Shown here piece after piece: positions 1 through 64,000 of a stretch of DNA of 64,000 nucleotides. Numbering within the stretch: the first letter of the stretch is position 1; each line of letters begins with the position of its first letter. The stretch lies in sequence record KJ019152.1. One strand, 5' to 3'. The translations under genes were made by a program, and so were the position numbers. The notes beneath the pieces are model-generated. The model worked only from the letters and a program-made list of their open reading frames with translations. It made no database searches and was not told where the DNA came from.

Positions 1-267
1 GCCAATTGCTGGAATGCTATTCGAAATAATGATAAGGAATACTTTAAGATAGGAGTTGGTGTTTATAAAACTATCAACGCTGATAGGGAATACTATATCA
101 ATAGTCGTATTGAAACTGATAAGAATAGTGATATATCAGAGATGGATCAAGTGAAAGAAGCCCACTCCAAACACTTAAGTTATTTTATTGGATACAAATC
201 AGAAGTAACAGTTGAAGCTATCAGTAGTGATTGGAAATCTACCCTATACCGGGTTACTACCTGCTAG
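1..267 (+). CDS. 3' part of a hypothetical protein (truncated by window start)
   Basis: Frame 1 is open from base 1 to TAG at 265-267 (...[12 protein letters not shown]). Confidence 0.5.
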
Positions 268-299
268 GGTGTGTTATAATAGATGAAATGCATGTTGTG

Positions 300-1298
300 A
301 TGAAAGCTTTAATCTCTGGTATAACTGGGCAGGATGGATCCTATCTTGCTGAACTTCTACTGAAGAAGGGGTATGAAGTCCATGGTATTATTCGTAGAAC
401 CTCCTCGTTTAATACAGGAAGAATCGATCATATCTTCGATCAGTTACACCTCCACTACGGGGATTTGACTGACTCCCTGAACATAGTCTCTATCATTAAG
501 GAAGTAGAACCTGATGAGATCTACAACCTAGGGGCACAGAGTCATGTGAAAGTATCTTTCGAGGAACCTGAATATACAGCACAGACTGATGCTCTGGGAA
601 CCCTAAGAGTATTGGAGGCAGTTCGTCTCCTAGGTATGACAGATAGGGTCCGTATCTACCAGGCATCCACCAGTGAGTTGTATGGGTTAGTACAAGAAAC
701 ACCACAGAAAGAAACAACACCTTTCTACCCACGATCTCCATATGGCGTAGCTAAACTCTATGGATATTGGATTATAAAGAACTATCGTGAGAGTTATGGG
801 ATGCACGCCAGTAGTGGTATTCTATTCAACCATGAGTCACCACGACGGGGTGAGACTTTCGTAACCCGTAAGATTACTAGGGGACTATCCCGTATTAGTA
901 CAGGACTACAGGATTGTCTATACCTAGGTAATCTAAACTCAAGACGAGATTGGGGTCATGCTGAAGACTATGTGGAGGCTATGTGGTTGATGTTACAACA
1001 GGAAACTCCTGATGACTATGTGATTGCCACAGGTAAAGAGTATTCAGTGAAGGACTTTGTAGAGGCATCTGCTGAATACTTTGGTATGAAGATTGAGTGG
1101 CAGGGTGAAGGATTGGATGAAGTGGGTATAGATAGATTTACAAAGAAGGTTGTCGTTCGTGTGAGTGACAAATACTTCAGACCAGCAGAGGTTGAAACTC
1201 TCTGGGGTGATCCCACTAAGGCTAAAGAGGTATTGGGTTGGAAACCTAATCATACCTTTGCTTCCCTAGTAGAAGATATGTGTATCTACGGTCAGTAA
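300..1298 (+). CDS. gmd: GDP-mannose 4,6-dehydratase
   Basis: [53 protein letters not shown] at 300 (MKAL) preferred over the track start at 231. Confidence 0.95.
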
Positions 1299-1300
1299 TT

Positions 1301-2227
1301 ATGGAAAAAGGTGCAACGGTAGCAGTATTTGGTTCGGGTGGATTGGCTGGAAGTGCCATCACCAGGGCACTCAGGTGTTCTTTTGGGGGGTATAAGATTC
1401 TTACTCCTAGGAGTAAAGAACTAGACCTAAGAGAACAAGCAGATGTTCGTAGTTGGTTTAAGCATAACAAAGTTGATTATGTATTCTTAGCTGCTGCCTT
1501 AGTTGGTGGTATCATGGCTAACAAGACTAGAAAGGCAGAGTTCTTACATGACAATCTAATGATGCAGTGTAATGTAATTGACTCTGCATACTATAGTGGA
1601 GTAAAGAAACTCCTATTCTTAGGTACCTCTTGTATCTATCCAGCAGGAAGACACCATCCACTAGTGGAACATGAACTACTCACAGGACTATTAGAACCAA
1701 CCAATGACGCATACGCAATCGCAAAGATCGCAGGGATCAAACAATGTGACTTCTACCGAGAACAATATGGATTTGATGCTATCTCTATCATGCCTCCTAA
1801 TCTATATGGTCCTGGAGATAATTTCAATGAGGGATCAGGACATGTCCTCGCCTCATTGATGAATAGGTTTCACCTAGCGAAGGAAGCAGGTGCATCTAGA
1901 GTTGAATGTTGGGGTGATGGATCACCTATGAGAGAGTTTCTATATGTGGATGACTTAGCAGATGCTTCCTTATACTTTATGAATAGTTATAGTGAGTCTG
2001 GGCACATTAATACTGGGACTGGTAGGGATGTAACTATCAAACAACTAGCGGAGACTATTGCTGATGTAGTTGGATACAAAGGTGAGATAGGTTGGGATAC
2101 AACTAAACCCAACGGAAACCCAAGGAAACTACTTGACAGCAGTAGGGCAAACCTGTTAGGATGGGAACCCAAGGTTAAATTTGAAGACGGAATCAAACTC
2201 ACATACAACTGGTATCTAGCACAATGA
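1301..2227 (+). CDS. fcl: GDP-L-fucose synthase / ColC-like epimerase-reductase
   Basis: GSGGLAGSA, AAALVGGIMAN, FLGTSCIYP, YAIAKIAG, PPNLYGPGDNF, WGDGSPMREFLYVDDLADA. Confidence 0.9.
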   Translation: MEKGATVAVFGSGGLAGSAITRALRCSFGGYKILTPRSKELDLREQADVRSWFKHNKVDYVFLAAALVGGIMANKTRKAEFLHDNLMMQCNVIDSAYYSGVKKLLFLGTSCIYPAGRHHPLVEHELLTGLLEPTNDAYAIAKIAGIKQCDFYREQYGFDAISIMPPNLYGPGDNFNEGSGHVLASLMNRFHLAKEAGASRVECWGDGSPMREFLYVDDLADASLYFMNSYSESGHINTGTGRDVTIKQLAETIADVVGYKGEIGWDTTKPNGNPRKLLDSSRANLLGWEPKVKFEDGIKLTYNWYLAQ

Positions 2228-3417
2228 CAAAGATTACAAATGGATATACGTGGCCTCTTATGAAGGACACTGTGACCAAGAGAGATAGGTTGAGGATGGC
2301 AAAGTTTATCCTCACCAGTGATAGACTAACACAAGGTAAAGAAGTTCGTAAGTTTGAGGAGCAGTGGAGTGAGTGGCTTGGAGTTAAACATTCTCTTTTT
2401 GTTAGCAGTGGCAGTACCGCTAACCTACTTCTTGTGTCTGCTTGGAAGGAATTATACGAGATCCCAGACCAGTCGAAAGTAATTGTACCTGCTTGTACTT
2501 GGGTAACTAATGTTGCTCCTATCATCCAGTGTGGTTTGACTCCAATCTTTTGTGACATCAACTTAGAAGACTACTCCTTTGATCTGGATAAACTACAGGA
2601 TATTCGTGATGAATATCACGATGACATTAGAGGTATCTTTGTTACTCACCTCCTAGGATTTCCTGCTAATGTGGAAAAGTTTCGTGATGTTTTCCCCGAC
2701 GCTCATATTCTAGAAGATGTATGTGAGAGTCACGGAGCAGTCCTCCCTAGTGGTGATAAGGCGGGAACCTTTGATGTTGGTGGCACATTTAGTTTCTACT
2801 TTGGGCACCACATGACTACCATTGAAGGTGGTATGGTGAGTACTAATGATCCAGAACTCTATGATCTAATGAGAATGAAGCGTTCTCATGGGTTAGCGAG
2901 AGAATCACTATACTTTGAAACATACAAAGAGAAGTATCCTGATGTAAATCCACAGTTTCTCTTCGTTACTGAGGGATATAACTTCCGTAATACTGATCTA
3001 GCTGCTGTATTAGGACAGTCTCAACTGAAGAGACTAGACAGTATGATTGGGATTCGTAACAGGAACTATGAGTTATACCAACAATTACTAAAGAAACACG
3101 AACATGACCTTACACATGAGTATGGTGGTTCTTTCTATATCCCCTCCACACAGGGGGATGTAAGTAGTTTCTGTTTTCCATTTGTAGTTGATAATATGCA
3201 CTGCTATCTTAAGTTAAAAGAACTTCTAGAAGAATACTATGTTGAGTATCGACCTATTGTGAGTGGTAACCTCCTACGACAACCATTCTTGAGAGAATAT
3301 TCTGCTGAGTGTCCCAAGGCAGATATAGCCCATGAAAAGGGACTATATATTGGGAATAATCACTTTGTAGATGAGTCTAACTTTCACATGCTAGATGAGA
3401 TTTTGAGCCAACTTTGA
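2224..3417 (+). CDS. colD: DegT/DnrJ-family PLP/PMP enzyme, ColD-type GDP-4-keto-6-deoxymannose 3-dehydratase
   Basis: SSGSTANLL, LEDVCESHG, GTFSFYFGHHMTTIEGG with His at the usual Schiff-base Lys position; no Fe-S Cys cluster as in E1/RfbH. Confidence 0.72.
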   Translation: MTKITNGYTWPLMKDTVTKRDRLRMAKFILTSDRLTQGKEVRKFEEQWSEWLGVKHSLFVSSGSTANLLLVSAWKELYEIPDQSKVIVPACTWVTNVAPIIQCGLTPIFCDINLEDYSFDLDKLQDIRDEYHDDIRGIFVTHLLGFPANVEKFRDVFPDAHILEDVCESHGAVLPSGDKAGTFDVGGTFSFYFGHHMTTIEGGMVSTNDPELYDLMRMKRSHGLARESLYFETYKEKYPDVNPQFLFVTEGYNFRNTDLAAVLGQSQLKRLDSMIGIRNRNYELYQQLLKKHEHDLTHEYGGSFYIPSTQGDVSSFCFPFVVDNMHCYLKLKELLEEYYVEYRPIVSGNLLRQPFLREYSAECPKADIAHEKGLYIGNNHFVDESNFHMLDEILSQL

Positions 3418-3418
3418 T

Positions 3419-4213
3419 ATGACATTTTCATTTAATCATATGGGCAACTTGGGGCATCTGGGAAACCAGATGTTTCAGTATGCCGCACTCATTGGTATGG
3501 GGGCTAAGCATGGGAGGAGTATTTGTATCCCCCATAAACAAAGTTTTGGGCAATCATACTACCAGGATCTTCGTAGTAATATCTACGATGCTTTCAACCT
3601 CTCACCCAATGGTGTAGGTATCAGTAGGTTCCCCACAGTTCAGGAAGGTAGTTTCCACTTTGATGAAAACTTATTTGAGAACCCACCAGATGAGAACTGT
3701 AACCTCTATGGATTCTTCCAGAGTGAAAAGTGGTTCTCACATATCAAAGAAGGTATTAGGAAAGAGTTCACTCTAAAGGATGAGTACCGGGAAGTGGCAC
3801 AACTGATGAGAGAACAACTCTCTGGTCAGGTTGTTGCTATTCATGTTCGTAGAACTGACTACCTATCCAATCCAAACCACGGAGCATTGGGTTTAGATTA
3901 CTATGAGAAGGCACTGGAGTTGGTTCCTAATAACCTTACAGTAGTTGTATTCACTGATGATCCAGAGTGGGCTAAAGAACAACCACTCTTTCCAGATGAT
4001 AGGTTCTTTGTATCAGAGACAGACTGTCCCTATACAGACCTTGCTCTTATGAGTATGTGTGATTATCATATTATTGCCAACAGTTCATACTCTTGGTGGG
4101 GTGCATACTTATCTGATAGTAAGAAAGTAATTGCTCCTAAACAGTGGTTTGGGGAACCACTTAAAACAAATAACCTGAAAGATCTTTATTGTGATGGGTG
4201 GGTGAAACTATGA
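3419..4213 (+). CDS. GT11 alpha-1,2-fucosyl(colitosyl)transferase
   Basis: GHLGNQMFQYA, AIHVRRTDY, VFTDDPEW, IANSSYSWWGAYL. Confidence 0.9.
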   Translation: MTFSFNHMGNLGHLGNQMFQYAALIGMGAKHGRSICIPHKQSFGQSYYQDLRSNIYDAFNLSPNGVGISRFPTVQEGSFHFDENLFENPPDENCNLYGFFQSEKWFSHIKEGIRKEFTLKDEYREVAQLMREQLSGQVVAIHVRRTDYLSNPNHGALGLDYYEKALELVPNNLTVVVFTDDPEWAKEQPLFPDDRFFVSETDCPYTDLALMSMCDYHIIANSSYSWWGAYLSDSKKVIAPKQWFGEPLKTNNLKDLYCDGWVKL

Positions 4214-4833
4214 GTAACTTTGCAAGTGCTAAACAGTTTATCAAGAATGGTATTGATACACAACAGGAGTCTATCTCTGGTGGTGGCAGCACTATGGCTT
4301 CCACAGTTGCCTTCAGATACTTCCTACCAAAGTATATCAAACAGTATGGTATTGAGAGTATCTTAGACATTGGGTGTGGTGACTGGCATTGGATGTCTAC
4401 TATCAGAGAAGAGTTTCCTGATGTAGACTATGAGGGATGGGATGCCTCTGAGGATATGATTAATCCCATGACTGAGAAGTATGGAACAGAGAATACCAGG
4501 TTTGAGGTAAAGGATATCATTGATAACAAGTATCCCAAAGTGGATTTGGTTATCGCTCGTGATGTCCTATTCCACCTCAAAGAAGATTACCTAAAGAAGG
4601 TTCTCAAGAATATCAGTAAGGCAGGTGTGAAGTATCTACTAGCAACCACCTTTCCAGGTTTACCTAAGAACGAAGAACTCACTCCTAAGAAATATGACGG
4701 TTGGGGATTCAGACCAATCAATCTGGATATCGAGCCTTATAATATGAAAGATTATTGTATCAATGATTTCAAGGAAACGACAGCCCCTAACAGAGGATAC
4801 TATCGTCATGTCTATTTGTATGAGGTAAAATGA
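4210..4833 (+). CDS. class I SAM-dependent methyltransferase
   Basis: ILDIGCGD motif I; DLVIARDVLFHL. Confidence 0.8.
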   Translation: MSNFASAKQFIKNGIDTQQESISGGGSTMASTVAFRYFLPKYIKQYGIESILDIGCGDWHWMSTIREEFPDVDYEGWDASEDMINPMTEKYGTENTRFEVKDIIDNKYPKVDLVIARDVLFHLKEDYLKKVLKNISKAGVKYLLATTFPGLPKNEELTPKKYDGWGFRPINLDIEPYNMKDYCINDFKETTAPNRGYYRHVYLYEVK

Positions 4834-4982
4834 AGATCGAAATTGAACTCTCTAAAGATGTAGAATACAAAGGAGAGAAACTAGGTGAGTATATCTGGAA
4901 CCTAGAAGAGGGAATTAATCATGTTACTGGTTTTGGTGATTCACTTGAGGAATGTTTTAAGGAAATTGTGAGGTTTAGATGA
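4830..4982 (+). CDS. small hypothetical protein (50 aa)
   Basis: ATGA overlaps with both neighbours; MKIEIELSKDVEYKGEKLGEYIW... Confidence 0.55.
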   Translation: MKIEIELSKDVEYKGEKLGEYIWNLEEGINHVTGFGDSLEECFKEIVRFR

Positions 4983-5710
4983 AGAAAGTAGCTATTATCT
5001 TTATTGGAACAGGTAGATACCTAGAGTTTCTACCAAAGTATTATGAACAGGCAGAAGCAAACCTCTTCCCCGACAGACCCAAACACTACTATGTGTTTAC
5101 TGATGGTGACTTAGGTAATGAACTACCTGATAATGTAACTGTATACGAACAGGAACATCTCCAATGGCCATATATCACCCTCTATCGTTTCGGTATTATC
5201 CAGAAACACCTAGAGGAGATTGAGAAGGAGTGTGGTTTCCTACTCTTTATGGATGCTGATACACAGGTAGTATCCCCTGTATCGTTCGATGAAGTATTCA
5301 GGAAGGGAAAACCCTATACAGGTGTTCATCACCCCTGCCACGCCCTGAATATGCCACCACACAATGAGTTTCCTGGTAGTCTAGAAACTAATACAGCATC
5401 CAAGGCAGCATGTAAACCTGGTGATGACTTCTCTGTATATTGGCAAGGTTGTGTATGGGGTGGAAACATCAAGGGTGCTCGTAAGATTATTGATACTCTC
5501 CACCACAGAACTAAACAAGATGAGGAGAATGGAATCATTGCCAAGTGGCATGATGAAAGTCATATCAATAGATACTTCCTTGATAACAAAGATAAGGTGA
5601 ATACCCTATCACCTAGTTTCGCATACCCAGAGTCCTTCACTGAGTATATGGAAGACTATGAACCTAAGATTGTACACCTAGCAAAAGAGAATTCTAAGTA
5701 TCAGGTATGA
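4979..5710 (+). CDS. GT6 glycosyltransferase (ABO/alpha-Gal family)
   Basis: IFIGTGRY, FMDADTQV (DXD), YWQGCVWGG, AKWHDESHINRYF. Confidence 0.88.
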   Translation: MKKVAIIFIGTGRYLEFLPKYYEQAEANLFPDRPKHYYVFTDGDLGNELPDNVTVYEQEHLQWPYITLYRFGIIQKHLEEIEKECGFLLFMDADTQVVSPVSFDEVFRKGKPYTGVHHPCHALNMPPHNEFPGSLETNTASKAACKPGDDFSVYWQGCVWGGNIKGARKIIDTLHHRTKQDEENGIIAKWHDESHINRYFLDNKDKVNTLSPSFAYPESFTEYMEDYEPKIVHLAKENSKYQV

Positions 5711-6330
5711 GTTACTTCACAGATTATGACAACGAATTCACAGTATTCGAGGCACCAAAGAACGGGGGAACTACTCTCCGTCTTTGGATATACTACGCAG
5801 GAACAGGGGAGTTAGTAAAGTCAGCGGAGTCTGAATACTACGCTGGCACTGGAGAAACATACAAACAACTCCAAGAGTGGGGTTATGTGAATGGGGAATA
5901 CGAGAACCCCAAGACCCAGATGGTATGTATCAAGAGAGACCCTGTAGATAGGTTTGTAAGTGCCTTCTATGATAAGGTAATCAAAGAGGGAAGAATCAAA
6001 GTAACCATCGATGAGTTTCTCTCAAACTATGAAGAGATACTTGATAAGTCTACCCTCAAGATGAATGATGGTAAGACTAACTTCATGAAGTTTCACTTTG
6101 AGTCACAGACATATCACTTCGGTAAAGATAAAGATCTATATCATAAGGTCTTTGATATCTCAGAGGTTGGTACTGGTCTGAAGAAGTATCTGGAGAGTAA
6201 GTGGAATATAGAACTACCTGATGTCCATGCTAGAAATAGTGGTGGTGGTAGAAAGTTTGATCTCTCCAGGGGACAACTGAATAGGGTGAAGGAAATCTAC
6301 ACACAGGACTATTATAATGGGTGGTACTGA
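5707..6330 (+). CDS. sulfotransferase family 2 protein
   Basis: APKNGGTT (5'-PSB-like) and RDPVDRFVSAFYDK (3'-PB-like). Confidence 0.78.
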   Translation: MSYFTDYDNEFTVFEAPKNGGTTLRLWIYYAGTGELVKSAESEYYAGTGETYKQLQEWGYVNGEYENPKTQMVCIKRDPVDRFVSAFYDKVIKEGRIKVTIDEFLSNYEEILDKSTLKMNDGKTNFMKFHFESQTYHFGKDKDLYHKVFDISEVGTGLKKYLESKWNIELPDVHARNSGGGRKFDLSRGQLNRVKEIYTQDYYNGWY

Positions 6331-7102
6331 AGGATATATCCTGATAGGTATTGGTGATAGGTATCTACAGATGACAGAGAACCTCACTAAAACTCTAAAG
6401 AAACATGGAGATAATAGAGGATCCCTAACTATCACAAGATCGGATAATAGGGAACTCTATAGTGAGTGTAACACTGAGTTTGAGAGGAATGGAACTCTAC
6501 CTAAGATTACCTTAGATAGATACCTACCTTTTGATCACAATATATTCCTAGATGCTGATATGTTATGTGTAGGTGATACACAACATGTATGGGATCTATT
6601 CAGGAGTAGTGATCAGTTTGTTCAACAGGTAGGATGTTTGGGAAGAGATCCTAACTTCCACGCTCACCAGTATGAGAGTGAGTTGGGTTTTGAGATTCCT
6701 AGAGTCCATGGTGGTTGTATCTACATCAATAGAGAGAAACTAGACCCAGAGTTCTTTCCCTATATGAGAGAGTGTTTCCTAAACTATAAACAAATATTTC
6801 ATAATAGTGGTCTAACCTATAAGAATAGTAGACCAGACCAACCACTATACGCTCTAGCAAATGGTATGTGGGGATTCAAACCTGTGGATCTATACACTAA
6901 CCCTATCATGACTATTGTGAATGATAGCACCCCACCCCCACTAGATAGTGTGTTCTTCAATAAGAAGAGAGGTCCTAAGTTAGATACTCCTGTTCCTTTT
7001 GTTCATGTATTCCGTGGAGAAGAGGGTATGTCTAAGGGTTATACTAGAGGTGACCAGAAGATGTTGTTGTCCCATTATGATTACTACCTGAACTATGAAT
7101 AA
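6317..7102 (+). CDS. GT8-like glycosyltransferase
   Basis: NIFLDADML, HGGCIYIN, DQPLYAL; operon context. Confidence 0.6.
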   Translation: MGGTEGYILIGIGDRYLQMTENLTKTLKKHGDNRGSLTITRSDNRELYSECNTEFERNGTLPKITLDRYLPFDHNIFLDADMLCVGDTQHVWDLFRSSDQFVQQVGCLGRDPNFHAHQYESELGFEIPRVHGGCIYINREKLDPEFFPYMRECFLNYKQIFHNSGLTYKNSRPDQPLYALANGMWGFKPVDLYTNPIMTIVNDSTPPPLDSVFFNKKRGPKLDTPVPFVHVFRGEEGMSKGYTRGDQKMLLSHYDYYLNYE

Positions 7103-7883
7103 AACTATATGGATGTGTTGGTTCCAGGGTTGGGATAAGGCACCAGAGATTACAGAGAAGTGTTTAGAGTCCTGGAAACACTACAATAGTGATTGGGATA
7201 TTGTTCTACTAGATGAATCCAACTACAAGGATTACATCTCCATTGATAAAGAACTACCAGGACTGAAGACAAACTATATCTCACTGGGTGATATCCTCCG
7301 TCTCTTTCTACTAAAAGAGCATGGTGGAGTATGGGCAGATGCAACTATCTTCTGTAACAAACCAGTGGATTGGGTTTTGGATTATGAGGATTCTTTCATC
7401 TTCACCAGGAAGGATAAGATGATTGCCTCTTGGTTTGTTGCTGCTCAGAAAGATTCCCATGTTGTAGATGTATGGTATAATAAGATGTTAGAGTTCTGGA
7501 AGTATCGTATGGAAAATACAGATACTTTCGAGCAACAATATGGTTGGATACACGCTTTGTTCCGTCAGTCCTACGCTCAGGATAAGGGGTTCAGGGATAT
7601 TGTAGATAGTATGGATAAGATTGATTGCATGAGTGATGGTCAATCTAGAGGTAAGGGTCCGCACTTCTTTGCACCCTACAGTAAATACTTCTACAACCCT
7701 ATCAGTGACACGATAAAGAATCGTATAGACTCTAAAGTTGATCCACTATATAAGTTGTCTTACAAGGCAAACACAGACTGGAGAAGTCCAGAGAACAGGG
7801 GTATCCACCCAGCAGACCAAAAGATTATGTTGGAATATCCAACTAATAGTGAACTACATTATCTACTCAACACATTAAAATGA
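7095..7883 (+). CDS. capsular polysaccharide synthesis / GT32-like glycosyltransferase
   Basis: IWMCWFQGWDKAP, GDILRLFLLKEHGGVWADAT. Confidence 0.8.
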   Translation: MNKTIWMCWFQGWDKAPEITEKCLESWKHYNSDWDIVLLDESNYKDYISIDKELPGLKTNYISLGDILRLFLLKEHGGVWADATIFCNKPVDWVLDYEDSFIFTRKDKMIASWFVAAQKDSHVVDVWYNKMLEFWKYRMENTDTFEQQYGWIHALFRQSYAQDKGFRDIVDSMDKIDCMSDGQSRGKGPHFFAPYSKYFYNPISDTIKNRIDSKVDPLYKLSYKANTDWRSPENRGIHPADQKIMLEYPTNSELHYLLNTLK

Positions 7884-8785
7884 CAAATAAATCATTGGTT
7901 ACCGGTGGCGCGGGTTTCATCGGGTCACATATTGTGGACCGACTTATTACACTAGGACATCAAGTCGTAGTGATTGACAATGAATCCTCTGATGGTCATG
8001 ATGAATACCATTGGAACAGAAGCGGACAAGTACAAAACCATAAGGCAGACATTCGTGACTACGATGCAATCAAACACTTGTTTGGTGGAGTCAATAATGT
8101 TTTTCACCTTGCCGCTAAAGCATCAGTACAGGCGTCAGTAGATAACCCCCTACCAACTATTGCCACACAGGTAATGGGAACCGCCAATGTATTGGAGGCA
8201 GCACGACAATCTGGTGTGAGTAAGTTTGTATATTCCTCTACTAGTGCTTGTTATGGTAACAACAACCCCATTCCTAATGTAGAAACGATGAGAGAAGATC
8301 CTCTCAACGCCTATGCTATTGGTAAGTTATCTGGGGAACAACTAGTTCGTGCCTATCACTACCTCTATGGTATGAAGACGGTGGCATTCCGTTATACCAA
8401 TGTGTATGGGGAGAGGGCAAGACACGTAGGACACTACGCTCCTGCTGTTAGTAAGTTCCTAAAGATGAGAGCACAGGGAGAACCCCTAACTATCTTTGGT
8501 GATGGTGCCCAACGCCGGGACTTTATTCATGTATCTGATGTAGTCAACGCTAACTGCTGTATTACCTATGAGGAACTAGAGCAGTGGGGTGAGACCTATA
8601 ACATTGGTTATGGTAAGAACTGGAGTATCCAAGAGATCGCAGACTCTATCAGTCAGGAACAGATTCACCTATCTGCTCGTACTGGTGAGATGCGTGAGAC
8701 GCTTGCTGATATTGGGAAGGCAAAGGCAGAGTTGATGTGGAAACCAAAGACTGACATCATGGATTGGATTAGGGCACAACTCTGA
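7880..8785 (+). CDS. NAD-dependent nucleotide-sugar epimerase/dehydratase
   Basis: VTGGAGFIGSH, FHLAA, YAIGK (YxxxK), RYTNVYG, QRRDFIHVSDV. Confidence 0.9.
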   Translation: MTNKSLVTGGAGFIGSHIVDRLITLGHQVVVIDNESSDGHDEYHWNRSGQVQNHKADIRDYDAIKHLFGGVNNVFHLAAKASVQASVDNPLPTIATQVMGTANVLEAARQSGVSKFVYSSTSACYGNNNPIPNVETMREDPLNAYAIGKLSGEQLVRAYHYLYGMKTVAFRYTNVYGERARHVGHYAPAVSKFLKMRAQGEPLTIFGDGAQRRDFIHVSDVVNANCCITYEELEQWGETYNIGYGKNWSIQEIADSISQEQIHLSARTGEMRETLADIGKAKAELMWKPKTDIMDWIRAQL

Positions 8786-9402
8786 TGCCAGTATTTCAGA
8801 AGGACAACAAGAAAGTTCTATTCATCCATGTTCCCAAGACTGCAGGGAGTTCTGTGAATAAACTCTTTGTGAATAATGGATATGAAATGTCCTACTATTC
8901 TGAGAGTTCTAAAGATCTATACAATGGATTATGTGGACCACAACATCTGGACTCACTTCTATTGGAAGATGAGTTCCAAGATTTCTCTCAGTTTGATTAT
9001 ATCTTCTCTATCTTCAGAGACCCAGTAGACAGACATCTATCTGAGTTCACCTGGGCACCCTGGGGACTAATGGGTAGAAACATCTACACACCAGAAAGAT
9101 TTGATGAGTGGTGTCCTAAGATATTCAGGGCGTATCAGGACTCACCATATAGGATGGATAACCACATTAGACCTCAACATGAGTTCTATGTCAATGGATG
9201 TGATGTGTATGACTATGAAAATATCAATACACTCACAGAGAAACTATGTGATAAAATAGGTCTAGATAATAAAGAGATGCCATATGAAAGGTCTTCACGA
9301 TATGATAGTGAGGATTATGTCATCTATGAAGATACTTACAATTGTATTACTGAATTTTACAAAGGAGACTATCAATGGCAAAAGGATTCAGTCCTGTTGT
9401 GA
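8785..9402 (+). CDS. sulfotransferase family 2 protein
   Basis: FIHVPKTAGSS and FRDPVDRHLSEF. Confidence 0.8.
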   Translation: MPVFQKDNKKVLFIHVPKTAGSSVNKLFVNNGYEMSYYSESSKDLYNGLCGPQHLDSLLLEDEFQDFSQFDYIFSIFRDPVDRHLSEFTWAPWGLMGRNIYTPERFDEWCPKIFRAYQDSPYRMDNHIRPQHEFYVNGCDVYDYENINTLTEKLCDKIGLDNKEMPYERSSRYDSEDYVIYEDTYNCITEFYKGDYQWQKDSVLL

Positions 9403-10253
9403 CTAAGGATAAGAACAAGTCCCAGTTCAAACTACAGGGTGTTCCTAGGATTTACTACATCAGTTTAGATGATCATGCTCATCGTCAAGACTATATGGAG
9501 TCCCAGTTTGAAGACTGGGGCATCACTAACTTCGAAAGAATCTCTGCTCATGATGGTAGAGGTGATAATGATCTGAGTGATATTCTCAAAGGGTCTTATC
9601 CAAAGATGATGAGTTCTGGTGAGGTTGGTTGTGTAACCTCTCACCTAAAGGCACTAAAACACTGGTTAGATACTACAGAGGGTGAAGAGTTTCTCCTTAT
9701 GATGGAGGATGATTGTGATATCTCCACTGCTTCCCACTGGGGGTTCTCCTGGAGAGAGTTTGTTGGGAATATTCCATCCCATGTAGATTGTGTTCAGTTA
9801 GCAGTTATCAACCCATCAGAACTACATATCAAACTCCATATCAGGTTTGTGAATGATTTCTCCACTGCCTCATACCTAATCCGTAGATCACACGCAGAGA
9901 AGTTAGTTAGACTCTATTGTAGGGGTGATAAGTATAAACTTGATAGTGATATCAAACCCAGAGCAGTTGCTGATGATCTTATCTACAACTCTGGTGTGAC
10001 TCTTGCTATGCCTCTATTTGCCTTCAAGATTGCACTAGGTTCCAGTATCCATGATGTCCATATCAATACCTTCCACAAGAGTAGTCATGATGGTATCTGG
10101 GAGTTTTGGAAGAAAACAGCACCAACTATTGAGAACTGGAAACCATTCTTCAACTATGATGCCTATCTGGGAACCCTACCACCCAATGTTGTGGTTCAAC
10201 AATGGCAGCAAAAACAGGAATCCAAAGCAAAAGATTCAGGGGCTTCGCAATAG
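9375..10253 (+). CDS. GT25-family glycosyltransferase
   Basis: IYYISLDDHAHRQDYM, GEVGCVTSHLKAL, MEDDC. Confidence 0.8.
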   Translation: MAKGFSPVVTKDKNKSQFKLQGVPRIYYISLDDHAHRQDYMESQFEDWGITNFERISAHDGRGDNDLSDILKGSYPKMMSSGEVGCVTSHLKALKHWLDTTEGEEFLLMMEDDCDISTASHWGFSWREFVGNIPSHVDCVQLAVINPSELHIKLHIRFVNDFSTASYLIRRSHAEKLVRLYCRGDKYKLDSDIKPRAVADDLIYNSGVTLAMPLFAFKIALGSSIHDVHINTFHKSSHDGIWEFWKKTAPTIENWKPFFNYDAYLGTLPPNVVVQQWQQKQESKAKDSGASQ

Positions 10254-10297
10254 AACATATATATGTTATAATATTTACATTCACCCATGAGGTTATT

Positions 10298-10417
10298 ATG
10301 AAATTTGGTTTTACCCCCGAAGCAGAAATCCTAAACGCTCGTTTGGCAATGTTGGGATTCGTTATCGCCGTAGGCACTTACTTGACCACAGGTCAGATTA
10401 TTCCAGGAGTTCTTTGA
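10298..10417 (+). CDS. hli: high-light inducible protein
   Basis: [21 protein letters not shown], ExxNxRxAMxG motif. Confidence 0.92.
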
Positions 10418-10710
10418 TGGCGTTTTCTGTAACACTTAGATCACCTACTGGTGAAGATAAAGTTGTAACAGTGGAGGGAGATCAATACATCCTAGATGCC
10501 GCAGAGGAAGCGGGTGTAGATCTCCCATATTCATGTAGAGCTGGTGCTTGTTCATCCTGTGCAGGTAAGATTGTATCTGGAAAGGTGAATCAAGAAGACC
10601 AGTCATTCTTAGATGATGATCAGATCGAAGCAGGTTTCGCACTCTTATGTGTATCTTATGCCGAATCTGATTGTGTGATTGAGACGGAAAAAGAGGAAAC
10701 CCTTTACTGA
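10417..10710 (+). CDS. petF: plant-type [2Fe-2S] ferredoxin
   Basis: [29 protein letters not shown]. Confidence 0.95.
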
Positions 10711-10715
10711 GACTG

Positions 10716-10865
10716 ATGTCTAATCCAAACGCTCTATATGAAGATATGGAGAAACTGAATGCCCTCTACGAAGAACTTTGTTGGGGGCATAACGATGAAC
10801 TACAATTTTCCCATGACGGGGAGAGCATTATTATTACCAATAAAACCCAGGAGAAACAAAAATGA
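10716..10865 (+). CDS. small cyanophage hypothetical protein (49 aa)
   Basis: MSNPNALYEDMEKLNALYEELCW...; ATGA overlap with the next gene. Confidence 0.6.
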   Translation: MSNPNALYEDMEKLNALYEELCWGHNDELQFSHDGESIIITNKTQEKQK

Positions 10866-11071
10866 CAGTAACAACTGAAGACGGCGGACGCACAAACATG
10901 TACGCCACTGAACCCACTATGTTTATTGATCCTTCTTACACTGAGAAGTATGGTTTAGAAACACACGCTGAACGAGCTGAAACAGCAAACGGGCGTTGGG
11001 CAATGATTGGATTTGTTTCTGGTATTGTATCCTATGTTATTACTGGTAACTTCTTCTTTGGTGTTATCTAA
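10862..11071 (+). CDS. hli: high-light inducible protein (extended N-terminus)
   Basis: MTVTTEDGGRTNMYATEP...AETANGRWAMIGF. Confidence 0.9.
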   Translation: MTVTTEDGGRTNMYATEPTMFIDPSYTEKYGLETHAERAETANGRWAMIGFVSGIVSYVITGNFFFGVI

Positions 11072-11077
11072 TATTAG

Positions 11078-11105
11078 AAGGAGGGTTTGATACCCTCCTT
11101 TTTTT
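11078..11105 (+). terminator. intrinsic terminator
   Basis: AAGGAGGGT-ttgat-ACCCTCCTT followed by a T-run. Confidence 0.85.
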
Positions 11106-11112
11106 GTGCTCC

Positions 11113-11120
11113 TATAAATA
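11113..11120 (+). promoter_or_regulatory. T4-type late promoter
   Basis: TATAAATA upstream of the fibre gene. Further copies at 21636, 22401, 23620, 25740, 43720, 58075 and 63524. Confidence 0.75.
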
Positions 11121-11152
11121 CCTTCTAGGCACCCACACACCTTCGTATCAAA

Positions 11153-13444
11153 ATGGCATTTAAGATTAATGGCGTAGTACGCATTGATAATAGTGGCAAC
11201 GGTTTTCTGGGAATTGTAACCGCTACCGACGCTAATATCACAGGAGTTCTCACTGCCACTGAGGTGGATGCGAAAGTATCATCTAAGGCAATAACTGAAC
11301 AAACAGATGGAACCGTAGATGATGTAACTGGTGCAGATGAACTATTACTATTAGATGCCGAGACTGGTGGATTACTAAGAGTATCAATAGATGAGTTCGT
11401 GCAGGGTTCAGGCATTGGAACTCTAGTAACGGACTTTGATAACTTAACTGTTACTGGTATCACAACCGTTGCCACCCTCAAAGGTATTGGATCTAATAAC
11501 ATCAGTGTAGGGAGCACACTTTCCTTTGCTGATGGTACAGAGATCATCATGGGTGACTCTGGTGACTTCAGTATTCATCATGATGGTGACCATACTTACC
11601 TAGATGAGACGGGGCAGGGTAATCTAAAACTCCGTACAAATAACTTTAGAGTAACAAATATAGCAGAAACAAAACCAGCTATTACAGCACAGGTTACTTC
11701 TGGTGTTGAGTTGTATTTTGATGGTAATAAGAAGATAGAAACTACAAATACTGGTGTTCTTGTGAGTGGTATGCTCACTGCTGATAGATTAAGATCAGGT
11801 GATATTGCTGCTAGAAATGTAATCACACTGGGTATTACCACTATCCAAGATCATTTGGAAGTGAATGATAGTACTGGTTCTGGTACGGAATATAATCTTA
11901 ATGTTAAGACTAATGGTAGTTCTACCTTTGGTGTCTTAGGTAATGGAAATATTCTACTTGGAAACAGTTCCGGTGCTCCATTCATGGCGACGAATGATCA
12001 CCACGCAACTTCCAAGAAATATGTAGATGACGCCATCGCTGATGATCCTAGCGGTGCTGCGGCTTGGGGTACTGTTGCCGCAAACAACAGTGGTGGTGCT
12101 AGTAGTATTACTTTACTGGGTGGGATGAATGTAGCAAGTGTCACAGCTGGCACATCAAATGCAAAAGGAAATTTCGTGGTTACATTTGCCACTCCAATGC
12201 CTGATGCAAACTATTCAGTAACCGCTAGTTATAATAACGCTAATGTTAACACATATGGGGATATTAGTGTAGGTTCTAAAACAGCAAGTAGTTTTGAGGT
12301 TCAAACTTTTGAATCATCAAATCTGCCTGACTGGCAGGGGTTTGGATTTGTCGTCTTCGCAACCAATGCCCTCCCACCAACAGGCGGCACGGGAACAGAT
12401 GCCTGGGGTGATATTGCAGCAGATGTAACGATTAACGCTAGCTTTAACATCGCTTCAGTAACTAGAACTGCCACGGGCTTCTCTGCTGTGGTGTTTAATA
12501 CGCCGATGCCAAACGCTAATTACTCCGTTGTTGGTACTGTTGAGGGTAATAATGCAAGTCATAACTTAACAGTCAAAGATAAGACCGCTAACGGTTTTAC
12601 TGTAGTAACTGAGTCTGGGTATGACTATGCCAAGAATAATGACGCATACAGTTTCACCGTCAACGCCACCAACGCAACGCTACCTGAAACTATTACAACG
12701 GATCAGTTTACCTCTGCGTTTAATGCTCCTACCTTCAAAAACATTCTCATCAATGGAAATCTGACAATTAATCAACGTAATGTTAATATTACATCTGTTT
12801 CTGGCGGTGAATATGGTGAAGATCGTTGGAAAAAGACATTAGGTGGGATGACGCAGATTGTTGAAGATGGTAATTATCTACCAAGTTCTTCTTACACTTT
12901 ATCTGGAACAGGTATTACTACAACTACAGCAAACTCACCTGCTTCTGGTGACTGGGACATCTCAACAACCTTTGGTGATATTCCTGTTACTGCTCGTTCT
13001 ATCCAACTTGAATATGGCAACGTAGCCTCAGCGTTTGACTTGAGACCGGTTGGGGTGGAGCTGAGTTTGTGTCATCGTTATTTTTATAGAATAATAAGGT
13101 CCGTCAACAGCACTCCTTTTACTATTAAATCTAACAGTAACTCAAACGACATTCCCGCTGTAGGCTCGATCGAGTGTTCTTACAATGTAGTTTTTCCAGC
13201 CACAATGAGAACCCAACCTACTGGCTCAAATTACAGTAACAACGGAGCAAATAACTATTTGGCAATTCCAGGATATAGGGCTATTACTAACTCTTTTCTG
13301 GCAAGCGATGTAAGTTTTTCATACGCATCCTCTGAAGACGCAGTAATTTTAGTGGATACGACCTTAGGGAGCATCGGAGTAGTTCAAGGAGCTGCGTTCC
13401 CGCTAGAGGCGGCTTTTAGTTATGACATCGACGCCGAACTTTAA
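11153..13444 (+). CDS. tail/accessory fibre-like protein (763 aa)
   Basis: G/T/S-rich; two AWG...TPMP.ANYSV repeats; KNILINGNLTINQR domain; late promoter; chaperone-like ORF follows. Confidence 0.65.
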   Translation: MAFKINGVVRIDNSGNGFLGIVTATDANITGVLTATEVDAKVSSKAITEQTDGTVDDVTGADELLLLDAETGGLLRVSIDEFVQGSGIGTLVTDFDNLTVTGITTVATLKGIGSNNISVGSTLSFADGTEIIMGDSGDFSIHHDGDHTYLDETGQGNLKLRTNNFRVTNIAETKPAITAQVTSGVELYFDGNKKIETTNTGVLVSGMLTADRLRSGDIAARNVITLGITTIQDHLEVNDSTGSGTEYNLNVKTNGSSTFGVLGNGNILLGNSSGAPFMATNDHHATSKKYVDDAIADDPSGAAAWGTVAANNSGGASSITLLGGMNVASVTAGTSNAKGNFVVTFATPMPDANYSVTASYNNANVNTYGDISVGSKTASSFEVQTFESSNLPDWQGFGFVVFATNALPPTGGTGTDAWGDIAADVTINASFNIASVTRTATGFSAVVFNTPMPNANYSVVGTVEGNNASHNLTVKDKTANGFTVVTESGYDYAKNNDAYSFTVNATNATLPETITTDQFTSAFNAPTFKNILINGNLTINQRNVNITSVSGGEYGEDRWKKTLGGMTQIVEDGNYLPSSSYTLSGTGITTTTANSPASGDWDISTTFGDIPVTARSIQLEYGNVASAFDLRPVGVELSLCHRYFYRIIRSVNSTPFTIKSNSNSNDIPAVGSIECSYNVVFPATMRTQPTGSNYSNNGANNYLAIPGYRAITNSFLASDVSFSYASSEDAVILVDTTLGSIGVVQGAAFPLEAAFSYDIDAEL

Positions 13445-13486
13445 ACTCCTTAATTCCTTACAATAGAACTATCACACTTTAAAACT

Positions 13487-13729
13487 ATGGCTTATACTTA
13501 CGCATTTACTGATGCTGATAACAACAGCATCAAACGCACTGATGAAGACGGTAACGTTGCATTCGTTCCAGTCGCAGAAGGCAATCGTGACTACGCAGAA
13601 TATCTATCCTCTGGTATCACTGCCGATGCATACGTAGCACCACCGGAACCAGAACCCCTTACTCCAGAAGAGAAACTAGCCAACTCTGGACTGACAGTTG
13701 ATGAGCTAAAGAGTTTGTTAGATCTATAG
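13487..13729 (+). CDS. putative fibre assembly chaperone
   Basis: AFVPVAEGNRDYAEYL...PEPEPLTPEEKLANSGLTVDELK, typical of fibre-adjacent small proteins. Confidence 0.55.
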   Translation: MAYTYAFTDADNNSIKRTDEDGNVAFVPVAEGNRDYAEYLSSGITADAYVAPPEPEPLTPEEKLANSGLTVDELKSLLDL

Positions 13730-13759
13730 GTGTGACAGCCAGCAAACTGGCACAGGGGG

Positions 13760-13801
13760 TTGGCACCCTGGGGAATCTGTGTTATAATAAACACATAAAT
13801 A
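13760..13801 (+). promoter_or_regulatory. psbA promoters: sigma70-type plus late
   Basis: TTGGCA(13760)-17-TATAAT(13783); CATAAATA at 13794. Confidence 0.75.
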
Positions 13802-13824
13802 AGAAATGTAAAGTTCTTATTACA

Positions 13825-13900
13825 ACACTTCCATCTAACCGAGACCTACGGGGAAGTAAAATACGTCTCTAATACCTACACCGGAGGGTGGTGTAGGAAT
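13825..13900 (+). ncRNA. PhotoRC-II-like cis-regulatory RNA in the psbA 5' UTR
   Basis: CTTCC/GGAAG, GAGAC/GTCTC, CCTACACC/GGTGTAGG pairings; position matches the cyanophage PhotoRC-II motif as I recall it. Confidence 0.65.
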
Positions 13901-13946
13901 AATACTATCGTCAGCTCCCCCTGGCACTACTTACCCTTTTTACACA

Positions 13947-15026
13947 ATGGCTTCAACACTTACACGCCGTCAAGGCGCATCTATCTGGGATCAGTTTTGT
14001 TCCTGGGTCACATCAACCAACAATCGTCTTTACGTCGGTTGGTTCGGTGTTCTAATGATTCCTACATTGTTAGCCGCAACTGTATGTTTCATTATCGCTT
14101 TCGTGGGTGCTCCCCCAGTGGACATCGACGGAATCCGTGAACCAGTAGCTGGTTCACTCATGTATGGAAACAACATCATCTCTGGTGCAGTTGTTCCTAG
14201 TTCAAACGCAATCGGTCTACACTTCTACCCAATCTGGGAAGCAGCCACACTCGACGAATGGCTCTACAACGGTGGTCCTTTCCAACTAGTTGTCTTCCAC
14301 TTCCTTATTGGTATCTACGCCTATATGGGACGTGAGTGGGAACTCTCTTATCGTTTAGGTATGAGACCTTGGATCTGTGTAGCATACTCTGCACCAGTTG
14401 CAGCAGCTTCAGCAGTATTCCTAGTCTATCCTTTCGGTCAAGGTTCATTCTCAGACGCGATGCCCTTGGGTATCTCTGGAACATTCAACTACATGTTGGT
14501 CTTCCAAGCAGAACATAACATCTTGATGCACCCCTTCCACATGTTGGGAGTCGCAGGTGTCTTCGGTGGTTCATTGTTCTCAGCGATGCATGGTTCACTT
14601 GTTACCTCTTCACTTGTCCGTGAGACAACTGAAACTGAGTCACAGAACTATGGTTACAAGTTCGGCCAAGAAGAAGAGACCTATAACATCGTGGCAGCCC
14701 ATGGCTACTTCGGTCGTTTGATCTTTCAATACGCTTCATTCAACAACTCACGCTCACTCCACTTCTTCTTAGCCGCATGGCCAGTTGTGGGTATCTGGTT
14801 CACCGCACTTGGTGTTTCCACAATGGCATTCAACCTCAATGGTTTCAACTTCAACCAGTCTGTTATCGACGGACAAGGTAGAGTATTGAACACCTGGGCG
14901 GATGTTCTTAACAGAGCTGGTCTTGGGATGGAAGTAATGCATGAGAGAAATGCACACAACTTCCCACTAGATTTGGCAGCAGCTGAGTCCACACCAGTGG
15001 CTCTAATTGCACCATCTGTTGGTTGA
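13947..15026 (+). CDS. psbA: photosystem II D1 protein, uninterrupted
   Basis: [14 protein letters not shown]...[13 protein letters not shown]; 359 aa. Confidence 0.99.
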
Positions 15027-15047
15027 TCACTCAACCTGTGGTATGAT

Positions 15048-15078
15048 AAAGGGGGACTTCGGTCCCCTTTCTTTTTCT
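15048..15078 (+). terminator. intrinsic terminator after psbA
   Basis: GGGGAC-TTCG-GTCCCC followed by a T-rich tail. Confidence 0.85.
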
Positions 15079-15096
15079 TTTGTAATGTAAAGTTTT

Positions 15097-15327
15097 ATGT
15101 CTCACGATCTAATCGAATTGCTCACTTACTATGTGATCGGTGGTGCCCTTATCATAGGACCACCCGCTATCTTTCTCATCATTGCTATGATGGCAGCACT
15201 CCAAAATACGAAAGGTCGCATGGTTGGATACAAAGATCACAAAACTTATGGTGATTCATCTATCTACGATCCGGCACCAAAATTGCCAGTAGATCAAACG
15301 AAATTCTTCTTGGAACTAAACAATTAA
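15097..15327 (+). CDS. small membrane hypothetical protein
   Basis: 76 aa with a hydrophobic N-terminal segment. Confidence 0.65.
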   Translation: MSHDLIELLTYYVIGGALIIGPPAIFLIIAMMAALQNTKGRMVGYKDHKTYGDSSIYDPAPKLPVDQTKFFLELNN

Positions 15328-15338
15328 GGTAAACAAAA

Positions 15339-15386
15339 ATGACGACAAGTACACTTACAACACCACAAAGGGGGTGTATTCGTTAG
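15339..15386 (+). pseudogene. psbD: orphaned native psbD 5' end (MTTSTLTTPQRG then CIR*)
   Basis: Matches the cyanophage D2 start MTTSTLxxPQRGW; breaks within the Trp codon (GGG TG|) and stops after 15 codons. Confidence 0.75.
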
Positions 15387-15428
15387 TCTGGAAGCAACTG
15401 ACACAAAACACAAAATATCATAGGGGTA

Positions 15429-15457
15429 TTGGCAAACCCAAAAATATGTGTTATACT
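15429..15457 (+). promoter_or_regulatory. sigma70-type promoter 1 of the cassette
   Basis: TTGGCA-17-TATACT. Confidence 0.7.
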
Positions 15458-15702
15458 GGGTAGGGATAGGTAGAGTATTCAGGGGTGAAAAGACTACCTA
15501 TACCCCCCAATAATACACAGCAATAATACACAGAGAATACTTATAATAAAACCCCTACGGGGTTTGCCTACGGGCAACTGAAAGAGATATATGTATAGGG
15601 GGCAACTGATATAACTGCTATGCCCGCTACGCCAACCTGAAAAACCACAAAGGTAGTATAACACCAGAAGTAGTTATTGGCAACTATCTAGAAACTATCT
15701 AG

Positions 15703-15731
15703 TTGCCGCAGGGGTTTTTATGCGTTATAAT
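15703..15731 (+). promoter_or_regulatory. sigma70-type promoter 2 of the cassette
   Basis: TTGCCG-17-TATAAT upstream of the 54-aa ORF and HNH. Confidence 0.7.
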
Positions 15732-15754
15732 AATAATACCCTGAATACAAAACT

Positions 15755-15919
15755 ATGAGTATGGTGAAGCAACACCTGTGGCAAGAGCAACACGCCCCTA
15801 CCGCAGAAGATATAGAAGAGTATGAGTTATACTGCTACTACCTAGATATGGTAGAGCGGTATAATACTACCGCCCCTATGAAGTTTTTAGAAGAAGTGTT
15901 TGGTGAAGAGGTAGAGTGA
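15755..15919 (+). CDS. small acidic hypothetical protein (54 aa)
   Basis: MSMVKQHLWQEQHAPTAEDIEEYELYCYY...; GTGA overlap with the HNH ORF. Confidence 0.6.
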   Translation: MSMVKQHLWQEQHAPTAEDIEEYELYCYYLDMVERYNTTAPMKFLEEVFGEEVE

Positions 15920-16548
15920 AGCAACTAATACAAAACCCAAACAACTATACAATAACCCCAGAGGGGGTTGTATTATCTAACAAATACAAACGCCCCCTAT
16001 CACTACAATATGATAGAGGGGGCAACCCCTTCTACCAGATAAAACGCCTAGGGGGTGGTAGTAGGCAACAACTATACCAAAACAAACTACTACCCCAACA
16101 CTACCCCTTCTACTGGATAAACCAGTTAGAGGGGGGTGAAGAGTGTAGGAATATAACTTATATCTACCAACACCCTATACCCCCCTACAAATACTTTATA
16201 ACCAACAGAGGTAGGGTTTGGAGCAACCTATCTAATAGGTTTTTAGAAACCCAACACAACTATGGTAGGGGTGGATACTATGATAGAATAACCATAGATA
16301 CACACTCTGTGAATACACACTGGTTGGTAGGTAGATACTTTTTAGAGAACTGGTATGCTGGTTGCTTTGTTTGCCATAGGTGTGAAACTCTACCCTACCC
16401 AAACAGAAACTACCCTACTAACCTGTGGGTAGGCAACAACAGCAGCAACCAGTTAGATAGTGAGAGCAAGCAGAGAACACTACACAGAAGAAAGAGAGTG
16501 AGTGAGTGTATGAGAGGCAACCAAAACTGGCGGGGCAAACACAAATAA
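15916..16548 (+). CDS. HNH homing endonuclease with two NUMOD4-like N-terminal units
   Basis: YTITPEGVVLS and YFITNRGRVWS units; HWLVGRYFLEN...VCHRCE...NRNYPTNLWVG...NQLD (I-HmuI/HNH_3-like). Confidence 0.75.
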   Translation: MKQLIQNPNNYTITPEGVVLSNKYKRPLSLQYDRGGNPFYQIKRLGGGSRQQLYQNKLLPQHYPFYWINQLEGGEECRNITYIYQHPIPPYKYFITNRGRVWSNLSNRFLETQHNYGRGGYYDRITIDTHSVNTHWLVGRYFLENWYAGCFVCHRCETLPYPNRNYPTNLWVGNNSSNQLDSESKQRTLHRRKRVSECMRGNQNWRGKHK

Positions 16549-16605
16549 CACACAAACTCTGTATAACTGCTCTACTACGCTTTCTAACCTAGCACTTTGT
16601 TGCTC

Positions 16606-16647
16606 TGGACTAACAGGGAGTTATGTGTTATAATATAAACATAAATA
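16606..16647 (+). promoter_or_regulatory. replacement psbD promoters (sigma70-type plus late)
   Basis: TGGACT-17-TATAAT(16629); CATAAATA at 16640. Confidence 0.7.
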
Positions 16648-16667
16648 CATATAACTTCACAAAAACT

Positions 16668-17726
16668 ATGACTGCTTCACTTGCACCCCCAAAAAGCAAC
16701 GGGGGTTGGTATGATATTTTAGAAGACTGGTTGCAGAAAGATAGGTTTATCTTTATTGGCTGGTCTGGATTACTACTTCTTCCCACTGCTTATCTTGCCA
16801 TTGGCGGCTGGCTTACTGGCACAACTTTTGTCACGAGTTGGTACACCCATGGTCTTGCTTCTTCCTATCTTGAGGGTGCTAACTTTCTCACGGCGGCTGT
16901 CTCGACTCCTGCTGATGCTATGGGTCATTCTCTTCTTCTACTTTGGGGTCCTGAATCTCAGGGCGACTTCCAGCGGTGGCTCCAACTTGGAGGGCTTTGG
17001 TCCTTTGTTGCTCTCCACGGTGCCTTCGCTCTAATTGGATTCATGCTTCGTCAGTTCGAACTGTCACGACTCATTGGTATCCGTCCCTACAACGCTATTG
17101 CATTCAGTGGTCCTATCGCTGTATTCGTCAGTGTGTTTCTTCTATACCCACTAGGTCAATCTTCCTGGTTCTTTGCCCCCTCCTTTGGTGTGGCAGCAAT
17201 CTTTAGATTCCTATTGTTTCTTCAGGGTTTCCACAACTGGACACTGAACCCCTTCCATATGATGGGAGTTGCTGGTATACTAGGTGGAGCACTACTATCT
17301 GCAATCCATGGCGTTACTGTTGAAAATACCCTATATGAAGATGGAGAACAGAATAACACCTTCACTGCGTTCGATTCCACGCAGGAGGAAGAGACCTATT
17401 CGATGGTTACTGCGAACCGCTTCTGGTCGCAAATCTTCGGGGTTGCGTTTAGTAATAAGCGTTGGCTTCACTTCTTTATGTTGTTTGTCCCTGTCATGGG
17501 TCTTTGGGTCTCAAGTATTGGCATCATTGGGCTTGCTCTTAATCTTCGTGCTTATGATTTTGTGAGCCAAGAGATTAGAGCAGCAGAAGATCCTGAGTTT
17601 GAAACTTTCTACACAAAGAACATCCTTCTTAACGAAGGACTAAGAGCATGGATGGCACCTGTGGATCAACCACATGAGTCATTTGTATTCCCAGAAGAAG
17701 TTCTACCTAGAGGTAACGCATTGTGA
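16668..17726 (+). CDS. psbD: photosystem II D2 protein with a non-canonical N-terminus
   Basis: 352 aa from ATG 16668; [16 protein letters not shown]...[10 protein letters not shown]. Confidence 0.97.
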
Positions 17727-17968
17727 TTAACGCACTCTTCACTTTTATATTTGCTGCGGTGATGTGGGTGCAAGTCCCACAGTGGCAGGATGATTGGTCT
17801 AAGTGCGCAGTAGATGTACCTGATGTTCAATGTCATTGGTATATCACAGCACCCGATAGCACCATGGGTGAAGGATTTAGTTGGGCGAATGCCCCTTGGT
17901 TCAGTGCTGAAGGTCTCCTTGATATTGGAGAACTTCACAACACAGTTCAATCACTTCAGGAGGCATGA
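17723..17968 (+). CDS. hypothetical protein
   Basis: ORF track; GTGA overlap with the psbD stop. Confidence 0.6.
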
Positions 17969-18180
17969 TGAATATATTATTTTTAGTATTATACTTCGTC
18001 TGTTTCTGTCTCATTGCAGGTGGTGCCGCAGCTATGATGTATGCAAACATACAATCTATCTGGAACACACCACCCGCTCTACCTAAACCAATTCATCCTG
18101 AGGCACCTGTAGCAGGTGAAGAGGTTATGTATGTCGATCTAACAAGAGAAAAACTGGAAGATTTGTACCATGAACATTGA
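17965..18180 (+). CDS. small membrane hypothetical protein
   Basis: Hydrophobic helix then IHPEAPVAGEEVMYVDL. Confidence 0.6.
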   Translation: MMNILFLVLYFVCFCLIAGGAAAMMYANIQSIWNTPPALPKPIHPEAPVAGEEVMYVDLTREKLEDLYHEH

Positions 18181-18292
18181 ATACCTTTTAGGTTGGGTTG
18201 CTATTCTTGTTTTGTTTATAGCAACACAGAATACTGATGATGACGATGATCCAGAAGGTGGTATGATGGTTCCTTCCACTCAATCTACATAA
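18170..18292 (+). CDS. small membrane hypothetical protein (40 aa)
   Basis: MNIEYLLGWVAILVLFIATQNTDDDDDPEGGMMVP. Confidence 0.55.
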   Translation: MNIEYLLGWVAILVLFIATQNTDDDDDPEGGMMVPSTQST

Positions 18293-18301
18293 CAAAACTA
18301 C

Positions 18302-18330
18302 AAGGGGATTGCTAACAATCCTCTTTTTTT
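18302..18330 (+). terminator. intrinsic terminator
   Basis: AAGGGGATTG-ctaa-CAATCCTCTT followed by a T-run. Confidence 0.8.
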
Positions 18331-18414
18331 GTATCGTTATTTTGTTTGATTGTTATATATTGTGTGTATTCTCACACAAACCATATACATAGAGTGTAGA
18401 ACAAGAGGAGTATT

Positions 18415-18615
18415 ATGTTATCGCATAATCTTATTTCGCATAACCAACTAGAAGGTTGGCGTGAATCTTTTCAGAAGATAGATAAATCTACCAATAGAAC
18501 AACAGACGAACTAAACCTAATTAATGATTACTATGATTGCTTAATAGAGTGTGATGATAACCAATCAGCATGTAAGCGTATCTGTAAACATGTATTGACA
18601 TCTCCACCAATTTAA
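18415..18615 (+). CDS. hypothetical protein with C-terminal Cys cluster
   Basis: GAGGAG Shine-Dalgarno; YYDCLIECDDNQSACKRIC. Confidence 0.65.
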   Translation: MLSHNLISHNQLEGWRESFQKIDKSTNRTTDELNLINDYYDCLIECDDNQSACKRICKHVLTSPPI

Positions 18616-18627
18616 ATATGTTAGAAT

Positions 18628-18654
18628 GGAGGGTATAACAACCCTCCTTTTTTT
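18628..18654 (+). terminator. intrinsic terminator
   Basis: GGAGGGT-ataaca-ACCCTCC followed by a T-run. Confidence 0.8.
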
Positions 18655-18822
18655 ATGCGATTCGATTTAACCATGGATGATTATGCCATCATCCTCAACG
18701 CATTACACTATTATAAGAAAGTAGAGAAGCGTGGCAACTTCAAGCAGTATAACGAGGAGCGAGTTAACGATCTTAGGGACCGAATGGCCCACCAAATCGT
18801 CTGGGAACAGGGTGAAGAGTAG
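18655..18822 (+). CDS. hypothetical protein (55 aa)
   Basis: MRFDLTMDDYAIILNALHYYKK... Confidence 0.55.
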   Translation: MRFDLTMDDYAIILNALHYYKKVEKRGNFKQYNEERVNDLRDRMAHQIVWEQGEE

Positions 18823-18937
18823 CAAATACCACCATTTTCAGGAACCTCTCACCAAACCTTTGGGATACACTATGGAAAAACGGGTTGTTGATCGCCTATA
18901 ATAAGGGGGTAGAACACAACTGGAGAGAAAATCCACT

Positions 18938-19321
18938 ATGAAAATCCAACAATCAATGCTTCGTCGTCTCGCCGCTAAGAGGGGGAAGAAGCAGAACGGA
19001 TTCACACTAATTGAACTGATGGTGGTTGTTGCTATCGTTGGTGTATTGTCGGCTGTTGGTCTCCCTCAGCTATTGAAAGCACAAGACCGAGCAAAGATCT
19101 CAGTAGCACAACAGGAAGCAGTCAACTACGCTAAAGAGTGTTCTATCTCCATTCTTACAGGTGGTGATGGTCCTGTCGTTGCTAACTTTTCAACAGTTCC
19201 TTCCGACCAAACCTGTGCCGCTGGTACTGATGTAACCGCTTTATCTGATACTGAGACAGTAGTAACCTGGACAGTAGAAATGGAAGGCGGCATCCCTGGC
19301 GTTCCTTCTTCCGATGAGTGA
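18938..19321 (+). CDS. type IV pilin (prepilin cleavage/methylation motif)
   Basis: Basic leader ending QNG|FTLIELMVVVAIVGVLSAVGLP with G-1, F+1, E+5; two Cys in the head. Confidence 0.9.
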   Translation: MKIQQSMLRRLAAKRGKKQNGFTLIELMVVVAIVGVLSAVGLPQLLKAQDRAKISVAQQEAVNYAKECSISILTGGDGPVVANFSTVPSDQTCAAGTDVTALSDTETVVTWTVEMEGGIPGVPSSDE

Positions 19322-19327
19322 TCTATT

Positions 19328-19891
19328 ATGAACCTAATGTCCACCATGGTGGGACTTAGCATCATGGGGGCTTCTGCCCCCGCTATGATGAAAATGTCCA
19401 TGGCACCATATGAAGCACAACTAAGAGCACAAAACCTAGGTGTAGCCGAAACTGCTGCTGTAGTATTCGCCGCTACTTACGAAGGTAAGCTCGAACTCCC
19501 AGAAGATACAGACACCTGTGTATCAAAACTACGTGAAGGTACTGCAAACGCTTTTAGCGTTACCTGTACTGAAGGTGATGGTAGGTATGTTCAGTCTGTA
19601 ACTCGTGCATTCCGTCTAGCTGTTCCCGATGAAGGACTAGACGGTGGTAATGCAACTGATACAAGCAGAGAGTTTGCATTTGAAACTCCTACTCGTTTCT
19701 CAGGACACCAATGTCCTGGTTATGATTCCTGGGGAGTCAACGGTTACAATGACAAAAACTACTCTGCCTTAGGTGGAGCTTGTATTCCTAACGATGGATG
19801 GAATCAAACTAATTATCAGTTCTCTGATCCAGACGCTTGGCTTTATGACATCAACAACCGTAATGGTTGGGGAGCACATCCTGACTACTAA
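19328..19891 (+). CDS. leaderless pilin-like protein
   Basis: Hydrophobic N-helix MNLMSTMVGLSIMGASAP; Cys- and aromatic-rich C-terminal domain. Confidence 0.5.
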   Translation: MNLMSTMVGLSIMGASAPAMMKMSMAPYEAQLRAQNLGVAETAAVVFAATYEGKLELPEDTDTCVSKLREGTANAFSVTCTEGDGRYVQSVTRAFRLAVPDEGLDGGNATDTSREFAFETPTRFSGHQCPGYDSWGVNGYNDKNYSALGGACIPNDGWNQTNYQFSDPDAWLYDINNRNGWGAHPDY

Positions 19892-20073
19892 TGATTGAGT
19901 TACTCGCATCTAGCATTATCATTTACGGTAATGCCAACGGGGTGTGGTCTCCCTCACATCCCGATATTTATCCTTATTCAGAACCACCTACACGAGTAGA
20001 AAAACCTGAAACTCCAAAAACATCTACGACTAGCGGAAATGGAGATATCATTTTCCCTCAACTATTAGAATAA
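19891..20073 (+). CDS. small hypothetical protein, third gene of the pilin cassette
   Basis: TAATG coupling with the upstream gene. Confidence 0.55.
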   Translation: MIELLASSIIIYGNANGVWSPSHPDIYPYSEPPTRVEKPETPKTSTTSGNGDIIFPQLLE

Positions 20074-20095
20074 CTAAAACTAGGAAACACACACA

Positions 20096-20117
20096 GGAGG
20101 GCAACCCTCCTTTTTTT
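20096..20117 (+). terminator. intrinsic terminator closing the pilin cassette
   Basis: GGAGGG-caa-CCCTCC followed by a T-run. Confidence 0.8.
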
Positions 20118-20150
20118 GTGCTATAATTATAAGTGAGTTGTGAGATTTCT

Positions 20151-20432
20151 ATGGACGAAAGAATAAGAACTTTATATGTCTTTCAGTCGGATGATCGTCT
20201 TATAACTCATGACGGGCATGTCCAACTAGGTTGTCATAACATGACCATGGAAAAGTTTATGTCTTTCGATAGGGAGAATATCCGATACATCGAAACCTAC
20301 TGGTTGCCTGATGTATTTGGAAATAGGTATAAGCGTTCTAACTTCCAAGCACACCAGAGGGTATCTGGGGAGAAGGGTGTATTAGAACTATCTAATAACC
20401 AACCAGGAAACAGACTTGATAGGTCTGTATAA
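20151..20432 (+). CDS. hypothetical protein
   Basis: ORF track; ATG 20151 preferred. Confidence 0.55.
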   Translation: MDERIRTLYVFQSDDRLITHDGHVQLGCHNMTMEKFMSFDRENIRYIETYWLPDVFGNRYKRSNFQAHQRVSGEKGVLELSNNQPGNRLDRSV

Positions 20433-20460
20433 GGCACCTATATACACAAAAAGGATTCCT

Positions 20461-20670
20461 ATGGGACCTATAATTGTATTTGCTTGTTTTCTACCTATAG
20501 TTGCTATATTCATTGTAATAAAACTAGCTGTTTGGGTAGAAGCTGTTAACTCCGAAACAAACTATGTCAGAGAAGAATCTTCAAGACAACGAGGACCTTG
20601 GGTGGAAAACCCATATGAGGATATTGATGTTGAGGAAGAGGAGTATGGAGATCGCACAGACTATCGATGA
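20461..20670 (+). CDS. small membrane hypothetical protein
   Basis: MGPIIVFACFLPIVAIFIVIKLAVW... Confidence 0.55.
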   Translation: MGPIIVFACFLPIVAIFIVIKLAVWVEAVNSETNYVREESSRQRGPWVENPYEDIDVEEEEYGDRTDYR

Positions 20671-20797
20671 AGCGATTAACGACTATTATTCGCTTCATGG
20701 ACTCCCTGTTCCCGATTGGAAACTGAAAAAGAATCCAGACTGGTGGATTGAATACTTACTTTCTCTTGGATTAACTGATAACAATGAACCCCTTTAA
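20645..20797 (+). CDS. small hypothetical protein
   Basis: MEIAQTIDEAINDYYSLHGLPVPDWK... Confidence 0.55.
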   Translation: MEIAQTIDEAINDYYSLHGLPVPDWKLKKNPDWWIEYLLSLGLTDNNEPL

Positions 20798-20956
20798 GAT
20801 ACTCGGACCTTTCCTAAACCTATTGGTGGTGTATAGTCTATGGTATTCTGACTTATACAGTAGGAATCGATACTACGCATATGGTATTGTATTACTACAC
20901 ATTCTCGTACTGGCATCAATTCCAACCATACCCGCAATTCTATATTGGTATTAATT

Positions 20957-21607
20957 ATGAAGATCTTTTTAGACACTGCTGACTTGAATGAGATCAGAGA
21001 AGCATCATCCACTGGTTTGATTGATGGGGTGACTACCAACCCAACACTCATTCTAAAGAGTGGTAATGACCTATACTCCACTGCAAAACTATTACAACTA
21101 GAATACCCCACATTTGAGAGTATCTCCACTGAGGTGGTTGCAGACACCGCAGAGGAGATGGTAGAGCAGGCACGTCAGTATCTTAATATTGGATCTGCAA
21201 TCACTGTTAAGGTTCCTTGTACTGTAGAGGGTCTTAAGGCGTGTAGAACACTCTCAGAGGAGGGTGTGAAGACCAATGTGACCCTTGTGTTCTCTGTATC
21301 CCAGGCTATCCTGGCAGCTAAGTCAGGAGCCACCTACGTGTCTCCCTTTGTTGGTAGGGTAAATGATAACTCCTTCAGTGGAGTTGCACTTATCCAAGCT
21401 ATCTCAGAGACCTTCTCCCTACACAGGGTGAAGACAGAGGTATTGGCAGCTTCAGTTCGTGAAGCAAACCAAGTAGGACGTTGTTTTGCAGCTGGTGCTG
21501 ACATTTGCACCATCCCAACCAAAGTATTCTGGAAGATGTACGAGCACATTCTCACAGAGAAAGGTTTAGAACTCTTCCAAAAGGACTGGGAGAACTCAGT
21601 ACGATAA
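20957..21607 (+). CDS. talC: transaldolase (TalC/FSA family)
   Basis: KIFLDTAD, GVTTNPTLI, VKVPCT, NVTLVFS, YVSPFVGR, LAASVR. Confidence 0.95.
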   Translation: MKIFLDTADLNEIREASSTGLIDGVTTNPTLILKSGNDLYSTAKLLQLEYPTFESISTEVVADTAEEMVEQARQYLNIGSAITVKVPCTVEGLKACRTLSEEGVKTNVTLVFSVSQAILAAKSGATYVSPFVGRVNDNSFSGVALIQAISETFSLHRVKTEVLAASVREANQVGRCFAAGADICTIPTKVFWKMYEHILTEKGLELFQKDWENSVR

Positions 21608-21628
21608 AGTGTGAATATTCACACTTTA
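21605..21628. repeat. perfect 24-bp palindrome
   Basis: TAAAGTGTGAATATTCACACTTTA equals its own reverse complement. Confidence 0.9.
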
Positions 21629-21670
21629 AGTATTATATAAATATTAAAGAATACATATTTCTTTGCATAA

Positions 21671-21877
21671 ATGAAACGTCCAGCCTTTTATTTGGTTGCG
21701 AGTGTTGTTATTGTTCAGATGTTAATGGCGGCGGGGGTATTATTTGGTTGTTTTGCACGACCGGATCCCCGTTGTACCGGAGATAAGGCATCTGATTTAC
21801 TGAATAATATTATTGTACAAACTTTCGCACTCTATGCGGCTGAGAAAGTTTCCCATAAAGATGATAAACAAGTATAG
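21671..21877 (+). CDS. small hypothetical protein
   Basis: ORF track; late promoter at 21636. Confidence 0.55.
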   Translation: MKRPAFYLVASVVIVQMLMAAGVLFGCFARPDPRCTGDKASDLLNNIIVQTFALYAAEKVSHKDDKQV

Positions 21878-21916
21878 TGTGGTAGAATAGGGGAGAACAC
21901 CTCCACCTATTTTTTT

Positions 21917-22405
21917 ATGCCTATCAATAAAGAGTATTATGATAAATGGTATGGGATATGGAGTTCCCAATCAGAAGATGTATTGGAAGTTACTGCCTTA
22001 GTTAGAGCTATTGAATGTACTAATGGGTGTATTCAGTGGGCGTTTAGGGACGATGATGACAGGTCACTACCCATTGAGAAGACCAGAGAGGCTATGAAAC
22101 TCTCCATGGGTGTGATGAAGAATAAGGTTTTACCATTCCCTGATGGTGGGAAGTTTGTTATCCCAGAGGATGTAGTTCCCCTCATGGATAAGTCCAGAGA
22201 TATTTACATTAGAGGATTCAAACAAGGTGATGAGGATGCCTACCAAGAGTTTATGGCACTATCCAAGTCACACTTTGTTGTAATGGGTAGAGAGAGGATG
22301 GATAGAAACTTCCAGAAGGTGAAGGATCATTTCATAGATGTGTTTAGTGACTACTGGATTGAGATGGGTAGGGGATATGTTTATGCCCTTGGGGAGTATG
22401 TATAA
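21917..22405 (+). CDS. hypothetical protein
   Basis: ORF track, 162 aa. Confidence 0.65.
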   Translation: MPINKEYYDKWYGIWSSQSEDVLEVTALVRAIECTNGCIQWAFRDDDDRSLPIEKTREAMKLSMGVMKNKVLPFPDGGKFVIPEDVVPLMDKSRDIYIRGFKQGDEDAYQEFMALSKSHFVVMGRERMDRNFQKVKDHFIDVFSDYWIEMGRGYVYALGEYV

Positions 22406-22429
22406 ATATCTGGTATCGCTTCTCCTCCA

Positions 22430-22621
22430 ATGGACGAAAATAGTGCATCACGTATTTTAGATTCAGCAGGAAAAGGTGGGCATGTTAATCCTACCGCCCT
22501 GGCTGTTACCATACGTGCCGCAGTGAAGGAATGTCTAGACCATAATGGTATGGTTAGTATGTCATCCCTCTACGAACTCAGTTGTCAGTTGGAAAAGAAG
22601 GGAAAAGAGTGGTATGATTAG
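22430..22621 (+). CDS. hypothetical protein
   Basis: ORF track. Confidence 0.5.
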   Translation: MDENSASRILDSAGKGGHVNPTALAVTIRAAVKECLDHNGMVSMSSLYELSCQLEKKGKEWYD

Positions 22622-22641
22622 TAAACTTATTTGGTGATGTC

Positions 22642-22842
22642 ATGAGTGAAAAACTTTGGGTGAAGATGGCGGAAGTATTCTACAATAAGGATGCCGAGAC
22701 CGCAGAGCGAATGGGAGTTGAGAACTTCTTCAATAAAGCAGCATCTAGAATGATTACAGTTGTTGCTGAGAGTATTGATGGGGAGGAGAGACTATACCTA
22801 GAAGAGCAATCCAAAATAGCAGAGGCTGAACAACGAGTATGA
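22642..22842 (+). CDS. hypothetical protein
   Basis: ORF track; ATGA overlap with the next gene. Confidence 0.5.
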   Translation: MSEKLWVKMAEVFYNKDAETAERMGVENFFNKAASRMITVVAESIDGEERLYLEEQSKIAEAEQRV

Positions 22843-23066
22843 ACACTTACTATGTGATAGTATACACACTAGTATTCTTTGTTGGTGTATGTATTATTGA
22901 ACCCAACCTACTCAAGTGGATAGAACTCCAGTTTAAGTGGGCAGGTATAAACGTTAGAAGAGCTATACTTATAGTTCAATTTCATCCACGTAACTTTGTT
23001 ACCAACTGGATAATTCGTAGGAAGTTTCAGAAGATTATCAGAGAACATAGTCAACCTAAAGAGTAG
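22839..23066 (+). CDS. small membrane hypothetical protein
   Basis: ORF track; hydrophobic N-terminus. Confidence 0.55.
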   Translation: MNTYYVIVYTLVFFVGVCIIEPNLLKWIELQFKWAGINVRRAILIVQFHPRNFVTNWIIRRKFQKIIREHSQPKE

Positions 23067-23075
23067 GAGTTAGTT

Positions 23076-23252
23076 GTGATTGAGACTTTGGCATTTGTTT
23101 TCCTTTCATGCCAAGATGCACGTCAGGTTGCAGATCGTGCAATGAATACTGAGAGTATTACCAAAGAAGTAGCCATAGAAGTTATTATTGAACTTGATAT
23201 AGCTTCTGGCGGCAAATGTAACTTACCTGGAATAACTGATGGGCATGTTTGA
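23076..23252 (+). CDS. hypothetical protein (58 aa)
   Basis: AGGAG Shine-Dalgarno, GTG start, VIETLAFVFLSCQDA... Confidence 0.45.
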   Translation: MIETLAFVFLSCQDARQVADRAMNTESITKEVAIEVIIELDIASGGKCNLPGITDGHV

Positions 23253-23628
23253 TACTATAAGATGCTCCTATGATATTGGAGAACTAACTGATGTAGAATG
23301 TCAGTCTAAGAATATAGATGATTGGGGAGGCACTATGTCTTTCTATTGGGTAGATCCTAATGGGAGGTTGTGGTCTCCCAGTTATGCTGGAACCTATGAC
23401 TTTGTTCCTGAAGAGGGACCCTTCCCTGAGCTCGGAAAGGGGAAGCTTAGTCATGTACAATATTTGGGTACTACACCTAATGGAACTCATGGGAAGTATC
23501 AGTTCGTATCTATGACAAGATGTATAGAGATATATGATACAAAAACACATGCAGATGGGTATGTAGAGTTTGTGACATGTTATTTGTCATTCTACCAAGG
23601 ACTACTGAGAGATTACTTTTATAAATAA
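23239..23628 (+). CDS. hypothetical protein
   Basis: MGMFDTIRC start; ORF track. Confidence 0.6.
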   Translation: MGMFDTIRCSYDIGELTDVECQSKNIDDWGGTMSFYWVDPNGRLWSPSYAGTYDFVPEEGPFPELGKGKLSHVQYLGTTPNGTHGKYQFVSMTRCIEIYDTKTHADGYVEFVTCYLSFYQGLLRDYFYK

Positions 23629-23653
23629 GTCCATATAGAGTTGTTTTTAACCA

Positions 23654-25132
23654 ATGGATCTCCAATCATATATCCAACTTAAAGAGGCGTACACCAACGT
23701 CCACTCCCCAAAGGTAGAAGTCACTAGAGAAGAAGTTGATGCTTTCATTGATGCTCTACTGGAAGAAGGATACGATCTAAGTGAGTTCACTTGGGAGGAA
23801 GTCCGTGATGCTTACCTAGAAGAGGGTGTTGCTAATAATCCTCGTTGGGGAGTTATTGGTCAAGGTGCAAGACTTCTTCAGAAAGGTTTTGGTAACAAAC
23901 AACAGGGAGATGCTGCTAGGGATTATGAGACATCTGTAAATAATATTAATAGTCGTAGAAATCAAAATTCTAGTACATCAACCGCAACTGCTAACGAGAT
24001 TGCAGCAGAAACCAAAGGTAGGAAAGCTCAGACAGGTGGTGGATCTAGTTCTAGTGGATCTAGTTCTAGTGGATCTGGTGGATCAAGTCTCTCTGATTCT
24101 GTTGCTAGAAAACAGAAAGAGGCTGATGCCAAACGCGCAAGACAAAGGGAGACTGGTGGAACTGGAGCCACCGACAATAAGCCCGCTGGTGGTTCCGGTG
24201 GATCCGGTGGTTCTGGTGGATCCGGTGGTTCTGGTGGATCCGGTGGCGGCAGTAATAGACCAGTAGCAAAGGCTAAGCCAGTACAGACAGCACAACAGAA
24301 GGCAGACTCTTCTACTAACGCACAGTATGACAAGTTGAGGAAGTCTGATCCAGCTGCCGCTAAGAAGTTTGGTATGGCTGCATCACAGAAGAAGTTTGGT
24401 AATCAACTAAAGCCAAAGACTCCAAATCCATTGATGAGGGGTATGAATACTGCTTCTACTAAGCCAGCAACTACTCCTAAGCCAGCAACTACTCCTAAGC
24501 CAACAACTCCAGTATCAGACTCATCTCCTGTTAGGGCAATGAGTAAGACTACCCCCACACCAGCTGCCTCCAAGCCAAAGGCAACACCTATCAAGTCAAG
24601 TCGCCTAAACAAGGCACTATCCAGTGTTGGTGAAGCAGTGGAATTTGATTCCTTTGATATCATCCTAGAATACCTAGTTGATTCTGGTTTCCCACAACAG
24701 GAAGCTCTCGTCATCATGGCGGAAATGCCTGAAGAGAAACGCGAAGAGATTCTCGAAGCTATGAAGCATCGTGACGCCAAGACTGGTGAAGTCACAGACA
24801 AGCCTGAAATTGGCAAGACATACTACCCCCATGGTGAGCGTCAGAAGTCTTCTGTAGCTCTTCGCAAAGAGAAGGAGAGGGCAGATGCTAAAAAGAAATC
24901 AGTGAAGGAGGATAGAGCTTCTCTCGCAGATGCCTATCGGGCAGTTTATTCTGAGGAAGCTTCCGATACTAAAAAGGATAAGCACCTAGAGCGTGGTGGT
25001 CACTCTGCTAAGACTGACTATAGTAAGCCACCTTCTACTGGTAACACCTTCGGTAAGAAGCCATCTATGAGTGAGGAAGATCGTAGTGAGGCTATGGCTA
25101 AGATTGTGGCTAGAATGAAAGGTAAGAAATAA
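23654..25132 (+). CDS. late low-complexity protein (492 aa), possibly virion-associated
   Basis: TATAAATA at 23620; GGS repeats, KPATTP repeats, recurrent EAY/DAY acidic modules. Confidence 0.7.
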   Translation: MDLQSYIQLKEAYTNVHSPKVEVTREEVDAFIDALLEEGYDLSEFTWEEVRDAYLEEGVANNPRWGVIGQGARLLQKGFGNKQQGDAARDYETSVNNINSRRNQNSSTSTATANEIAAETKGRKAQTGGGSSSSGSSSSGSGGSSLSDSVARKQKEADAKRARQRETGGTGATDNKPAGGSGGSGGSGGSGGSGGSGGGSNRPVAKAKPVQTAQQKADSSTNAQYDKLRKSDPAAAKKFGMAASQKKFGNQLKPKTPNPLMRGMNTASTKPATTPKPATTPKPTTPVSDSSPVRAMSKTTPTPAASKPKATPIKSSRLNKALSSVGEAVEFDSFDIILEYLVDSGFPQQEALVIMAEMPEEKREEILEAMKHRDAKTGEVTDKPEIGKTYYPHGERQKSSVALRKEKERADAKKKSVKEDRASLADAYRAVYSEEASDTKKDKHLERGGHSAKTDYSKPPSTGNTFGKKPSMSEEDRSEAMAKIVARMKGKK

Positions 25133-25144
25133 TAGTGTTATAAT

Positions 25145-25176
25145 AACCCCATAGGTCCATTCCCATGGGGTTTTTT
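25145..25176 (+). terminator. intrinsic terminator
   Basis: AACCCCAT...ATGGGGTT followed by a T-run. Confidence 0.75.
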
Positions 25177-25210
25177 GTTATGAATACATAAAACTAGATG
25201 GACTTACTCC

Positions 25211-25585
25211 ATGAATACATATGGTTCTCCCGAAGGTTATCTCTTTAACCTTCATACCTGCTCAGCATCAGAAGCGAAGCGAATGTGGAAAGAATCTATA
25301 AAGAATGATTGGAAACATAAATGTGCTTATTGTGGATCGGAACATGAAATTACTTTAGATCATATAGTACCCAAAGCGAAAGGGGGTACTAGTCATACAA
25401 CCAATGTCGTAGCTTGTTGTCGTTCTTGTAACGGGAGTAAGGCATATGAGGATTGGATTATCTGGTATATTCAACAGCCATTCTTCACTGAAGAGAGGAG
25501 GGAGGCTATTGAAAAGTGGATGGAGAAGGGCCTCCTCAACAATAACTTAGTTGCATATCCACCCAGAAGAAATGTCGTTTATTGA
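25211..25585 (+). CDS. HNH endonuclease (CxxC...DH...CxxCN)
   Basis: CAYCG...TLDHIVPKAKGG...NVVACCRSCNGSK. Confidence 0.85.
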   Translation: MNTYGSPEGYLFNLHTCSASEAKRMWKESIKNDWKHKCAYCGSEHEITLDHIVPKAKGGTSHTTNVVACCRSCNGSKAYEDWIIWYIQQPFFTEERREAIEKWMEKGLLNNNLVAYPPRRNVVY

Positions 25586-25591
25586 GTCTTT

Positions 25592-25720
25592 ATGGATTCC
25601 TATCACCCGTCTAGGGCAGATCAAGAACTAGAACTAGAACAGCAAGAACTAAAAACAATCATAGGAGGATCTATACTATCCTTCTTCACTGTACTTATAC
25701 CTTTTATTATACTTCTCTAA
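25592..25720 (+). CDS. small membrane protein (42 aa)
   Basis: MDSYHPSRADQELELEQQELKTIIGGSILSFFTVLIPFIILL. Confidence 0.45.
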   Translation: MDSYHPSRADQELELEQQELKTIIGGSILSFFTVLIPFIILL

Positions 25721-25801
25721 AACCTTTCAGTTCAGGCGATATAAATAAACCTAAGAAGAGTATATGCGTTCTTCGTCGGATAGCCTGAATCGACAAAAGA
25801 G

Positions 25802-28800
25802 ATGATCTCAACAGCGACTAAGATTAAATTTAAAAGGTCTGGTGTAGCCGGACGTAGACCCTCCTTAGCTGATCTTCAGTTAGGTGAATTGGGGATCAAT
25901 TATAACGATGGTAAACTATTTTTCCGACAGGAAAATGAAGTAGTTGGCTCTCGTATCATTGAACCTGGACAGGGTGATGTAATCGGTAAGACTATTTTCG
26001 TATCCACAAAGGGTAACGATAACAATAGTGGTCTTAACGAAAGAGATGCCAAGAGAACTGTTAAAGCGGCCGCCGCAGTAGCAGAACCTGGTGACTCCAT
26101 CAAACTGTATCCAGGTCAGTACATCGAAGATAACCCTATCGTATTTAAGGATAGGGTATCTGTAGAGGGTATGGAGCTTCGTAACGTTCTCGTTACTCCA
26201 GCCAACCCCAGTAAAGACTTGTATCAAGTTGGTGAGGCGTTCCACGCTACCAACCATTCCTTTGTGTCCAATAGGGATTCAACAGATGGTGCCTCTATTA
26301 TCACCTATCGTCCTCTAGAGGGAACTGCGTCTGACAGGTATTTTGACGCGGCTAGACTCATCAGGGACAATCTTAGCTTCATTGCTAACGAGACAGTAGG
26401 TTTCCTAACCAGTGGATATTCAGGCTTTGCCGCTGGTCAGAGATCACAGGACGCTGCTCGTGCTCTAGAACTAAACAAGAACTTCATAGTAGAAGAAGCA
26501 TTTCAATATATCAACTCTCCTGATTATACAGGAGCCACATACTTCAACCCAGACCCAGCACAGTGTAAGAGAGACCTAGGAAATATCATTGATGGTTGGA
26601 GATATGATCTCATCTCTGATGGTAACACCAGATCTACTGGTCTTGGTCTAACCTACTACGCACCTATTCCCTTTGTGAATAGTGCTAATGTTGCTGACCT
26701 TGTATACAACAGAAATAACGGTGATGTTCTAATTGAAACCGACGTAGATACACAGGTTTCAGTTGGTGAGAAGATCAAACTACAGGATATCAGACTAGAG
26801 TGTGGTTCCTACAATAACGACTTCTTTATCACTGGTTTCAAGTATGATAACACCAGTGGTATTGGAACAGTTAATCTACCCTTTATCCATAACGTCAAGG
26901 TTGGAGACCTTGTTAAGTTTGATGGTTTAGAGTTTGATTGTCCTGCCTATGGTGCCATTGAATATGGTATCCAAGACTTCAAGTATAATGAAACTACTGG
27001 TGGAAGTGTTGTCACACTCACCGAAGATCACGATCTAAAGATTGGTGACACCATTGAACTAAGAGACCTTCAGTTCGATTGTCCCGCCTATGGTGGTGAC
27101 TTCACTAACATCATCAACCTAGAATACAATAAGACCAGTGGTCAGGGTGTTATCACATATGACAAACCCGCCGATCTCAAGTCTGGTGACGTTGTTATCC
27201 TCTATGACCTCACACTAACTTGTGATGCTTATGGTAACGCTATCTCAGTTACTGATTTCTCTTATGATAACTTCACTGGTATCACTGAAGTAGAAGTAAA
27301 TAGACCCCACAACCTCCGTCCCGGAGACCTAATCAAACTAGAGAACCTTAAGTTCTCTTGTGATTCCTACCTTAATGAAACATACAAGGTCTCTAACTTT
27401 GTATATAATGAGAGCACTGGTGATAGTGTCCTCACCCTAACTGAACCACATAGTTTAGTTGCTGGTAAGAACGTCAGACTTGCTGACCTAGTTTTCTCCT
27501 GTAACTCCTATGTTCCAACCGCTAAAGCAATCTCTGATTTCCAGTATGATGAAGTAGTTGGTATCTCTACTATTACTCTAGCATCTCCACACAACTTATC
27601 AGTTGGTGAGCAGTTCAGACTAGAGGACCTAGTATTCTCCTGTAACTCATACTCCTTCACTGATATTCCTATCATTGATGCACCATATGATAATGTAACT
27701 GGTTATGTAACCCTATCGTTCTCTGGTGACCACGGACAACAGGTTGGTGAGAGAGTAAGACTCAGAGATATTGAGTACTCCTGCCCTGGTGGTTCAGGTA
27801 TCACTACAACCTTGTTCCCCGATGGAACCTTTGGTTATGAGTTTGAAATCCTAAGTGTTCCAAACACTAAGAAGATGATTCTTAATGTTGGCACCTCCAC
27901 TATTGAACACTCCTATGTGAGTGGTGGTACTGCTACCGTTGGTATTACAACTACTATCTTCCCTGATGGAACACAAGGTTTCGACTTCAATGTATCCAGT
28001 GTTAATAGTTCCACTGTTATCGAAGCAAGTGTTGGTATTTCTACCATCGCTCACAACTATGTTTCTGGTGGATCATTATTCGTTGGTTTCACTACCACAG
28101 TATTCCCCGATGGAACACAAGGTGATACCTTCAGAGTTAATTCTATTCCTTCTAGCACTCAAATCAGTGTTAATGTTGGTGTATCTTCTATCGCCCATAC
28201 TTTCGTATCCGGTGGTACAGCAACTGACCTAGACTCTTTCATCCCTGTATCTGGTTTCACCTACAATGAAGGTGACGGAACTGGACTAGTATCCCTAGAC
28301 AAGGCACACAACCTAGTGGTTGGTGACTCTTTTGTTCTAGAGGATCTTAAGTTCAACTGTAACTCCTACAGAACAGGTGGTACTTCTACTATTGATATCA
28401 CTAACTTTGAGTATGATAAGGTAACCGGACTATCTACAGTCACACTATCTTCTTCACACAACCTACATGTTAATGATACCGTAGCACTATATGATATCAA
28501 GTTCTCTTGTCCTGGTGGTTCAGGTATTACAACTAATATCTTCCCCGATGGAACCAGAGACAACTTCTATGATGTAGTTGCTGACCTAAACCCCAACCAG
28601 ATTATTGTTCGTGTTGGTAAGTCTGACATTACTCACACATACGCTAGTGGTGGTAGTCTATCCGTTGGTATCACTACTAACATCTTCCCTGATGGAACCA
28701 GACCTTCTGGTGACTTCTTCCAGGTCATCTCTGTCCCCTCTACCAAGTCTGTTCTAACTCAGGTTGGTCTATCCTCTATCGCCCACTCATACGCAAGTGG

Positions 28801-31800
28801 TGGTAAGTTCTACACTGGTATCACTACCAATGTATTCCCACAGGTATTCACTGACCCCAACATCAAGGTAACCAACGCTGTATATGACGAAGTATCTGGT
28901 GTTATCACCATTACTACTAACAAGGCACACGGACTTACCGCTACCGCACCTGTTCTACTACAGGACCTAAACTTCTCTTGCCTCTCTGGTGGTGTAGGAA
29001 ACACCCCAGGCAACCTTGTATTCCCCAGGAACCAGGAAGTTTATGATGTTGTGTCCGTTCTATCTACTACACAATATACGATCAATGTAGGTCCTTCTGA
29101 CTTCGCTCACGCATATGTTGATGGTGGTACTTCTACCACACAGAACATCACTAAGGCATCCTACAACAAAGGAACTGGTGATCTAACAGTAACCCTAGAC
29201 AAGCAACACGGTTATTCAGTTGGTGATCGTGCTAGTGTGGTTGATCTCCTCTTCTCCTGTCAGTCTGGTGGTCCTAACAACCAACCTGGAACACTTCTAT
29301 TCCCTCGTCCTACTGATGAGTATGAAGTTCTATCCGCAAGTGGTAAGACACTCACAGTTAATGTTGGAGCGTTCCCATCACTAGTTCATACCTATAAGAA
29401 TGGTGGATCACTAACCTATAGTTCTACTGTACTTCCTGTAAGTAACGCAGTTTATGATCAATCAACTGGAGTTCTAACACTTACCACATCAATTGCACTA
29501 GGGGCACCTGTTGGTTCTACCATTAAGATGCAGGGTCTAAACTTCTCCTGTGCCTCTGGTGGTCCTGGTAATGACGCTGGTGCTATTGTATTCCCAAGAC
29601 TAGACACCCCTACCTTCAAGGTTAAGGAAGTCAAGAGTGGTGTATCCTATGTTATCAATGTAGGAACCTCTACACTCTCACACACATATACATCTGGTGG
29701 TTTCTCCTCACTCAAGAAGTTGAAGAACGACCCCAATATTTTCAAAGTTATCGACACCCCAACACCTAGTAAGGTTATTACTAATGTAGGTGTCTCATCT
29801 ATCGTTCATGACTATGTGAGTGGTGGTAATATGTTCGTGGGTATCACCACTAATGTATTCCCTGATGGAACTCGCCCTGATGGAAGTAGGTTCGAAGTTA
29901 TCTCCGCCCTATCACCCAACCAGGCACTCATCAACATCGGTGTTTCTACTATCACCCACAACTACGATAGTGGTGGTAGGATGCAGTATGGTACTACCAA
30001 TGAGAGACCTGTTCTAGACTTCCTATACGATGGTCAGACTGGTATCTCCACTGTAACTATTAGAGGAACTCATGGTTTGAACCAGGGTGACCTAGTGAAA
30101 CTCAGAGGTCTTGAGTTCGCTTGTACTAACTCACCTGGTATTACAACTACTATCTTCCCAGATGGAACTGCCGCTGGTCTCAATATCTACAAGGTTACTG
30201 AGATTATTAGTAACAGTACCTTCAAGACAAATGTAGGTAGAGTTGGATTCGATCATACTTACATCCAAGGTGGTTCCGCTTTCGTTGGTATCACTACTAA
30301 CATCTTCCCAGATGGAACACAAGGTTACAACTATACAGTTGCCGCCATTCCTAATAAGAATCAGGTAACAGTTGATGTGGGTATCTCCAGTATCCAACAT
30401 GATTATATTCGTGGTGGATCACTATTCTCTGGTAAGACTAACGAGAGAGATATCGCAGACTTCAAGTATGATCACATCTCTGGTGATGCGGTTCTTACCT
30501 TCAGAAAGGCACAGAACTTATTCACACAAGATCTAGTAAAACTTAAGAACCTTCAGTTTGATTGTCCAAACTCTACTGGTATCACTACTACTCTCTTCCC
30601 AGACGGAACCAGAAGTAACCTCTTCCTAATCAAGGAGAGACTAAACCCAACACAGTTCAAACTCAATGTTGGCACTTCACCATTCGGTCATGACTATGTG
30701 AGAGGAACAGGTCAGGCATTCGTTGGTATCACTACTAACATCTTCCCTGATACCAAGACACAACCAAGTAAGTTATTCAAGGTTGTTGATGTCCCAACTC
30801 CTACTACTATCTCCGCCAAGATTGGTGTATCCACTATCTCCCACTCATATGTTAAGGGTGGTAAGGTATTCGTTGGTATTAACACTGATATCTTCCCTGG
30901 AGATGAGCAAGTATCACCACTAGGTGACACATATACAGTTCAGAGTATCACTAAAGATGGTGAGTTGGTTATCAATGTTGGACTATCTTCTATCAGTCAC
31001 TCCTATGGTGGCGGTGGTAAGGTTCTATATGGACAGAGTTCTGGTAACAACCTACAACATATCACTGGTCCTGGTGTCCTAGATGCAACCATCGCCGCTG
31101 TGGACTTCGAGAAACAGGTAGCAATCAACGCACTAAACAACAGACCTTGGGGTTCATTCGTTCCTGAAGAGACTGCTGTTGTGGAGGCGTTCGCCTATGA
31201 TAACCAGACTGGTTTCGGAACAGTAACCGCTAGGGGAATCAACGTCAACACTGGTGACACCATCAGGATGAGTGACATTCAGTTTGTTTGTTCTGAGGAG
31301 TACGCAGGTGTAACCACTACCTTCTTCCCTGATAATACTAGACCAGAGGGTCAGTACTTTAGAGTAGAAAGAAGAATCAACATCGATGAGTTTGAAGTTA
31401 ATATTGGTGTTTCTACTATCAAACACGTATTCAACTACGAAACAGGTGGTAACGTATATCGTTACAGACAGTCTATTCTAGATGTTAACTACGATAGATC
31501 CAGTGGTATCACTAGTATCCGAGCAACCAAGCATGGTTACAAGGCAAAAGATATTGTGGAACTAGGTGATATCGAGTTCGATTGTCCCGTATTCAAACCT
31601 CAATATGACATTGAGAACTTTGTTTATGATAACACAACTGGTCTATCCACAGTTACTACTACTGTAGATAACACTATCAAGGTAGGTGACAATGTAAAAC
31701 TAGCAGACATCAAACTAGAGTGTCCTCCATATGGTAACCAGAGAGTTATTGATAACTTTGTTTATGATAACAAGAGTGGTCTTTCCACCATATCACTAAC

Positions 31801-34800
31801 AGCAGCACACGGACTCAACCTAAGACCTAGACCTTCTGTTTCTATCTCTACCGCCCTCTATGATAACCAGACTGGTATCCTAACCGTTACCACCAATGCT
31901 GACATCAACTTCACCGATAGAAGTGGTCAGGGTGTTCAACTCAGTGGTCTAAGGTTCTCCTGTGACTCCGCTGGTTTCCCTGGAACTCTCACCTACCCTG
32001 AAGAGAATCTAGTTTATGATATCCTAGAGATTCAGTCTCCTAGTAAGTTTAAGATTAATGTTGGTCTCTCCACTATCGCTCACGAGTATGTGAATGGTGG
32101 TGCCGCTACTAAGGTTGATAGATTCGATGTGAAACTACAGGGTATCAAGTTTGATTGTCCCGCCTATGGAAACACAATCGATGTTACTAACTTCCTATAC
32201 GATCAGAGAAGTGGTAACTCACTAGTTACCGTAGATAAGGCACACAAACTATCTGTTGGTGATAACATCAAACTAGCGGATCTCAAGTTCCAATGTGCTC
32301 CATATGGTAACGATTACAATGTTCTAAACGCAGATTACGACAACACAACTGGTATTATTACAGTAACCACTAACCAAAACATCAACGGTGTTGGTGTTGG
32401 TGATACTATTCGCCTCTCCAGACTACAGTTTGATTGTGTAGGTAGTGGTCCTGAGTATAATATCACTAACGTATTCTTCAATACTGGTAACAGATCAGTT
32501 ATTCTCACAGTTCCTGAAAGACCAATTGGTCTAAACCCAGGTGATGACATTAAACTAACCAATATGTCATACCTAGAAGGTGGTAGTGGTAATGTAGTTG
32601 CGTATCCAGACGGAAGAGATTCGAGTCTAAACATCTTCCGTATCAATGATGTTCAACCTAACTCCATTCTCCCTGGATACTTCGATGTAACCACAGCGTT
32701 CCCCAATGTTAAGGATCCTTTCGCGATCTTCAACAATACTGGTAGACTAACCACTGGTATTACTACTAACATCTACCCTGAGAATGTAGGTGCTGAAGGT
32801 GGTTTCTATGAAGTTATCCGCCTAAGACAAGATAACCAGTTTGAGATTCAGGTAGGAACCTCTACTATCACTCACAACTATGTGAGACAAGGACAGATGT
32901 TTACTGGTGTAACCACCAACTTCTTCCCTGGTAACCTACAGAACTCACCTAGAGGAAACATCTTTGAGATTGTGGAAGTTCCCACAGCAACACAGGTGAG
33001 AATCAATGTAGGTGTATCTTCTATCTCTCATAGTTATGATAGTGGTGGTCAGATGTTTGTTGGTATTACTACTAACATCTTCCCTGATGGAACCAGAGGT
33101 AACCTATTCCCAGTTGTTGGAGTGGCAAATACTCTCACCCTAAGAATCGACGCTGGTGTATCCAGTATTCCTCACAACTATGTTTCTGGTGGAGAACTAT
33201 TCGTAGGTATTACAACTAATATCTTCCCTGGTAACTCACAGAACTCACCAAGAGGTAGTATCTTCAAGGTTCTATCTAAGGATAACGAGTGTGGTGCTGA
33301 TAGATTCACTATCAATGTTGGTGTATCTTCCATCACTCACGGTTATGTTGAGGGTGGAACAGTCACCACTGGTGTTACAACTAACAAGTTCCCTGATGGA
33401 ACACACGGATTCAAGTTCCCTGTTATCGATGTTCTAGATGACAACTACTTCACCGTGAATGTTGGTACTTCTACTATCACTCACAACTATATCTCTGGTG
33501 GTTTCACTAGAAGACTTGAAGTTCCTATCAATAGTTTCGTATATGATAGAGTTTCTGGTCTATCCACAGTGGGTATCCAAAGTCACAGAATGAATATCGG
33601 TGACCTTGTGAAACTTCGTGATGTGAAGTTCAACTGTGATCCATATGGTGGAGAAAAGACTATCTCTGGTGTTGTTTATGATAATACCTCTGGTAGAATG
33701 ACCGTTAACACCACTGGTTCTCATAGTCTAAACATCAATGATGTTGTGAAACTCTCCAATATTCAGTTGGATTGTTCCCCATATGGTAACGAGAGAACTA
33801 TTACCGCCGCCACCTACAACAGAAACAATGGAAACCTAAGTGTTCAGGTATCTGAACCTCACAACCTCAAGATTAGTGAGAATGTGAAACTTAAAGGTTT
33901 AGAGTTCTCCTGTTCCTCAGAACACGCAGGTGTGACAACAACAATCTTCCCAGATTCAACCGCACCTTCTCTAAACATCTACGCCATCCAGAGTATCACC
34001 AACTCCACAACCTTCATGGTTAATGTTGGAACCTCTACTATCAGTCACAACTATGTTTCTGGTGGTTCCGCTTTCGTAGGTATCACAACTAACATCTTCC
34101 CAGGTGATAGCCAGAACTCCCCCAGAGGTTCTTTCCTCAGTGTGGTAGATATCCCAGCATCAGACGCCTTCGTGGTGAATGTAGGGGTTTCTACTATCTC
34201 TCACGGGTATGTTAGAGGTGGATTGGTTCAGACAGGTATTACAACTGATGTATTCCCTGATGGAACACAGAGTGATTTCTTCAAGATTGAAGATGTCCCT
34301 AGTAATAATACAGTTGTAATCAACGCAGGTATCTCTTCTATCATCCATAGATACAACTCTGGTGGTTTCGCCGCCAAGTATGTTACCTATCAGTCCAATA
34401 ACTCACAACTACTTGATAGTTCTGTTATTAGAGTGAGTGGTGATTGTATGGCAGTTGGTGAGAGAGTTGAAGAACTCGCAGGTATTGTTACCTCCATCAT
34501 CAAGAATGGTCCTTCAATCGCACCTGGTGGTATTCCAGTAGATGTGGTAAGTGCATCCTACGACCAGTCTGGTGGAGCACTATCAGTCACAGTCAAAGAC
34601 GCAATTGACCTCACACCAACTAACATAGTTAGAATCGAAGGTCTTATCTTCGAGTGTGAGTCCTCTGGTGTAACAAACACTCGTGTATATCCTGACAATA
34701 AGGTATTCAACTATGAGGTTCTATCAGTTCAGTCTCCAACAACCTTCACTATCAATGTAGGTTCTCAGGCAGATATCCCACACACATATGTGAATGGTGG

Positions 34801-37705
34801 AACTGTAAGACCAGGTAACAAGTTTGATGTGGCAACCGCAACCTACAATACTGAAAATGGTATTGTGAGAGTTACTACCACTGAAGATAACTACTTGGTT
34901 CTTGGTAGAGGAGTTAACCTACAGGGTCTAAACTTCTCCTGTACCTCTGGTGGTCCTAACAACAAACCTGGAACACTAACCTTCCCCGACAAAACACCAA
35001 CCAATGTAACCGCCGCCACATATGATAGTGTGACTGGTGTATTACGTATCACAACCAACAGACCTCACCAAGCATACAAGGACGCGTTTGTATCCCTAAA
35101 CGGACTAACCTTCACTTGTGATCCAGGTGGTCCTCTAGTATTCCCTAGAAACCCTGATACTAAGTCCTTCAGAGTTACTAAGAGAGTTGATGACTACACA
35201 TATGAGTGTCAGTTGGCACCGACCAATAAGGTTCATACTTATCTAAGTGGTGGTACTTCCTCCACAGGAAACGGAAACTTCAGAGTTTCTCGTCTCATTG
35301 ATACAAAGACCTTCGAAGTCACAATGGTTCCTCTAGATCTACCACATACCTATGTAAATGGTGGTTCCGCCGCTAGTGTATTCACTAGACAGATCATTGA
35401 TGGAATCAACATCAACACTAGGAAGTGTGCTAGAGACGTTAGACGTATCTACCTCGCAGTGGCACACGATATCACTCGTGGTGGTAACTGGAAGTGTGTT
35501 GAAGGAGCGAAACTCTACTACGATAACGTGGGTCAAACCAAGTTTATCTCTGGTGGTGAAGTAAATCAAACCGTTGAGGCACTTGACTTCTCCCTAAACA
35601 TTGTTAGATGTTTAATCAACAACGTAACATGGGGTGGAGTTCCAAGAGGATATCTCACTAAGGGTGAGAGAAGTGAACTAAGAATTCCATCTTCAGCTAA
35701 GACTTCAGTGGTTGGTTTCAGACAACAACTACTTTCCAACCAATACACTACTCAGAAGAAGAGTATTTCTGGTATGGTATACGATAACCTTACGGGTATC
35801 GCAACCGTCACCACTAAACTCTCACATGAACTCATCAAGTATGATGGTATTCAACTCTCAGATATTGAGATGAGATGTACTGGTAGTCCAAGGATTACCA
35901 CCAATGTATTCCCTGATGGAACACAAGGTGAGATCTTTGAGGTTATGGAAACTCTAGATGATAGAGTATCATACATCGTAACTGACGCGTCATACACCAA
36001 CACCACTGGTAAGTTGGTAGTAACAACAACAGGAAACAATGATATTCCTGTTGGATCAAGAGCAAAACTAGATGGTTTACTCTGGACTTGTTCATACGAT
36101 CCTTCAAAACAACTTAAGTTCCCAGAGAACAGGAAGTTCCGTTATGAGGTTATCGCAAAACCAGATGGTACAACACTAGAGTTCAATGTTGGTATCTCTA
36201 CGATTCCACACACATTTGTTCCAGCTCCTATAGATGTTGAATACACAGTCAAGGAGGATCCAGTTAAGTTTAAGGTTCATGTTGGTACAGTTTCCTTCCC
36301 ACACACCTACTTCGGTGGTGGAACAGTATGGCACAAACTACCATTCACTCCACCTTTCACCCAAACACAGATCAAGGACGTATCACAACAGAAAGATCCA
36401 GTCCAGTTCTCTAACAATACTCCTAACGGATGTGCTAATGTATTCTCCGCTATCAGTAATTGTATTGGTGTTGTTACTAGTATCGTAGCAAATGGATTAG
36501 AAGGATCAGGTATCTCCACAACTTATCCAGGTAATGATGGTAAAGGTGTTCCAACTATGGATGAGATGCCTTCACAGGGTGTTGGTAACATTATCAAAGG
36601 TCCATACATCAGAAACTGTACGAACTTCGTTCCCAAGTCTATTGGTATGAGAATGGATGGTTTCGACGCGGAACCTGGTGATGAAATCTCCAATGGTGTT
36701 CAAGGTTCATCTAACGTTGACTCCTTCACCCAGTTCAACCCTGGTGGTGTTGGTTGTTCCATCTCTAACGGAACCTACCAACAGTTGGTTTCTATCTTCA
36801 CTATCTGTTGTGATGAAGCAATCGTATGTGACTCTGGAGCACAACTCGACCTCACTAACTCCAACTCTTCCTTCGGTAGATTGGGTCTAGTCGCAAGAGG
36901 TATTGGTGATAAACTCTCCAAGTGTATCGACAGATATACTGGTATCGTCGCCAAAGAGGCATCAATCGAAGATGACCTAGTTGTTGTGAAGGGTATTGGT
37001 GATAAGAGACCCTACGATGGTCAGGGTATTTTCTTCGGAGAACTCTTCAGGGATGTGGTTAGTATCGAAGTTCTGGACGGTGGTTCAGGTTACAACGATG
37101 ATATTCCACCTAACGCGTTTGTCGCAGAACCTACTGGTCCCGCTGGTATTAAGGCGGAAGTTTCACCAACAGTCAGAGATGGTGTTGTTGTTTCTATCGA
37201 GGTTATCGCAAATGGTAACCAATACAGAGAGAAATTCCCTGAGGTTGTAATATCACCTCCTAAGAGTCCTCTTGGTAGAACCGCAAAAGCAAGGGCAATT
37301 ACCGAACCTCTCTACTATAATGTAGAAAGTTCTTCCCCACCTGAAGAGGGTACAACTAGTATCATTTTCAAACAGCGTCTAAATAATACCGTATCGGTAG
37401 GCACAACTGTATTCTTCTCTAGATTGAGTCTACAGATTGCCTCCTCTCACTCCTTCGAATACATTGGTGCTGGTAACAGCATTAACGGAGCAAGACCTTC
37501 TGAAGGTGGAGTTCCAATTAAGGAAAATGAGATCGTGAAGGAAGACGGTGGTTCAATTGTCTATACCTCCACTGACCAGGCAGGTAACTTTAACATTGGT
37601 GACGATTTCGTTATCAACCAGTTCACTGGTACTATCACTGGTAGATCGTTCGATCAATCAGTCCTAAATAAAGTTACTCCACTCATCATCGCCCTAGACA
37701 GTTAA
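25802..37705 (+). CDS. giant virion structural protein (3967 aa) with nested repeat domains
   Basis: Late promoter; fibre-type N-terminus KRSGVAG...LQLGELGINYNDGKLF; split beta-helix; helical bundles; 31 split repeats. Confidence 0.85.
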   Translation: MISTATKIKFKRSGVAGRRPSLADLQLGELGINYNDGKLFFRQENEVVGSRIIEPGQGDVIGKTIFVSTKGNDNNSGLNERDAKRTVKAAAAVAEPGDSIKLYPGQYIEDNPIVFKDRVSVEGMELRNVLVTPANPSKDLYQVGEAFHATNHSFVSNRDSTDGASIITYRPLEGTASDRYFDAARLIRDNLSFIANETVGFLTSGYSGFAAGQRSQDAARALELNKNFIVEEAFQYINSPDYTGATYFNPDPAQCKRDLGNIIDGWRYDLISDGNTRSTGLGLTYYAPIPFVNSANVADLVYNRNNGDVLIETDVDTQVSVGEKIKLQDIRLECGSYNNDFFITGFKYDNTSGIGTVNLPFIHNVKVGDLVKFDGLEFDCPAYGAIEYGIQDFKYNETTGGSVVTLTEDHDLKIGDTIELRDLQFDCPAYGGDFTNIINLEYNKTSGQGVITYDKPADLKSGDVVILYDLTLTCDAYGNAISVTDFSYDNFTGITEVEVNRPHNLRPGDLIKLENLKFSCDSYLNETYKVSNFVYNESTGDSVLTLTEPHSLVAGKNVRLADLVFSCNSYVPTAKAISDFQYDEVVGISTITLASPHNLSVGEQFRLEDLVFSCNSYSFTDIPIIDAPYDNVTGYVTLSFSGDHGQQVGERVRLRDIEYSCPGGSGITTTLFPDGTFGYEFEILSVPNTKKMILNVGTSTIEHSYVSGGTATVGITTTIFPDGTQGFDFNVSSVNSSTVIEASVGISTIAHNYVSGGSLFVGFTTTVFPDGTQGDTFRVNSIPSSTQISVNVGVSSIAHTFVSGGTATDLDSFIPVSGFTYNEGDGTGLVSLDKAHNLVVGDSFVLEDLKFNCNSYRTGGTSTIDITNFEYDKVTGLSTVTLSSSHNLHVNDTVALYDIKFSCPGGSGITTNIFPDGTRDNFYDVVADLNPNQIIVRVGKSDITHTYASGGSLSVGITTNIFPDGTRPSGDFFQVISVPSTKSVLTQVGLSSIAHSYASGGKFYTGITTNVFPQVFTDPNIKVTNAVYDEVSGVITITTNKAHGLTATAPVLLQDLNFSCLSGGVGNTPGNLVFPRNQEVYDVVSVLSTTQYTINVGPSDFAHAYVDGGTSTTQNITKASYNKGTGDLTVTLDKQHGYSVGDRASVVDLLFSCQSGGPNNQPGTLLFPRPTDEYEVLSASGKTLTVNVGAFPSLVHTYKNGGSLTYSSTVLPVSNAVYDQSTGVLTLTTSIALGAPVGSTIKMQGLNFSCASGGPGNDAGAIVFPRLDTPTFKVKEVKSGVSYVINVGTSTLSHTYTSGGFSSLKKLKNDPNIFKVIDTPTPSKVITNVGVSSIVHDYVSGGNMFVGITTNVFPDGTRPDGSRFEVISALSPNQALINIGVSTITHNYDSGGRMQYGTTNERPVLDFLYDGQTGISTVTIRGTHGLNQGDLVKLRGLEFACTNSPGITTTIFPDGTAAGLNIYKVTEIISNSTFKTNVGRVGFDHTYIQGGSAFVGITTNIFPDGTQGYNYTVAAIPNKNQVTVDVGISSIQHDYIRGGSLFSGKTNERDIADFKYDHISGDAVLTFRKAQNLFTQDLVKLKNLQFDCPNSTGITTTLFPDGTRSNLFLIKERLNPTQFKLNVGTSPFGHDYVRGTGQAFVGITTNIFPDTKTQPSKLFKVVDVPTPTTISAKIGVSTISHSYVKGGKVFVGINTDIFPGDEQVSPLGDTYTVQSITKDGELVINVGLSSISHSYGGGGKVLYGQSSGNNLQHITGPGVLDATIAAVDFEKQVAINALNNRPWGSFVPEETAVVEAFAYDNQTGFGTVTARGINVNTGDTIRMSDIQFVCSEEYAGVTTTFFPDNTRPEGQYFRVERRINIDEFEVNIGVSTIKHVFNYETGGNVYRYRQSILDVNYDRSSGITSIRATKHGYKAKDIVELGDIEFDCPVFKPQYDIENFVYDNTTGLSTVTTTVDNTIKVGDNVKLADIKLECPPYGNQRVIDNFVYDNKSGLSTISLTAAHGLNLRPRPSVSISTALYDNQTGILTVTTNADINFTDRSGQGVQLSGLRFSCDSAGFPGTLTYPEENLVYDILEIQSPSKFKINVGLSTIAHEYVNGGAATKVDRFDVKLQGIKFDCPAYGNTIDVTNFLYDQRSGNSLVTVDKAHKLSVGDNIKLADLKFQCAPYGNDYNVLNADYDNTTGIITVTTNQNINGVGVGDTIRLSRLQFDCVGSGPEYNITNVFFNTGNRSVILTVPERPIGLNPGDDIKLTNMSYLEGGSGNVVAYPDGRDSSLNIFRINDVQPNSILPGYFDVTTAFPNVKDPFAIFNNTGRLTTGITTNIYPENVGAEGGFYEVIRLRQDNQFEIQVGTSTITHNYVRQGQMFTGVTTNFFPGNLQNSPRGNIFEIVEVPTATQVRINVGVSSISHSYDSGGQMFVGITTNIFPDGTRGNLFPVVGVANTLTLRIDAGVSSIPHNYVSGGELFVGITTNIFPGNSQNSPRGSIFKVLSKDNECGADRFTINVGVSSITHGYVEGGTVTTGVTTNKFPDGTHGFKFPVIDVLDDNYFTVNVGTSTITHNYISGGFTRRLEVPINSFVYDRVSGLSTVGIQSHRMNIGDLVKLRDVKFNCDPYGGEKTISGVVYDNTSGRMTVNTTGSHSLNINDVVKLSNIQLDCSPYGNERTITAATYNRNNGNLSVQVSEPHNLKISENVKLKGLEFSCSSEHAGVTTTIFPDSTAPSLNIYAIQSITNSTTFMVNVGTSTISHNYVSGGSAFVGITTNIFPGDSQNSPRGSFLSVVDIPASDAFVVNVGVSTISHGYVRGGLVQTGITTDVFPDGTQSDFFKIEDVPSNNTVVINAGISSIIHRYNSGGFAAKYVTYQSNNSQLLDSSVIRVSGDCMAVGERVEELAGIVTSIIKNGPSIAPGGIPVDVVSASYDQSGGALSVTVKDAIDLTPTNIVRIEGLIFECESSGVTNTRVYPDNKVFNYEVLSVQSPTTFTINVGSQADIPHTYVNGGTVRPGNKFDVATATYNTENGIVRVTTTEDNYLVLGRGVNLQGLNFSCTSGGPNNKPGTLTFPDKTPTNVTAATYDSVTGVLRITTNRPHQAYKDAFVSLNGLTFTCDPGGPLVFPRNPDTKSFRVTKRVDDYTYECQLAPTNKVHTYLSGGTSSTGNGNFRVSRLIDTKTFEVTMVPLDLPHTYVNGGSAASVFTRQIIDGININTRKCARDVRRIYLAVAHDITRGGNWKCVEGAKLYYDNVGQTKFISGGEVNQTVEALDFSLNIVRCLINNVTWGGVPRGYLTKGERSELRIPSSAKTSVVGFRQQLLSNQYTTQKKSISGMVYDNLTGIATVTTKLSHELIKYDGIQLSDIEMRCTGSPRITTNVFPDGTQGEIFEVMETLDDRVSYIVTDASYTNTTGKLVVTTTGNNDIPVGSRAKLDGLLWTCSYDPSKQLKFPENRKFRYEVIAKPDGTTLEFNVGISTIPHTFVPAPIDVEYTVKEDPVKFKVHVGTVSFPHTYFGGGTVWHKLPFTPPFTQTQIKDVSQQKDPVQFSNNTPNGCANVFSAISNCIGVVTSIVANGLEGSGISTTYPGNDGKGVPTMDEMPSQGVGNIIKGPYIRNCTNFVPKSIGMRMDGFDAEPGDEISNGVQGSSNVDSFTQFNPGGVGCSISNGTYQQLVSIFTICCDEAIVCDSGAQLDLTNSNSSFGRLGLVARGIGDKLSKCIDRYTGIVAKEASIEDDLVVVKGIGDKRPYDGQGIFFGELFRDVVSIEVLDGGSGYNDDIPPNAFVAEPTGPAGIKAEVSPTVRDGVVVSIEVIANGNQYREKFPEVVISPPKSPLGRTAKARAITEPLYYNVESSSPPEEGTTSIIFKQRLNNTVSVGTTVFFSRLSLQIASSHSFEYIGAGNSINGARPSEGGVPIKENEIVKEDGGSIVYTSTDQAGNFNIGDDFVINQFTGTITGRSFDQSVLNKVTPLIIALDS
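26680..36340 (+). repeat. 31 A-halves (YDxxTG...HxLxxGDxVxLxDLxFxC) and 31 B-halves (GITTxxFPDG...VNVGxSxIxHxYxxGG) in four blocks
   Basis: Hand parse: 15, 11, 3 and 2 pairs at about 26680-31030, 31170-34380, 34530-35380 and 35750-36340. Confidence 0.85.
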
Positions 37706-37709
37706 GATC

Positions 37710-38060
37710 ATGGCAGCAGTTGCTTTAAATACGTTCAAAACGGTCAGGCATTTAGTTTCTGATTCCAATGTGGGGATTTATACATCCCCCATTGGTGTTG
37801 CCTCTATTGTCCTATACGCTCAGGCGACACACGTTGCGAACGATGAAAGTGTATATTTCATTAACTTTTCACATGCTCGTCCCGACGAGGATCCTGTGCA
37901 GTTTGAAATCATTAAGGATGGTCCAGTTATCCCTAATGACGCACTAAACCTATTAACAGGTAGATTAGTTCTCGAAACTGGAGACGAACTTAGAGTATCA
38001 GGAAATACGACCGGAGATGTGAAGGTTGTTGTTTCTATTCTAGAGACTGCAAAGTCTTAA
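37710..38060 (+). CDS. small structural protein coupled to the giant gene
   Basis: 116 aa, predicted beta-rich; 4 bp after the giant gene stop. Confidence 0.65.
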   Translation: MAAVALNTFKTVRHLVSDSNVGIYTSPIGVASIVLYAQATHVANDESVYFINFSHARPDEDPVQFEIIKDGPVIPNDALNLLTGRLVLETGDELRVSGNTTGDVKVVVSILETAKS

Positions 38061-38092
38061 TAGCATAACACACACACCCAAAGCGTAGACCA

Positions 38093-41000
38093 ATGCCTCT
38101 AAATTATCTTACCGGAAGAGTAAGTAGATTACAAGTTGGATTTCCAGGGTTTTCAACAGCAAAGGACCTTACAGTTGATGTAGCAGGTGCCATTGGTATT
38201 GATACCCAAAACCCAAGAGCAGCTGCCGACTTCCCAGATGTCAGTATCCGTGGTGATATTGTTGACTCTGTTGGATTTACCGGTGGTATTGGGTATTTTC
38301 TAGCGCAAGATGTTCAGGGTGTTCGGTGGGTAGAGGCTCCACCAATCAACTCTAACGCCATCTTAGTGTTAGACAATGGAGTTATCGTTGGTGCTGGATC
38401 ATTCATTGGTTTAAACTTTGACTCTGGTAAGGATGAGGACTTCCTCTCGGTTGTTCCTGACCCACTAAACCCACAGATTGCAAAGATTGCATATGATGTT
38501 CGTTGGGTAAGATATAATTACGGTAATAATAAAGGTATCTCCACAGGTTTTGGAGATAATGGTGACTACTCCTCTATCCCTGGTTATGGAACCACAGAGG
38601 CAGTTGGTGTTACCTCAGTTGGTATTGGTACTAACCAACCACTAGATGACTTCCAAGTTGGTATTGGATCTACTGGTGTTACTATCAACGGACCTCTAGG
38701 TCTAGTTGATGCAGAAATTATTAAAGCAAAATCAATCTCGGTTGAAGGAAACCTAGAGGTTGAATCACTTATTGTTAGACCTGGTGTTGCCACTCTAACC
38801 ACTCTAGATGTATTGAACGAGGCGTTCATACCAGTAGAGTATGTTGGTTTCTCCAGCATTCAAGATGCAAATATTGATGCTCTCTTTGCTAATCAGTTAC
38901 TAGCAGGTATTACTACCCTAGGTTTCGGTGGTGAAGATGTATTCATCCTCAACGACTTATATGTTCAGGGTGGTTTAGGTACCTTCGATGGCGACGTATT
39001 CGTTGGTGGAGACCTAACTGTTAAGGGTGAGACGTTCTTCAACCAGATTAACGCAGTCAACTTATCAGTATCTGGTATTGCCACTATCGTCCAAGCGGAG
39101 ATAGCTGTTGGTTTAGTTACCGATCTAAAAGTATCTGGTTTCTCTACACTATCAGATTTCTCATTCAACATTGGTGTTGGTACATACCTAGAACTAGAAG
39201 ATCTAGATGTATCTGGTGTTGGTAGTTTTGGTGTTGTCAACTCTGGTGATATTAATGTTAGTGGTGGTTTAACCGCTAGTGAGATTGATGCAGATAAGGG
39301 ATACATTGGTATTCTCACAGCAGACTCTATTGTATCTGGTGCAGGTACTATTGGTTCTATCGAGTCTGATGGGAACCTAACAACACTTAATGATATTATT
39401 GTTGGTGGTGCTTCAACCTTCGTTGGTTTGGGTACTTTCCAAGACGATCTCTTTGTTGGTGGTGACCTCTTTGTTAGAGGTGATGTTACCTTTAAGAATA
39501 TTAATGGTGAACAACTACTAATCAGTGGTATTGGTACCATCAAGGAACTAGTCTTTGATAGTGGTATTGGAACCTCACTAGAAGTGAGAGATCAGATTAC
39601 GACTGGTATATCTACGATCAATGAAGCAGATATTCAAGATGCCGCTGTTGAGAGACTCACTGTTGGTGATGCAGAGATCATCGGTATCGCAACTATTACC
39701 GAGATTGATGTAGATAGGGGTAGAGTTGGTATCCTAACTGGTACAGACCTCTCCTATGCTGGTATCGGTACTATCACGGAGATTGATGTTGACCAGGGTA
39801 GAGTTGGTCTAGTCACTGGTGACACACTACTATACTACGAACAGTCTAGGATCAATAGAGTTACCTTCTTTGATAACTACCTATCAGTTAATCAGAGTCT
39901 AAGAGTTTCTGGTCTCTCCACCTTTGTTGGAACAGGTACATTCTTTAATGACTTGTATGTTGGTGGTGACCTATATGTTGCTGGTGAACTAAACTTCAAA
40001 CAACTCAATGGTGAGAACCTATACCTAACTGGTGTTGGTACCATCTATGATTTACGTAACACTGTTGGTTTCATTACTAACCTCTACGTAGAAGAGTCTG
40101 TAACTGGTTTAGCAACCATCAGTAGTCTAGTTGGTTCTTCCGCTACCATCACAGACTTCACTGGACAGTCACTACTCATCCAGAATCCATTCAACCCAAT
40201 GCCTTTGGATCCAACTGGGATCCCAGGACAGGGTGTTATTGATAGTCTCCTAGTTAGAAACCTAACTTCTTCTAACAACATTCTAGCCAATGACATTGAT
40301 GCCAACTTCGTTGACACCGATGATCTAAAGGCTGGTGTTGGTACTATCACTGACCTAGAGTGGACTACCGCTGTTGGTGATGACACTACTACCAATACTC
40401 TACAGGTTACTGATACAGCAACCATTAACATCATCGATGCCAATCAGATCGATGCCGAAGATGCTAATATTGGAGTTGCCACCCTCTCTAGTCTCCTAGT
40501 AACTGGTGTCACTACCTTCAAGGGTCAGGTTGATATTGAGGATATTGAGTTCGTTGACCAGAGTGTCACCGGTATTTCCTCTATCAACATCCTCAAGTTC
40601 AATGTTGGTTATGGAACTTACCTAGAGGTCACTGACTCAGTAACTGGTGTTGGAACTATTGGTCTTGCCAGTATCACAACCGCTCAGGTATCCTTCCTAG
40701 ATGTAAGAGATGAGGTAGTTGGAGCATCCACTATTGGTGTTCTATCAGTAACTGAAGGATTTGCAGTATCTGGTTTCTCCACCTTTGTTGGTTTCACTAC
40801 CTATAAAGGAGATGTATTTGTTGATGGTAACTTAACTGTTACTGGTTTCGTTAGTTTCACACAACTAAACGCTGATCAATCACAGATTGGTATCCTAACT
40901 GTATTCGATGCGTTAGACGCTAGAACGGGTGTTGGTACATTCAAACACCTAGAGACAGTAGATAGTGCAGTTCTATCAGGTGTATCTACCATTGGACTCA

Positions 41001-43699
41001 CAACCTTCAAGAATGGTGATGTTAATATCAACCGCAACTTAACAGTTGGTGGTATCACTACCTTCATTGGTAATGTTTTCATTGAGGATACTGAGTTTGT
41101 AGAACTAAGTGTTACCAATCAGGCTAACATTAACAAACTATTTGTAAACTCTGGTGTTGCAACTCAGTTTAGTATTGGTGTTGCTACTATCACCCAGTCA
41201 CTAACAGGTATCGCCACTATTGGTGACCTCAATGTAACTGGTCTTTCTACCTTCGTTGGTCTCGCTACCTTCCAGGGTGATGTTTATGTTGATAGTTACC
41301 TAGAAGTATCTAAGGATGTTGTAGTTGGTTCAGCACTAACAGTTCCTAACCTTACATTCACTGATGGTGATGGACAGTTCCTCAATATTCAGGAAGAGGT
41401 TGTTGGTGTATCCACTATTGGTTTTGCTAGTATTACAGATGAGATAGTAGGAACTTCCACTATCTTTAGATCCAATATTCGTGACCTAGCAGTATCCGGT
41501 CTCTCCACCTTTATTGGTGATGTGTTGATGGGTTCCAACCTAGATGTGGTTGGTGATATATCTGGAACTAATATATCAATTGCACAATCAGTAACCTCCG
41601 ACACCCTATTCACTAGGTTTGCTGATATTGAGGGATCCAATACTGGTGTTGCTACTATTGGTTTCGCCACTATAACCGAACTCTTCACTGAGGATCTAAC
41701 GGTTGTAGGAACCTCCACCTTCGTTGGTTTCACAACGATGACGGGAGACCTAAACATTGAGGGTAACCTTAATGTAACTGGTGTTGTTACCTTCCAACAG
41801 TTAGACGCAACTCAGTCACAGATTGGTATCCTAACGGTATTCAACTACCTAGACAACCAAGGAGACCTAAGAGTAGTTGGTTTCTCCACACTCGGTGACT
41901 TCTCAGCCAACTCCGGTATCCTTACCAGTATTGAATCTGGTGAGATTGATGTAACCGGTGATGTTTCTATCGGTGGAACACTAGGTGTTGCCGGTGAAGT
42001 TGGTTTCTCCAGTAACTTCTATACCGTTGGTATTACTACCCTCGCTTCTGGAACTGGTATTGTTACTACTGGTGGTGACCTCTATGTTGGTGGTAACCTA
42101 TTCGTATATAACGATATTGTATATGATGAAATCATTGGTCGTAACCTAGACATCAGTGGTATTGGTACTATCGCAGACCTCAGAGTGGGTCTTGGTAGTA
42201 TCGCAGACCTTAGAGGTACAACACTCAGGTATCAGACTGGTATTATTACTTCACTCAGAGCAGAAGATTCTGAAGTTGGAAGACACATTGGTACTTCAGT
42301 TGTTGTAGAGAACATAACTGCAACAGGTCCTTCTACTTTCGTTGGTGTTGTTACTACTACTAACGAACTCTTTGTTGGAACTAACCTATTCGTAGGTAAC
42401 AACGCAGATATCCAAGGTGATATCTTCGGTAGAAACCTAACACTCGAACTAAACGCCTCTGGTACTACACTAGACTTTGATTCAGGTCAGATCGATGACC
42501 TTATCTCACAGTATATACTCTCTGATGACTTGTTTGTCACTGGTATTACTACTTCAGTTGCGGCACAAATCAACTTCCTGAATGTATCTGGTGTAACTAC
42601 TTCACCTATCATTAACTCCACACTACTAACCAACTCTGGTTTAGTTACAACTGGTAGTCTATATGTTCAGGGTCTAGCACAGGTAGAAACAACTCTACTT
42701 GTAGATGGTAACTCCATCTTCAATGGTCCAGCACTCTTCAATGATACAGTTACAGTCAATGACGACATTAATGTAACAGGTGATATCACCTTCAACGATA
42801 TCAGTGGTATTAATGGTAACTTCGCTGGTATTGTTACCGCAACGAAACTCAAGTCCAACTTCCTAGAGGTTAATGGTCAAACAGCCATTACTGGTTTGGC
42901 TACCTTCTTCAGTGGATTGAATGTAAGAGGTGGTCCTCTAGTAGTAGATAATCAGATCTTCGCTAACTCTGGTTTCGTTACTACCATTCAGGGTACTGAC
43001 TTAACATATACTGATGGTATTTTCTTAGGTGATCTACAGGTCAATAAGGATACAACCATCAACCAGAACCTAAGAGTTGTTGGTATCACTACCTCAACCA
43101 ACTTAGATGTATCAGCACAAACTGAAACCTCACTACTAAGTGTAACGGGTGTAGGTACCATTCCAATCTTATACTCCACCAATGGTGAGTTTAAGACTTC
43201 ACTCAAGACGGATCAACTCTTCTTTAATACTGGTTTAGGTACATACCTCAGTGTTACTGATCTAAATGTTGTTGGTGTTGCTACTATCCCAACACTAGAC
43301 ATTGAATTCCTAGAAGCTGACAGAGCTGAAATTGGTATTCTAACCGTCACAAATAGAACTGATATCAGTGATACTTCCAGTATCTTTAGTTACAGACTAA
43401 CTACATCTGGATCAGCCACCAACGTAACTCTCTACGACTCCTCAGTTTATAGAAGTTTCGAGGCAAATATCCAAGTATCCACTGGTAGTAGTTTCCAATC
43501 TAGTAAGATGCATGGTTTGAGTGATGATAACTCTACACCAAATGTACTCTTCAATGAAACTTCTTACCTCTCTAATGGTGGTGAGTTGGCTGAGTTTGAT
43601 GTATCAGGTTCCGCTGGTAACAATGTTATCCTAACAGTTACTCCATATACAGTTGGAATTACAACCTATATACTTTCAGTAACCGCGGTAAGGGTCTAA
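38093..43699 (+). CDS. long fibre protein (1868 aa)
   Basis: Recurrent GxxTFVGxxTF..DL.VGGDL and VSGIAT motifs; compact C-terminal domain; no S74 chaperone. Confidence 0.75.
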   Translation: MPLNYLTGRVSRLQVGFPGFSTAKDLTVDVAGAIGIDTQNPRAAADFPDVSIRGDIVDSVGFTGGIGYFLAQDVQGVRWVEAPPINSNAILVLDNGVIVGAGSFIGLNFDSGKDEDFLSVVPDPLNPQIAKIAYDVRWVRYNYGNNKGISTGFGDNGDYSSIPGYGTTEAVGVTSVGIGTNQPLDDFQVGIGSTGVTINGPLGLVDAEIIKAKSISVEGNLEVESLIVRPGVATLTTLDVLNEAFIPVEYVGFSSIQDANIDALFANQLLAGITTLGFGGEDVFILNDLYVQGGLGTFDGDVFVGGDLTVKGETFFNQINAVNLSVSGIATIVQAEIAVGLVTDLKVSGFSTLSDFSFNIGVGTYLELEDLDVSGVGSFGVVNSGDINVSGGLTASEIDADKGYIGILTADSIVSGAGTIGSIESDGNLTTLNDIIVGGASTFVGLGTFQDDLFVGGDLFVRGDVTFKNINGEQLLISGIGTIKELVFDSGIGTSLEVRDQITTGISTINEADIQDAAVERLTVGDAEIIGIATITEIDVDRGRVGILTGTDLSYAGIGTITEIDVDQGRVGLVTGDTLLYYEQSRINRVTFFDNYLSVNQSLRVSGLSTFVGTGTFFNDLYVGGDLYVAGELNFKQLNGENLYLTGVGTIYDLRNTVGFITNLYVEESVTGLATISSLVGSSATITDFTGQSLLIQNPFNPMPLDPTGIPGQGVIDSLLVRNLTSSNNILANDIDANFVDTDDLKAGVGTITDLEWTTAVGDDTTTNTLQVTDTATINIIDANQIDAEDANIGVATLSSLLVTGVTTFKGQVDIEDIEFVDQSVTGISSINILKFNVGYGTYLEVTDSVTGVGTIGLASITTAQVSFLDVRDEVVGASTIGVLSVTEGFAVSGFSTFVGFTTYKGDVFVDGNLTVTGFVSFTQLNADQSQIGILTVFDALDARTGVGTFKHLETVDSAVLSGVSTIGLTTFKNGDVNINRNLTVGGITTFIGNVFIEDTEFVELSVTNQANINKLFVNSGVATQFSIGVATITQSLTGIATIGDLNVTGLSTFVGLATFQGDVYVDSYLEVSKDVVVGSALTVPNLTFTDGDGQFLNIQEEVVGVSTIGFASITDEIVGTSTIFRSNIRDLAVSGLSTFIGDVLMGSNLDVVGDISGTNISIAQSVTSDTLFTRFADIEGSNTGVATIGFATITELFTEDLTVVGTSTFVGFTTMTGDLNIEGNLNVTGVVTFQQLDATQSQIGILTVFNYLDNQGDLRVVGFSTLGDFSANSGILTSIESGEIDVTGDVSIGGTLGVAGEVGFSSNFYTVGITTLASGTGIVTTGGDLYVGGNLFVYNDIVYDEIIGRNLDISGIGTIADLRVGLGSIADLRGTTLRYQTGIITSLRAEDSEVGRHIGTSVVVENITATGPSTFVGVVTTTNELFVGTNLFVGNNADIQGDIFGRNLTLELNASGTTLDFDSGQIDDLISQYILSDDLFVTGITTSVAAQINFLNVSGVTTSPIINSTLLTNSGLVTTGSLYVQGLAQVETTLLVDGNSIFNGPALFNDTVTVNDDINVTGDITFNDISGINGNFAGIVTATKLKSNFLEVNGQTAITGLATFFSGLNVRGGPLVVDNQIFANSGFVTTIQGTDLTYTDGIFLGDLQVNKDTTINQNLRVVGITTSTNLDVSAQTETSLLSVTGVGTIPILYSTNGEFKTSLKTDQLFFNTGLGTYLSVTDLNVVGVATIPTLDIEFLEADRAEIGILTVTNRTDISDTSSIFSYRLTTSGSATNVTLYDSSVYRSFEANIQVSTGSSFQSSKMHGLSDDNSTPNVLFNETSYLSNGGELAEFDVSGSAGNNVILTVTPYTVGITTYILSVTAVRV

Positions 43700-43770
43700 A
43701 ACACCTCTCCCACTCCCTCTATAAATATCTGTATATCTAACACTGCAGATTATAGGGGGAATGTGAACCC

Positions 43771-46203
43771 GTGGCGAATCAGAATTTTCGTGTCAAAAAA
43801 GGTATAGAAGTTGGCTTAGGTGCCACTTTTCTATACGCAGACGACAGTGGAGTTGGCATTAATAGTGCTAGCCCACGATCAAACCTAGACGTTCGAGGTA
43901 GATCCCAAACAGAGGAACTACTGGTAGACAACTATGCAGAGGTGCAAGGACCCTCTACATTCGTTGGACTAGGTACCTTTGGGGGTGACCTCTTTGTATT
44001 CAATGATATCAAGTATGATGAGATTAATGGTAGAAACCTAAACATCTCTGGTATCTCCACACTTGGTTTCACTTCTATCTCCGACATCAGAGTATCTGGT
44101 GGTTCTACCTTCTTAGGTAATGTAGAGATTGATGGAAACCTAGATGTAACTGGTGACCTAACCTTTGATGAGTTTGATGCCACTAACGCTAACATCACTG
44201 GTATTGCCACTATTGGTAACCTACTAGCGGGTGTGGGAACTATCACCACACTATCATCTACTGATGGTGAGATTACAACACTAACCTCTACTGATACTGT
44301 TGTTGGTACTCTAACCGCCACTGATGCCACTATCACTACACTAGGTGTTACTGATAGTATAGTTGGAACCTCTACCATTACAACACTCAGTGTTACTGAT
44401 AGTGTAGTTGGAACTTCTACTATCACAACACTCAACTTCACTGATGGTGTTGGAGTAGCACTCACACTCACTGACCTCAATGTTCTAGGTGAAGCTAACC
44501 TCAATGGTTCTGGTATCGCAACCGCTGGTTCTGATATAGAGTTTAGGAACCTCAGTATTACTGGTCTCTCCACCTTTGTTGGTGTAGCAACCTTCCAAGA
44601 TGACTTGTATGTGGCAGGTAACCTGAATGTATTGGGTGACCTAACCTATGATGAAGTGAATGGTAGAAACCTTAACATCTCTGGTATCGCTACCATTGGT
44701 TTCGCCTCTATCACAGACCTAAGAGTATCTGGTGTAACTACCTTCCTCGGTCCTGTTAATATCGATGGTGGTCAGCAAACCGACTTCATTCAAACCACAG
44801 ACTTGATTGTCACTGGTGTTGCCACTATTGGTTACGCAACTGTCACTAAGTTGATCGCTGATCACAGTGATATGAGGAACCTGAATGTATCAGGTATCGC
44901 CACTATTGGTAGTCTCGTATCAGATGGTAATGGTGGAATCATTGTAGATGGTGCTGTATCTATCAGTGGTATTGTTACTATTGGTGAAAACTCTATCATT
45001 CTCGATGGTAGAAAGGATGTAGAAGCAATCTACTTGGGTGATACAGGAAGAGCAATCGTCTCTGGTATTACTACTGATGGTAAGAGAACTTATGTCAAAT
45101 TTGATGATGGTAGATTTGATAGACTAAATGTATCTGGTATCTCTACCTTCAATGATGTAGTATCCACATCATCTACTATCACTAACCTAGATGTAACCAC
45201 AGCAACTGTTGGTTTCCTAACCGCAACTCAGGGTTATGTTGGAGTTCTAACCGTTGGAAACCTCAGTAATGGTGGTGGCGGTTCTGTTATCGGTGAGGAC
45301 ATTACTACCAGAAACCTCAGTGTAACTGGTGTATCTACCTTCGCAGGTATTGTTACTACTACTGGTGACCTCTATGTAGGTGGTGACCTCTTTGTATTCA
45401 ATGATATCTTCTATGATGAAATCAATGGTAGAAACCTGAATATCACTGGTGTCGCCACCATCGGTTACTCCTCTATCACTGATGTAAGAGTTGCCGGTGT
45501 GGCAACATTCCTAGGTGATGTGAATATCTCTGGTGTTACTTCTGTAACCACACTGGAGGCAACTGGCATTGATGCCTATCGGGTTACTACTCAGAGATTG
45601 ATCGTACCTGATGATGGTTTCGTACAACTACCTGGTATCCCAGTTAGTGGTGGTTCCGCTGAGTTCTCAGAACTATTAATAACTGGTATATCTAGTTTCG
45701 TTGGAGTCGCCACCTTCAAGGATGATGTGTATATCGATGGTGACTTTATTGTTGGTGGATCTCAGGTTATTGATAATGTTGCTACTGAGAACATTATCAT
45801 CAGTGGTATTGCTACAATAAGAACAGGTGAGATCACTGAACTAAATGTAGGAATTGCTACAGTTGGATTCCTCACAGCCACTGATGGATACATTGGAGTT
45901 CTAACAGCTCAGAACTACACTTCACTCTCTGATGAGAGACTCAAGTCTAACATTGAAACTATTGATGATGCTCTAGCGGGTGTTCTCAGACTCGATGGTG
46001 TAATGTTCCAGTGGAATAATACTGGCAAAACTGATATGGGTGTTATCGCCCAACAGGTGGAGGCGGTATTCCCCGAGATCGTACATGGGGATGATACAAA
46101 GGGAGTCAATTATAACGGTCTTATTGGTGTACTGATCGAAGCAGTCAAGGAACTCAAAGTAGAAAACGATAGTCTCAGAGAGAGACTAGACAGACTGGAG
46201 TGA
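43771..46203 (+). CDS. fibre protein with C-terminal peptidase S74 intramolecular chaperone
   Basis: GTG start after a late promoter; SDERLKSNIETI...GVIAQQVE...LIEAVKELK. Confidence 0.85.
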   Translation: MANQNFRVKKGIEVGLGATFLYADDSGVGINSASPRSNLDVRGRSQTEELLVDNYAEVQGPSTFVGLGTFGGDLFVFNDIKYDEINGRNLNISGISTLGFTSISDIRVSGGSTFLGNVEIDGNLDVTGDLTFDEFDATNANITGIATIGNLLAGVGTITTLSSTDGEITTLTSTDTVVGTLTATDATITTLGVTDSIVGTSTITTLSVTDSVVGTSTITTLNFTDGVGVALTLTDLNVLGEANLNGSGIATAGSDIEFRNLSITGLSTFVGVATFQDDLYVAGNLNVLGDLTYDEVNGRNLNISGIATIGFASITDLRVSGVTTFLGPVNIDGGQQTDFIQTTDLIVTGVATIGYATVTKLIADHSDMRNLNVSGIATIGSLVSDGNGGIIVDGAVSISGIVTIGENSIILDGRKDVEAIYLGDTGRAIVSGITTDGKRTYVKFDDGRFDRLNVSGISTFNDVVSTSSTITNLDVTTATVGFLTATQGYVGVLTVGNLSNGGGGSVIGEDITTRNLSVTGVSTFAGIVTTTGDLYVGGDLFVFNDIFYDEINGRNLNITGVATIGYSSITDVRVAGVATFLGDVNISGVTSVTTLEATGIDAYRVTTQRLIVPDDGFVQLPGIPVSGGSAEFSELLITGISSFVGVATFKDDVYIDGDFIVGGSQVIDNVATENIIISGIATIRTGEITELNVGIATVGFLTATDGYIGVLTAQNYTSLSDERLKSNIETIDDALAGVLRLDGVMFQWNNTGKTDMGVIAQQVEAVFPEIVHGDDTKGVNYNGLIGVLIEAVKELKVENDSLRERLDRLE

Positions 46204-46261
46204 TAAATACAAATACGGCTCAATGAGCCCTTTTGTACGTACACAAAGGAGAAAAACCTAA

Positions 46262-49200
46262 ATGGCATATTTACTTTCTAATGGGGGCGTTATTATTAAC
46301 GACTCCAGAGAAATCGTAAATGCTGGGGTTGTAACTGCTACTGCGTTCTTTGGGGACGGTTCTGGTTTATCTGGAATCGCAACCATTTCTGATGGGGGAA
46401 TCTCCATCGGCGACGCAAACATCACTGGAAACTTAAATGTTTCTGGTATTTCTACCGTAGAATTCTTAAACGCTTCTGACATTAATGTCGGCGGTGCTTT
46501 AACAGTCACAGGTGATCTATCTGTCGGTGGTGATTTATCTTTTGATGAGGTTTCTGGTAGAAACCTAAACATCACTGGTATTTCCACACTCGGAACAGTT
46601 AAGATTTCAAATGGCATTGTAACCGCCACTAGTGGCGTTGTTACATATTACGGTGATGGTAGCAATCTAACCGGCATTGACATCACAGATAGTGATGTAA
46701 GACTCAGAAACCTTTCGGTTACTGGTGTCTCTACATTCACAGGTGATGTATCTTTTGGAGCAAACGCTTCTCTAGTAGGCGACCTAACTTCTGGTCGTAA
46801 CGCAAACCTTTCAGGTATTGCGACAGTAAATGATATCTATATTGATAACTTACTTTATGATTCCAACAATAATGTTGGAGCAGCTGGTTCAATTCTTGTA
46901 ACCGCAGGTGGAAAGTTACAGTGGCTACCGCCCGATCAAGCGGGTATTGCTACAGTATTCCAACCAGGAAATACATTCTTTGTTTCTAAGAATGGTGATG
47001 ATAGTAGTGATGGTCTCTCCATGGAGAAATCATTTGCTACCATTTCCTACGCTCTGTCTCAGATTTCATCAGGGACAAACAACGTTCTCTTAATCACCGC
47101 TGGTGATTATGAAGAAGTATTCCCACTATCAGTTCCCGATGGACTGACTGTTAAGGGTGTTGGACAACGTGCGGTTCTAGTTAGACCCACTTCAGCTACA
47201 GAAACCAACGATGGTTTCCAACTTGGTAACGCATCCACAGTTGAAGATTTGACCATTGGTCAGATGTTTAAACCTCAAGGTGCTTCCAATAATAACTACG
47301 CTTTCACATATAGAAGTGGTGCTACCATTTCATCTCGTGGACCTTATGTTTCTAGAGTTACGGTTCTAAACAAAGGTAGCGTAACTTCTACCTCTGACCC
47401 ATTTGGATATGGTTCAGCTGATGCTTATCCAACGACTGCCCCTGGTGGTGCTGGTGTATTGGCTGATGGTAGTGTTCTTAACTCCGCCTCACTAGAAGCC
47501 TCATTCCTACTTAACGAAGTCACCACCTTCACTGCCGGTAACATCGGTATTGATATGGTCAACGGTGCTCGTGTTGAGTGGTTGAATGGTTTCTCCTACT
47601 TCGCATCCGAGGGTGTTAAAGGTAGAGCTGACCAGTCAACTGGTTTGTATGGTGCAGGTAAGACGAGACTAAGAGTTGAGAACGCCTCTGGTGGTCTAGT
47701 CAATGGTAATACCATTGAACTCTATGATATTGATGGCACGACTAGCCTTGCTAGTGGTACTATTGACGGCACCAGTGGTGCATACACGACCCTGACTACT
47801 GGTGGTACTGGTACCTTCGCTATTGCAGGAAGTCGTAAGGCGAAAGCTGCCTCATTCGTTGATACAGCCTCTCTATCTACAACACAAGCCAAATTCGGGA
47901 ATGCTTCACTAGATGTAACTGGTCAGTCTACTGATTGTATCAATGTTGATCCAAGCAGTGACTTCGGTTTCGGTACTGGTGACTTTACAGCTGAATTCTG
48001 GTTGTATAGAACATCAGCTACTGCTGGTGCTACTATTCTCGATATGAGAGATGCAGCTGATACTGATTCAGCTCTATCTATTAGAGAGAACACTAGTGAT
48101 GTTATTGAAGTTCTTGTCGGCAACTCTGTTGTTCTAACTTCATCCACAAGTGCTATTGGTAATGCCGCTTGGTATCACATTGCTGTTGCCCGTTTGGGTA
48201 GCACAATGGAACTATTCATTAATGGTGCCCAGGAAGCTTCAGCATCCAATTCATCTGACTTAGGTCTAAGCCAGTCACTCACCTTTGGTGCTGACTATGC
48301 TAACGCCAATGGTACTATTGCGTTCTTAGATGAACTCCGTATCGAGAAGGGTGCTGCTAAGTACACGAATCCGTTTACTCCTTCCACTGTACCCCTTGAG
48401 GGTGACCGTGGTACAGCTATCCTACTCCACTTTGATGGATCAAATGGAGCAACTGAAGCTCCTGATGATATTCAGATATTCCAGGATATCCGTATCAGTG
48501 GTGGTAACACAGCTGATAGACTATCACTTGCTGACTACAGTCAGTTTGGTGCTGAGTTGCGTTCCTCTGGTTGTGCTGTTGAGTATGGTAACAAAGGTGT
48601 CGTCGGAGACGGTGCTGGTGTTGCTCTAAGACTCATCGGTATTAACTTCAGTTTCGTAGGTGCCCTAGGTGATCTAACTAACGATCCAAACCTAGCCGTT
48701 CAGGCTAATGAAGTTACAGAAACCAACAATGCTGAGGTATCTTTCACCAGTATTGATCAAGGTGGTGACTTCCGTGTTGGTGAATCCTTCTATGTTAACC
48801 AGGAAACTGGTGATGTATCATTCAACAACACAACAACTGATCTAACCTCACTATCTAGTCTAACCATCACTGATGGTACTAACAACTCACTTATCACTCC
48901 TACCTCTGGTAGATTTGGTAATGTTCAGATCTCTGGACAGCAAGTTGCTTCTGTATCTGGTGACCTAGACCTAGTAACCGCTGGTGGTGGTGAAGTTAAC
49001 ATCTACGGTAATACTAACGTTGTTGGTATTCTAACCGCACAGGTTGTTGAGATCAACGCTATCCAGAAGGGTGATACTTCTATCGCTCTAGATGATACCG
49101 GTACTGATGGTACTATCCGGTTTAACACCGATGGTTCTGAGGCAGGTAGATTCACTAAGGATAACGACCTTGCAGTAACACACAACTTCCGCGTTGGTGG

Positions 49201-52132
49201 AATTGGTACTATTCCAAACTTGGTAAGTACTACTGCGACCATCACAACTCTAAATGTTGAGAACCTTGTCAGTAGTGGTAGCACTAGTGGCGGTGGCGGA
49301 ACTGGTATCGGTTCTACCGCTATCAATTCACCTAACCTTAATATTTCTGGTCAGGCAAACTTCAACAACGTCAACGTTTCTGGTGTTGCCACGGTTCCTG
49401 ATCTAACTGTAACCAACTCCTTTACTAATACTGGTTATTCAACCATCACTGGTGACGCCGAAGTTGGTGGAAATCTATGGTTGAAGGGTGACCTCAATGT
49501 TATCGGTTCCCAGAATGTTAGCGAGTTCTTCGCTACCAATATGGAGATCTCTGGTATCGCTACCTTCGGTACCGTAAAGGTCAACAGTAATGTCCATTGT
49601 GACGATACTGTATTTGTTGGCGGTGCTGTAACAATCACTGGTCCAATCACAGCAGTGGATATCCTTGCCACTGGTATTGGAACCATTCCTGTAGCAGATG
49701 TTGGACATGCCGATGTTGATTCTATCAATGTCACTGGTATCTCTACTATCTCTCAGGTTGATATCGGTAAGATTACCGTAGGTGACTTCACTGTAACTGG
49801 ATTTGCAACTGTCACTGACGGACTTGAAGTTATCGGTCCTGTCTCATTTGGTGGTTCTATCACACAACTACCTCTACCAACTGGTCAAGGTGGTGTTTGG
49901 TTTGACAACTCTGTTGTGGGTGTCGGCACACTACTCGCCACTAATGCATCAATTAGCGGACTCCTCGGAGTTGGTAATTCATTGGGTGTTGCTGGTGATG
50001 CCTACATCGATGGAAACATCATTGGTTCTGGTGGTACTATCTCTAATTACAACGAGATTATTACACCTCTCCTAACCGCAACTGATATCGATGCAGCTAC
50101 ACTCGATGTTAGTGGTAACGTAACCATTGATGGAAACGTAGACCTTGGTGACACATCTGCCGACTTCGTTAGAATCAACGGTAGAGTAAGTACTTCCTTT
50201 ATTCCTTCTACTGATAGTGCAACTGACTTAGGTAGCAATGGTCTCAGGTGGAAAGAACTCTTCGTTGATAAACTCACCCTCACAGATGATGCTGCTATTG
50301 GTGGTGATCTATCTGTTGGTGGTAGTGTATCTGCCGATTATGTAGATACTACTGAACTCAATGTCAGTGGTGTTGCAACCTTCGCTCAGATTTCAATTGG
50401 TGGTGGCGGCGGTGGTATTAGTACCAACGGCGTTATTATTAACAATGTTACTGTTACTGACCAGAGTACTCTTAACAACCTCATTGTTTCTGGTGTATCA
50501 ACCTTCGTTGGTGTTTCTACCTTCAAGGGTGATGTCTATATCGATGGTAACCTAATCATTGATGGTGATAACAGTCAGGATCTAATCAGTGGTACTAACC
50601 TACTCGTCAGTGGTATTGCTACCATCGGCACACTAGGTGTAACTACAAACTTAACTGTTGGTGGTGATGTACTTGTCAGTGGTGCTATGACCGCTGGTTC
50701 ATACAATGGTGATGGTTCTCAGTTAGATAATCTACCTGCAGCATCAATCACAACCTCCATAACACCTACAACTAGGGTGAATGGTGATACACTACAGACT
50801 GGTGATCTATGGTATGACTCTTCTGAGTTACGCCAGTATACTTACTATGATGATGGTGGATCCGTTCAGTGGGTACCTTCAGCCCCAGAACCTACTATTC
50901 CTGATTTTACCTACGCAGGTAACACAGGTATTGGTACTCTATCCTTAGGGGATGATACTTTCTCTGTTGTTGGTGATGGTACAAACGTAGTCACTACTGC
51001 AAGTGGTGTAACTACTACCGTAACCATTTCACTATCCGATAGTGTGGCAATCGCCGGTTCTATGACCGCTGGTAGCTTCCTTGGTGAGAACCTCAATGTT
51101 TCTGGTGTATCAACCTTCGTTGGCGTTACAACCTTCAGAGGTGATGTCTTCATCGAAGGTAACCTAATCATTGATGGTGATGAGAGTCAGGATCTAGTCA
51201 GTGGTACTAACCTAATTATTACTGGTATTGCTACCATTGGTACATTAGGAGTAACTACTACTACTACCAATACTCTCACCGTACTCGATACCTTCACTCT
51301 AGATAACCCAGTCAATTCTATCGGAATTAGTTCTGATCTAGGTGGTGCCGGTGCTGCTCACACAGCTCTTGCTTCCCAGTTAGCAATCAAACAATACATT
51401 GATGCTAATAACTCAGATCAAAACCTAAACTTCACTGGTGATACTGGTTCTGGCTCGATTGGTCTTGGTACTGAATTCCTAGAGGTTCGTGGTACAGCAC
51501 AACAGGTTACAACCATTGGTGTTGGTAACAGTGTTGTTATTGGACTACCTAACACAGTAAGAGTACCACAGAGACTATATGTTGGTGGTGGTGCCTTTAC
51601 TCAGGTTATGGATGCCAACTCCGCTTCTGGTGTGGTATTTGCCAATAAGATTGTTACGATCAACAAAGGTCTAACCCTCAGTAGTAGTGACCTAACCGGA
51701 GTTCGTAACCTAGTTCAGACTGGTATTGCAACTCTTGGTACAGTTAACTTCTCTGGTGTAACAACCACTGTAGGTAACGCATTCGTTGGTAATGACTTAA
51801 GTGTCTTAGGCACAGTCAACGCTAATGACTTTAACTCTACTTCTGACGCTACTAGAAAAGAAGACGTAGTTGAGATTGAAGATGCACTCGCTAAGGTCCT
51901 AGACCTACGTGGTGTAACATTCAACTGGAAGAATGGTGAAGGATCATCTGCTGGTGTTCTTGCACAAGAAGTTCAGATGGTTCTACCTGAGATTGTTAAG
52001 GGTGATGTAGGCAATATGTCCGTTCAGTATAACGGTATTATAGCACTTCTCGTCCAAGCAGTCAAGGAACTCTCTTCTGAAGTTGAAGAACTCAAGAGAA
52101 CCAAGAGTGACAAGAGAAGGAAGAAATCCTGA
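46262..52132 (+). CDS. fibre protein with beta-helix, LamG/ConA-like domain and S74 chaperone (1956 aa)
   Basis: FFVSKNGDDSSDG; FGFGTGDFTAEFW...WYHIAV...DELRI; SDATRKEDV...LAQEV...LVQAVKEL. Confidence 0.82.
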   Translation: MAYLLSNGGVIINDSREIVNAGVVTATAFFGDGSGLSGIATISDGGISIGDANITGNLNVSGISTVEFLNASDINVGGALTVTGDLSVGGDLSFDEVSGRNLNITGISTLGTVKISNGIVTATSGVVTYYGDGSNLTGIDITDSDVRLRNLSVTGVSTFTGDVSFGANASLVGDLTSGRNANLSGIATVNDIYIDNLLYDSNNNVGAAGSILVTAGGKLQWLPPDQAGIATVFQPGNTFFVSKNGDDSSDGLSMEKSFATISYALSQISSGTNNVLLITAGDYEEVFPLSVPDGLTVKGVGQRAVLVRPTSATETNDGFQLGNASTVEDLTIGQMFKPQGASNNNYAFTYRSGATISSRGPYVSRVTVLNKGSVTSTSDPFGYGSADAYPTTAPGGAGVLADGSVLNSASLEASFLLNEVTTFTAGNIGIDMVNGARVEWLNGFSYFASEGVKGRADQSTGLYGAGKTRLRVENASGGLVNGNTIELYDIDGTTSLASGTIDGTSGAYTTLTTGGTGTFAIAGSRKAKAASFVDTASLSTTQAKFGNASLDVTGQSTDCINVDPSSDFGFGTGDFTAEFWLYRTSATAGATILDMRDAADTDSALSIRENTSDVIEVLVGNSVVLTSSTSAIGNAAWYHIAVARLGSTMELFINGAQEASASNSSDLGLSQSLTFGADYANANGTIAFLDELRIEKGAAKYTNPFTPSTVPLEGDRGTAILLHFDGSNGATEAPDDIQIFQDIRISGGNTADRLSLADYSQFGAELRSSGCAVEYGNKGVVGDGAGVALRLIGINFSFVGALGDLTNDPNLAVQANEVTETNNAEVSFTSIDQGGDFRVGESFYVNQETGDVSFNNTTTDLTSLSSLTITDGTNNSLITPTSGRFGNVQISGQQVASVSGDLDLVTAGGGEVNIYGNTNVVGILTAQVVEINAIQKGDTSIALDDTGTDGTIRFNTDGSEAGRFTKDNDLAVTHNFRVGGIGTIPNLVSTTATITTLNVENLVSSGSTSGGGGTGIGSTAINSPNLNISGQANFNNVNVSGVATVPDLTVTNSFTNTGYSTITGDAEVGGNLWLKGDLNVIGSQNVSEFFATNMEISGIATFGTVKVNSNVHCDDTVFVGGAVTITGPITAVDILATGIGTIPVADVGHADVDSINVTGISTISQVDIGKITVGDFTVTGFATVTDGLEVIGPVSFGGSITQLPLPTGQGGVWFDNSVVGVGTLLATNASISGLLGVGNSLGVAGDAYIDGNIIGSGGTISNYNEIITPLLTATDIDAATLDVSGNVTIDGNVDLGDTSADFVRINGRVSTSFIPSTDSATDLGSNGLRWKELFVDKLTLTDDAAIGGDLSVGGSVSADYVDTTELNVSGVATFAQISIGGGGGGISTNGVIINNVTVTDQSTLNNLIVSGVSTFVGVSTFKGDVYIDGNLIIDGDNSQDLISGTNLLVSGIATIGTLGVTTNLTVGGDVLVSGAMTAGSYNGDGSQLDNLPAASITTSITPTTRVNGDTLQTGDLWYDSSELRQYTYYDDGGSVQWVPSAPEPTIPDFTYAGNTGIGTLSLGDDTFSVVGDGTNVVTTASGVTTTVTISLSDSVAIAGSMTAGSFLGENLNVSGVSTFVGVTTFRGDVFIEGNLIIDGDESQDLVSGTNLIITGIATIGTLGVTTTTTNTLTVLDTFTLDNPVNSIGISSDLGGAGAAHTALASQLAIKQYIDANNSDQNLNFTGDTGSGSIGLGTEFLEVRGTAQQVTTIGVGNSVVIGLPNTVRVPQRLYVGGGAFTQVMDANSASGVVFANKIVTINKGLTLSSSDLTGVRNLVQTGIATLGTVNFSGVTTTVGNAFVGNDLSVLGTVNANDFNSTSDATRKEDVVEIEDALAKVLDLRGVTFNWKNGEGSSAGVLAQEVQMVLPEIVKGDVGNMSVQYNGIIALLVQAVKELSSEVEELKRTKSDKRRKKS

Positions 52133-52136
52133 TAAC

Positions 52137-52186
52137 TTGCCATACTCCTTCTGATCCTGTATAATACCTTTGTGGAGGATCAGAAG
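52137..52186 (+). promoter_or_regulatory. sigma70-type promoter embedded in an 11-bp inverted repeat
   Basis: TTGCCA-17-TATAAT; CTTCTGATCCT(52148) and AGGATCAGAAG(52176) are reverse complements. Confidence 0.7.
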
Positions 52187-52200
52187 TTGGCTCTAAGCTT

Positions 52201-52224
52201 AGACCCCTTATGGGGTCTTTTTTT
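52201..52224 (+). terminator. intrinsic terminator
   Basis: AGACCCC-ttat-GGGGTCT followed by a T-run. Confidence 0.85.
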
Positions 52225-52263
52225 ATGCCATAATAAATAGAAGTGATAACTCCATGAAGACAC

Positions 52264-52632
52264 ATGTCTCTTTCAATTACTACTGCCACTACTACACATG
52301 ATGGTGTAGTTACTGATGTACAATGGGCTTATACTACATCTGAAGGTATTATCTCAGGTGGTCACACAATGCAAGGAACACCTGGTAGTGTTACATTAGA
52401 AAATGTTAATGAATCTGTTATATCTGGTTGGTTAGAAGAACAGATGGATACCTCACACTTTGATAGACTTTGTTCTGAAAGAGGTTTTCCAACAGAAGAG
52501 GAAGAAGAAGACAGAACCTTCAACTTCTCAGAAACAGGTACAATGGAAGAAGTAGTTGCACCTGAGCCTGAGCCTGAACCTGAAGATAATGTTGGTATTG
52601 CAACCGATGGTTCATCTGGTATTTCAACTTAG
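52264..52632 (+). CDS. acidic small protein, possibly a fibre assembly factor
   Basis: ATAAATA upstream; VTDVQWAY...VISGWLEEQ. Confidence 0.55.
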   Translation: MSLSITTATTTHDGVVTDVQWAYTTSEGIISGGHTMQGTPGSVTLENVNESVISGWLEEQMDTSHFDRLCSERGFPTEEEEEDRTFNFSETGTMEEVVAPEPEPEPEDNVGIATDGSSGIST

Positions 52633-52668
52633 AAACTTTTAATCTTCCAAAAGAACAAAATTATTCTA

Positions 52669-53343
52669 ATGTCTCAAATCAATTTCCCAAATATCCCATC
52701 AGATGGTGATGAGTTTTTGGCACCCAATGGTACAACTTACCAATATGATTCCGACACAGGTCAGTGGAAGATTCTATTAGGTCCTGGTGCCGATGGTCCC
52801 AAGGGTCCTATAGGTCCTGAAGGTGCTACTGGATCCACAGGTCCCGATGGTCCTACTGGTGCTACTGGAACGGATGCTACAAGAATAACTGGTGAGATTA
52901 TTGCATTTGGTGGAACTACTGTTCCATCTGGTTGGCTTGAATGTAATGGTCAAGCTGCTCCTAGTGCTCTTGCTGCTGTATTAGGTATATCTAATGTACC
53001 AGACTTACGTGGTGAGTTTATAAGAGGATTTGATAACGGTAGAGGTGTTGATAGTGGCCGTGCCATTCTCACCGCTCAGGGTGATGAATTTGAGAGTCAC
53101 ACACACATTCAAAATTCCCATAACCATACACAAAATCCACACACTCACCAAGCAAATTACACACCCTTAACCTATGTGGCGGGGCAACCACAAGCAAATG
53201 GATTGGTTACCGCGGTAACAGCTCTAACAAACATTTCCACAAACACAGCAACTAATATTGCAAACACAGCAACCAACCAAAGCACAGGTGGTACTGAAAC
53301 CCGTCCACGCAACATATCTCTGATGTACATCATTAAAACCTAA
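52669..53343 (+). CDS. collagen-like plus tail collar domain protein
   Basis: GXY run; GEIIAFGG...GWLECNG...PDLRGEFIRGFDNGRGVD...ETRPRNISLMYIIK. Confidence 0.85.
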   Translation: MSQINFPNIPSDGDEFLAPNGTTYQYDSDTGQWKILLGPGADGPKGPIGPEGATGSTGPDGPTGATGTDATRITGEIIAFGGTTVPSGWLECNGQAAPSALAAVLGISNVPDLRGEFIRGFDNGRGVDSGRAILTAQGDEFESHTHIQNSHNHTQNPHTHQANYTPLTYVAGQPQANGLVTAVTALTNISTNTATNIANTATNQSTGGTETRPRNISLMYIIKT

Positions 53344-53347
53344 ACCC

Positions 53348-53995
53348 ATGTCTCAAATTAATTTCCCAAATAGCCCATCCGATGGTGAAGAGTTTCTAGC
53401 ATCTAATGGAACTACGTATCGATACGATAGTTCTACGGGTCAGTGGAAGATTCTATCAGGTCCTGGTGTTCAGGGACCCGCTGGTAATACAGGTCCTACT
53501 GGATCTATTATTATGTGGGGAACTTCAACACTACCAGAGGGATATATCGAATGTAATGGTCAATCTACTTCTGGATATACAGCTTTAGCTGCGTTATATG
53601 GTTCCAATGTCCCAGATCTTCGTGGTGAGTTTGTAAGGGGTTGGGATAACGGTAAGGGTACTGATAGTGGTCGGGCTCTATTGGGTAGTCAAGGCGAATC
53701 GTTTAAAAGCCACACACACACTCAGAATTCACACAATCACAGTCAGAATTCACACAATCACACACAGAATCCCCACAAACACACGCAACAACTGGGTGGA
53801 ACTATTTCATCTGACCTTTTGCAATCCGGGAGCTATCGGATTGGTAACGCAAATTCTGCATCAGTTAGTAATACCACAGCAACCAATAAATCTACTACAG
53901 CAACCAATAATGCAGCCACAGCAACCAACCAAAGCACAGGTGATACTGAAACCCGTCCACGCAACATATCTTTGATGTATATTATTAAGACCTAG
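53348..53995 (+). CDS. tail collar domain protein (paralogue)
   Basis: Same MSQINFP N-module; PDLRGEFVRGWDNG; ETRPRNISLMYIIK. Confidence 0.85.
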   Translation: MSQINFPNSPSDGEEFLASNGTTYRYDSSTGQWKILSGPGVQGPAGNTGPTGSIIMWGTSTLPEGYIECNGQSTSGYTALAALYGSNVPDLRGEFVRGWDNGKGTDSGRALLGSQGESFKSHTHTQNSHNHSQNSHNHTQNPHKHTQQLGGTISSDLLQSGSYRIGNANSASVSNTTATNKSTTATNNAATATNQSTGDTETRPRNISLMYIIKT

Positions 53996-54031
53996 TGTGA
54001 TATAATAAATACACTGTAAGAATACTATATT

Positions 54032-54265
54032 ATGTACACCCTATACTCCAAACTAAACTGTTCTCATTGTAAAGCAATTGAGAATGTATTTGATCTAAAG
54101 AACATCCCATACACCAAGAAAACACTAGGTCTAGACTTCACTAAGGTGGAGTTTATGGAACAATTTGGTAGAACTACTTTCCCCAGAGTAGTCAGTAATG
54201 AAGGAGTGGTATTGGGTGGTGCTAGTGAAACTGTTAAAATCCTAAAAGAACAAGGTATCCTTTAA
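54032..54265 (+). CDS. glutaredoxin
   Basis: LYSKLNCSHC (CxxC); RTTFPRV cis-Pro motif; GG. Confidence 0.85.
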   Translation: MYTLYSKLNCSHCKAIENVFDLKNIPYTKKTLGLDFTKVEFMEQFGRTTFPRVVSNEGVVLGGASETVKILKEQGIL

Positions 54266-54477
54266 TGTCTCAAATTAATTTTCCAAGTTCACCAGATAAT
54301 GGTGATGAGTTTTTAGCCGGTAATGGCACAACATATCAATATGACAGTGCAACAGGTCAGTGGAAGATTCTATCAGGTCCTGGATCTCAAGGTCCTATAG
54401 GTCCTGCAGGTCCTCTTGGATCTACAGGTGCTACTGGACCTACCATTGATATTGGTGCCCTACCAGAACTTAGTTGA
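54265..54477 (+). CDS. short collagen protein with the MSQINFP module, no collar domain
   Basis: 70 aa; third copy of the N-module followed by a GXY run. Confidence 0.7.
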   Translation: MSQINFPSSPDNGDEFLAGNGTTYQYDSATGQWKILSGPGSQGPIGPAGPLGSTGATGPTIDIGALPELS

Positions 54478-54511
54478 TATGTTATAATGTATCATAGTAA
54501 CTCTATGATAT

Positions 54512-55270
54512 ATGGCTGCCCCTGTTGTTAAGATTTTGACTCCTGCATATATGGGTCAAGTGACCACACAATATATGCATAGTCTTATTGAATTTATACC
54601 ATATGCTATGAGTAATGGTATAAATGTAACCTTTGAGACAATGCCCAACTGTTCTCTCATCAGTTTGGGTAGGAATGTGATGCAGTCTAGAGCACTCAGA
54701 GATCCCACATGGACTCATCTAATGTGGATTGATTCTGATATTAGATTTCCAAAGGAAGCTATTATCAGTATGTTATTTGATGATAAACCTATTATGGGTG
54801 GTTTCTATCCAAAGAAGTCACTACCCATTGACATGGCAAGTTCTCCCATGCCTGGTGGTGAAGAAACTGAGCAACTATTTGAAACTGATTATGTTGCCAC
54901 TGGTTTCATGTTAATTAAACGTGAAGTCATTGAGAAGATGCAAGATTCATACCCCGAACGTAAGTTTTTCTATCAGGGTAGTGACGAATATTATGATTTA
55001 TATGCACCTTACATCGATGAAGATTCACCTAATAGATTATTTCTCACTGAAGACTACGCCTTCTGTCGTCTAGCACGTAAGATAGGTTATAAGTCATACA
55101 TGTCCAAGAGATTTACTCTAGGTCATATTGGTGTCTATGAGTTTAATTGGAATACAGAAAAGAATCTATCACAAGCATATATTCAGAAGTATGCACAACC
55201 AAAACAAAAACTAGAAAAGGTTGAAGGTGATAGTGAAGATTACAATAAACTAGATGATCTTCCACAATAA
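54512..55270 (+). CDS. GT-A fold glycosyltransferase-like protein
   Basis: ILTPAY, RNVM, THLMWIDSDI, ATGFMLIKREV, TEDYAFC. Confidence 0.7.
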   Translation: MAAPVVKILTPAYMGQVTTQYMHSLIEFIPYAMSNGINVTFETMPNCSLISLGRNVMQSRALRDPTWTHLMWIDSDIRFPKEAIISMLFDDKPIMGGFYPKKSLPIDMASSPMPGGEETEQLFETDYVATGFMLIKREVIEKMQDSYPERKFFYQGSDEYYDLYAPYIDEDSPNRLFLTEDYAFCRLARKIGYKSYMSKRFTLGHIGVYEFNWNTEKNLSQAYIQKYAQPKQKLEKVEGDSEDYNKLDDLPQ

Positions 55271-55298
55271 ATACTAACACTAGAACTACCACAAACAA

Positions 55299-56453
55299 AT
55301 GTCTATAAGAACTGCTTATTACTTAATGCAAAGAAGTGGCGTTAATTATAAGGTTTCGGGATTAGATCTTATAAACAGAGACACTTCTATACTTAATGCT
55401 GGTGATGTATTTTTGGTTGAAAGGAGTGGAACTGCATACAAATTTACAGTATCACTTGATGCAGGAGGGGATGTAGATACATCTAGCATTCAAGATGATG
55501 ATCTGTTTGTTTGTTTTATTGATGGATCTGAAAAGAAAATTAATGGATTAGAGTTTAGTGCTCTAGTTAGTCCGAACGTATGGGAAACCAAAGACAGTTG
55601 GACTCATATTATTACAGATATAGAATACGAATGGCAAAGCGTATATGGTTATGATCATGATGGTGTCTATCGATTAGATGGAACATTAATAGCTGCTGCT
55701 GCTTCCAGCACCGAGCTCACGACTGAATCAGAATTTGTGATCACTGGTAATAGTTCTACTGTGAGTGCAGGCGGCATTGATGTTAGAGTAGCGTGGCTTA
55801 GTAACATAGGCACAAGAACAGACTTAAGTCGTGCGTTCGAAGATCTACCCGATCTGACTTTATTTGATGGGTATTGGGATACGACCAACGTTACAAACAT
55901 GGCACAGATGTTCTACAACGTTGGACCTTTTACAGCTGACGTTAGTAGTTGGAATACATCTAATGTGACTAATATGTCGGATATGTTCTATCGCTCGGGT
56001 TGGGGTGATTACACCTTCAATGTTACAGGGCTTTCTTCCTGGGATACAACGAATGTCACATGTATGTCGTTTATGTTTGAAGGCATTGATCTAACTGAAG
56101 ATATTACTGGTTGGGATGTTTCTAATGTAACTAATATGGCGGGTATGTTCGAGTTCGGTATCTTCAACCAAAACATTGGTGGTTGGGATGTTTCTAATGT
56201 AACTAATATGAGTTATATGTTCCACGAGAGTAACACCTTCAATCAAAACATTGGTGGTTGGGATGTTGCTAATGTAACTAATATGGATGCTATGTTCTAT
56301 TACTATAGTGGTGGACAATTTGCTGGACAATTCAACCAAAACCTAAGTGGATGGTGTGTAACTAACATTGGATCTAAACCTAATGACTTCGATACTAATT
56401 CTGGTTTCGCAGGTCAGACCGCCCTACAACCACAGTGGGGTACTTGCCCATAA
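55299..56453 (+). CDS. DUF285/BspA-like repeat protein
   Basis: About six WDxSNVTNMxxMF repeats and FNQNIGGW; 72-75-nt DNA periodicity at 56109-56297. Confidence 0.85.
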   Translation: MSIRTAYYLMQRSGVNYKVSGLDLINRDTSILNAGDVFLVERSGTAYKFTVSLDAGGDVDTSSIQDDDLFVCFIDGSEKKINGLEFSALVSPNVWETKDSWTHIITDIEYEWQSVYGYDHDGVYRLDGTLIAAAASSTELTTESEFVITGNSSTVSAGGIDVRVAWLSNIGTRTDLSRAFEDLPDLTLFDGYWDTTNVTNMAQMFYNVGPFTADVSSWNTSNVTNMSDMFYRSGWGDYTFNVTGLSSWDTTNVTCMSFMFEGIDLTEDITGWDVSNVTNMAGMFEFGIFNQNIGGWDVSNVTNMSYMFHESNTFNQNIGGWDVANVTNMDAMFYYYSGGQFAGQFNQNLSGWCVTNIGSKPNDFDTNSGFAGQTALQPQWGTCP

Positions 56454-57070
56454 TGAGTAAGGTTGATATTGTTATTCCTTGTCATGAGTTATATGAAATT
56501 CTTGGAGAATGTATTGAATCAGTTTTAGAAACCAAATCTCACAATCCAAATACCTTCGGTCAAGTTATTCTAGTTGATGATGACTCTTCATCAGAGGGAA
56601 CACTAGAAGAATACTTCAGTGACAAATATCCTGATGTTAAATACGTCAGGAATCCAAAGAGGATGTATTTTAGTGGAACTGTTAATCATGGTTCTGACTA
56701 TGTTACATCCAAATACTTTATGATGCTAAATTCTGATACTCTAATTGAAACTCCAAATTGGTTGGAGGTTATGGTAGAGGAATATAACTCTGATGATAAG
56801 ATTAAGATTATTAGTGCAAACTTTAATGATCGCAAACCATACTTTTCTGGAGGACCATTTGTGTGTGGTGTTTGCCTTATGATGGAGATTGATTTGTTCA
56901 GACAAATAGGAAAGTTAAAATCTGATGGTAAATTCATTCACTGGCATAGTGATAAGAAATTACAGAATGATGTACGTCGTATGGGATATTTGAATGCTTT
57001 ATCCACTGCTAAGATAAAACATTTGGGAGGCAGATCCCGCGGATATATTCCTACTGAATTGGAAAGATGA
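56453..57070 (+). CDS. GT2-family glycosyltransferase
   Basis: DIVIPCH, ILVDDDS, MMLNSDT. Confidence 0.8.
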   Translation: MSKVDIVIPCHELYEILGECIESVLETKSHNPNTFGQVILVDDDSSSEGTLEEYFSDKYPDVKYVRNPKRMYFSGTVNHGSDYVTSKYFMMLNSDTLIETPNWLEVMVEEYNSDDKIKIISANFNDRKPYFSGGPFVCGVCLMMEIDLFRQIGKLKSDGKFIHWHSDKKLQNDVRRMGYLNALSTAKIKHLGGRSRGYIPTELER

Positions 57071-58059
57071 AAAGAGTTCTTGTGACAGGTGGTGCTGGTT
57101 TCATCGCTCACCATCTAATCTTAATGATATTAGAAACTACAGACTGGGAGATTATTAGTTTAGATAGATTAGACTTCAGTGGTAATTTGAATAGGTTATA
57201 TGATATTCTATTAGAATCTCCTCATAAGTCTAGAGTTAAGATAGTATATCATGACCTAAAGGCACCTATCAATCCATTGGTGGCATCAGATATTGGAAAG
57301 GTAGATTATATTCTACACCTTGCTGCTGGATCACATGTTGATCGTAGTATTGAGTATCCTTTAGAGTTTGTTATGGATAATGTTGTGGGAACCTGCAACA
57401 TATTAGACTTTGCTAGAACACAGGATCTGATTCGGTTTATCTACTTTGGAACTGATGAAGTGTTCGGTCCCGCTCCTACCGGTGTAAGTTATAAGGAGAA
57501 TGATAGATACAACTCAACCAATCCATATAGTGCCAGTAAGGCAGGTGGTGAGGAACTAGCAGTATCATTTCAAAATACCTATGGTGTTCCAGTGTATATC
57601 ACACACACTATGAATGTATTTGGACAGAGACAACACCCAGAGAAGTTCATACCTATGTGTATTAAACGCATCAGGGACGGTCAAGTTGTAACTATTCATA
57701 GTGATGAGACTAAAACCATACCAGGATCTAGACACTACATTCATGCGGAGGATGTATCTGATGCTATTATGTTCCTCCTATCCTATGAGAGTGATGAGAA
57801 GTGTCCCAAGTTTAATATTGTAGGAACAGAAGAGTTGAATAACTTACAACTAGCACAGATCATTGCTGAAATTCAAGGAAAGGAATTAAACTATGAGATG
57901 GTTGATTTCCACACATCAAGACCGGGACATGATCTTCGATACTCATTGTGTGGGGAGAAAATGAAGTCATTGGGTTGGGAACCAAAGAATATAAGAGATA
58001 GGATTGAAGAAGTTGTTGATTGGACACTTGATAATGAACGTTGGATTAGTGTGTTATAA
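57067..58059 (+). CDS. dTDP-glucose 4,6-dehydratase-like SDR
   Basis: VTGGAGFIAHH, AAGSHVDRSI, GTDEVFG, PYSASK, QHPEKFIP, RPGHDLRYSL. Confidence 0.88.
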   Translation: MKRVLVTGGAGFIAHHLILMILETTDWEIISLDRLDFSGNLNRLYDILLESPHKSRVKIVYHDLKAPINPLVASDIGKVDYILHLAAGSHVDRSIEYPLEFVMDNVVGTCNILDFARTQDLIRFIYFGTDEVFGPAPTGVSYKENDRYNSTNPYSASKAGGEELAVSFQNTYGVPVYITHTMNVFGQRQHPEKFIPMCIKRIRDGQVVTIHSDETKTIPGSRHYIHAEDVSDAIMFLLSYESDEKCPKFNIVGTEELNNLQLAQIIAEIQGKELNYEMVDFHTSRPGHDLRYSLCGEKMKSLGWEPKNIRDRIEEVVDWTLDNERWISVL

Positions 58060-58105
58060 TAATGAGGTTAGGGGTATAAATAACTAAAAATAGGAGGCTA
58101 TTAAG

Positions 58106-58336
58106 ATGCTTACCGTATCAATTGTGTTTGGGGTTATCCTACTCCAAATGTTCCTCCTCCTAGGTGGTGTTATCGGGTACCTAGCTTATGGGTACCTATC
58201 AATACAAGCCTCCCAGCTACCCAATCATCCTGAATTCTACGATGAAGAAGGAAACGTACTACCAGATGAAATTCTTGCTATTCGTTTTGAGCATAGCTAT
58301 GGTCAGGATGGAGAGTGGATTGGTGAAGAGGATTAA
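58106..58336 (+). CDS. DUF2973-like small membrane protein
   Basis: TM helix then HPEFYDEEGNVLPDEILAIRF. Confidence 0.65.
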   Translation: MLTVSIVFGVILLQMFLLLGGVIGYLAYGYLSIQASQLPNHPEFYDEEGNVLPDEILAIRFEHSYGQDGEWIGEED

Positions 58337-58347
58337 ACTATTACTTT

Positions 58348-58965
58348 TTGGAAAACATTATGACAGAAGCGACAGAAACCAAGAAACCGCGTAGCGCACG
58401 AAAGGCACGCAAACCAGCGGCACCCAAAGTCCCTACCTCCCTACCAAACAATCCTTTGATGTTTGAGATTCTTGACATGGCATCCCGTACTAGGGGTACT
58501 GAAAAGAAGGTAGATGTTCTCAAGAGATACGGGTGTGGTGCTCTAAAGGCACTATTCATCTGGAACTTTGATGAAACTGTAGAGTCTGCTCTACCACCAG
58601 GTGAGGTTCCCTACTCTGGATATGAAGAACAGCATGTATACAGCGGAACACTAACTGATAAGATTGAAGAGTCTTCACGTCAGATGTATGAGAATGGAAG
58701 TTTCTCATTGGGTTCTACTGATGCCAACGCTAAGACTACACTAAGAGCACAATGGAAGAACCTCTATCACTTTGTTGAGGGTGGTAATGGTGGTCTATCT
58801 AAAACACGTCGTGAGATGATGTTTATCAACCTCCTAGAATCTGTTCATCCCCTGGAAGCAGAGATCCTCATCCTAGTCAAGGATAAGGAACTTGACACCA
58901 AGTATAAGGTTCCCTTTGAGGTTGTAGAAGAAGCATTCCCCGAGATCCAATGGGGAGGACGTTGA
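58348..58965 (+). CDS. conserved cyanomyovirus hypothetical protein
   Basis: LFIWNFDETVESALPPGEVPY; RREMMFINLLESVHP. Start uncertain. Confidence 0.7.
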   Translation: MENIMTEATETKKPRSARKARKPAAPKVPTSLPNNPLMFEILDMASRTRGTEKKVDVLKRYGCGALKALFIWNFDETVESALPPGEVPYSGYEEQHVYSGTLTDKIEESSRQMYENGSFSLGSTDANAKTTLRAQWKNLYHFVEGGNGGLSKTRREMMFINLLESVHPLEAEILILVKDKELDTKYKVPFEVVEEAFPEIQWGGR

Positions 58966-58991
58966 CATAAATACAAAGGATATGTTATAAT
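58962..58991 (+). promoter_or_regulatory. sigma70-type promoter with an embedded late box
   Basis: TTGACA-18-TGnTATAAT; CATAAATA inside the spacer. Confidence 0.75.
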
Positions 58992-58998
58992 ATCCACA

Positions 58999-59086
58999 CG
59001 TTCAACCCACTTCGGTGGGTCGCAAGTAAGTCGCGGAACGGATTCGTTCATCCAGGAAACTGGACGCAAACGACTGAAGGAACGGG
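58999..59086 (+). ncRNA. tandem glutamine-riboswitch-like aptamers (glnA / Downstream-peptide class)
   Basis: Two CGTTCA-hairpin-CGCAA...GGAACG units directly upstream of a DUF4278 ORF. Confidence 0.72.
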
Positions 59087-59118
59087 TTTTAACTAACCTC
59101 AACTTCAGGAGTACTACT

Positions 59119-59286
59119 ATGAACACTCTCGCACTCATCAAAAAGCAGATCAACAAAGCTGCCGCACTTCACAACGCTCAGATTTCTCACACCGCCTATC
59201 GTGGTGTTGAGTATGATACTCATTGTGTAGAGTCTTCCGAGACACACGGCACTTTCTGCTACCGCGGACGCACTTATAACAAGTGA
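59119..59286 (+). CDS. DUF4278-family small protein (55 aa)
   Basis: AGGAG Shine-Dalgarno; two YRG motifs (YRGVEY, YRGRTY). Confidence 0.8.
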   Translation: MNTLALIKKQINKAAALHNAQISHTAYRGVEYDTHCVESSETHGTFCYRGRTYNK

Positions 59287-59307
59287 GTCCTAACTGAATA
59301 GTGTAGG

Positions 59308-59338
59308 AAAGGGAAGGACTTGTTTCTTCCCTTTTTTT
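59308..59338 (+). terminator. intrinsic terminator
   Basis: AAAGGGAAG...CTTCCC followed by a T-run. Confidence 0.8.
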
Positions 59339-59369
59339 GTGCTATAATATAAACAAGTATTCTATCATC

Positions 59370-59549
59370 ATGGACACAGACAAAGTAAAGTTTCTCATTC
59401 AATCCATAGAGGTTCTCATTGATGAACTAAAATCAGAAGTATATGCTGAGGGTGAAACTTTTAAAGTAAGTGAAACCCAGTACTCAGAGGAATCAGAAAT
59501 TCCAACGACTATAACAAACTTTTATCCTGAAGTGACGGACGATCTATGA
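59370..59549 (+). CDS. small hypothetical protein
   Basis: MDTDKVKFLIQSIEVLIDELKSEVY. Confidence 0.6.
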   Translation: MDTDKVKFLIQSIEVLIDELKSEVYAEGETFKVSETQYSEESEIPTTITNFYPEVTDDL

Positions 59550-60298
59550 AACCAGTCAAGGCAGATACACTCCTCAAACTAGATCCTCACCAGAAGGTTG
59601 AGATGATCCGTTGTACTCCCAACCCACAGCAACTTGTGTTTATGGGTGGTAAGAATGACTATAGTGAGTTGCCCATTGAAGACACCGACATTCCCCAAGA
59701 GAAGGAGTGTGGTGAGTGGGTTATTGAGCAACTCTTAGCGAACGAGAGAGGACACTGGGGACCCCTAGAACACCCCTCTATCACCTTCTCCTGTAGTGGG
59801 TTCGTTCATAATGTTATCGTTCAGGCAAGAACCCATAGAGTAGGTATTAGTTTTGATGTACAATCACAACGATATACCTGCAAGAGAATCATAAAAGTAG
59901 CAGAGGGGAAACTATCACCCCAGTCAGTATTCTATGTGAGACCTCCTGGTTTCTATACTAATAGGAAGGGGAAGAAGTACGAATGGATAGACGCAGACTA
60001 TCAAACTCAGTTAGGTCTCTGTCAGGCTGCAGCTGAACGATTTGCTCGTCAGTTTGAGAATGGTGTATCTGAAGAACACGCTCGTGATTATCTACCACAG
60101 AATATTCGTCAGAACTTTGTAGTCACCTTTAGTCTTCGTTCTCTCCTACACTTCCTAGATCTTCGAGCTAAACTAGATGCTCAGTTGGAAATCCAAGCTC
60201 TATGTGAGGCTATGATTGAACCTACTAAGACCTGGATTCCTGAAATCTTTGAATACTACTCAGAGAAAAGACTACACAGGGCAAGACTTGCCCCCTAA
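59546..60298 (+). CDS. thyX: FAD-dependent thymidylate synthase
   Basis: HWGPLEH, RTHRVGISFDVQSQRY, ARDYLP, FSLRSLLHFLDLR. Confidence 0.93.
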   Translation: MKPVKADTLLKLDPHQKVEMIRCTPNPQQLVFMGGKNDYSELPIEDTDIPQEKECGEWVIEQLLANERGHWGPLEHPSITFSCSGFVHNVIVQARTHRVGISFDVQSQRYTCKRIIKVAEGKLSPQSVFYVRPPGFYTNRKGKKYEWIDADYQTQLGLCQAAAERFARQFENGVSEEHARDYLPQNIRQNFVVTFSLRSLLHFLDLRAKLDAQLEIQALCEAMIEPTKTWIPEIFEYYSEKRLHRARLAP

Positions 60299-60326
60299 AT
60301 ATTTTTATGTCTAATGGAGGACTATT

Positions 60327-60569
60327 TTGGCGAAATTTGATGTGATCAATAAAGACACTGGGGAGACTAAAATCATTGATGTTAGTGTCCATGAAATCAC
60401 CCAGTGGTATGAAGATAATAAACCTTGGGTTCGTGACTGGTCACAGGGATGTGCTGGTGGAGGTGAGATTGGTGACTGGAGAGACACTCTAAGAAAGAAA
60501 GCACCAGGTTGGAATGATGTATTGGGTGTAGCCGCCTCACAGAGAGGCTCCCGAGTCAAGAAGCTCTGA
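60327..60569 (+). CDS. conserved hypothetical protein
   Basis: TTG start; PGWNDVL motif; lies between thyX and phoH. Confidence 0.6.
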   Translation: MAKFDVINKDTGETKIIDVSVHEITQWYEDNKPWVRDWSQGCAGGGEIGDWRDTLRKKAPGWNDVLGVAASQRGSRVKKL

Positions 60570-60594
60570 TTTTTAGTATTATTGTATAGTTATT

Positions 60595-61362
60595 ATGGCC
60601 GCTAGAAAGAAAAGAACATCTGCGAACTCCAACATTGGGGTAGGACTTACTACCAAGCAGATGAAGAGGAAGAAACCAATCAATAGTGACTTCCTCACCA
60701 GAATTGAACCCATGACGGATAACCAGAAGTTGTTATTCGATGAGTATGATAAGGGACAACACATTGTTGCCTATGGTTCTGCTGGTACTGGTAAGACCTT
60801 TGTAACCCTCTACAAGGCGTTGAAAGAAGTATTAGATGAAAGGACACCTTATGAGAAAGTATATCTCGTCAGGTCTCTTGTAGCAACCAGAGAGATTGGT
60901 TTCCTTCCTGGTGACCATGATGATAAGGTAGCTATCTATCAGATTCCATATAAGAATATGGTGAAGTATATGTTTGCAATGCAGACAGACTCTGACTTTG
61001 AAATGTTATATGGAAACCTAAAGTCACAAGAGACTCTAAGTTTCTGGAGTACCTCATTCCTTCGTGGTACTACACTAGACAAGGCAGTTATCATCGTAGA
61101 TGAGTTCCAGAACCTCAACGCACACGAACTTGATTCCATCATGACTCGTGTTGGTGAGGATACTAAGATTCATTTCTGTGGTGATGCAACTCAGTCTGAC
61201 CTTACCAAGGCGTCAGAAAGAACAGGTATCATGGACTTCATGGCTATTCTAGAAAGAATGCCCTCTATCAGTAAGATTGAGTTTGGTCTAGATGATATTG
61301 TTAGATCTGGTTTGGTTAAAGAATACCTAACTGCTAAGGCAGAGTCTGGTATTGAGATCTGA
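60595..61362 (+). CDS. phoH: PhoH-family ATPase
   Basis: GSAGTGKT, GFLPG, FLRGTT, IVDEFQN, GDATQSD, DIVRSGLVK. Confidence 0.95.
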   Translation: MAARKKRTSANSNIGVGLTTKQMKRKKPINSDFLTRIEPMTDNQKLLFDEYDKGQHIVAYGSAGTGKTFVTLYKALKEVLDERTPYEKVYLVRSLVATREIGFLPGDHDDKVAIYQIPYKNMVKYMFAMQTDSDFEMLYGNLKSQETLSFWSTSFLRGTTLDKAVIIVDEFQNLNAHELDSIMTRVGEDTKIHFCGDATQSDLTKASERTGIMDFMAILERMPSISKIEFGLDDIVRSGLVKEYLTAKAESGIEI

Positions 61363-61392
61363 TGTGGTATAATAGTATTGTCTTTACTATAG

Positions 61393-62073
61393 ATGATGCC
61401 ATTTATTCACAGCCCTATTGATCTACCAAACCTTGAGAGGTACCCTATCAACGGGGTTCGGTATTATAAAGTACCAGATGGAGATACACTACACACTCTA
61501 GTGTCAGTAACCTCTGTAACTTCACACTGGAAGGCAGACTTCTTCCGTAAGTGGAGAGCAAAGGTTGGTGAAGAGGAAGCTAATCGTATAACAAATAGAG
61601 CAACAACTAGGGGTACAGACATGCACCTACTAACTGAACACTATTTGAGGAACGAGACTCTACCAAAGGCAAAGGTTCCTATTGCCGATCTCCTATTCAA
61701 AATAGCCAAACCAGAGTTAGATAGGATCAATAACATCATTGTTCAAGAACAGGCAATGTATAGTTTGAAACTCGGTATTGCTGGTACTCCTGATTGTATT
61801 GCCGACTACAACGGAGAGTTATCTATTATTGACTTTAAGACATCTGCTAAACCCAAACCCAGAGCGTGGATTGAAGGTTACTTTGTTCAGGCATCAGCAT
61901 ACGCTTGTATGTTGTATGAACTCACAGGACTAAAGGCTAAGAACCTAGTTATTATTATGGCGTGTGAAGATGGTGAGTGTGTGGTATATGAAGAGCGTGA
62001 TATAATGAAGTACGCAAGACTACTTCACCAATACATTACCAAATTTGTAAACGACAAACTAGAGGAACTATGA
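61393..62073 (+). CDS. PD-(D/E)XK exonuclease
   Basis: SVTSVT, RGTDMH, AGTPDCI, IIDFKTS, QASAYA. Confidence 0.85.
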   Translation: MMPFIHSPIDLPNLERYPINGVRYYKVPDGDTLHTLVSVTSVTSHWKADFFRKWRAKVGEEEANRITNRATTRGTDMHLLTEHYLRNETLPKAKVPIADLLFKIAKPELDRINNIIVQEQAMYSLKLGIAGTPDCIADYNGELSIIDFKTSAKPKPRAWIEGYFVQASAYACMLYELTGLKAKNLVIIMACEDGECVVYEERDIMKYARLLHQYITKFVNDKLEEL

Positions 62074-62333
62074 GCAAAGAAGAGTTTAATAAAGTATTGG
62101 AGGAGAAGTTTATCACCCCCATTCATTTCTCCTATGAGGTGGAGAAGATTGTATTGAAGGAAAAGGTTAACTATATTGATGGTATCCTCCTCTATTGTGA
62201 GAGGGAAAGTATTGAGGTAGAAGCTATTCCCAAACTGATGACTAAACCCCTCAAGGAGAAGCTGAAAATTGATGCCAATCGCTTGAACTTTATGAAGTCC
62301 AGAAACTTCTCTATGGCAAAGTTACCACTCTGA
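62070..62333 (+). CDS. gp33: late-promoter transcription accessory protein
   Basis: NYIDGIL...LMTKPLKEKLKIDANRLNF; core T4 order gp33-gp59. Confidence 0.85.
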   Translation: MSKEEFNKVLEEKFITPIHFSYEVEKIVLKEKVNYIDGILLYCERESIEVEAIPKLMTKPLKEKLKIDANRLNFMKSRNFSMAKLPL

Positions 62334-62346
62334 TCTTTATTATTAT

Positions 62347-62961
62347 ATGATGTACATTCGAGGAACAGGTACAGTGAAACCATTTGAAGTTTATACAACA
62401 TACCTGGCTCTGAAACGCCATTTTAGTAGTTCCTACGATTATTTTAAGTATAGGGGAAAAACAAGGTGTTCTGAATCTTCCTTCTACTCCCGCAAAGACC
62501 GATACTTCTTCGAGCGCATGAGTAGGAAGCTTAGCGACGAAGAAGTAAAACTCTACTTCCTCTCTTGTTTCTTAGCAACTGATAACCCCTCTTCTATTTG
62601 GGTTGGTGAGATCATGAGAACCGGGGAGAATAACTTTAGAGAACTAGTCAAGAGGCATCAAAGTATGTCTTACATATTCACACAGGAGTGTGAGTCAATT
62701 TTTTCGGAACATAAGCTCCCAGAGGCATTCGACGCCACAATGGGTCACCCCCCAATTTTGAAGGGATATCTACGGGGAGAGGTGAGTATTGAGACTTTAG
62801 TGATACTCGAAATGATCTTTGGGTTCTCCAAGAACTTAGATCGTAAACTAAAAGATCCTGTATGGGACATAGTGTGTATGAAAATGAAGAAATACCGCCC
62901 GTTCCTGAATATAGCGTTAGATAAGTATAAGAAGATTCTAAGAAACATAGTGTATGTCTGA
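62347..62961 (+). CDS. gp59: helicase loader
   Basis: YLALKRHF..YDYFKY, RKDRYFF, EVSIETLVIL, KYRPFL. Start uncertain (GTG near 62376 possible). Confidence 0.9.
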   Translation: MMYIRGTGTVKPFEVYTTYLALKRHFSSSYDYFKYRGKTRCSESSFYSRKDRYFFERMSRKLSDEEVKLYFLSCFLATDNPSSIWVGEIMRTGENNFRELVKRHQSMSYIFTQECESIFSEHKLPEAFDATMGHPPILKGYLRGEVSIETLVILEMIFGFSKNLDRKLKDPVWDIVCMKMKKYRPFLNIALDKYKKILRNIVYV

Positions 62962-63561
62962 GAACAACAGAGCTATACTAAGTGATATAGATATGTTATA
63001 ATAGAAATAACTACACTCTTACTATGTGGTATGTGTATCTATATCTAAGAGAAGATAGAACCCCTTACTATGTGGGTAAGGGGACTAGAAATAGGTGCCA
63101 TGCCAAAAATAGAACCTGTGAGGTTCCCCCCGCCGATAGGATTACTATCGTAAAGTATTTCCAAGATGAAGATGATAGTTACGCGTATGAAGAATGGCTG
63201 ATAAGATTATACGGAATAAAAAGAACTGGTGGAATATTAGAAAATAAAACAATAGGTAGGAGTGGTAGTAAAACTCTACATAGAACCGAAACCGAGTTCA
63301 GAGAAAGAAGAAAGGAGGTTATGAAGAAATACAACCAAAGTGATAGGGGGAAGGAAACAAGACAAAATAATATGGAAAATATCAGAGCGAGGAAGAAAAG
63401 ATATGCGGAAAATAACAAAGAAAAGGTGAGAGAATACCAGAGAGAGTGGAGAAAGAAAAACAAAGAGAAGTATAACGAATACCAAAAGAATCTAATGAGA
63501 AAGAGGAAAGGTGTGGTATAATATATAAATACCAGGTAAAGCAATATAGTGTATGTCTGAG
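62947..63561 (+). mobile_element. GIY-YIG insertion bounded by a 16-bp direct repeat
   Basis: ATAGTGTATGTCTGAG at 62947-62962 and 63546-63561. Confidence 0.75.
63024..63521 (+). CDS. GIY-YIG (Seg-like) homing endonuclease
   Basis: YVYLYLREDRTPYYVGKG..R...EEWLI...ILEN; basic helical C-terminal repeats. Confidence 0.8.
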   Translation: MWYVYLYLREDRTPYYVGKGTRNRCHAKNRTCEVPPADRITIVKYFQDEDDSYAYEEWLIRLYGIKRTGGILENKTIGRSGSKTLHRTETEFRERRKEVMKKYNQSDRGKETRQNNMENIRARKKRYAENNKEKVREYQREWRKKNKEKYNEYQKNLMRKRKGVV

Positions 63562-63921
63562 TTTTTCGATTCCGAACAAGTACAGAAAGCTCTAAGTGAA
63601 ATAGCTTTCCTACAGAATAAGGTGATGGCATTCACAGTTGTTGCTGCCTTCGCTGATGAAGAAGAACAGAGAGAGAATATCATGACACTCAGATTACTTC
63701 TGAGCAAACAGGAAAACATGTATAACAGATGTGCTCTGAGCGATAGTGAAGAAGCTAAAGAGTTAATGATAGAAGTGATGAAACACTTCTCTGAGCATGA
63801 TATTCCTACAAATCAACCAATGGGTGAAGTATTCAAAGCAATCCGTGAAAGGGTTGATGATATTGAAAACGATCTCAACCGGTTCATAGAAGAAGGGGAA
63901 ACAGATCCCTGGTTCTTCTAA
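63553..63921 (+). CDS. DUF1825-like conserved protein
   Basis: MSEFFDSEQVQ...LLSKQENMYNRCALSD; usual position before gp32. Confidence 0.7.
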   Translation: MSEFFDSEQVQKALSEIAFLQNKVMAFTVVAAFADEEEQRENIMTLRLLLSKQENMYNRCALSDSEEAKELMIEVMKHFSEHDIPTNQPMGEVFKAIRERVDDIENDLNRFIEEGETDPWFF

Positions 63922-63931
63922 CACCAGTGGC

Positions 63932-63960
63932 TTGGCATCCAACCTATTATCCTGTATAAT
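63932..63960 (+). promoter_or_regulatory. sigma70-type promoter for a gene beyond the window
   Basis: TTGGCA-17-TATAAT. Confidence 0.7.
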
Positions 63961-64000
63961 AAACAAGTTCAGCCGTTATCCAACGAATCCAAACAATCCT

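Follow-up and report, generated by a model that had tools for sequence, protein, structure and literature searches.

A gene cassette of cyanophage ACG-2014f predicted to direct the synthesis and transfer of L-colitose

Synechococcus phage ACG-2014f, a T4-like cyanomyovirus, carries a cassette of four genes that, judged from their sequences, is fairly likely to make GDP-L-colitose, probably together with GDP-L-fucose, for attachment to a glycan. The cassette lies on the + strand of the window (the whole stretch of 64,000 nucleotides from record KJ019152.1 that was analysed) and consists of gmd, encoding a GDP-mannose 4,6-dehydratase (300-1298), a gene for a GDP-sugar epimerase/4-reductase of the Fcl family, proposed to be the last enzyme of the pathway (1301-2227), a DegT-family gene for a predicted ColD-type, PLP/PMP-dependent GDP-4-keto-6-deoxymannose 3-dehydratase (2224-3417) and a gene for a predicted GT11 alpha-1,2-(colitosyl/fucosyl)transferase (3419-4213). 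A preliminary description of this DNA had placed the four genes at these positions, and all of them were found there. Neighbouring genes overlap or are 1-2 nt apart: the TAA stop of gmd ends 2 nt ahead of the next ATG, an ATGA overlap joins the Fcl-like gene to the start of the DegT-like gene, and a single nucleotide separates the colD-like stop codon from the GT11 gene. The four genes are a tightly packed operon at the head of a glycan-building island of approximately 10 kb, and their translation is probably coupled. The E-values of the gene matches are far beyond chance, the cassette is present in 45 ACG-2014f isolates, and all four genes are under purifying selection (dN/dS, 0.04-0.25). Gene identities, the catalytic-residue pattern, phylogeny and gene linkage are the observations made here.

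The phage Gmd scored 554.3 bits with TIGR01472 (equivalog cut-off, 415) and is 65% identical to E. coli Gmd proteins. A GDP-heptose as the substrate, as in Campylobacter jejuni, was considered unlikely, given the Gmd score above this cut-off and the lack of any sign of heptose genes. Homologues of manB or manC were not found within the 64-kb window. The supply of GDP-mannose is missing from a pathway that had been called likely complete.

The DegT-like protein matched PF01041 (Pfam; 1.6e-59). In a PDB sequence search, ColD (2gms) was the best match (8e-51), ahead of E1 (7e-30) and PerA (1e-25), with an identity to E. coli ColD of only 32%. When the AF2 model (pLDDT, 92) was searched with Foldseek, the top 12 hits were ColD chains throughout, with TM scores of 0.83-0.86. 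At 12 of 13 ColD positions that we take to be cofactor or substrate landmarks, the phage protein has the identical residue (G56, S57, W88, D159, E162, S183, H188, R219, F240, N248, E329 and R331); the one that differs, ColD Ser187, is Gly throughout the phage clade. The His reported earlier in the position of the catalytic Lys is indeed encoded, within the active-site motif FGHHMTTIEGG (2800-2832, + strand): its first His, His195, aligns with ColD His188, the residue altered in the PDB mutants 3b8x and 2r0t. Each of the 97 relatives examined keeps the HH pair, with His where the Schiff-base Lys would be. In ColD, His for Lys defines dehydratase chemistry (PMC8987622). Both findings speak against an ordinary sugar aminotransferase, such as a GDP-perosamine synthase, and we regard that reading as very improbable even though the protein belongs to the DegT family, GDP-perosamine synthase was the second-best fold class and the RefSeq product name is "aminotransferase." Database names for the gene are in fact inconsistent ("aminotransferase," "hypothetical protein" and "CDP-...-3-dehydrase"); the expectation that a routine annotation would say aminotransferase holds for the RefSeq label, but some annotations already say 3-dehydrase, with a CDP substrate.

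That last name would make the protein an E1/RfbH-type CDP-4-keto-6-deoxyglucose 3-dehydrase leading to a CDP-3,6-dideoxyhexose (abequose, paratose or tyvelose). It is used by UniRef, JGI and the GenBank record of phage S-CAM7, RfbH is the best-scoring NCBIfam model for the protein, and a ferredoxin gene shares the transcription unit with the cassette. However, the RfbH score was 182.9 bits, far under the cut-off of 423, whereas true RfbH proteins scored 755-766 and E. coli ColD scored 262.8. At the positions of the RfbH/E1 Fe-S cysteines (193, 251, 253 and 261), which are conserved in three verified equivalogs, the phage protein has C167, R226, S228 and a gap, and E. coli ColD has the same pattern. 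Three of the four positions (251, 253 and 261) are thus without Cys and the motif C-X57-C-X1-C-X7-C is absent, in agreement with the preliminary description, which had seen no Fe-S cysteines; therefore, no reductase partner should be needed. The idea that the phage clade uses other cysteines for an Fe-S site (C91, C110, C167 and C317) was rejected, since just 14-15 of 20 clade members have C91 and C317. Furthermore, profile searches of the island found no CDP-glucose 4,6-dehydratase, cytidylyltransferase or E3 reductase, the DegT-like gene has gmd as its neighbour, and the tree described below separates E1 from the phage protein. An E1-type enzyme is accordingly hardly to be expected. The sequence data support a ColD-type, His-bearing, Fe-S-free 3-dehydratase that is neither an aminotransferase nor E1.

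In a tree with Lys-type outgroups, E1 branched first, and the phage protein and ColD were grouped with a support of 100/95. The classic clade of characterised ColD proteins (100/95) excluded the phage protein, which sits in a sister clade (99/96) that is rich in viral sequences and has no characterised member. Phylogeny, suggested earlier as a check, thus joins the enzyme to ColD and sets it apart from E1/RfbH but leaves it outside the characterised ColD clade. Since other members of the wider sister clade adjoin different SDRs or radical-SAM genes, its enzymes may differ in substrate. In IMG/VR, at least 206 contigs have a gene for a relative of the DegT-like protein. Among the 80 such viral loci that were fetched, gmd was present in 68, so the coupling of the two genes noted in this phage holds across viruses; of the 70 loci that extend far enough upstream, 51 have gmd directly upstream of the colD-like gene, the order gmd-fcl-colDlike was found in 39 loci, and a ManC-like gene adjoins in some.

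The reductase is where the preliminary description, which spoke of an Fcl/ColC-like gene, had to be narrowed: the family and the coordinates were right, but the enzyme is of the Fcl type and not of the ColC type. It scored 419.7 bits with the NCBIfam Fcl model NF047922, under the cut-off of 500 (ColC, 304.4), its best PDB match was E. coli GDP-fucose synthetase (1.5e-91), and its identity is 49% to E. coli Fcl and 39% to ColC of E. coli O55. In the tree it stands on the Fcl side, excluded from a ColC clade of 26 rows (support, 100), and an AU test rejected its placement inside that clade (p 0.0003). Five Fcl residues (S108, C109, Y136, K140 and H179) are invariant, and Thr takes the place of S107; among the five are C109 and H179, the acid/base residues of the epimerase, and the pair Y136/K140. 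When viral sequences were scanned with only the Fcl-like protein as the query, 34 loci and few comparators were obtained; the closest viral relatives without a neighbouring 3-dehydratase (L183 and L185; 57% and 52% identical) nest in the clade of the phage reductase. GDP-fucose is therefore probably made, too, and acceptance of a 3-deoxy substrate is an assumption, since the enzyme is not in the ColC clade and its viral relatives work without a 3-dehydratase. Fcl-type, non-ColC partners do, however, adjoin ColD-type genes in unrelated lineages (Clostridium, candidate-phyla-radiation [CPR] bacteria, Campylobacter and sponge symbionts).

Could the cassette, then, be a GDP-L-fucose pathway only, made of Gmd, Fcl and a GT11 fucosyltransferase, with the DegT-like protein inactive or in an unrelated role? 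The SDR is nearer to Fcl than to ColC, viral gmd-fcl pairs without a DegT gene exist, and GT6 enzymes, one of which is encoded in the island, classically require a Fuc-alpha-1,2-Gal acceptor. Moreover, the annotation of cyanophage S-SCSM1 lists gmd, fcl and an alpha-1,2-fucosyltransferase and no dehydratase (PMC9602691). On the other hand, the DegT-like gene is intact in 45 isolates, evolves under purifying selection (dN/dS, 0.25), is embedded in the operon by start and stop codons that overlap and recurs with gmd in other viruses, and its product has kept all but one of the ColD landmarks checked. A pathway to fucose alone is, in our opinion, improbable.

A somewhat stronger competitor, although still an unlikely one, accepts a 3-dehydratase acting on a GDP substrate but not colitose as the final sugar: a different reductase or stereochemistry would give another GDP-3,6-dideoxy or deoxy sugar, or the 4-keto-3,6-dideoxy intermediate would enter another branch while the Fcl-like enzyme makes fucose only. 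Such an outcome would fit approximately 20 related viral loci that have gmd and a colD-like gene without an Fcl-type gene and with a different, 355-aa SDR downstream, as well as the position of the phage enzyme outside the ColC clade. In C. jejuni, ColD homologues feed four 3,6-dideoxyheptose stereoisomers that are set by the reductase (PMC10440746). In the phage, however, the Fcl-type enzyme is the only reductase of the GDP-sugar type in the island, and its gene overlaps the start codon of the colD-like gene. The island's second SDR was also considered as the 4-reductase and rejected, because its best matches are UDP-hexose 4-epimerases. Since the Fcl epimerase residues are kept, the L-xylo configuration, that is, colitose, is predicted. 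GT11 and Fcl-type genes also co-occur: both were present in 23 viral loci, Fcl only in 2, GT11 only in 1 and neither in 26.

The GT11 protein matched PF01531 with 3.3e-28 and 99.2 bits (gathering score, 23.9), while a PDB sequence search returned only spurious TPR matches. Compared with WbgN, it has an identity of 32%, and the HxRRxD and SWWGA motifs of the two align. The colitosyltransferase WbgN is indeed a GT11 member, as had been stated, but WbgN and FUT2 each accept both GDP-Col and GDP-Fuc in assays (PMC11987014), and the family does not separate colitose from fucose. Of the earlier proposal that the phage makes and transfers a 3,6-dideoxyhexose, the ColD-type gene coupled to gmd stands, whereas the Fcl-type reductase, the non-discriminating GT11 and the probable synthesis of fucose weaken it.

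Downstream of GT11, again on the + strand, the island continues with an SAM-dependent methyltransferase gene (4210-4833; ATGA overlap with GT11), a GT6 glycosyltransferase gene of the ABO-transferase family (4979-5710; PF03414, best PDB match BoGT6a with 2e-27, then human ABO transferases), a sulfotransferase-like ORF (5707-6330; PF03567, 8.7e-7), an ORF without a family match in profile searches (6317-7102), a Caps_synth/DXD glycosyltransferase gene (7095-7883; PF05704, 6e-41), the gene for the second SDR, which is GalE-like and of the UDP-hexose 4-epimerase type (7880-8785; best PDB matches, UDP-glucose 4-epimerases and WbpP/WbgU), a second sulfotransferase-like ORF (8785-9402; PF03567, 5.8e-8) and a GT25 glycosyltransferase gene (9375-10253; PF01755). 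A terminator-like hairpin (11076-11102, + strand) closes the transcription unit, and a T4-late-type TATAAATA lies 3' of it at 11113 (+ strand). A scan for sigma-70 promoters gave 28 sites, compared to 32.5 in shuffled sequence; this is no excess, and no promoter is claimed.

In the colitose pathway that we favour, Gmd would convert GDP-mannose of the host to GDP-4-keto-6-deoxy-D-mannose. The His-bearing DegT-like enzyme would then act like ColD: PMP would form a Schiff base at C4, His195 would take a proton and the 3-OH would depart, hydrolysis would free GDP-4-keto-3,6-dideoxy-D-mannose, and glutamate would regenerate PMP, all without an Fe-S cluster or a reductase partner. The Fcl-type SDR would epimerise C5 and reduce C4 to give GDP-L-colitose and would probably also convert the un-dehydrated intermediate to GDP-L-fucose. 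GT11 would transfer the available L-sugar in alpha-1,2 linkage, presumably onto galactose, and the GT6, GT25 and Caps_synth-type transferases, the methyltransferase and the two sulfotransferase-like proteins may elaborate the glycan further. Substrates, products, the colitose/fucose ratio and the acceptor, be it a host surface glycan or the virion, are what we infer from these genes.

The colitose genes of E. coli O55:H7 (gmd, colC/wbdJ, colD/wbdK and the GT11 gene wbgN) encode the same four enzyme families. In both systems the reductase gene immediately precedes the dehydratase gene and overlaps it by 4 nt, the dehydratase has His for Lys and no Fe-S cysteines, and a GT11 is in the cluster. 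The phage cassette differs in its dehydratase of the sister clade, with the low identity given above, and its Fcl-type reductase, its island is without manB/manC, wzx and wzy, and its setting is the genome of a lytic cyanophage, where its neighbours include GT6, sulfotransferase-like and methyltransferase genes. Synechococcus phage S-CAM7 (KU686212) has the same order as here (gmd, "GDP-L-fucose synthetase," 3-dehydrase and GT11), followed by GT25 and a tail fibre gene; its dehydratase is 65% identical to that of ACG-2014f but annotated as CDP-glucose type, and it carries an adenylylsulfate kinase gene and no GT6. A literature search found no publication on the S-CAM7 cassette. E1/RfbH (CDP-6-deoxy-L-threo-D-glycero-4-hexulose 3-dehydrase) shares the DegT fold, the His-His motif and C3 deoxygenation (predicted in the phage) but has a [2Fe-2S] cluster, an E3 reductase and a CDP substrate, whereas the phage protein is without the Cys motif and on a separate branch. 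Chlorovirus PBCV-1 encodes a GDP-fucose pathway with gmd and an Fcl-type enzyme, which is not known to include a 3-dehydratase. The GDP-fucose pathway of cyanophage S-SCSM1 likewise combines viral gmd, an Fcl-type enzyme and a fucosyltransferase, and a 3-dehydratase was not reported there (PMC9602691). In the GDP-3,6-dideoxyheptose pathway of C. jejuni HS:5/HS:11, a PLP-dependent 3-dehydratase of the ColD family follows a GDP-sugar 4,6-dehydratase, as in the phage (PMC10440746), and Fcl-family neighbours are outside the ColC clade, like the phage reductase; the differences are the heptose substrate, a separate epimerase and reductase, and a dehydratase in the classic ColD clade (62-67% identical to ColD).

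3,6-Dideoxyhexoses are known from the O antigens of bacteria, and no report of a virus-encoded pathway was found in our partial coverage of the literature. A broader proposal, to which we give a little less than an even chance, is that marine phages have a large sister family of ColD that, with gmd and interchangeable reductases, makes GDP-3,6-dideoxyhexoses, colitose where the partner is Fcl type; it would be the first such pathway found to be encoded by a virus, its sugar capping a glycan of the infected cell or of the virion that is blood-group-like (GT11 plus GT6) as well as methylated and sulfated. If so, the ColD sister clade would gain a function, Fcl-type enzymes would act as colitose synthases, and the inconsistent database names of the DegT-like gene would be corrected. 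Abundant cyanophages would then rewire host GDP-mannose to a rare sugar during infection, with a bearing on phage adsorption, superinfection exclusion and grazing.

Isolate Syn7803C25 of Synechococcus phage ACG-2014f (KJ019152.1) is a T4-like cyanomyovirus of ~221 kb (Kyanoviridae, Atlauavirus), and the window matches it with 100% identity over its first 10.3 kb. At least 80% of these 10.3 kb was present in 45 records, with 95 to 100% identity. The preliminary description had placed a four-gene cassette for the synthesis and transfer of colitose in this region. Indeed, all four genes were found where it had put them, on the plus strand, and profile searches bore out their families: gmd (300-1298; 554 bits with the NCBIfam Gmd equivalog, above the cut-off of 415), a gene for an Fcl-family SDR (1301-2227; 419.7 with the Fcl model, under the cut-off of 500), a DegT-family colD-like gene (2224-3417; motif FGHHMTTIEGG encoded at 2800-2832) and a GT11 gene (3419-4213). 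The genes are tightly packed, with 2 nt between the gmd stop codon and the fcl-like ATG, an ATGA overlap of the fcl-like and colD-like genes, 1 nt between the colD-like stop codon and the GT11 ATG and a second ATGA overlap of the GT11 gene with a downstream methyltransferase gene. With the diverged relative L094 as the reference, dN/dS was 0.04 to 0.25 across the four genes. The colD-like gene is a mosaic: its product is 82% identical to that of L094, a close relative, versus 94 to 98% for the flanking genes, nucleotide identity drops to 56 to 77% in 2624-2773 and 3074-3223, and the copy in the window carries an 8-residue insertion.

In RefSeq, the cassette genes are named, in order, "nucleotide-sugar epimerase" (twice), "aminotransferase" and "glycosyltransferase"; in GenBank, they are "GDP-D-mannose 4,6-dehydratase," "NAD-dependent epimerase/dehydratase," "hypothetical protein" and "glycosyltransferase family 11." The GenBank record of phage S-CAM7 lists a "putative CDP-4-keto-6-deoxy-D-glucose-3-dehydrase" beside a "GDP-L-fucose synthetase," and UniRef and JGI give homologues names resembling the former. 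The 3-dehydrase nature of the enzyme is already recorded in databases, with the wrong nucleotide.

Judged by its sequence and predicted structure, the DegT-like protein is of the ColD type. Its best matches in the PDB were four E. coli O55 ColD sequences (8e-51 to 1.5e-49), followed at a distance by 9wvy, a putative NDP-4-keto-6-deoxyglucose 3-dehydratase (8e-35), E1 (7e-30) and GDP-perosamine synthase (1e-25). An AlphaFold2 model (pLDDT 92, pTM 0.91) gave the same picture in Foldseek: ranks 1 to 12 were all ColD chains (E values of 1e-32 to 7e-29, TM scores of 0.83 to 0.86), GDP-perosamine synthase came next and E1 did not appear before rank 27. For residue comparisons, ColD, ColC, WbgN, Gmd and Fcl were taken from E. 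coli O55:H7 CB9615, and E1 was represented by three RfbH/E1 proteins from Vibrio and Marinomonas loci (755 to 766 bits versus a cut-off of 423). The first His of the HH pair aligned with the residue changed in the H188N and H188K crystal forms of ColD, and G56, S57, W88, D159, E162, S183, H188, R219, F240, N248, E329 and R331 of ColD were all conserved; S187 is Gly across the whole phage clade. The Fe-S motif of E1 is C-X57-C-X1-C-X7-C, which matches the spacing of cysteines 193, 251, 253 and 261, conserved in the three references. The phage protein keeps the first of these, as does ColD; Arg and Ser stand in place of the second and third, and the fourth aligns with a gap.

In a tree of 50 rows rooted with the Lys-type proteins ArnB and WecE, E1 was the first to branch off (support of 100/99), and the remaining His-type, Fe-S-free proteins formed a single clade (100/95), within which two groups were resolved: a "classic ColD" clade with support of 100/95 and its sister clade with 99/96. 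The former holds E. coli ColD, the lineage of the C. jejuni GDP-heptose 3-dehydratase and a protein from a single-cell genome of Prochlorococcus. The phage protein belongs to the latter, in a viral subclade (98/94). Thus, the expectation that it clusters with ColD rather than with E1 or PerA held, whereas membership in the characterised ColD clade did not. The sister clade yielded no characterised member, and the nearest chromosomal relatives (49 to 52% identity) were from sponge-symbiont, Thermodesulfobacteriota, Legionellales and Halieaceae genomes. The cellular set comprised 80 loci, with 279 further matches outside it. The Prochlorococcus locus (L085, 5843-9188) carries the classic gmd-colC-colD trio, with a ColD 59% identical to that of E. 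coli, and thus picocyanobacteria are represented in these 80 loci by a single homologue, of the classic type, whereas these phages have the sister-clade type. Vibrio ouci (L052, 5875-13379) and two Marinomonas species (L054 and L072) encode ColD and a true RfbH/E1 ~3 to 3.3 kb apart, which points to two 3,6-dideoxyhexose routes per cluster.

The reductase had been described as "Fcl/ColC-like"; the first half of this label stands and the second does not. E. coli Fcl matches the phage protein at 49% identity and E. coli ColC at 39%, and ColC and Fcl share 39%. In the Fcl-family tree, the genes beside classic ColD grouped on a long branch as the ColC clade (26 rows, support of 100). The phage protein fell outside, on the Fcl side, in a clade of viral sequences, and forcing it into the ColC clade, a group defined after inspection of the tree, was rejected by the AU test (p = 0.0003). 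Nested in that viral clade are two viral Fcl genes without a nearby 3-dehydratase gene (L183, beside gmd, and L185), and therefore the lineage would act as an ordinary GDP-fucose synthase elsewhere. Residues C109, H179, Y136 and K140 of Fcl are all kept, C109 and H179 being the acid/base pair of epimerisation. Colitose is 3-deoxy-L-fucose; thus, C5 epimerisation and C4 reduction of the ColD product would yield GDP-L-colitose. Neighbouring pairs of a ColD-type gene and an Fcl-type, non-ColC gene also occur in Clostridium, Campylobacter, sponge symbionts and candidate-phyla-radiation bacteria, and this recurring pairing supports, short of proof, a role of the Fcl-type enzyme in colitose formation.

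IMG/VR yielded matches in 206 viral stretches, the best 80 of which were analysed. Among these 80, gmd was present in 68 loci, immediately upstream in 51 of the 70 with sufficient flank, and the order gmd, Fcl-type gene, colD-like gene was seen in 39. A ManC-like gene adjoins the cassette in several viral loci, and a cyanophage-like contig of 341 kb (60% identity) has the full order gmd, fcl, colD-like, GT11 and GT6 on to GT25. The linkage to gmd argues for a GDP-bound substrate. Gene context varies more across the sister clade as a whole, where some cellular members adjoin other SDRs or radical-SAM enzymes, so the phage subclade is the part for which the assignment of GDP is best supported. 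In about 20 of the best 80 loci (for example, L133 and L120, ~5970-9265), gmd and the colD-like gene precede another SDR, of 355 amino acids, that is only 26% identical to Fcl; these loci lack GT11, and their product is probably another GDP-3,6-dideoxy sugar. A Crocinitomicaceae MAG contig (L011, 297-7146) carries gmd, colD-like and fcl-like genes in this order, which for the last two is the reverse of that in the phage, followed by genes for a GT47-like protein, GT25 and GT10 (alpha-1,3-FucT type); its gmd is 79% identical to that of the phage, so the contig may be viral.

The GT11 protein is 32% identical to WbgN, and the HxRRxD and SWWGA motifs align. It cannot settle the choice between colitose and fucose: WbgN and human FUT2 both accept GDP-L-Col and GDP-L-Fuc, the glycan being set by the donor supply (2025; PMC11987014). 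Across the 52 viral loci whose flanks were complete, GT11 tracked the Fcl-type gene (both in 23, only Fcl in 2, only GT11 in 1, neither in 26; Fisher's p = 3e-11, with loci that are not independent). GT11 was also present in seven classic bacterial ColD loci.

The cassette heads an island reaching ~10.25 kb that also encodes a SAM-dependent methyltransferase (4210-4833), a GT6 (4979-5710; best PDB match BoGT6a of Bacteroides ovatus, 2e-27, then human ABO transferases), two sulfotransferase-like ORFs (5707-6330 and 8785-9402), a Caps_synth-type glycosyltransferase, a GalE-like epimerase and a GT25; no flippase, polymerase or priming transferase was found in it. The methyltransferase, the sulfotransferase-like ORFs and an adenylylsulfate kinase gene in the S-CAM7 island (L205, 9747-10316) suggest a methylated, sulfated glycan. 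The GT11 and GT6 genes are spaced by ~770 nt, with the methyltransferase gene and a small ORF between them, and the pair recurs in ~15 of the best 80 of the 206 viral loci. GT11 and GT6 family enzymes build the H antigen first and the A/B blood-group antigens next. A strong terminator-like hairpin at 11076-11102 (11 pairs plus a T run) closes the unit, directly followed by the T4-late-type TATAAATA (within 11076-11120) upstream of a tail-fibre gene (11153-13444). TATAAATA is absent from 1-11100 and hence from the island, and with the terminator this makes the island, together with hli and ferredoxin genes, look like a separate, non-late unit. These sequence signals hint at non-late expression of the sugar island. 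A second small sugar island of low GC content (37%) lies at 54000-58100, shortly after two ORFs with tail-collar domains (52669-53995), and encodes a DUF285 protein (55299-56453), a GT2 (56435-57070) and an SDR (57067-58059). Upstream of the tail-collar genes is an ORF of 1,956 amino acids (46262-52132).

Beyond the identity of the genes, we infer that the cassette most likely specifies a pathway of GDP-L-colitose, probably with GDP-L-fucose. Gmd would produce GDP-4-keto-6-deoxymannose, from which the ColD-type enzyme would strip the 3-OH group by PMP and His195 chemistry, with PMP regenerated by glutamate. The Fcl-type enzyme would then complete GDP-L-colitose and probably also convert the un-dehydrated intermediate to GDP-L-fucose, and GT11 would transfer the L-sugar to the host surface or the virion. 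Gmd-plus-Fcl pathways have been annotated in cyanophages before (PMC9602691). Among the papers covered by a literature search, none linked colitose with cyanophages and none discussed the S-CAM7 or ACG-2014f gene, and the titles and abstracts of the 23 that name colitose together with phages apparently report no phage-encoded pathway. What is new here, as read from the genes, is the combination of an enzyme of the ColD sister clade with an Fcl-type reductase, widespread in marine viruses.

What the first reader, a model, noticed from the sequence alone, without database searches (positions are those of the whole stretch)
26680..36340. Giant protein built from recursively nested domains that balance like brackets
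Seen: the 3967-aa ORF has two half-repeats, A (YDxxTG...HxLxxGD...FxC) and B (GITTxxFP...VNVG...HxYxxGG). Contiguous A+B units occur (e.g. 28860-29140), so A+B is one domain. Most halves are stacked instead: block 1 reads AAAAAAAA BBB AA BB (B[AB AB AB]B) B AB B AB B B. Treating A as an opening bracket and B as a closing one, every block closes to zero exactly where unique sequence resumes (15/15, 11/11, 3/3, 2/2; maximum depth 8). Insertions use at least four different loops: A|B junction, after FP, after HGLN, and mid-B. Linkers fit the nesting: A followed by A usually ends C-x-x-Y, and B followed by B usually ends GG-x-x-F-V/T. Inference: each outer domain is completed by a chain segment returning from up to about 1400 aa away, giving a branched, tree-like fibre from one polypeptide. 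I know of no description of same-family nesting this deep.
Basis: partly seen in the sequence, partly recalled or inferred. Interest (0 to 1): 0.95.

Follow-up and report, generated by a model that had tools for sequence, protein, structure and literature searches.

The report
Phage fibre of nested split barrels
A 3,967-residue structural protein of a marine cyanophage is built from 31 small beta-barrel domains whose two halves are separated by further copies of the same domain, nested up to eight deep like brackets; this is an extreme case of a rare way to build a protein.

Summary
ORF 25802-37705 belongs to Synechococcus phage ACG-2014f and is annotated only as a hypothetical protein. It holds 31 A half-repeats and 31 B half-repeats. 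Their order is a perfectly balanced bracket string (15/15, 11/11, 3/3, 2/2; depth 8), and it returns to zero exactly at each non-repeat spacer.

- **One domain:** a contiguous A+B unit is predicted as one compact 8-strand beta-barrel (pLDDT 91, pTM 0.82). Its nearest structural matches are E1-FCCH-type barrels.
- **Insertions:** four domains are interrupted inside a half, each at a predicted loop, and resume after complete AB units.
- **Orthologues:** 29 of 33 close orthologues stay balanced, and their length differences are whole A+B pairs.
- **Co-evolution:** across 24 orthologues, bracket partners up to 1,067 residues apart co-vary in divergence as strongly as contiguous halves (r 0.21 vs 0.23; non-partners -0.03; permutation z = 6). 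Sequence neighbours do not.

No inter-half contacts could be read because the tools return no coordinates, so the three-dimensional "tree" shape remains inferred. Same-fold recursive insertion is already known from the Si3 insertion of cyanobacterial RNA polymerase (eight SBHM domains, four of them discontinuous). I therefore call this a new, far more extreme variant of a known kind, in a domain family that Pfam does not describe.

The parts
25802..37705 (+). Giant ORF, 3967 aa (Syn7803C25_264 / AIX44187.1, 'hypothetical protein')
25802..26677 (+). Conserved non-repeat N-terminal region, aa 1-292 (82% mean identity among 24 orthologues)
26678..31024 (+). Block 1, aa 293-1741: 15 A + 15 B, depth 8. 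The outermost pair is A aa 295-335 with B aa 1692-1741
26684..27787 (+). Run of eight consecutive A halves (aa 295-662)
28808..28843 (+). N-terminal fragment of a split B half (aa 1003-1014, ends after F-P-Q)
28853..29710 (+). Three contiguous AB units inserted inside that B half (aa 1018-1303); the first was modelled
29711..29836 (+). Remainder of the split B half (aa 1304-1345; HMM positions 14-48), partner of A aa 481-522
31025..31171 (+). Spacer, aa 1742-1790, similar to aa 3238-3278
31172..31459 (+). Single contiguous AB unit, aa 1791-1886
31460..33511 (+). Block 2b, aa 1887-2570: 7 A + 7 B, depth 6
31733..31822 (+). N-terminal piece of a split A half (aa 1978-2007, HMM 1-30, ends H-G-L-N)
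31829..32110 (+). AB unit inserted inside that A half (aa 2010-2103)
32111..32164 (+). C-terminal piece of the split A half (aa 2104-2121, HMM 33-45)
32447..32755 (+). Degenerate AB unit at the tip of block 2b (aa 2216-2318). It has lost both the A-Cys and the B-His and is the fastest-evolving unit (identity 0.35)
33512..34375 (+). Block 2c, aa 2571-2858: AAABBB hairpin (modelled with AF2)
34376..34531 (+). Spacer, aa 2859-2910; aa 2882-2903 are similar to aa 3544-3565
34532..35374 (+). Block 3, aa 2911-3191: AB, then A + split B enclosing one AB (3 A + 3 B)
35375..35752 (+). Spacer, aa 3192-3317 (second copy of the spacer module, contiguous here)
35753..36331 (+). Block 4, aa 3318-3510: A, B N-piece (aa 3362-3388), inserted AB (aa 3389-3479), B C-piece (aa 3480-3510)
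36332..37702 (+). Conserved non-repeat C-terminal region, aa 3511-3967 (84% mean identity; PHROG 'tail fiber' match at aa 3634-3700)

Best explanation
**Domain.** A (about 45 aa, four strands, ending in an invariant Cys) and B (about 48 aa, four strands, ending H-x-Y-x-x-G-G) are the two non-homologous halves of one small beta-barrel domain of about 95 aa.

**Architecture.** The giant protein holds 31 such barrels. Instead they are inserted into loops of one another, usually the A|B loop and three times into other loops.
- The chain runs 'outward' through a series of A halves, makes a contiguous AB at the tip, and returns through the matching B halves.
- Each outer barrel is therefore closed by a segment 100-1356 residues downstream.
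- The result is a set of two-stranded stacks of barrels with side branches. Both ends of each stack lie at its base, so each stack is itself an excursion from the conserved non-repeat parts.

**Role.** The protein is most likely a virion fibre or baseplate appendage of this T4-like cyanophage. The conserved termini would anchor it, and the fast-evolving barrels, the tips above all, would be exposed binding modules.

**Shown:** the bracket grammar, single-domain prediction for AB, insertion at predicted loops, balanced indels, and partner-specific co-evolution.
**Inferred:** physical contact of bracket partners, rod or tree geometry, inside-out folding order, virion location, and binding role.
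For: 1. **Grammar.** The string is balanced and returns to zero only at spacers.
2. **AB is one domain.**
   - AF2 gives pLDDT 91.2 and pTM 0.82 with 8 strands.
   - Foldseek aligns 94 of 95 residues to single barrels. These include the Uba1 FCCH domain (TMq 0.64, rmsd 2.4), the P22 I-domain, the endosialidase barrel and the F1 N-terminal barrel.
   - A 133-aa protein carries one AB alone (P0301).
3. **Insertion sites are loops.** All four fall between strands of that model: residues 23-32, 44-52, 58-62 and 72-73 of the unit.
4. **Orthologues.** 29 of 33 close orthologues (50-98% identity, 2226-4318 aa) are balanced. Their differences are whole pairs:
   - AB versus AABB, twice.
   - An extra AB bead.
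   - AAB(b) versus AAAB(b)(b).
   - Loss of AAABBB + AABB + ABABAB, which takes block 1 from 15/15 to 7/7.
5. **Cys-His coupling.** The strongest A-B coupling in 525 contiguous units is A-Cys with B-His. Both are present in 515, both lost in 9, and discordant in 1.
6. **Rate covariation over 24 orthologues.**

   | Pair class | Mean r |
   |---|---|
   | Nested bracket partners | 0.205 |
   | Contiguous partners | 0.231 |
   | All non-partners | -0.025 |
   | Non-partner A-B pairs within 150 aa | 0.015 |
   | First-in-first-out pairing | 0.001 |

   - The partner ranks 1st of 30 B halves for 8 of 17 nested A halves, and in the top five for 14 of 17.
   - In the permutation test, 0 of 20000 matchings reach the observed sum (z = 6.0).
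7. **Partner conservation.** Conservation levels of partners correlate (Spearman 0.51, p = 0.004).
8. **Nested model.**
   - AF2 of AAABBB gives pLDDT 77.8 and pTM 0.57, with A halves at 82-90.
   - It superposes at TMq 0.60 over 299 columns on the BFVD model of a 33%-identical stretch of another ACG-2014f protein.
9. **Linkers depend on context**.
10. **Family.** 646 clusters carry the domain. Among apparently complete representatives, 36 are nested and balanced, with many different architectures.
11. **Role.**
    - The gene lies in a structural gene cluster.
    - PHROG 'tail fiber' families match.
    - The S-T4 homologue is annotated as baseplate wedge subunit.
    - The termini are 82-84% conserved against 55-62% for the blocks.
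    - FCCH-type barrels are known outward-facing decorations of phage tail tubes (PMC13576161).
Against: - No contact map or coordinates were available, so no A-B contact of a nested pair was seen directly.
- The nested model is only moderately confident (pTM 0.57), and the first ~12 residues of each B are poorly predicted.
- The coupling-energy test is weak:
  - z = 1.4-1.7 for this protein.
  - 5 of 6 independent representatives are positive, Stouffer 1.96.
- Rate covariation replicated only as a trend in a second family: the bracket matching ranks 9th of 120, and 2nd of 24 for nested pairs only.
- Two nested pairs show no covariation (A341/B1642 and A2573/B2812, r = -0.13).
- With crude models, 39 of 88 apparently complete distant representatives parse as unbalanced. 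Most are off by one, probably through missed divergent halves.
- There is no proteomic or imaging evidence that the protein is in the virion.
Confidence: 0.8

Rival explanations
1. **Inter-chain completion.** The halves pair as brackets predict, but between chains of an oligomer. A-half i of one chain would close with B-half i of a neighbouring chain (three-dimensional domain swapping in a dimeric or trimeric fibre), not within one chain.
For: - Most phage fibres are oligomers (established knowledge).
- The grammar, balanced indels and partner covariation are equally expected here, because the same index pairs would be in contact.
- The tools model monomers only.
Against: - Contiguous AB units and a single-AB 133-aa protein fold as monomeric barrels in prediction.
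- The short A->A and B->B linkers place the two ends of each inner domain next to the outer A|B loop, as intrachain insertion requires.
- The monomer model of AAABBB is ordered throughout its A halves.
Confidence: 0.1
2. **Independent modules.** A and B are separate small domains that form homotypic arrays (A-runs and B-runs). Equal numbers would be a by-product of how the gene grew by segmental duplication, not a structural requirement.
For: - Runs of up to eight A and five B exist.
- A and B are not homologous to each other.
- Some distant proteins at first looked A-only.
Against: - Those 'A-only' proteins have a divergent B after every A.
- B and A halves are interrupted mid-way and resume after complete AB units. 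This makes no sense for autonomous modules of 10-30 residues.
- AB is predicted as one barrel.
- Cys and His are lost together.
- Indels are always balanced.
- Neighbouring A-A and B-B halves do not co-vary (r 0.07 and 0.02), but bracket partners do.
Confidence: 0.04
3. **Non-nested pairing.** A and B halves do combine into barrels, but with another pairing rule, such as first A with first B or nearest available partner. That would give crossed (pseudoknot-like) connections.
For: Counts alone (31/31) do not fix the pairing. No contacts were observed.
Against: - First-in-first-out partners show r = 0.001, against 0.173 for bracket partners in the same blocks.
- The bracket partner beats 85 of 107 B halves that are closer in sequence.
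- Return to zero at every spacer, and balanced content inside every split half, are specific to nesting.
- In the coupling-energy test, FIFO pairing scatters around zero.
Confidence: 0.04

Closest known systems
Si3 insertion of cyanobacterial RNA polymerase beta' (eight SBHM/HABAS domains; PMC10895346, PMC11515920)
   Same: Copies of one small beta domain are inserted into one another. The chain 'folds over itself', several domains are built from distant sequence segments, and the result is an elongated 150-Å appendage. The whole array is itself an insertion in a host loop.
   Different: - **Fold:** no RNA polymerase chain among the 50 best PDB matches listed.
- **Scale:** 8 domains with 4 discontinuous there, against 31 domains with 17 discontinuous, depth 8 and several branches here.
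- **Variability:** Si3 is a fixed cellular insertion. Here the architecture varies among hundreds of phage proteins by gain and loss of whole pairs.
E1 FCCH-type small beta-barrels used as insertion or decoration domains (Uba1 FCCH, P22 coat I-domain, endosialidase barrel, siphophage tail-tube FCCH domains)
   Same: - They are the best structural matches of the AB unit (TMq 0.51-0.64).
- All are barrels of about 90-120 aa that sit as insertions or outward-facing add-ons.
- Three homologues carry a precomputed PF16190 hit, and one BFVD relative is named after FCCH.
   Different: - Foldseek E-values are all above 1e-3.
- No Pfam family matches any of 13 AB units, even at E = 10.
- The AB model has 8 strands, against the six-stranded Greek-key barrel described for FCCH.
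- None of these is reported to be nested in itself.
Giant 'baseplate wedge' / YHYH-domain proteins of T4-like cyanophages (e.g. S-T4 YP_009810955.1, S-CAM7 gp208)
   Same: - True homologues: S-CAM7 at 61% identity over the full length; the S-T4 group at 26-35% over the AB parts.
- They share the A/B halves, the nesting, and the genome neighbourhood of structural genes.
   Different: They are annotated only as hypothetical, baseplate wedge or YHYH proteins. I found no description of their split-domain grammar. Copy numbers and nesting patterns differ.
Fold-back fibre tips such as the T4 gp37 needle (from my own knowledge, not tested here)
   Same: The chain runs to a distal tip and returns alongside itself, so both ends lie at the base.
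   Different: That is an intertwined trimeric needle held by metal ions, not a stack of monomeric barrels each closed by an outgoing and a returning segment. It has no recursion or branching.

Membership tests
Recursive same-fold domain insertion (type case: RNAP beta' Si3) | Many copies of one small domain family within one polypeptide | tested here: met
   31 A and 31 B halves match two profiles at iE 1e-10 to 1e-24.
Recursive same-fold domain insertion (type case: RNAP beta' Si3) | Some copies are discontinuous in sequence, with complete copies lying between their parts | tested here: met
   17 of 31 domains are discontinuous. Four are split within a half and enclose 1-3 complete AB units.
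Recursive same-fold domain insertion (type case: RNAP beta' Si3) | The separated parts come together in space to form the domain | tested here: inconclusive
   Supported indirectly by partner-specific rate covariation (z = 6), balanced indels and the AF2 nested model (pTM 0.57). No coordinates were available, so no contacts were read.
Recursive same-fold domain insertion (type case: RNAP beta' Si3) | The domain is an SBHM/HABAS fold inside the RNA polymerase trigger loop | tested here: not met
   This is a phage structural gene. No RNA polymerase chain appears among the 50 best PDB matches listed. It works like Si3 but is not a member.
E1_FCCH (PF16190) beta-barrel family | Significant sequence match to the family profile | tested here: not met
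   None of 13 AB units matches PF16190 at E <= 10, and the whole protein has no Pfam hit. Only 3 of 120 homologues carry a precomputed PF16190 hit.
E1_FCCH (PF16190) beta-barrel family | Same fold as the FCCH barrel | tested here: inconclusive
   The best PDB match is Uba1 FCCH: TMq 0.64, rmsd 2.4 Å over 94 columns, probability 1.00, but E = 5.8e-3.
Phage tail fibre / baseplate appendage of T4-like cyanophages | Encoded among virion structural genes and related to annotated fibre or baseplate proteins | tested here: met
   It lies directly upstream of three baseplate-wedge-like giants. It matches PHROG tail-fibre families 17885 and 5342. Homologues are annotated baseplate wedge (S-T4), and the BFVD structural matches include proteins named fiber (S-SM2) and tail fiber-like (ACG-2014f).
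Phage tail fibre / baseplate appendage of T4-like cyanophages | Present in the virion at the tail | not testable with these tools
   This needs virion proteomics or cryo-EM.
Beads-on-a-string repeat fibres (tandem autonomous domains) | Each repeat is contiguous and copy number changes by single repeats | tested here: not met
   Only 14 of 31 domains are contiguous. Runs of A halves are followed by runs of B halves, and indels are A+B pairs that may be far apart.

The most novel reading that the evidence does not exclude
A whole family of phage fibre proteins (at least 646 clusters at 50% identity) may be written in a context-free 'bracket' grammar. Barrels are closed by segments up to about 1,400 residues apart, nested eight deep and branched. 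The proteins evolve by gain and loss of whole hairpins, much like RNA secondary structure. They would fold from the tips inward, which lets a phage grow a dendritic, rapidly evolving binding organ as a pure insertion between fixed anchor domains. On this reading, even the non-repeat spacers are pieces of a duplicated scaffold module split by these trees.
Probability: 0.55. Interest if true: 0.85.

Novelty: new variant of a known kind. Interest (0 to 1): 0.8.

Why it matters
1. **Protein architecture and folding.**
   - Eight half-domains must wait, unpaired, for partners made hundreds to more than a thousand residues later.
   - That makes this a natural test case for co-translational folding and for how nested insertions nucleate.
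2. **Annotation and structure databases.**
   - Pipelines that cut long proteins into pieces separate partners. BFVD holds this protein as three pieces of about 1,322 residues.
   - Repeat finders will call A and B as two separate repeat families.
3. **Phage biology.**
   - The variable barrels between conserved anchors are candidates for host-surface recognition in abundant marine cyanophages.
   - The grammar tells which sequence segments belong to one surface module.
4. **Design principle.** It shows a second, independent and far larger use of the principle seen in RNA polymerase Si3.

Tried and rejected
- **Database searches that found nothing.**
  - Pfam on the whole protein and on 13 AB units: no family.
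  - PDB by sequence with the protein, the AB profile and a 4,050-position orthologue profile: nothing credible.
  - Foldseek of the nested model against the PDB: no analogue of the three-barrel unit.
- **A and B as duplicates of each other:** rejected (hhalign probability 0.3%).
- **A/B halves in neighbouring ORFs:** none.
- **'A-only' distant proteins.** They seemed to contradict the pairing. They turned out to have a divergent B variant after every A.
- **Coupling-energy (mean-field DCA) test of partners.**
  - The sign is consistently right: 48 of 48, then 65 of 75 proteins.
  - It is weak per protein and has few independent cases, so I do not treat it as decisive.
- **Cys/His co-loss:** could not discriminate nested pairs, because nested A halves always keep the Cys.
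- **Rate covariation in a second family:** a trend only.
- **Nesting depth versus conservation:** no significant trend overall.
- **MSA-based indel listing:** too fragmented to use directly. The token strings were used instead.
- **Literature searches:** no description of this architecture in phage proteins.
  - In one search my script printed a 61-residue consensus line (hmmemit -c) of the divergent B-variant profile, which the operators' rule forbids.
  - The consensus lines that the alignment tool printed by itself were not used either.
Full report
**Identity and context.** The window is 100% identical to Synechococcus phage ACG-2014f isolate Syn7803C25 (KJ019152.1; Kyanoviridae, Atlauavirus), a T4-like cyanomyovirus. 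The feature is ORF 25802-37705 (+), 3967 aa, annotated 'hypothetical protein' (Syn7803C25_264).
- Upstream lie a 492-aa ORF and a putative endonuclease.
- Downstream lie a 116-aa ORF and three giant ORFs that match PHROG baseplate-wedge families.
- The giant ORF has no Pfam match and no PDB relative by sequence.
- It matches PHROG 'tail fiber' families 17885 and 5342.

**Checking the observation.** I split one contiguous unit (aa 1017-1112) into two seeds and grew profile HMMs on the protein itself.
- Profile A has 45 positions and ends in an invariant Cys. Profile B has 48 positions, starts G-I-T-T-x-x-F-P and ends H-x-Y-x-x-G-G.
- The hits tile aa 293-3510. What is left over is three spacers, one degenerate B and two short B N-terminal fragments.
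- With A read as an opening bracket and B as a closing one, depth reaches 8. It returns to zero at aa 1741, 1885, 2568, 2856, 3002, 3189 and 3509.
- So depth is zero at every spacer. Counts are 15/15, 11/11 (as 1/1 + 7/7 + 3/3), 3/3 and 2/2.
- One B of block 2 (aa 2257-2318) is degenerate. Its A partner has lost the Cys and it has lost the His.

Four domains are interrupted inside a half:

| Split half | First piece | Enclosed units | Resumes |
|---|---|---|---|
| B | aa 1003-1014, after F-P | three complete AB units | aa 1304-1345 |
| A | aa 1978-2007, after H-G-L-N | one AB unit | aa 2104-2121 |
| B | aa 3050-3063, after F-P-D | one AB unit | aa 3155-3191 |
| B | aa 3362-3388, mid-B | one AB unit | aa 3480-3510 |

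- The linker rules hold: C-x-x-[YF] in 14/16 A->A steps against 0/15 A->B steps, and the G-G-x-x-x-[VT]-G continuation in 13/16 B->B steps against 1/13 B->A steps.
- For 31+31 tokens in random order, the chance of valid bracket words closing at the three spacers is about 1e-5.

**Is A+B one domain?** The evidence says yes.
- AF2 on aa 1018-1112, with the 12 other contiguous units of the window as the alignment, gives pLDDT 91.2 and pTM 0.82. The model has eight strands, four per half.
- Foldseek aligns 94 of its 95 residues to single small barrels. These are the Uba1 FCCH domain (TMq 0.64, rmsd 2.4 Å), the P22 coat I-domain, phage endosialidase barrels and the F1-ATPase N-terminal barrel. All E-values are above 1e-3.
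- A and B are not homologous to each other.
- All four insertion sites map to loops between strands of this model.
- In 525 non-identical contiguous units from 121 proteins, the strongest inter-half coupling is A-Cys with B-His. Both are present in 515, both absent in 9, and discordant in 1.
- A profile of the AB unit finds 646 clusters (50% identity) among 1.84 billion representatives. They include a 133-aa protein with a single AB.

**Are stacked halves completed by their bracket partners?**

*Comparative grammar.* 120 homologues were retrieved.
- All 27 orthologues at 54-98% identity (giant, P0001-P0026) and the two shorter relatives P0031 and P0032 are balanced. The four more divergent relatives P0027-P0030 are not resolved by the parser.
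- Architectural differences between them are always whole pairs:
  - AB versus AABB inside the split A (seven orthologues).
  - AB versus AABB at the start of block 3.
  - A fourth AB bead in P0020.
  - One more nested pair in block 3 of five orthologues.
  - In P0025, and in the block-1 part of P0027-30, loss of AAABBB, AABB and the three beads. Block 1 then reads AAAAA BB AB B AB BB, which is 7/7.
- Distant giants (26-35% identity, many with PF14240) show other balanced nested words.
- Among 88 apparently complete representatives below 50% mutual identity, 49 parse as balanced (36 of them nested) and 39 do not.
- The unbalanced ones are mostly off by one, and the models demonstrably miss divergent halves.

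*Co-evolution.* For each half I took the vector of pairwise differences among 24 orthologues and removed the component explained by the mean over all halves. I then correlated A halves with B halves.

| Pair class | Mean r |
|---|---|
| Contiguous partners | 0.231 |
| Nested bracket partners | 0.205 |
| All non-partners | -0.025 |
| Non-partner A-B pairs less than 150 aa apart | 0.015 |
| Adjacent A-A | 0.068 |
| Adjacent B-B | 0.020 |
| First-in-first-out partners | 0.001 |

- The bracket partner ranks first of 30 B halves for 8 of 17 nested A halves. Those eight include pairs 1067, 594 and 414 residues apart. It ranks in the top five for 14 of 17.
- It beats 85 of 107 B halves that are closer in sequence.
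- None of 20,000 random matchings reaches the observed sum (z = 6.0).
- Linkage or mosaic exchange of contiguous segments cannot produce this pattern.
- Partner conservation levels also correlate (Spearman 0.51, p = 0.004).
- Weaker tests point the same way:
  - Coupling energies learned on contiguous units favour bracket partners in 48 of 48, and later 65 of 75, proteins. Only 5 of 6 independent cases are positive (Stouffer 1.96).
  - In a second family of 23 orthologues the bracket matching ranks 9th of 120.

*Modelling.*
- AF2 on the natural AAABBB fragment (aa 2571-2860, with 29 orthologues) gives pLDDT 77.8 and pTM 0.57.
- All A halves are ordered (82-90). Low confidence is confined to the first dozen residues of each B.
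- The model superposes at TMq 0.60 over 299 columns on the BFVD model of a 33%-identical stretch of another ACG-2014f protein. It has no analogue in the PDB.
- The tools return no coordinates, so I could not read which halves touch. This is the main gap.

**Mechanism proposed.**
- The chain goes out through A halves and back through B halves. Each barrel closes when its B arrives.
- Contiguous tip units can fold first and bring the next A and B ends together, so stacks would zip from tip to base (inferred).
- Every closed block has both ends at its base, so it behaves as an insertion.
- The spacers between blocks appear to be pieces of a duplicated module. Aa 1742-1784 resemble aa 3238-3278 (z = 7.6), and aa 2882-2903 resemble aa 3544-3565 (z = 5.3). 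This suggests the blocks sit in loops of a scaffold domain.
- The termini are conserved (82-84% identity) and the blocks are variable (55-62%). Tip units are less conserved than their enclosing domain in 8 of 12 comparisons.
- That fits conserved anchors with exposed, fast-evolving barrels. FCCH-type barrels are known outward-facing decorations on phage tails (PMC13576161).
- A role in adsorption is inferred, not shown.

**Comparison with what is known.**
- The nearest precedent for the principle is the Si3 insertion of cyanobacterial RNA polymerase. It has eight SBHM/HABAS domains, four of them built from distant segments, and is described as 'recursively inserted' (PMC10895346, PMC11515920).
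- The present case differs in fold, host protein, scale (31 domains, 17 discontinuous, depth 8, branches) and evolutionary plasticity.
- I found no paper describing it.
- Verdict: a real feature, a new variant of a known kind, and of high interest.

Noticed in passing
window 31025-31171, 34376-34531, 35375-35752, 36332-36500: The non-repeat spacers are pieces of a duplicated module. Aa 1742-1784 resemble aa 3238-3278 (z = 7.6) and aa 2882-2903 resemble aa 3544-3565 (z = 5.3). A C-x-R-D...G-G-N motif occurs at aa 255-275 and aa 3209-3229. Copy 1 seems to be split by blocks 1 and 2, and copy 2 by block 4, which would be one more level of nesting. Distant homologues (e.g. P0236) have long arrays of this motif.
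   Followed up: partly
window 32447-32755: The innermost unit of block 2b is a degenerate AB that has lost both the invariant Cys and the invariant His. It is the least conserved unit among orthologues (identity 0.35) and may be a specialised tip.
   Followed up: partly
all AB units, e.g. window 28853-29137: An invariant Cys at the end of A and an invariant His near the end of B form the strongest inter-half coupling, and they are lost together (9 joint losses against 1 discordant). Whether they form a metal site, a hydrogen-bonded pair or something else is unknown.
   Followed up: partly
window 37710-38060: The 116-aa ORF just downstream matches positions 1-113 of phrog_1276. The same family matches the giant protein at aa 851-926 with positions 92-168. 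In other phages this small protein may therefore be fused to an AB-like unit. The A/B profiles do not hit it.
   Followed up: partly
window 38093-52132: Three further giant ORFs (1868, 810 and 1956 aa) share PHROG baseplate-wedge families with one another in several repeated stretches, and they end in tail-fibre-like C-termini. Their own repeat architecture was not analysed.
   Followed up: no
BFVD entries A0A0E3G4F4_1 to _3: The public predicted-structure library holds this protein cut into three pieces of about 1,322 residues. That cut separates many bracket partners, so models of such pieces cannot be right for the orphaned halves.
   Followed up: no
P0236, P0165, P0200 and others (distant homologues): A divergent B variant of about 60 aa follows every A in some families. 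It escapes the B profile built here, so these proteins look 'A-only'. P0165 has about 24 flat AB units in a periodic four-unit pattern.
   Followed up: partly
window 25211-25585: A 124-aa ORF annotated 'putative endonuclease' lies directly upstream of the giant gene.
   Followed up: no
window 11153-22400: Ordinary cyanophage auxiliary genes lie upstream of the structural cluster: psbA, psbD, hli, ferredoxin and talC. A separate 763-aa 'tail fiber' gene lies at 11153-13444.
   Followed up: no

What the first reader, a model, noticed from the sequence alone, without database searches (positions are those of the whole stretch)
25985..36900. The whole repeat tree appears inserted into one loop of a beta-helix, with an in-window paralogue as control
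Seen: the N-terminal part (IFVSTKGNDNNSG...GQYIEDNPI...ASIITYRP, to about 26310) and a late part (IIKGPYIRNCTNF...QLVSIFTICC, from about 36593) look like two halves of one parallel beta-helix separated by about 3430 aa. In the 46262 fibre the equivalent stretch is contiguous (YAFTYRSGATISSRGPYVSRVTV, about 47298-47360). The insert holds two helical units (QCKRD...GN...YY and KCARD...GGN...YY) that are themselves interrupted by barrel blocks. Inference: three tiers of nesting, helix > helical bundle > barrel tree.
Basis: partly seen in the sequence, partly recalled or inferred. Interest (0 to 1): 0.7.

Follow-up and report, generated by a model that had tools for sequence, protein, structure and literature searches.

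The report
Giant nested insert in phage beta-helix
A 3,967-residue tail-fibre-type protein of a marine cyanophage is a small beta-helix in which one surface loop has been expanded by domains inserted inside domains, about ten layers deep, and its helical inserts resemble the host's light-harvesting pigment proteins.

Summary
Confirmed and extended. The window is Synechococcus phage ACG-2014f. ORF 25802-37705 is intact (3,967 aa). Its first 172 and last 377 residues are collinear with natural relatives in which the two parts are contiguous (P-SSM2, 617 aa; metagenomic P0052, 527 aa).

P0052 models confidently. Its solved-structure matches with E below 0.001 are right-handed beta-helix proteins. 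The junction falls in a loop. A family profile aligns across that junction to the in-window paralogue (46262), at 98.7% probability.

The 3,425-aa insert holds two helical modules (U-V) and about 31 small beta domains, each made of an A half and a B half. Read as brackets, all four A/B arrays are perfectly nested (2 of 200,000 shuffles), up to 8 deep. One U, one A and one B are split at complementary profile positions. That makes about ten layers; the deepest published case I found is six.

Relatives use three loops of the same scaffold for the same cassettes.

Unexpected lead: the helical cassette matches Pfam 'Phycobilisome protein' in relatives. It keeps the C-x-R-D bilin-attachment motif in 863 units (97/82/98%).

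Function is inferred: a virion fibre or adhesin.

The parts
25802..37705 (+). Whole gene: intact ORF of 3,967 aa, a tail-fibre-type structural protein (RefSeq 'hypothetical protein')
   Evidence: PHROG 3442 and 17885 'tail fiber protein'
25802..25981 (+). aa 1-60: N-terminal motif shared with the N-termini of long-tail-fibre distal subunits of other T4-like phages; probable attachment end
   Evidence: PHROG 35830, 19966 and 1699 at aa 5-48, E about 1e-6 to 1e-7; tblastn hits in phiR1-RT g250 and Ac42 gene 37
25982..26317 (+). aa 61-172: N half of the beta-helix (cap motif and first rungs)
   Evidence: Profile hit E=5e-41; the same profile hits the paralogue at E=2.4e-18; DUF1565 sub-threshold; maps to P0052 aa 5-167
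26318..26695 (+). aa 173-298: helical unit U1a, the first part of a split U; carries C-K-R-D at aa 255
   Evidence: U profile positions 11-53 at aa 246-288; Pfam Phycobilisome sub-threshold at aa 209-270
26696..31021 (+). aa 299-1740: array 1, 15 A halves and 15 B halves in the order A8 B3 A2 B2 AB AB A B3 A B2 A B3; a balanced bracket word of depth 8, lying inside U1
31022..31186 (+). aa 1741-1795: helical unit U1b, the second part of the split U
   Evidence: U profile positions 54-112 at aa 1748-1807, exactly complementary to U1a
31187..34369 (+). aa 1796-2856: array 2, a balanced bracket word of depth 5. It includes one A split around an inner A-B pair (aa 1985-2006 and 2109-2121) and a degenerate A-B pair at aa 2214-2318
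34370..34549 (+). aa 2857-2916: helical unit V1, which closes helical module 1
   Evidence: V profile positions 33-59 at aa 2879-2905, E=3e-4; BLAST to S-SKS1 and S-CAM7
34550..35368 (+). aa 2917-3189: array 3 (AB, then AABB), lying directly in the beta-helix loop between the two helical modules
35369..35770 (+). aa 3190-3323: helical unit U2 (uninterrupted), with C-A-R-D at aa 3209
   Evidence: U profile positions 1-134, E=9e-61
35771..36325 (+). aa 3324-3508: array 4. One A, then a B split at profile position 24/22 around an inner A-B pair
36326..36571 (+). aa 3509-3590: helical unit V2, which closes helical module 2
   Evidence: maps to the long helix 419-442 of the P0029 model
36572..36976 (+). 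aa 3591-3725: C1, the second half of the beta-helix (resumes at GPYIRNCTNF)
   Evidence: rungs with a 22-aa period in the P0052 model
37007..37441 (+). aa 3736-3880: C2, a small beta domain common in cyanophage structural proteins; the second insertion hot spot of relatives lies just before it
   Evidence: PHROG 701, 19630 and 460; site-2 statistics
37442..37702 (+). aa 3881-3967: C3, the conserved C-terminal domain, also present in the paralogue
   Evidence: Profile hit to paralogue aa 795-858, E=3.2e-13; BLASTP E=2e-6
37710..38060 (+). Conserved 116-aa partner ORF, found directly downstream of six of the seven orthologues fetched
   Evidence: PHROG 1276; synteny (S-CAM7 instead has a 54-aa ORF after a 190-nt gap); the S-SCSM1 copy is annotated 'virion protein'
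46907..47611 (+). Paralogue ORF 46262-52132, aa 216-450: the same beta-helix with the junction contiguous (the control)
   Evidence: hhalign probability 98.7%, E=1.9e-16
47963..48352 (+). Paralogue aa 568-697: Laminin_G_3 (ConA-like) domain between the C1-like and C3-like parts, at the family's second insertion hot spot
   Evidence: Pfam E=2.7e-14; C3 at aa 795-858

Best explanation
The gene encodes a virion tail-fibre-type protein built by recursive domain insertion.

The host is a scaffold of about 540 aa: an N-terminal attachment motif, a right-handed beta-helix, and two small C-terminal domains. One beta-helix loop, between ASIITYRP and GPYIRNC, carries a 3,425-aa excursion that makes up 86% of the protein.

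At its top level the excursion holds four units in series:
- helical module 1 (U1...V1);
- two barrel units (array 3);
- helical module 2 (U2...V2).

Each small beta domain of about 100 aa is made of an A half and a B half. Further copies are inserted at the A|B hairpin, and once each inside an A and inside a B. This gives trees up to 8 deep. Array 1 sits in a loop of U1; arrays 2 and 4 sit between U and V.

Shown here: collinearity with contiguous natural relatives; a loop at the junction in a confident model of a natural relative; complementary split-profile coordinates; the bracket grammar; and the same cassettes at three scaffold loops in relatives.

Inferred:
- each A packs with its bracket partner B;
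- both ends of the protein are reserved for attachment and folding, so growth could only occur inside loops;
- the excursion projects sideways as a bushy, multivalent binding or encounter-enhancing appendage;
- the array grew by duplication and self-insertion of cassettes and shrinks by recombination between repeats (the US26 isolate lacks 2,602 aa in frame).
For: Identity and context:
- The window is 100% identical to KJ019152.1, and 44 records match at 99% or more.
- The gene lies in a fibre/baseplate gene cluster.
- The S-SCSM1 orthologue is annotated as a virion protein, from a proteome study.

Contiguous relatives:
- P-SSM2 (617 aa): the N piece covers aa 2-163 and the C piece starts at aa 173.
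- In 65 of 131 representatives the junction is 10 aa or less.

Fold:
- P0052 model: pLDDT 88.3, pTM 0.79, junction between strands 161-165 and 178-184.
- Its PDB matches with E below 0.001 are tailspikes, tail fibres and pectin- or glycan-active enzymes. Single-domain helices align over 260-310 columns, more than either half alone.
- In BFVD, P0052 matches piece 1 (170 columns) and piece 3 (367 columns, rmsd 1.6) of the ACG-2014f giant.
- PDB sequence hits to the cap motif: 3vst_A E=2e-5, 8fqc_P1 E=0.0027.

Paralogue: hhalign 98.7% across the junction.

Nesting:
- U1 is split at profile positions 11-53 | 54-112. One A is split at 1-22 | 27-37 and one B at 2-24 | 22-45.
- All four arrays are balanced bracket words in only 2 of 200,000 shuffles.
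- Family-wide, 35 of 49 arrays are balanced, against a mean of 6.2 and a maximum of 14 in shuffles.
- With two bracket types, 39 of 76 proteins are well-formed, against a mean of 5.1 and a maximum of 13.
- S-CAM7 differs from the window only by whole A...B pairs.

Model of a natural small version: P0029 (N-U-(AB)-V-(AB)(AB)-C) has pLDDT 84.3 and pTM 0.80. U is five helices, A+B is nine strands, V is one long helix, and the beta-helix strands resume after the insert.
Against: - No coordinates, contact maps or PAE were available. Packing of the N half on C1, and of each A on its bracket partner, is inferred from secondary structure, confidence scores and fold matches.
- No deep array was modelled.
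- A test of shared duplication history between bracket partners was weak (r=0.25, 33 of 5,000 permutations for the giant; not significant for S-CAM7) and did not beat simple order pairing.
- 14 of 49 family arrays are not balanced. These are mostly fragments or missed divergent units, but this was not proven.
- The US26 isolate would leave five A halves and U1a without partners.
- Oligomeric state and position in the virion are unknown. No evidence of function exists for this protein itself.
Confidence: 0.8

Rival explanations
1. Beads on a string. The N part and C part are independent domains that happen to be adjacent in short relatives. In the giant they are separated by a linear shaft of tandem repeats, and nothing is nested.
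For: I could not inspect coordinates. Long runs of A only (8 in a row) and of B only (5 in a row) look like ordinary tandem repeats. Repeat-rich shafts are the norm in phage fibres.
Against: The junction lies between strands inside a continuous high-confidence beta region (pLDDT 92-96) of a model whose fold matches span both halves. The numbers of A and B are equal within each of four arrays, and the order is never negative (2 of 200,000 shuffles). Split units have complementary profile coordinates. Insert lengths at the other hot spot come in steps of about 100 aa, that is one A plus one B.
Confidence: 0.08
2. Trimeric fibre shaft. A and B are two kinds of shaft repeat that fold only in a trimer, as in T4 gp34 or gp37. 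The bracket-like order is a by-product of duplication history.
For: The N-terminal motif resembles long-tail-fibre distal subunits. Monomer models can mislead for trimeric fibres. Conserved His and Cys in the units recall metal sites of fibres; that comparison is from my own knowledge.
Against: A single A+B pair occurs alone as an insert of about 100 aa in many relatives. It models as a compact nine-strand unit in a monomer at pLDDT around 85-90. Duplication alone does not explain equal A and B counts in every array, conserved between ACG-2014f and S-CAM7.
Confidence: 0.1
3. Artefact: a mis-assembled or decaying gene.
For: Repeats invite assembly errors. One isolate (US26) has a 2,602-aa shorter gene.
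Against: The ORF is intact in 43 or more isolate genomes at 99% identity or above and in S-CAM7 (4,168 aa). About 28 metagenomic clusters hold forms of 3,090-4,318 aa. DNA repeats within the gene are only 60-88% identical, so collapse is unlikely.
Confidence: 0.02

Closest known systems
Right-handed parallel beta-helix tailspikes and tail fibres (for example Agrobacterium phage 7-7-1 fibres 9rkv, Klebsiella K2-2 tailspike 8iqe, Geobacillus virus E2 ORF18 7chu)
   Same: The fold of the scaffold, the N-terminal cap motif, and a location among phage fibre genes. The same module is predicted in T7-like cyanopodovirus tail fibres.
   Different: 86% of the chain is an excursion from one loop. No Pfam beta-helix family reaches threshold. 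No catalytic site was identified. TM-scores to solved structures are low (0.2-0.3) because the partners are multi-domain proteins.
SI3 insertion in the trigger loop of cyanobacterial RNA polymerase beta' (nested sandwich-barrel hybrid motifs)
   Same: Small beta domains are inserted recursively into each other inside a loop of a host fold. A survey of 2.7 million domains describes this as the most complex case it found: eight domains, six levels (PMC13114784).
   Different: Here there are about 31 barrels plus two helical modules, with barrels nesting 8 deep (about ten layers counting the hosts). Two cassette types host each other, and the insert is 6.3 times larger than its host. No sequence similarity was found. 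Fold similarity of A+B to that motif was not tested.
Phycobiliproteins and bilin-binding globins (Pfam PF00502; BBAGs of PMC10151467)
   Same: PF00502 passes its gathering score in six of eight relatives rich in U-V modules. The only PDB sequence hits of two such relatives are phycocyanin alpha and ApcA1, aligned on their chromophore Cys-84 and Cys-81. C-x-R-D is 97/82/98% conserved over 863 U units.
   Different: The domains are inserted modules of a phage structural protein, often in tandem (up to 12-13 copies). The window's own units are below threshold (13.7 bits), and a small profile of the window's clade finds nothing in the PDB. There is no evidence of a bound bilin.
T4-type long-tail-fibre distal subunit (gp37-like)
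   Same: The first 45 or so residues.
   Different: Nothing beyond the N-terminal motif matches.
In-window paralogue ORF 46262-52132
   Same: Beta-helix N half, C1 and C3.
   Different: The junction is contiguous. The scaffold is embedded in a long fibre. A ConA-like domain sits at hot spot 2, and a Peptidase_S74 chaperone domain at the C-terminus. It has no A, B, U or V units.

Membership tests
Right-handed parallel beta-helix (pectin-lyase-like) phage fibre/spike proteins | N-terminal cap motif of the fold | tested here: met
DUF1565 is sub-threshold at aa 70-126 (17.3 bits against 20.3).
Right-handed parallel beta-helix (pectin-lyase-like) phage fibre/spike proteins | Three-dimensional fold matches solved beta-helices | tested here: met
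   Tested on the natural contiguous relative P0052, not on the giant itself. The 26 PDB matches with E below 0.001 are all beta-helix proteins.
Right-handed parallel beta-helix (pectin-lyase-like) phage fibre/spike proteins | Glycan-cleaving active site | not tested
   No catalytic residues could be assigned without coordinates.
Right-handed parallel beta-helix (pectin-lyase-like) phage fibre/spike proteins | Homotrimer | not testable with these tools
   Only monomer predictions were available.
Cyanomyovirus tail-fibre family (PHROG 17885 / 3442) | Profile match at both ends of the protein | tested here: met
   PHROG 17885: N piece E=2.5e-111, C piece E=1.7e-123.
Recursively nested domain insertion (RNA polymerase SI3 type) | The insert lies inside a loop of a host fold whose two halves are otherwise contiguous | tested here: met
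Recursively nested domain insertion (RNA polymerase SI3 type) | Halves of an inserted domain flank further copies (A1-B-A2 pattern, repeated) | tested here: met
   Split-profile coordinates; bracket grammar.
Recursively nested domain insertion (RNA polymerase SI3 type) | The inserted unit has the sandwich-barrel hybrid fold | not tested
   No sequence hit in the PDB or Pfam for the A+B profile. No separate model of A+B could be searched.
Phycobiliprotein / bilin-binding globin (PF00502) | Pfam gathering score reached | tested here: inconclusive
   Not met by the window's protein (13.7 bits against 22.2). Met by relatives sharing the U profile: 61.2, 44.6, 42.2, 40.0, 36.1 and 32.3 bits.
Phycobiliprotein / bilin-binding globin (PF00502) | C-x-R-D chromophore motif at the homologous position | tested here: met
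   There are exactly two such motifs in 3,967 aa, one per U unit (aa 255 and 3209). Conservation is 97/82/98% over 863 units. The tool's alignments place the Cys on phycocyanin Cys-84 and ApcA1 Cys-81. The motif's role is described in PMC10151467.
Phycobiliprotein / bilin-binding globin (PF00502) | Covalently bound bilin | not testable with these tools
   This needs spectroscopy or mass spectrometry of native material.
Fibres with a C-terminal intramolecular chaperone (Peptidase_S74) | S74 domain at the C-terminus | tested here: not met
   Absent from the giant; present in ORFs 43771 and 46262.

The most novel reading that the evidence does not exclude
The helical cassettes are phycobiliprotein-derived, bilin-binding domains displayed on the virion. 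Cyanophage fibre proteins would then carry from one to a dozen or more chromophore-binding globin modules, each keeping the C-x-R-D attachment motif. These modules could be the unrecognised substrates of the bilin synthesis and lyase genes that cyanomyoviruses carry (ho1, pebS, pcyA, cpeT). Their benefit has so far only been guessed to lie in the host's antenna.
Probability: 0.25. Interest if true: 0.95.

Novelty: new variant of a known kind. Interest (0 to 1): 0.8.

Why it matters
Domain insertion is common, but a recent survey of 2.7 million domains found inserts consistently smaller than their hosts, with at most six nesting levels. This protein has about 33 inserted domains. Barrels nest eight deep inside a helical module that is itself inside a beta-helix loop. 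The insert is six times the size of its host. The N half of the beta-helix is translated about 3,400 residues before the half it must pack against.

It gives a natural series, from 0 to about 3,600 inserted residues at one loop, for studying how such proteins fold and evolve. It also shows a way for phage fibres to grow when both termini are needed for assembly.

If the helical cassettes bind bilins, a long-standing puzzle becomes testable on virions: why cyanophages carry pigment-synthesis genes.

Tried and rejected
- Pfam on the whole giant: no family at E of 0.01 or less.
- Pfam and PDB sequence searches with a 13-member A+B profile: nothing meaningful.
- PDB search with a 7-member U profile of the window's clade: no phycobiliprotein hit.
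- Mantel test of shared history between bracket partners: weak and non-discriminating.
- Foldseek of the 1,030-aa P0029 model against the PDB: the top-ranked and high-probability matches were again beta-helices. Low-probability, low-TM matches to unrelated viral glycoproteins and an insecticidal toxin were treated as noise and not pursued.
- A and B profiles do not hit the small downstream ORF.
- DNA repeats in the gene are old (60-88% identity), so a recent expansion is rejected.
- Bilin genes in ACG-2014f: none are annotated in NC_026927.1 at 1-50,000 or 168,159-213,659. The remaining 118 kb or so was not examined.
- Literature searches found no description of this architecture or of phycobiliprotein-like domains in phage fibres.
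- Considered and rejected: assembly artefact, and a simple tandem shaft (see the rival explanations).
Full report
IDENTITY AND CONTEXT. The window is the last 64 kb of Synechococcus phage ACG-2014f (KJ019152.1, 100% identity), a T4-like cyanomyovirus. Forty-four records match at 99% or more. ORF 25802-37705 is one open frame of 3,967 codons. RefSeq calls it 'hypothetical protein'. It lies upstream of three genes called 'baseplate wedge subunit' and downstream of an HNH endonuclease gene. PHROGs place both of its ends in a 'tail fiber protein' family. Its first 45 or so residues resemble the N-termini of long-tail-fibre distal subunits of unrelated T4-like phages. The S-SCSM1 orthologue is annotated as a virion protein, from a virion proteome study.

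OBSERVATION. The gap between ASIITYRP (aa 164-171) and IIKGPY (aa 3597 onward) is 3,425 aa.

TWO HALVES OF ONE BETA-HELIX. I looked for natural proteins in which the halves are adjacent.

- tblastn of the N piece and of the C piece found both in one gene of many cyanomyoviruses, at very different spacings.
- Orthologues are P-SSM2 617 aa, S-T4 836, S-SKS1 928, ACG-2014f isolate US26 1,365, S-SCSM1 1,478, S-CAM7 4,168 and SynMITS9220M01 1,167. Six of the seven are followed directly by a conserved small ORF of 109-116 aa; S-CAM7 instead has a 54-aa ORF after a 190-nt gap.
- In P-SSM2 the N piece covers aa 2-163 and the C piece starts at aa 173.
- A library search with the C piece gave 1,388 cluster representatives at E of 1e-3 or less. 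Among the best 150, the junction could be measured in 131. It is 10 aa or less in 65, 11-40 aa in 30, 41-100 aa in 5, and 186-3,508 aa in 31.
- The smallest complete form, P0052 (527 aa), was modelled with 30 natural relatives as its alignment: pLDDT 88.3, pTM 0.79. The giant's aa 7-171 and 3599-3965 map to P0052 aa 5-167 and 175-524. The insertion point is therefore the loop between strands 161-165 and 178-184.
- The 26 PDB fold matches with E below 0.001 are right-handed beta-helix proteins. Single-domain helices (pectin methylesterase, rhamnogalacturonan lyase, Pel9A) align over 260-310 columns, more than either half could supply.
- In BFVD the same model matches piece 1 (170 columns) and piece 3 (367 columns, rmsd 1.6) of the ACG-2014f giant. 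It also matches T7-like cyanopodovirus tail fibres.
- The family profile aligns to the in-window paralogue at aa 216-450, straight across the junction (probability 98.7%, E=1.9e-16). The C-terminal domain profile hits paralogue aa 795-858 (E=3e-13).
- The paralogue is a sound control for this loop. It does carry its own Laminin_G_3 domain further on.

ANATOMY OF THE INSERT. Iterated profiles found 31 A units of about 38 aa and 32 B units of about 45 aa, counting split parts. They occur only in this ORF of the window. Five non-repeat helical stretches resolve into two kinds of unit, U and V.

- U1 is split. Profile positions 11-53 lie at aa 246-288 and positions 54-112 at aa 1748-1807, on either side of array 1.
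- One A is split at positions 1-22 | 27-37, and one B at 2-24 | 22-45. Each split surrounds an inner A-B pair.
- Relatives show the stages. Some have N-U-V-C with no barrels (P0013, P0023, P0025; inserts of about 190-206 aa). S-T4 has N-U-(AB)-V-C. S-SKS1 has N-U-V-(AB)(AB)-C. S-SCSM1 has two U-V modules, one enclosing AAABBB.
- A natural 1,030-aa form, P0029, modelled at pLDDT 84.3 and pTM 0.80. The beta-helix strands run up to residue 167. Five helices make up U. Nine strands make up A+B, with a two-residue turn at the A|B junction. One long helix makes up V. Two more A+B units follow, and the beta-helix resumes at residue 665.

GRAMMAR. Minimal inserts elsewhere in the family are one A plus one B, about 100 aa. 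I therefore read A as an opening bracket and B as a closing bracket.

- The giant's four arrays are all balanced and never go negative. Array 1 reads A8 B3 A2 B2 AB AB A B3 A B2 A B3. The depths are 8, 5, 2 and 2. Only 2 of 200,000 shuffles do as well.
- S-CAM7 has the same array 1. It differs elsewhere only by whole A...B pairs.
- Across the family, 35 of 49 arrays with four or more units are balanced, against a mean of 6.2 (maximum 14) in shuffles.
- With U and V as a second bracket type, 39 of 76 proteins are fully well-formed, against a mean of 5.1 (maximum 13). Failures are mainly fragments or proteins whose divergent V or B units were not detected.
- Some relatives show the reverse order, with up to ten U-V modules enclosed in one A...B pair.
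- The deepest barrel in the window lies inside seven others, inside U1, inside the beta-helix loop. That is about ten layers.

FAMILY-WIDE PICTURE. Three loops of the scaffold accept cassettes.

- Site 1 is the loop of this finding.
- Site 2 lies between C1 and C2. Thirty-five of 138 representatives carry 94-2,407 aa there. The outermost unit is usually A...B.
- Site 0 lies after the cap helix of the N half. Thirteen representatives carry 173-2,653 aa there, made of U-V modules.
- Giant forms of 3,090-4,318 aa, at 72-99% identity to the window over the queried stretch (aa 3509-3967), form about 28 clusters in marine metagenomes. More distant relatives reach 5,882 aa.
- DNA repeats inside the gene are 60-88% identical, so the tree is old.

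HELICAL CASSETTE.

- Pfam 'Phycobilisome protein' (PF00502, cut-off 22.2 bits) is only a faint hit in the window (13.7 bits, aa 209-270).
- It scores 61.2, 44.6, 42.2, 40.0, 36.1 and 32.3 bits in six of eight U-V-rich relatives. It is also precomputed for about 20 of the 74 long relatives.
- The only PDB sequences matching two of these relatives at E below 1 are phycocyanin alpha and ApcA1. The unit's conserved Cys aligns on Cys-84 and Cys-81.
- Over 863 U units in 156 proteins, the columns C, +2 R and +3 D are 97%, 82% and 98% conserved.
- The giant has exactly two C-x-R-D motifs, one in each U.
- C-x-R-D is the bilin-attachment motif of phycobiliproteins and of self-assembling bilin-binding globins (PMC10151467).
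- Homology of the cassette to this globin family is likely. Bilin binding is an open possibility.
- A 7-member profile of the window's own clade did not reach any PDB entry.

HOW IT LIKELY WORKS. Shown: the architecture, its conservation, and its distribution. The rest is inferred, as follows.

- The protein is a virion fibre or adhesin, anchored by its N-terminal motif.
- The termini and the scaffold are needed for assembly, so new modules could only be added in loops.
- Each inserted unit has adjacent termini, so units can be chained or nested without disturbing their hosts.
- The result is a laterally projecting, multivalent mass.
- A preprint reports that S-CAM7, which has the largest known version among isolates, binds host pili more often than two phages that were scored only for pilus binding. 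This is a lead only; no protein was assigned.
- Another preprint reports frequent large deletions in evolved S-CAM7. The genes were not checked.

NATURAL DELETION. Isolate Syn7803US26 has an in-frame loss of 2,602 aa between two B units that share a nine-residue identical stretch. In the bracket model it leaves five A halves and U1a unpartnered. Either much of the tree is dispensable and partly unfolded in that isolate, or the assembly is collapsed. The reads should be re-examined.

LIMITS. No coordinates or contact maps were available. No deep array was modelled. Function is inferred.

REFERRED STEP AND A SLIP. All evidence above comes from tool outputs.

Noticed in passing
window 26318-26695 and 35369-35770 (U units; C-x-R-D at aa 255 and 3209); relatives P0074, P0091, P0108, P0117, P0122, P0204: The helical cassette looks phycobiliprotein-like. 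PF00502 passes its threshold in six of eight relatives tested. The only PDB hits are phycocyanin alpha and ApcA1, aligned on their chromophore Cys. C-x-R-D is conserved at 97/82/98% over 863 units.
   Followed up: partly
L004:2040-6137 (ACG-2014f isolate Syn7803US26) against window 25802-37705: An in-frame natural deletion of 2,602 aa between two B units sharing a nine-residue identical stretch. It would leave five A halves and half of U1 without partners. Either a real tolerated deletion or an assembly collapse.
   Followed up: partly
relatives P0053, P0061, P0108, P0113, P0117, P0122 (site 0); P0040, P0043, P0074, P0091 and L002:3485-5338 (site 2): Two further loops of the same scaffold are insertion hot spots in relatives. 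They hold the same cassettes, up to about 2,650 aa and 12-13 tandem U-V modules.
   Followed up: yes
window 47963-48352: The control paralogue carries a Laminin_G_3 (ConA-like lectin) domain between its C1-like and C3-like parts, at hot spot 2 of the family.
   Followed up: partly
window 37710-38060: A 116-aa ORF starts 4 nt after the giant's stop. It is conserved directly downstream of six of the seven orthologues fetched, including the insert-free P-SSM2 form. It belongs to PHROG 1276 (unknown function). The S-SCSM1 copy is annotated 'virion protein'. It has no A or B similarity.
   Followed up: partly
window about 25211-25585: An HNH endonuclease gene lies directly upstream of the giant gene. 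The same arrangement is seen upstream of the orthologues in S-SKS1 and S-CAM7.
   Followed up: no
window 25802-25945 (aa 5-48): The N-terminal motif is shared with long-tail-fibre distal subunits of Yersinia phage phiR1-RT and Acinetobacter phage Ac42, and with proteins of Vibrio, Ralstonia and Limnohabitans phages.
   Followed up: no
BFVD entries M4SSB6_1, A0A6S4PDB0: The same beta-helix module is predicted at the end of T7-like cyanopodovirus tail fibres that carry a T7 fibre N-terminal domain. The scaffold therefore moves between myovirus and podovirus fibres.
   Followed up: no
window 27671-36229 (A+B units): Five columns are invariant in 13 A+B pairs: Tyr and Gly near the start of A, Cys at the end of A, Pro near the start of B, and His near the end of B. 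This may be a metal or structural site. There is no match in Pfam or the PDB.
   Followed up: partly
L002:2320-3021 (P-SSM2): In P-SSM2 a heme oxygenase gene lies two genes upstream of the orthologue. That orthologue has no U units, so this may be coincidence.
   Followed up: no
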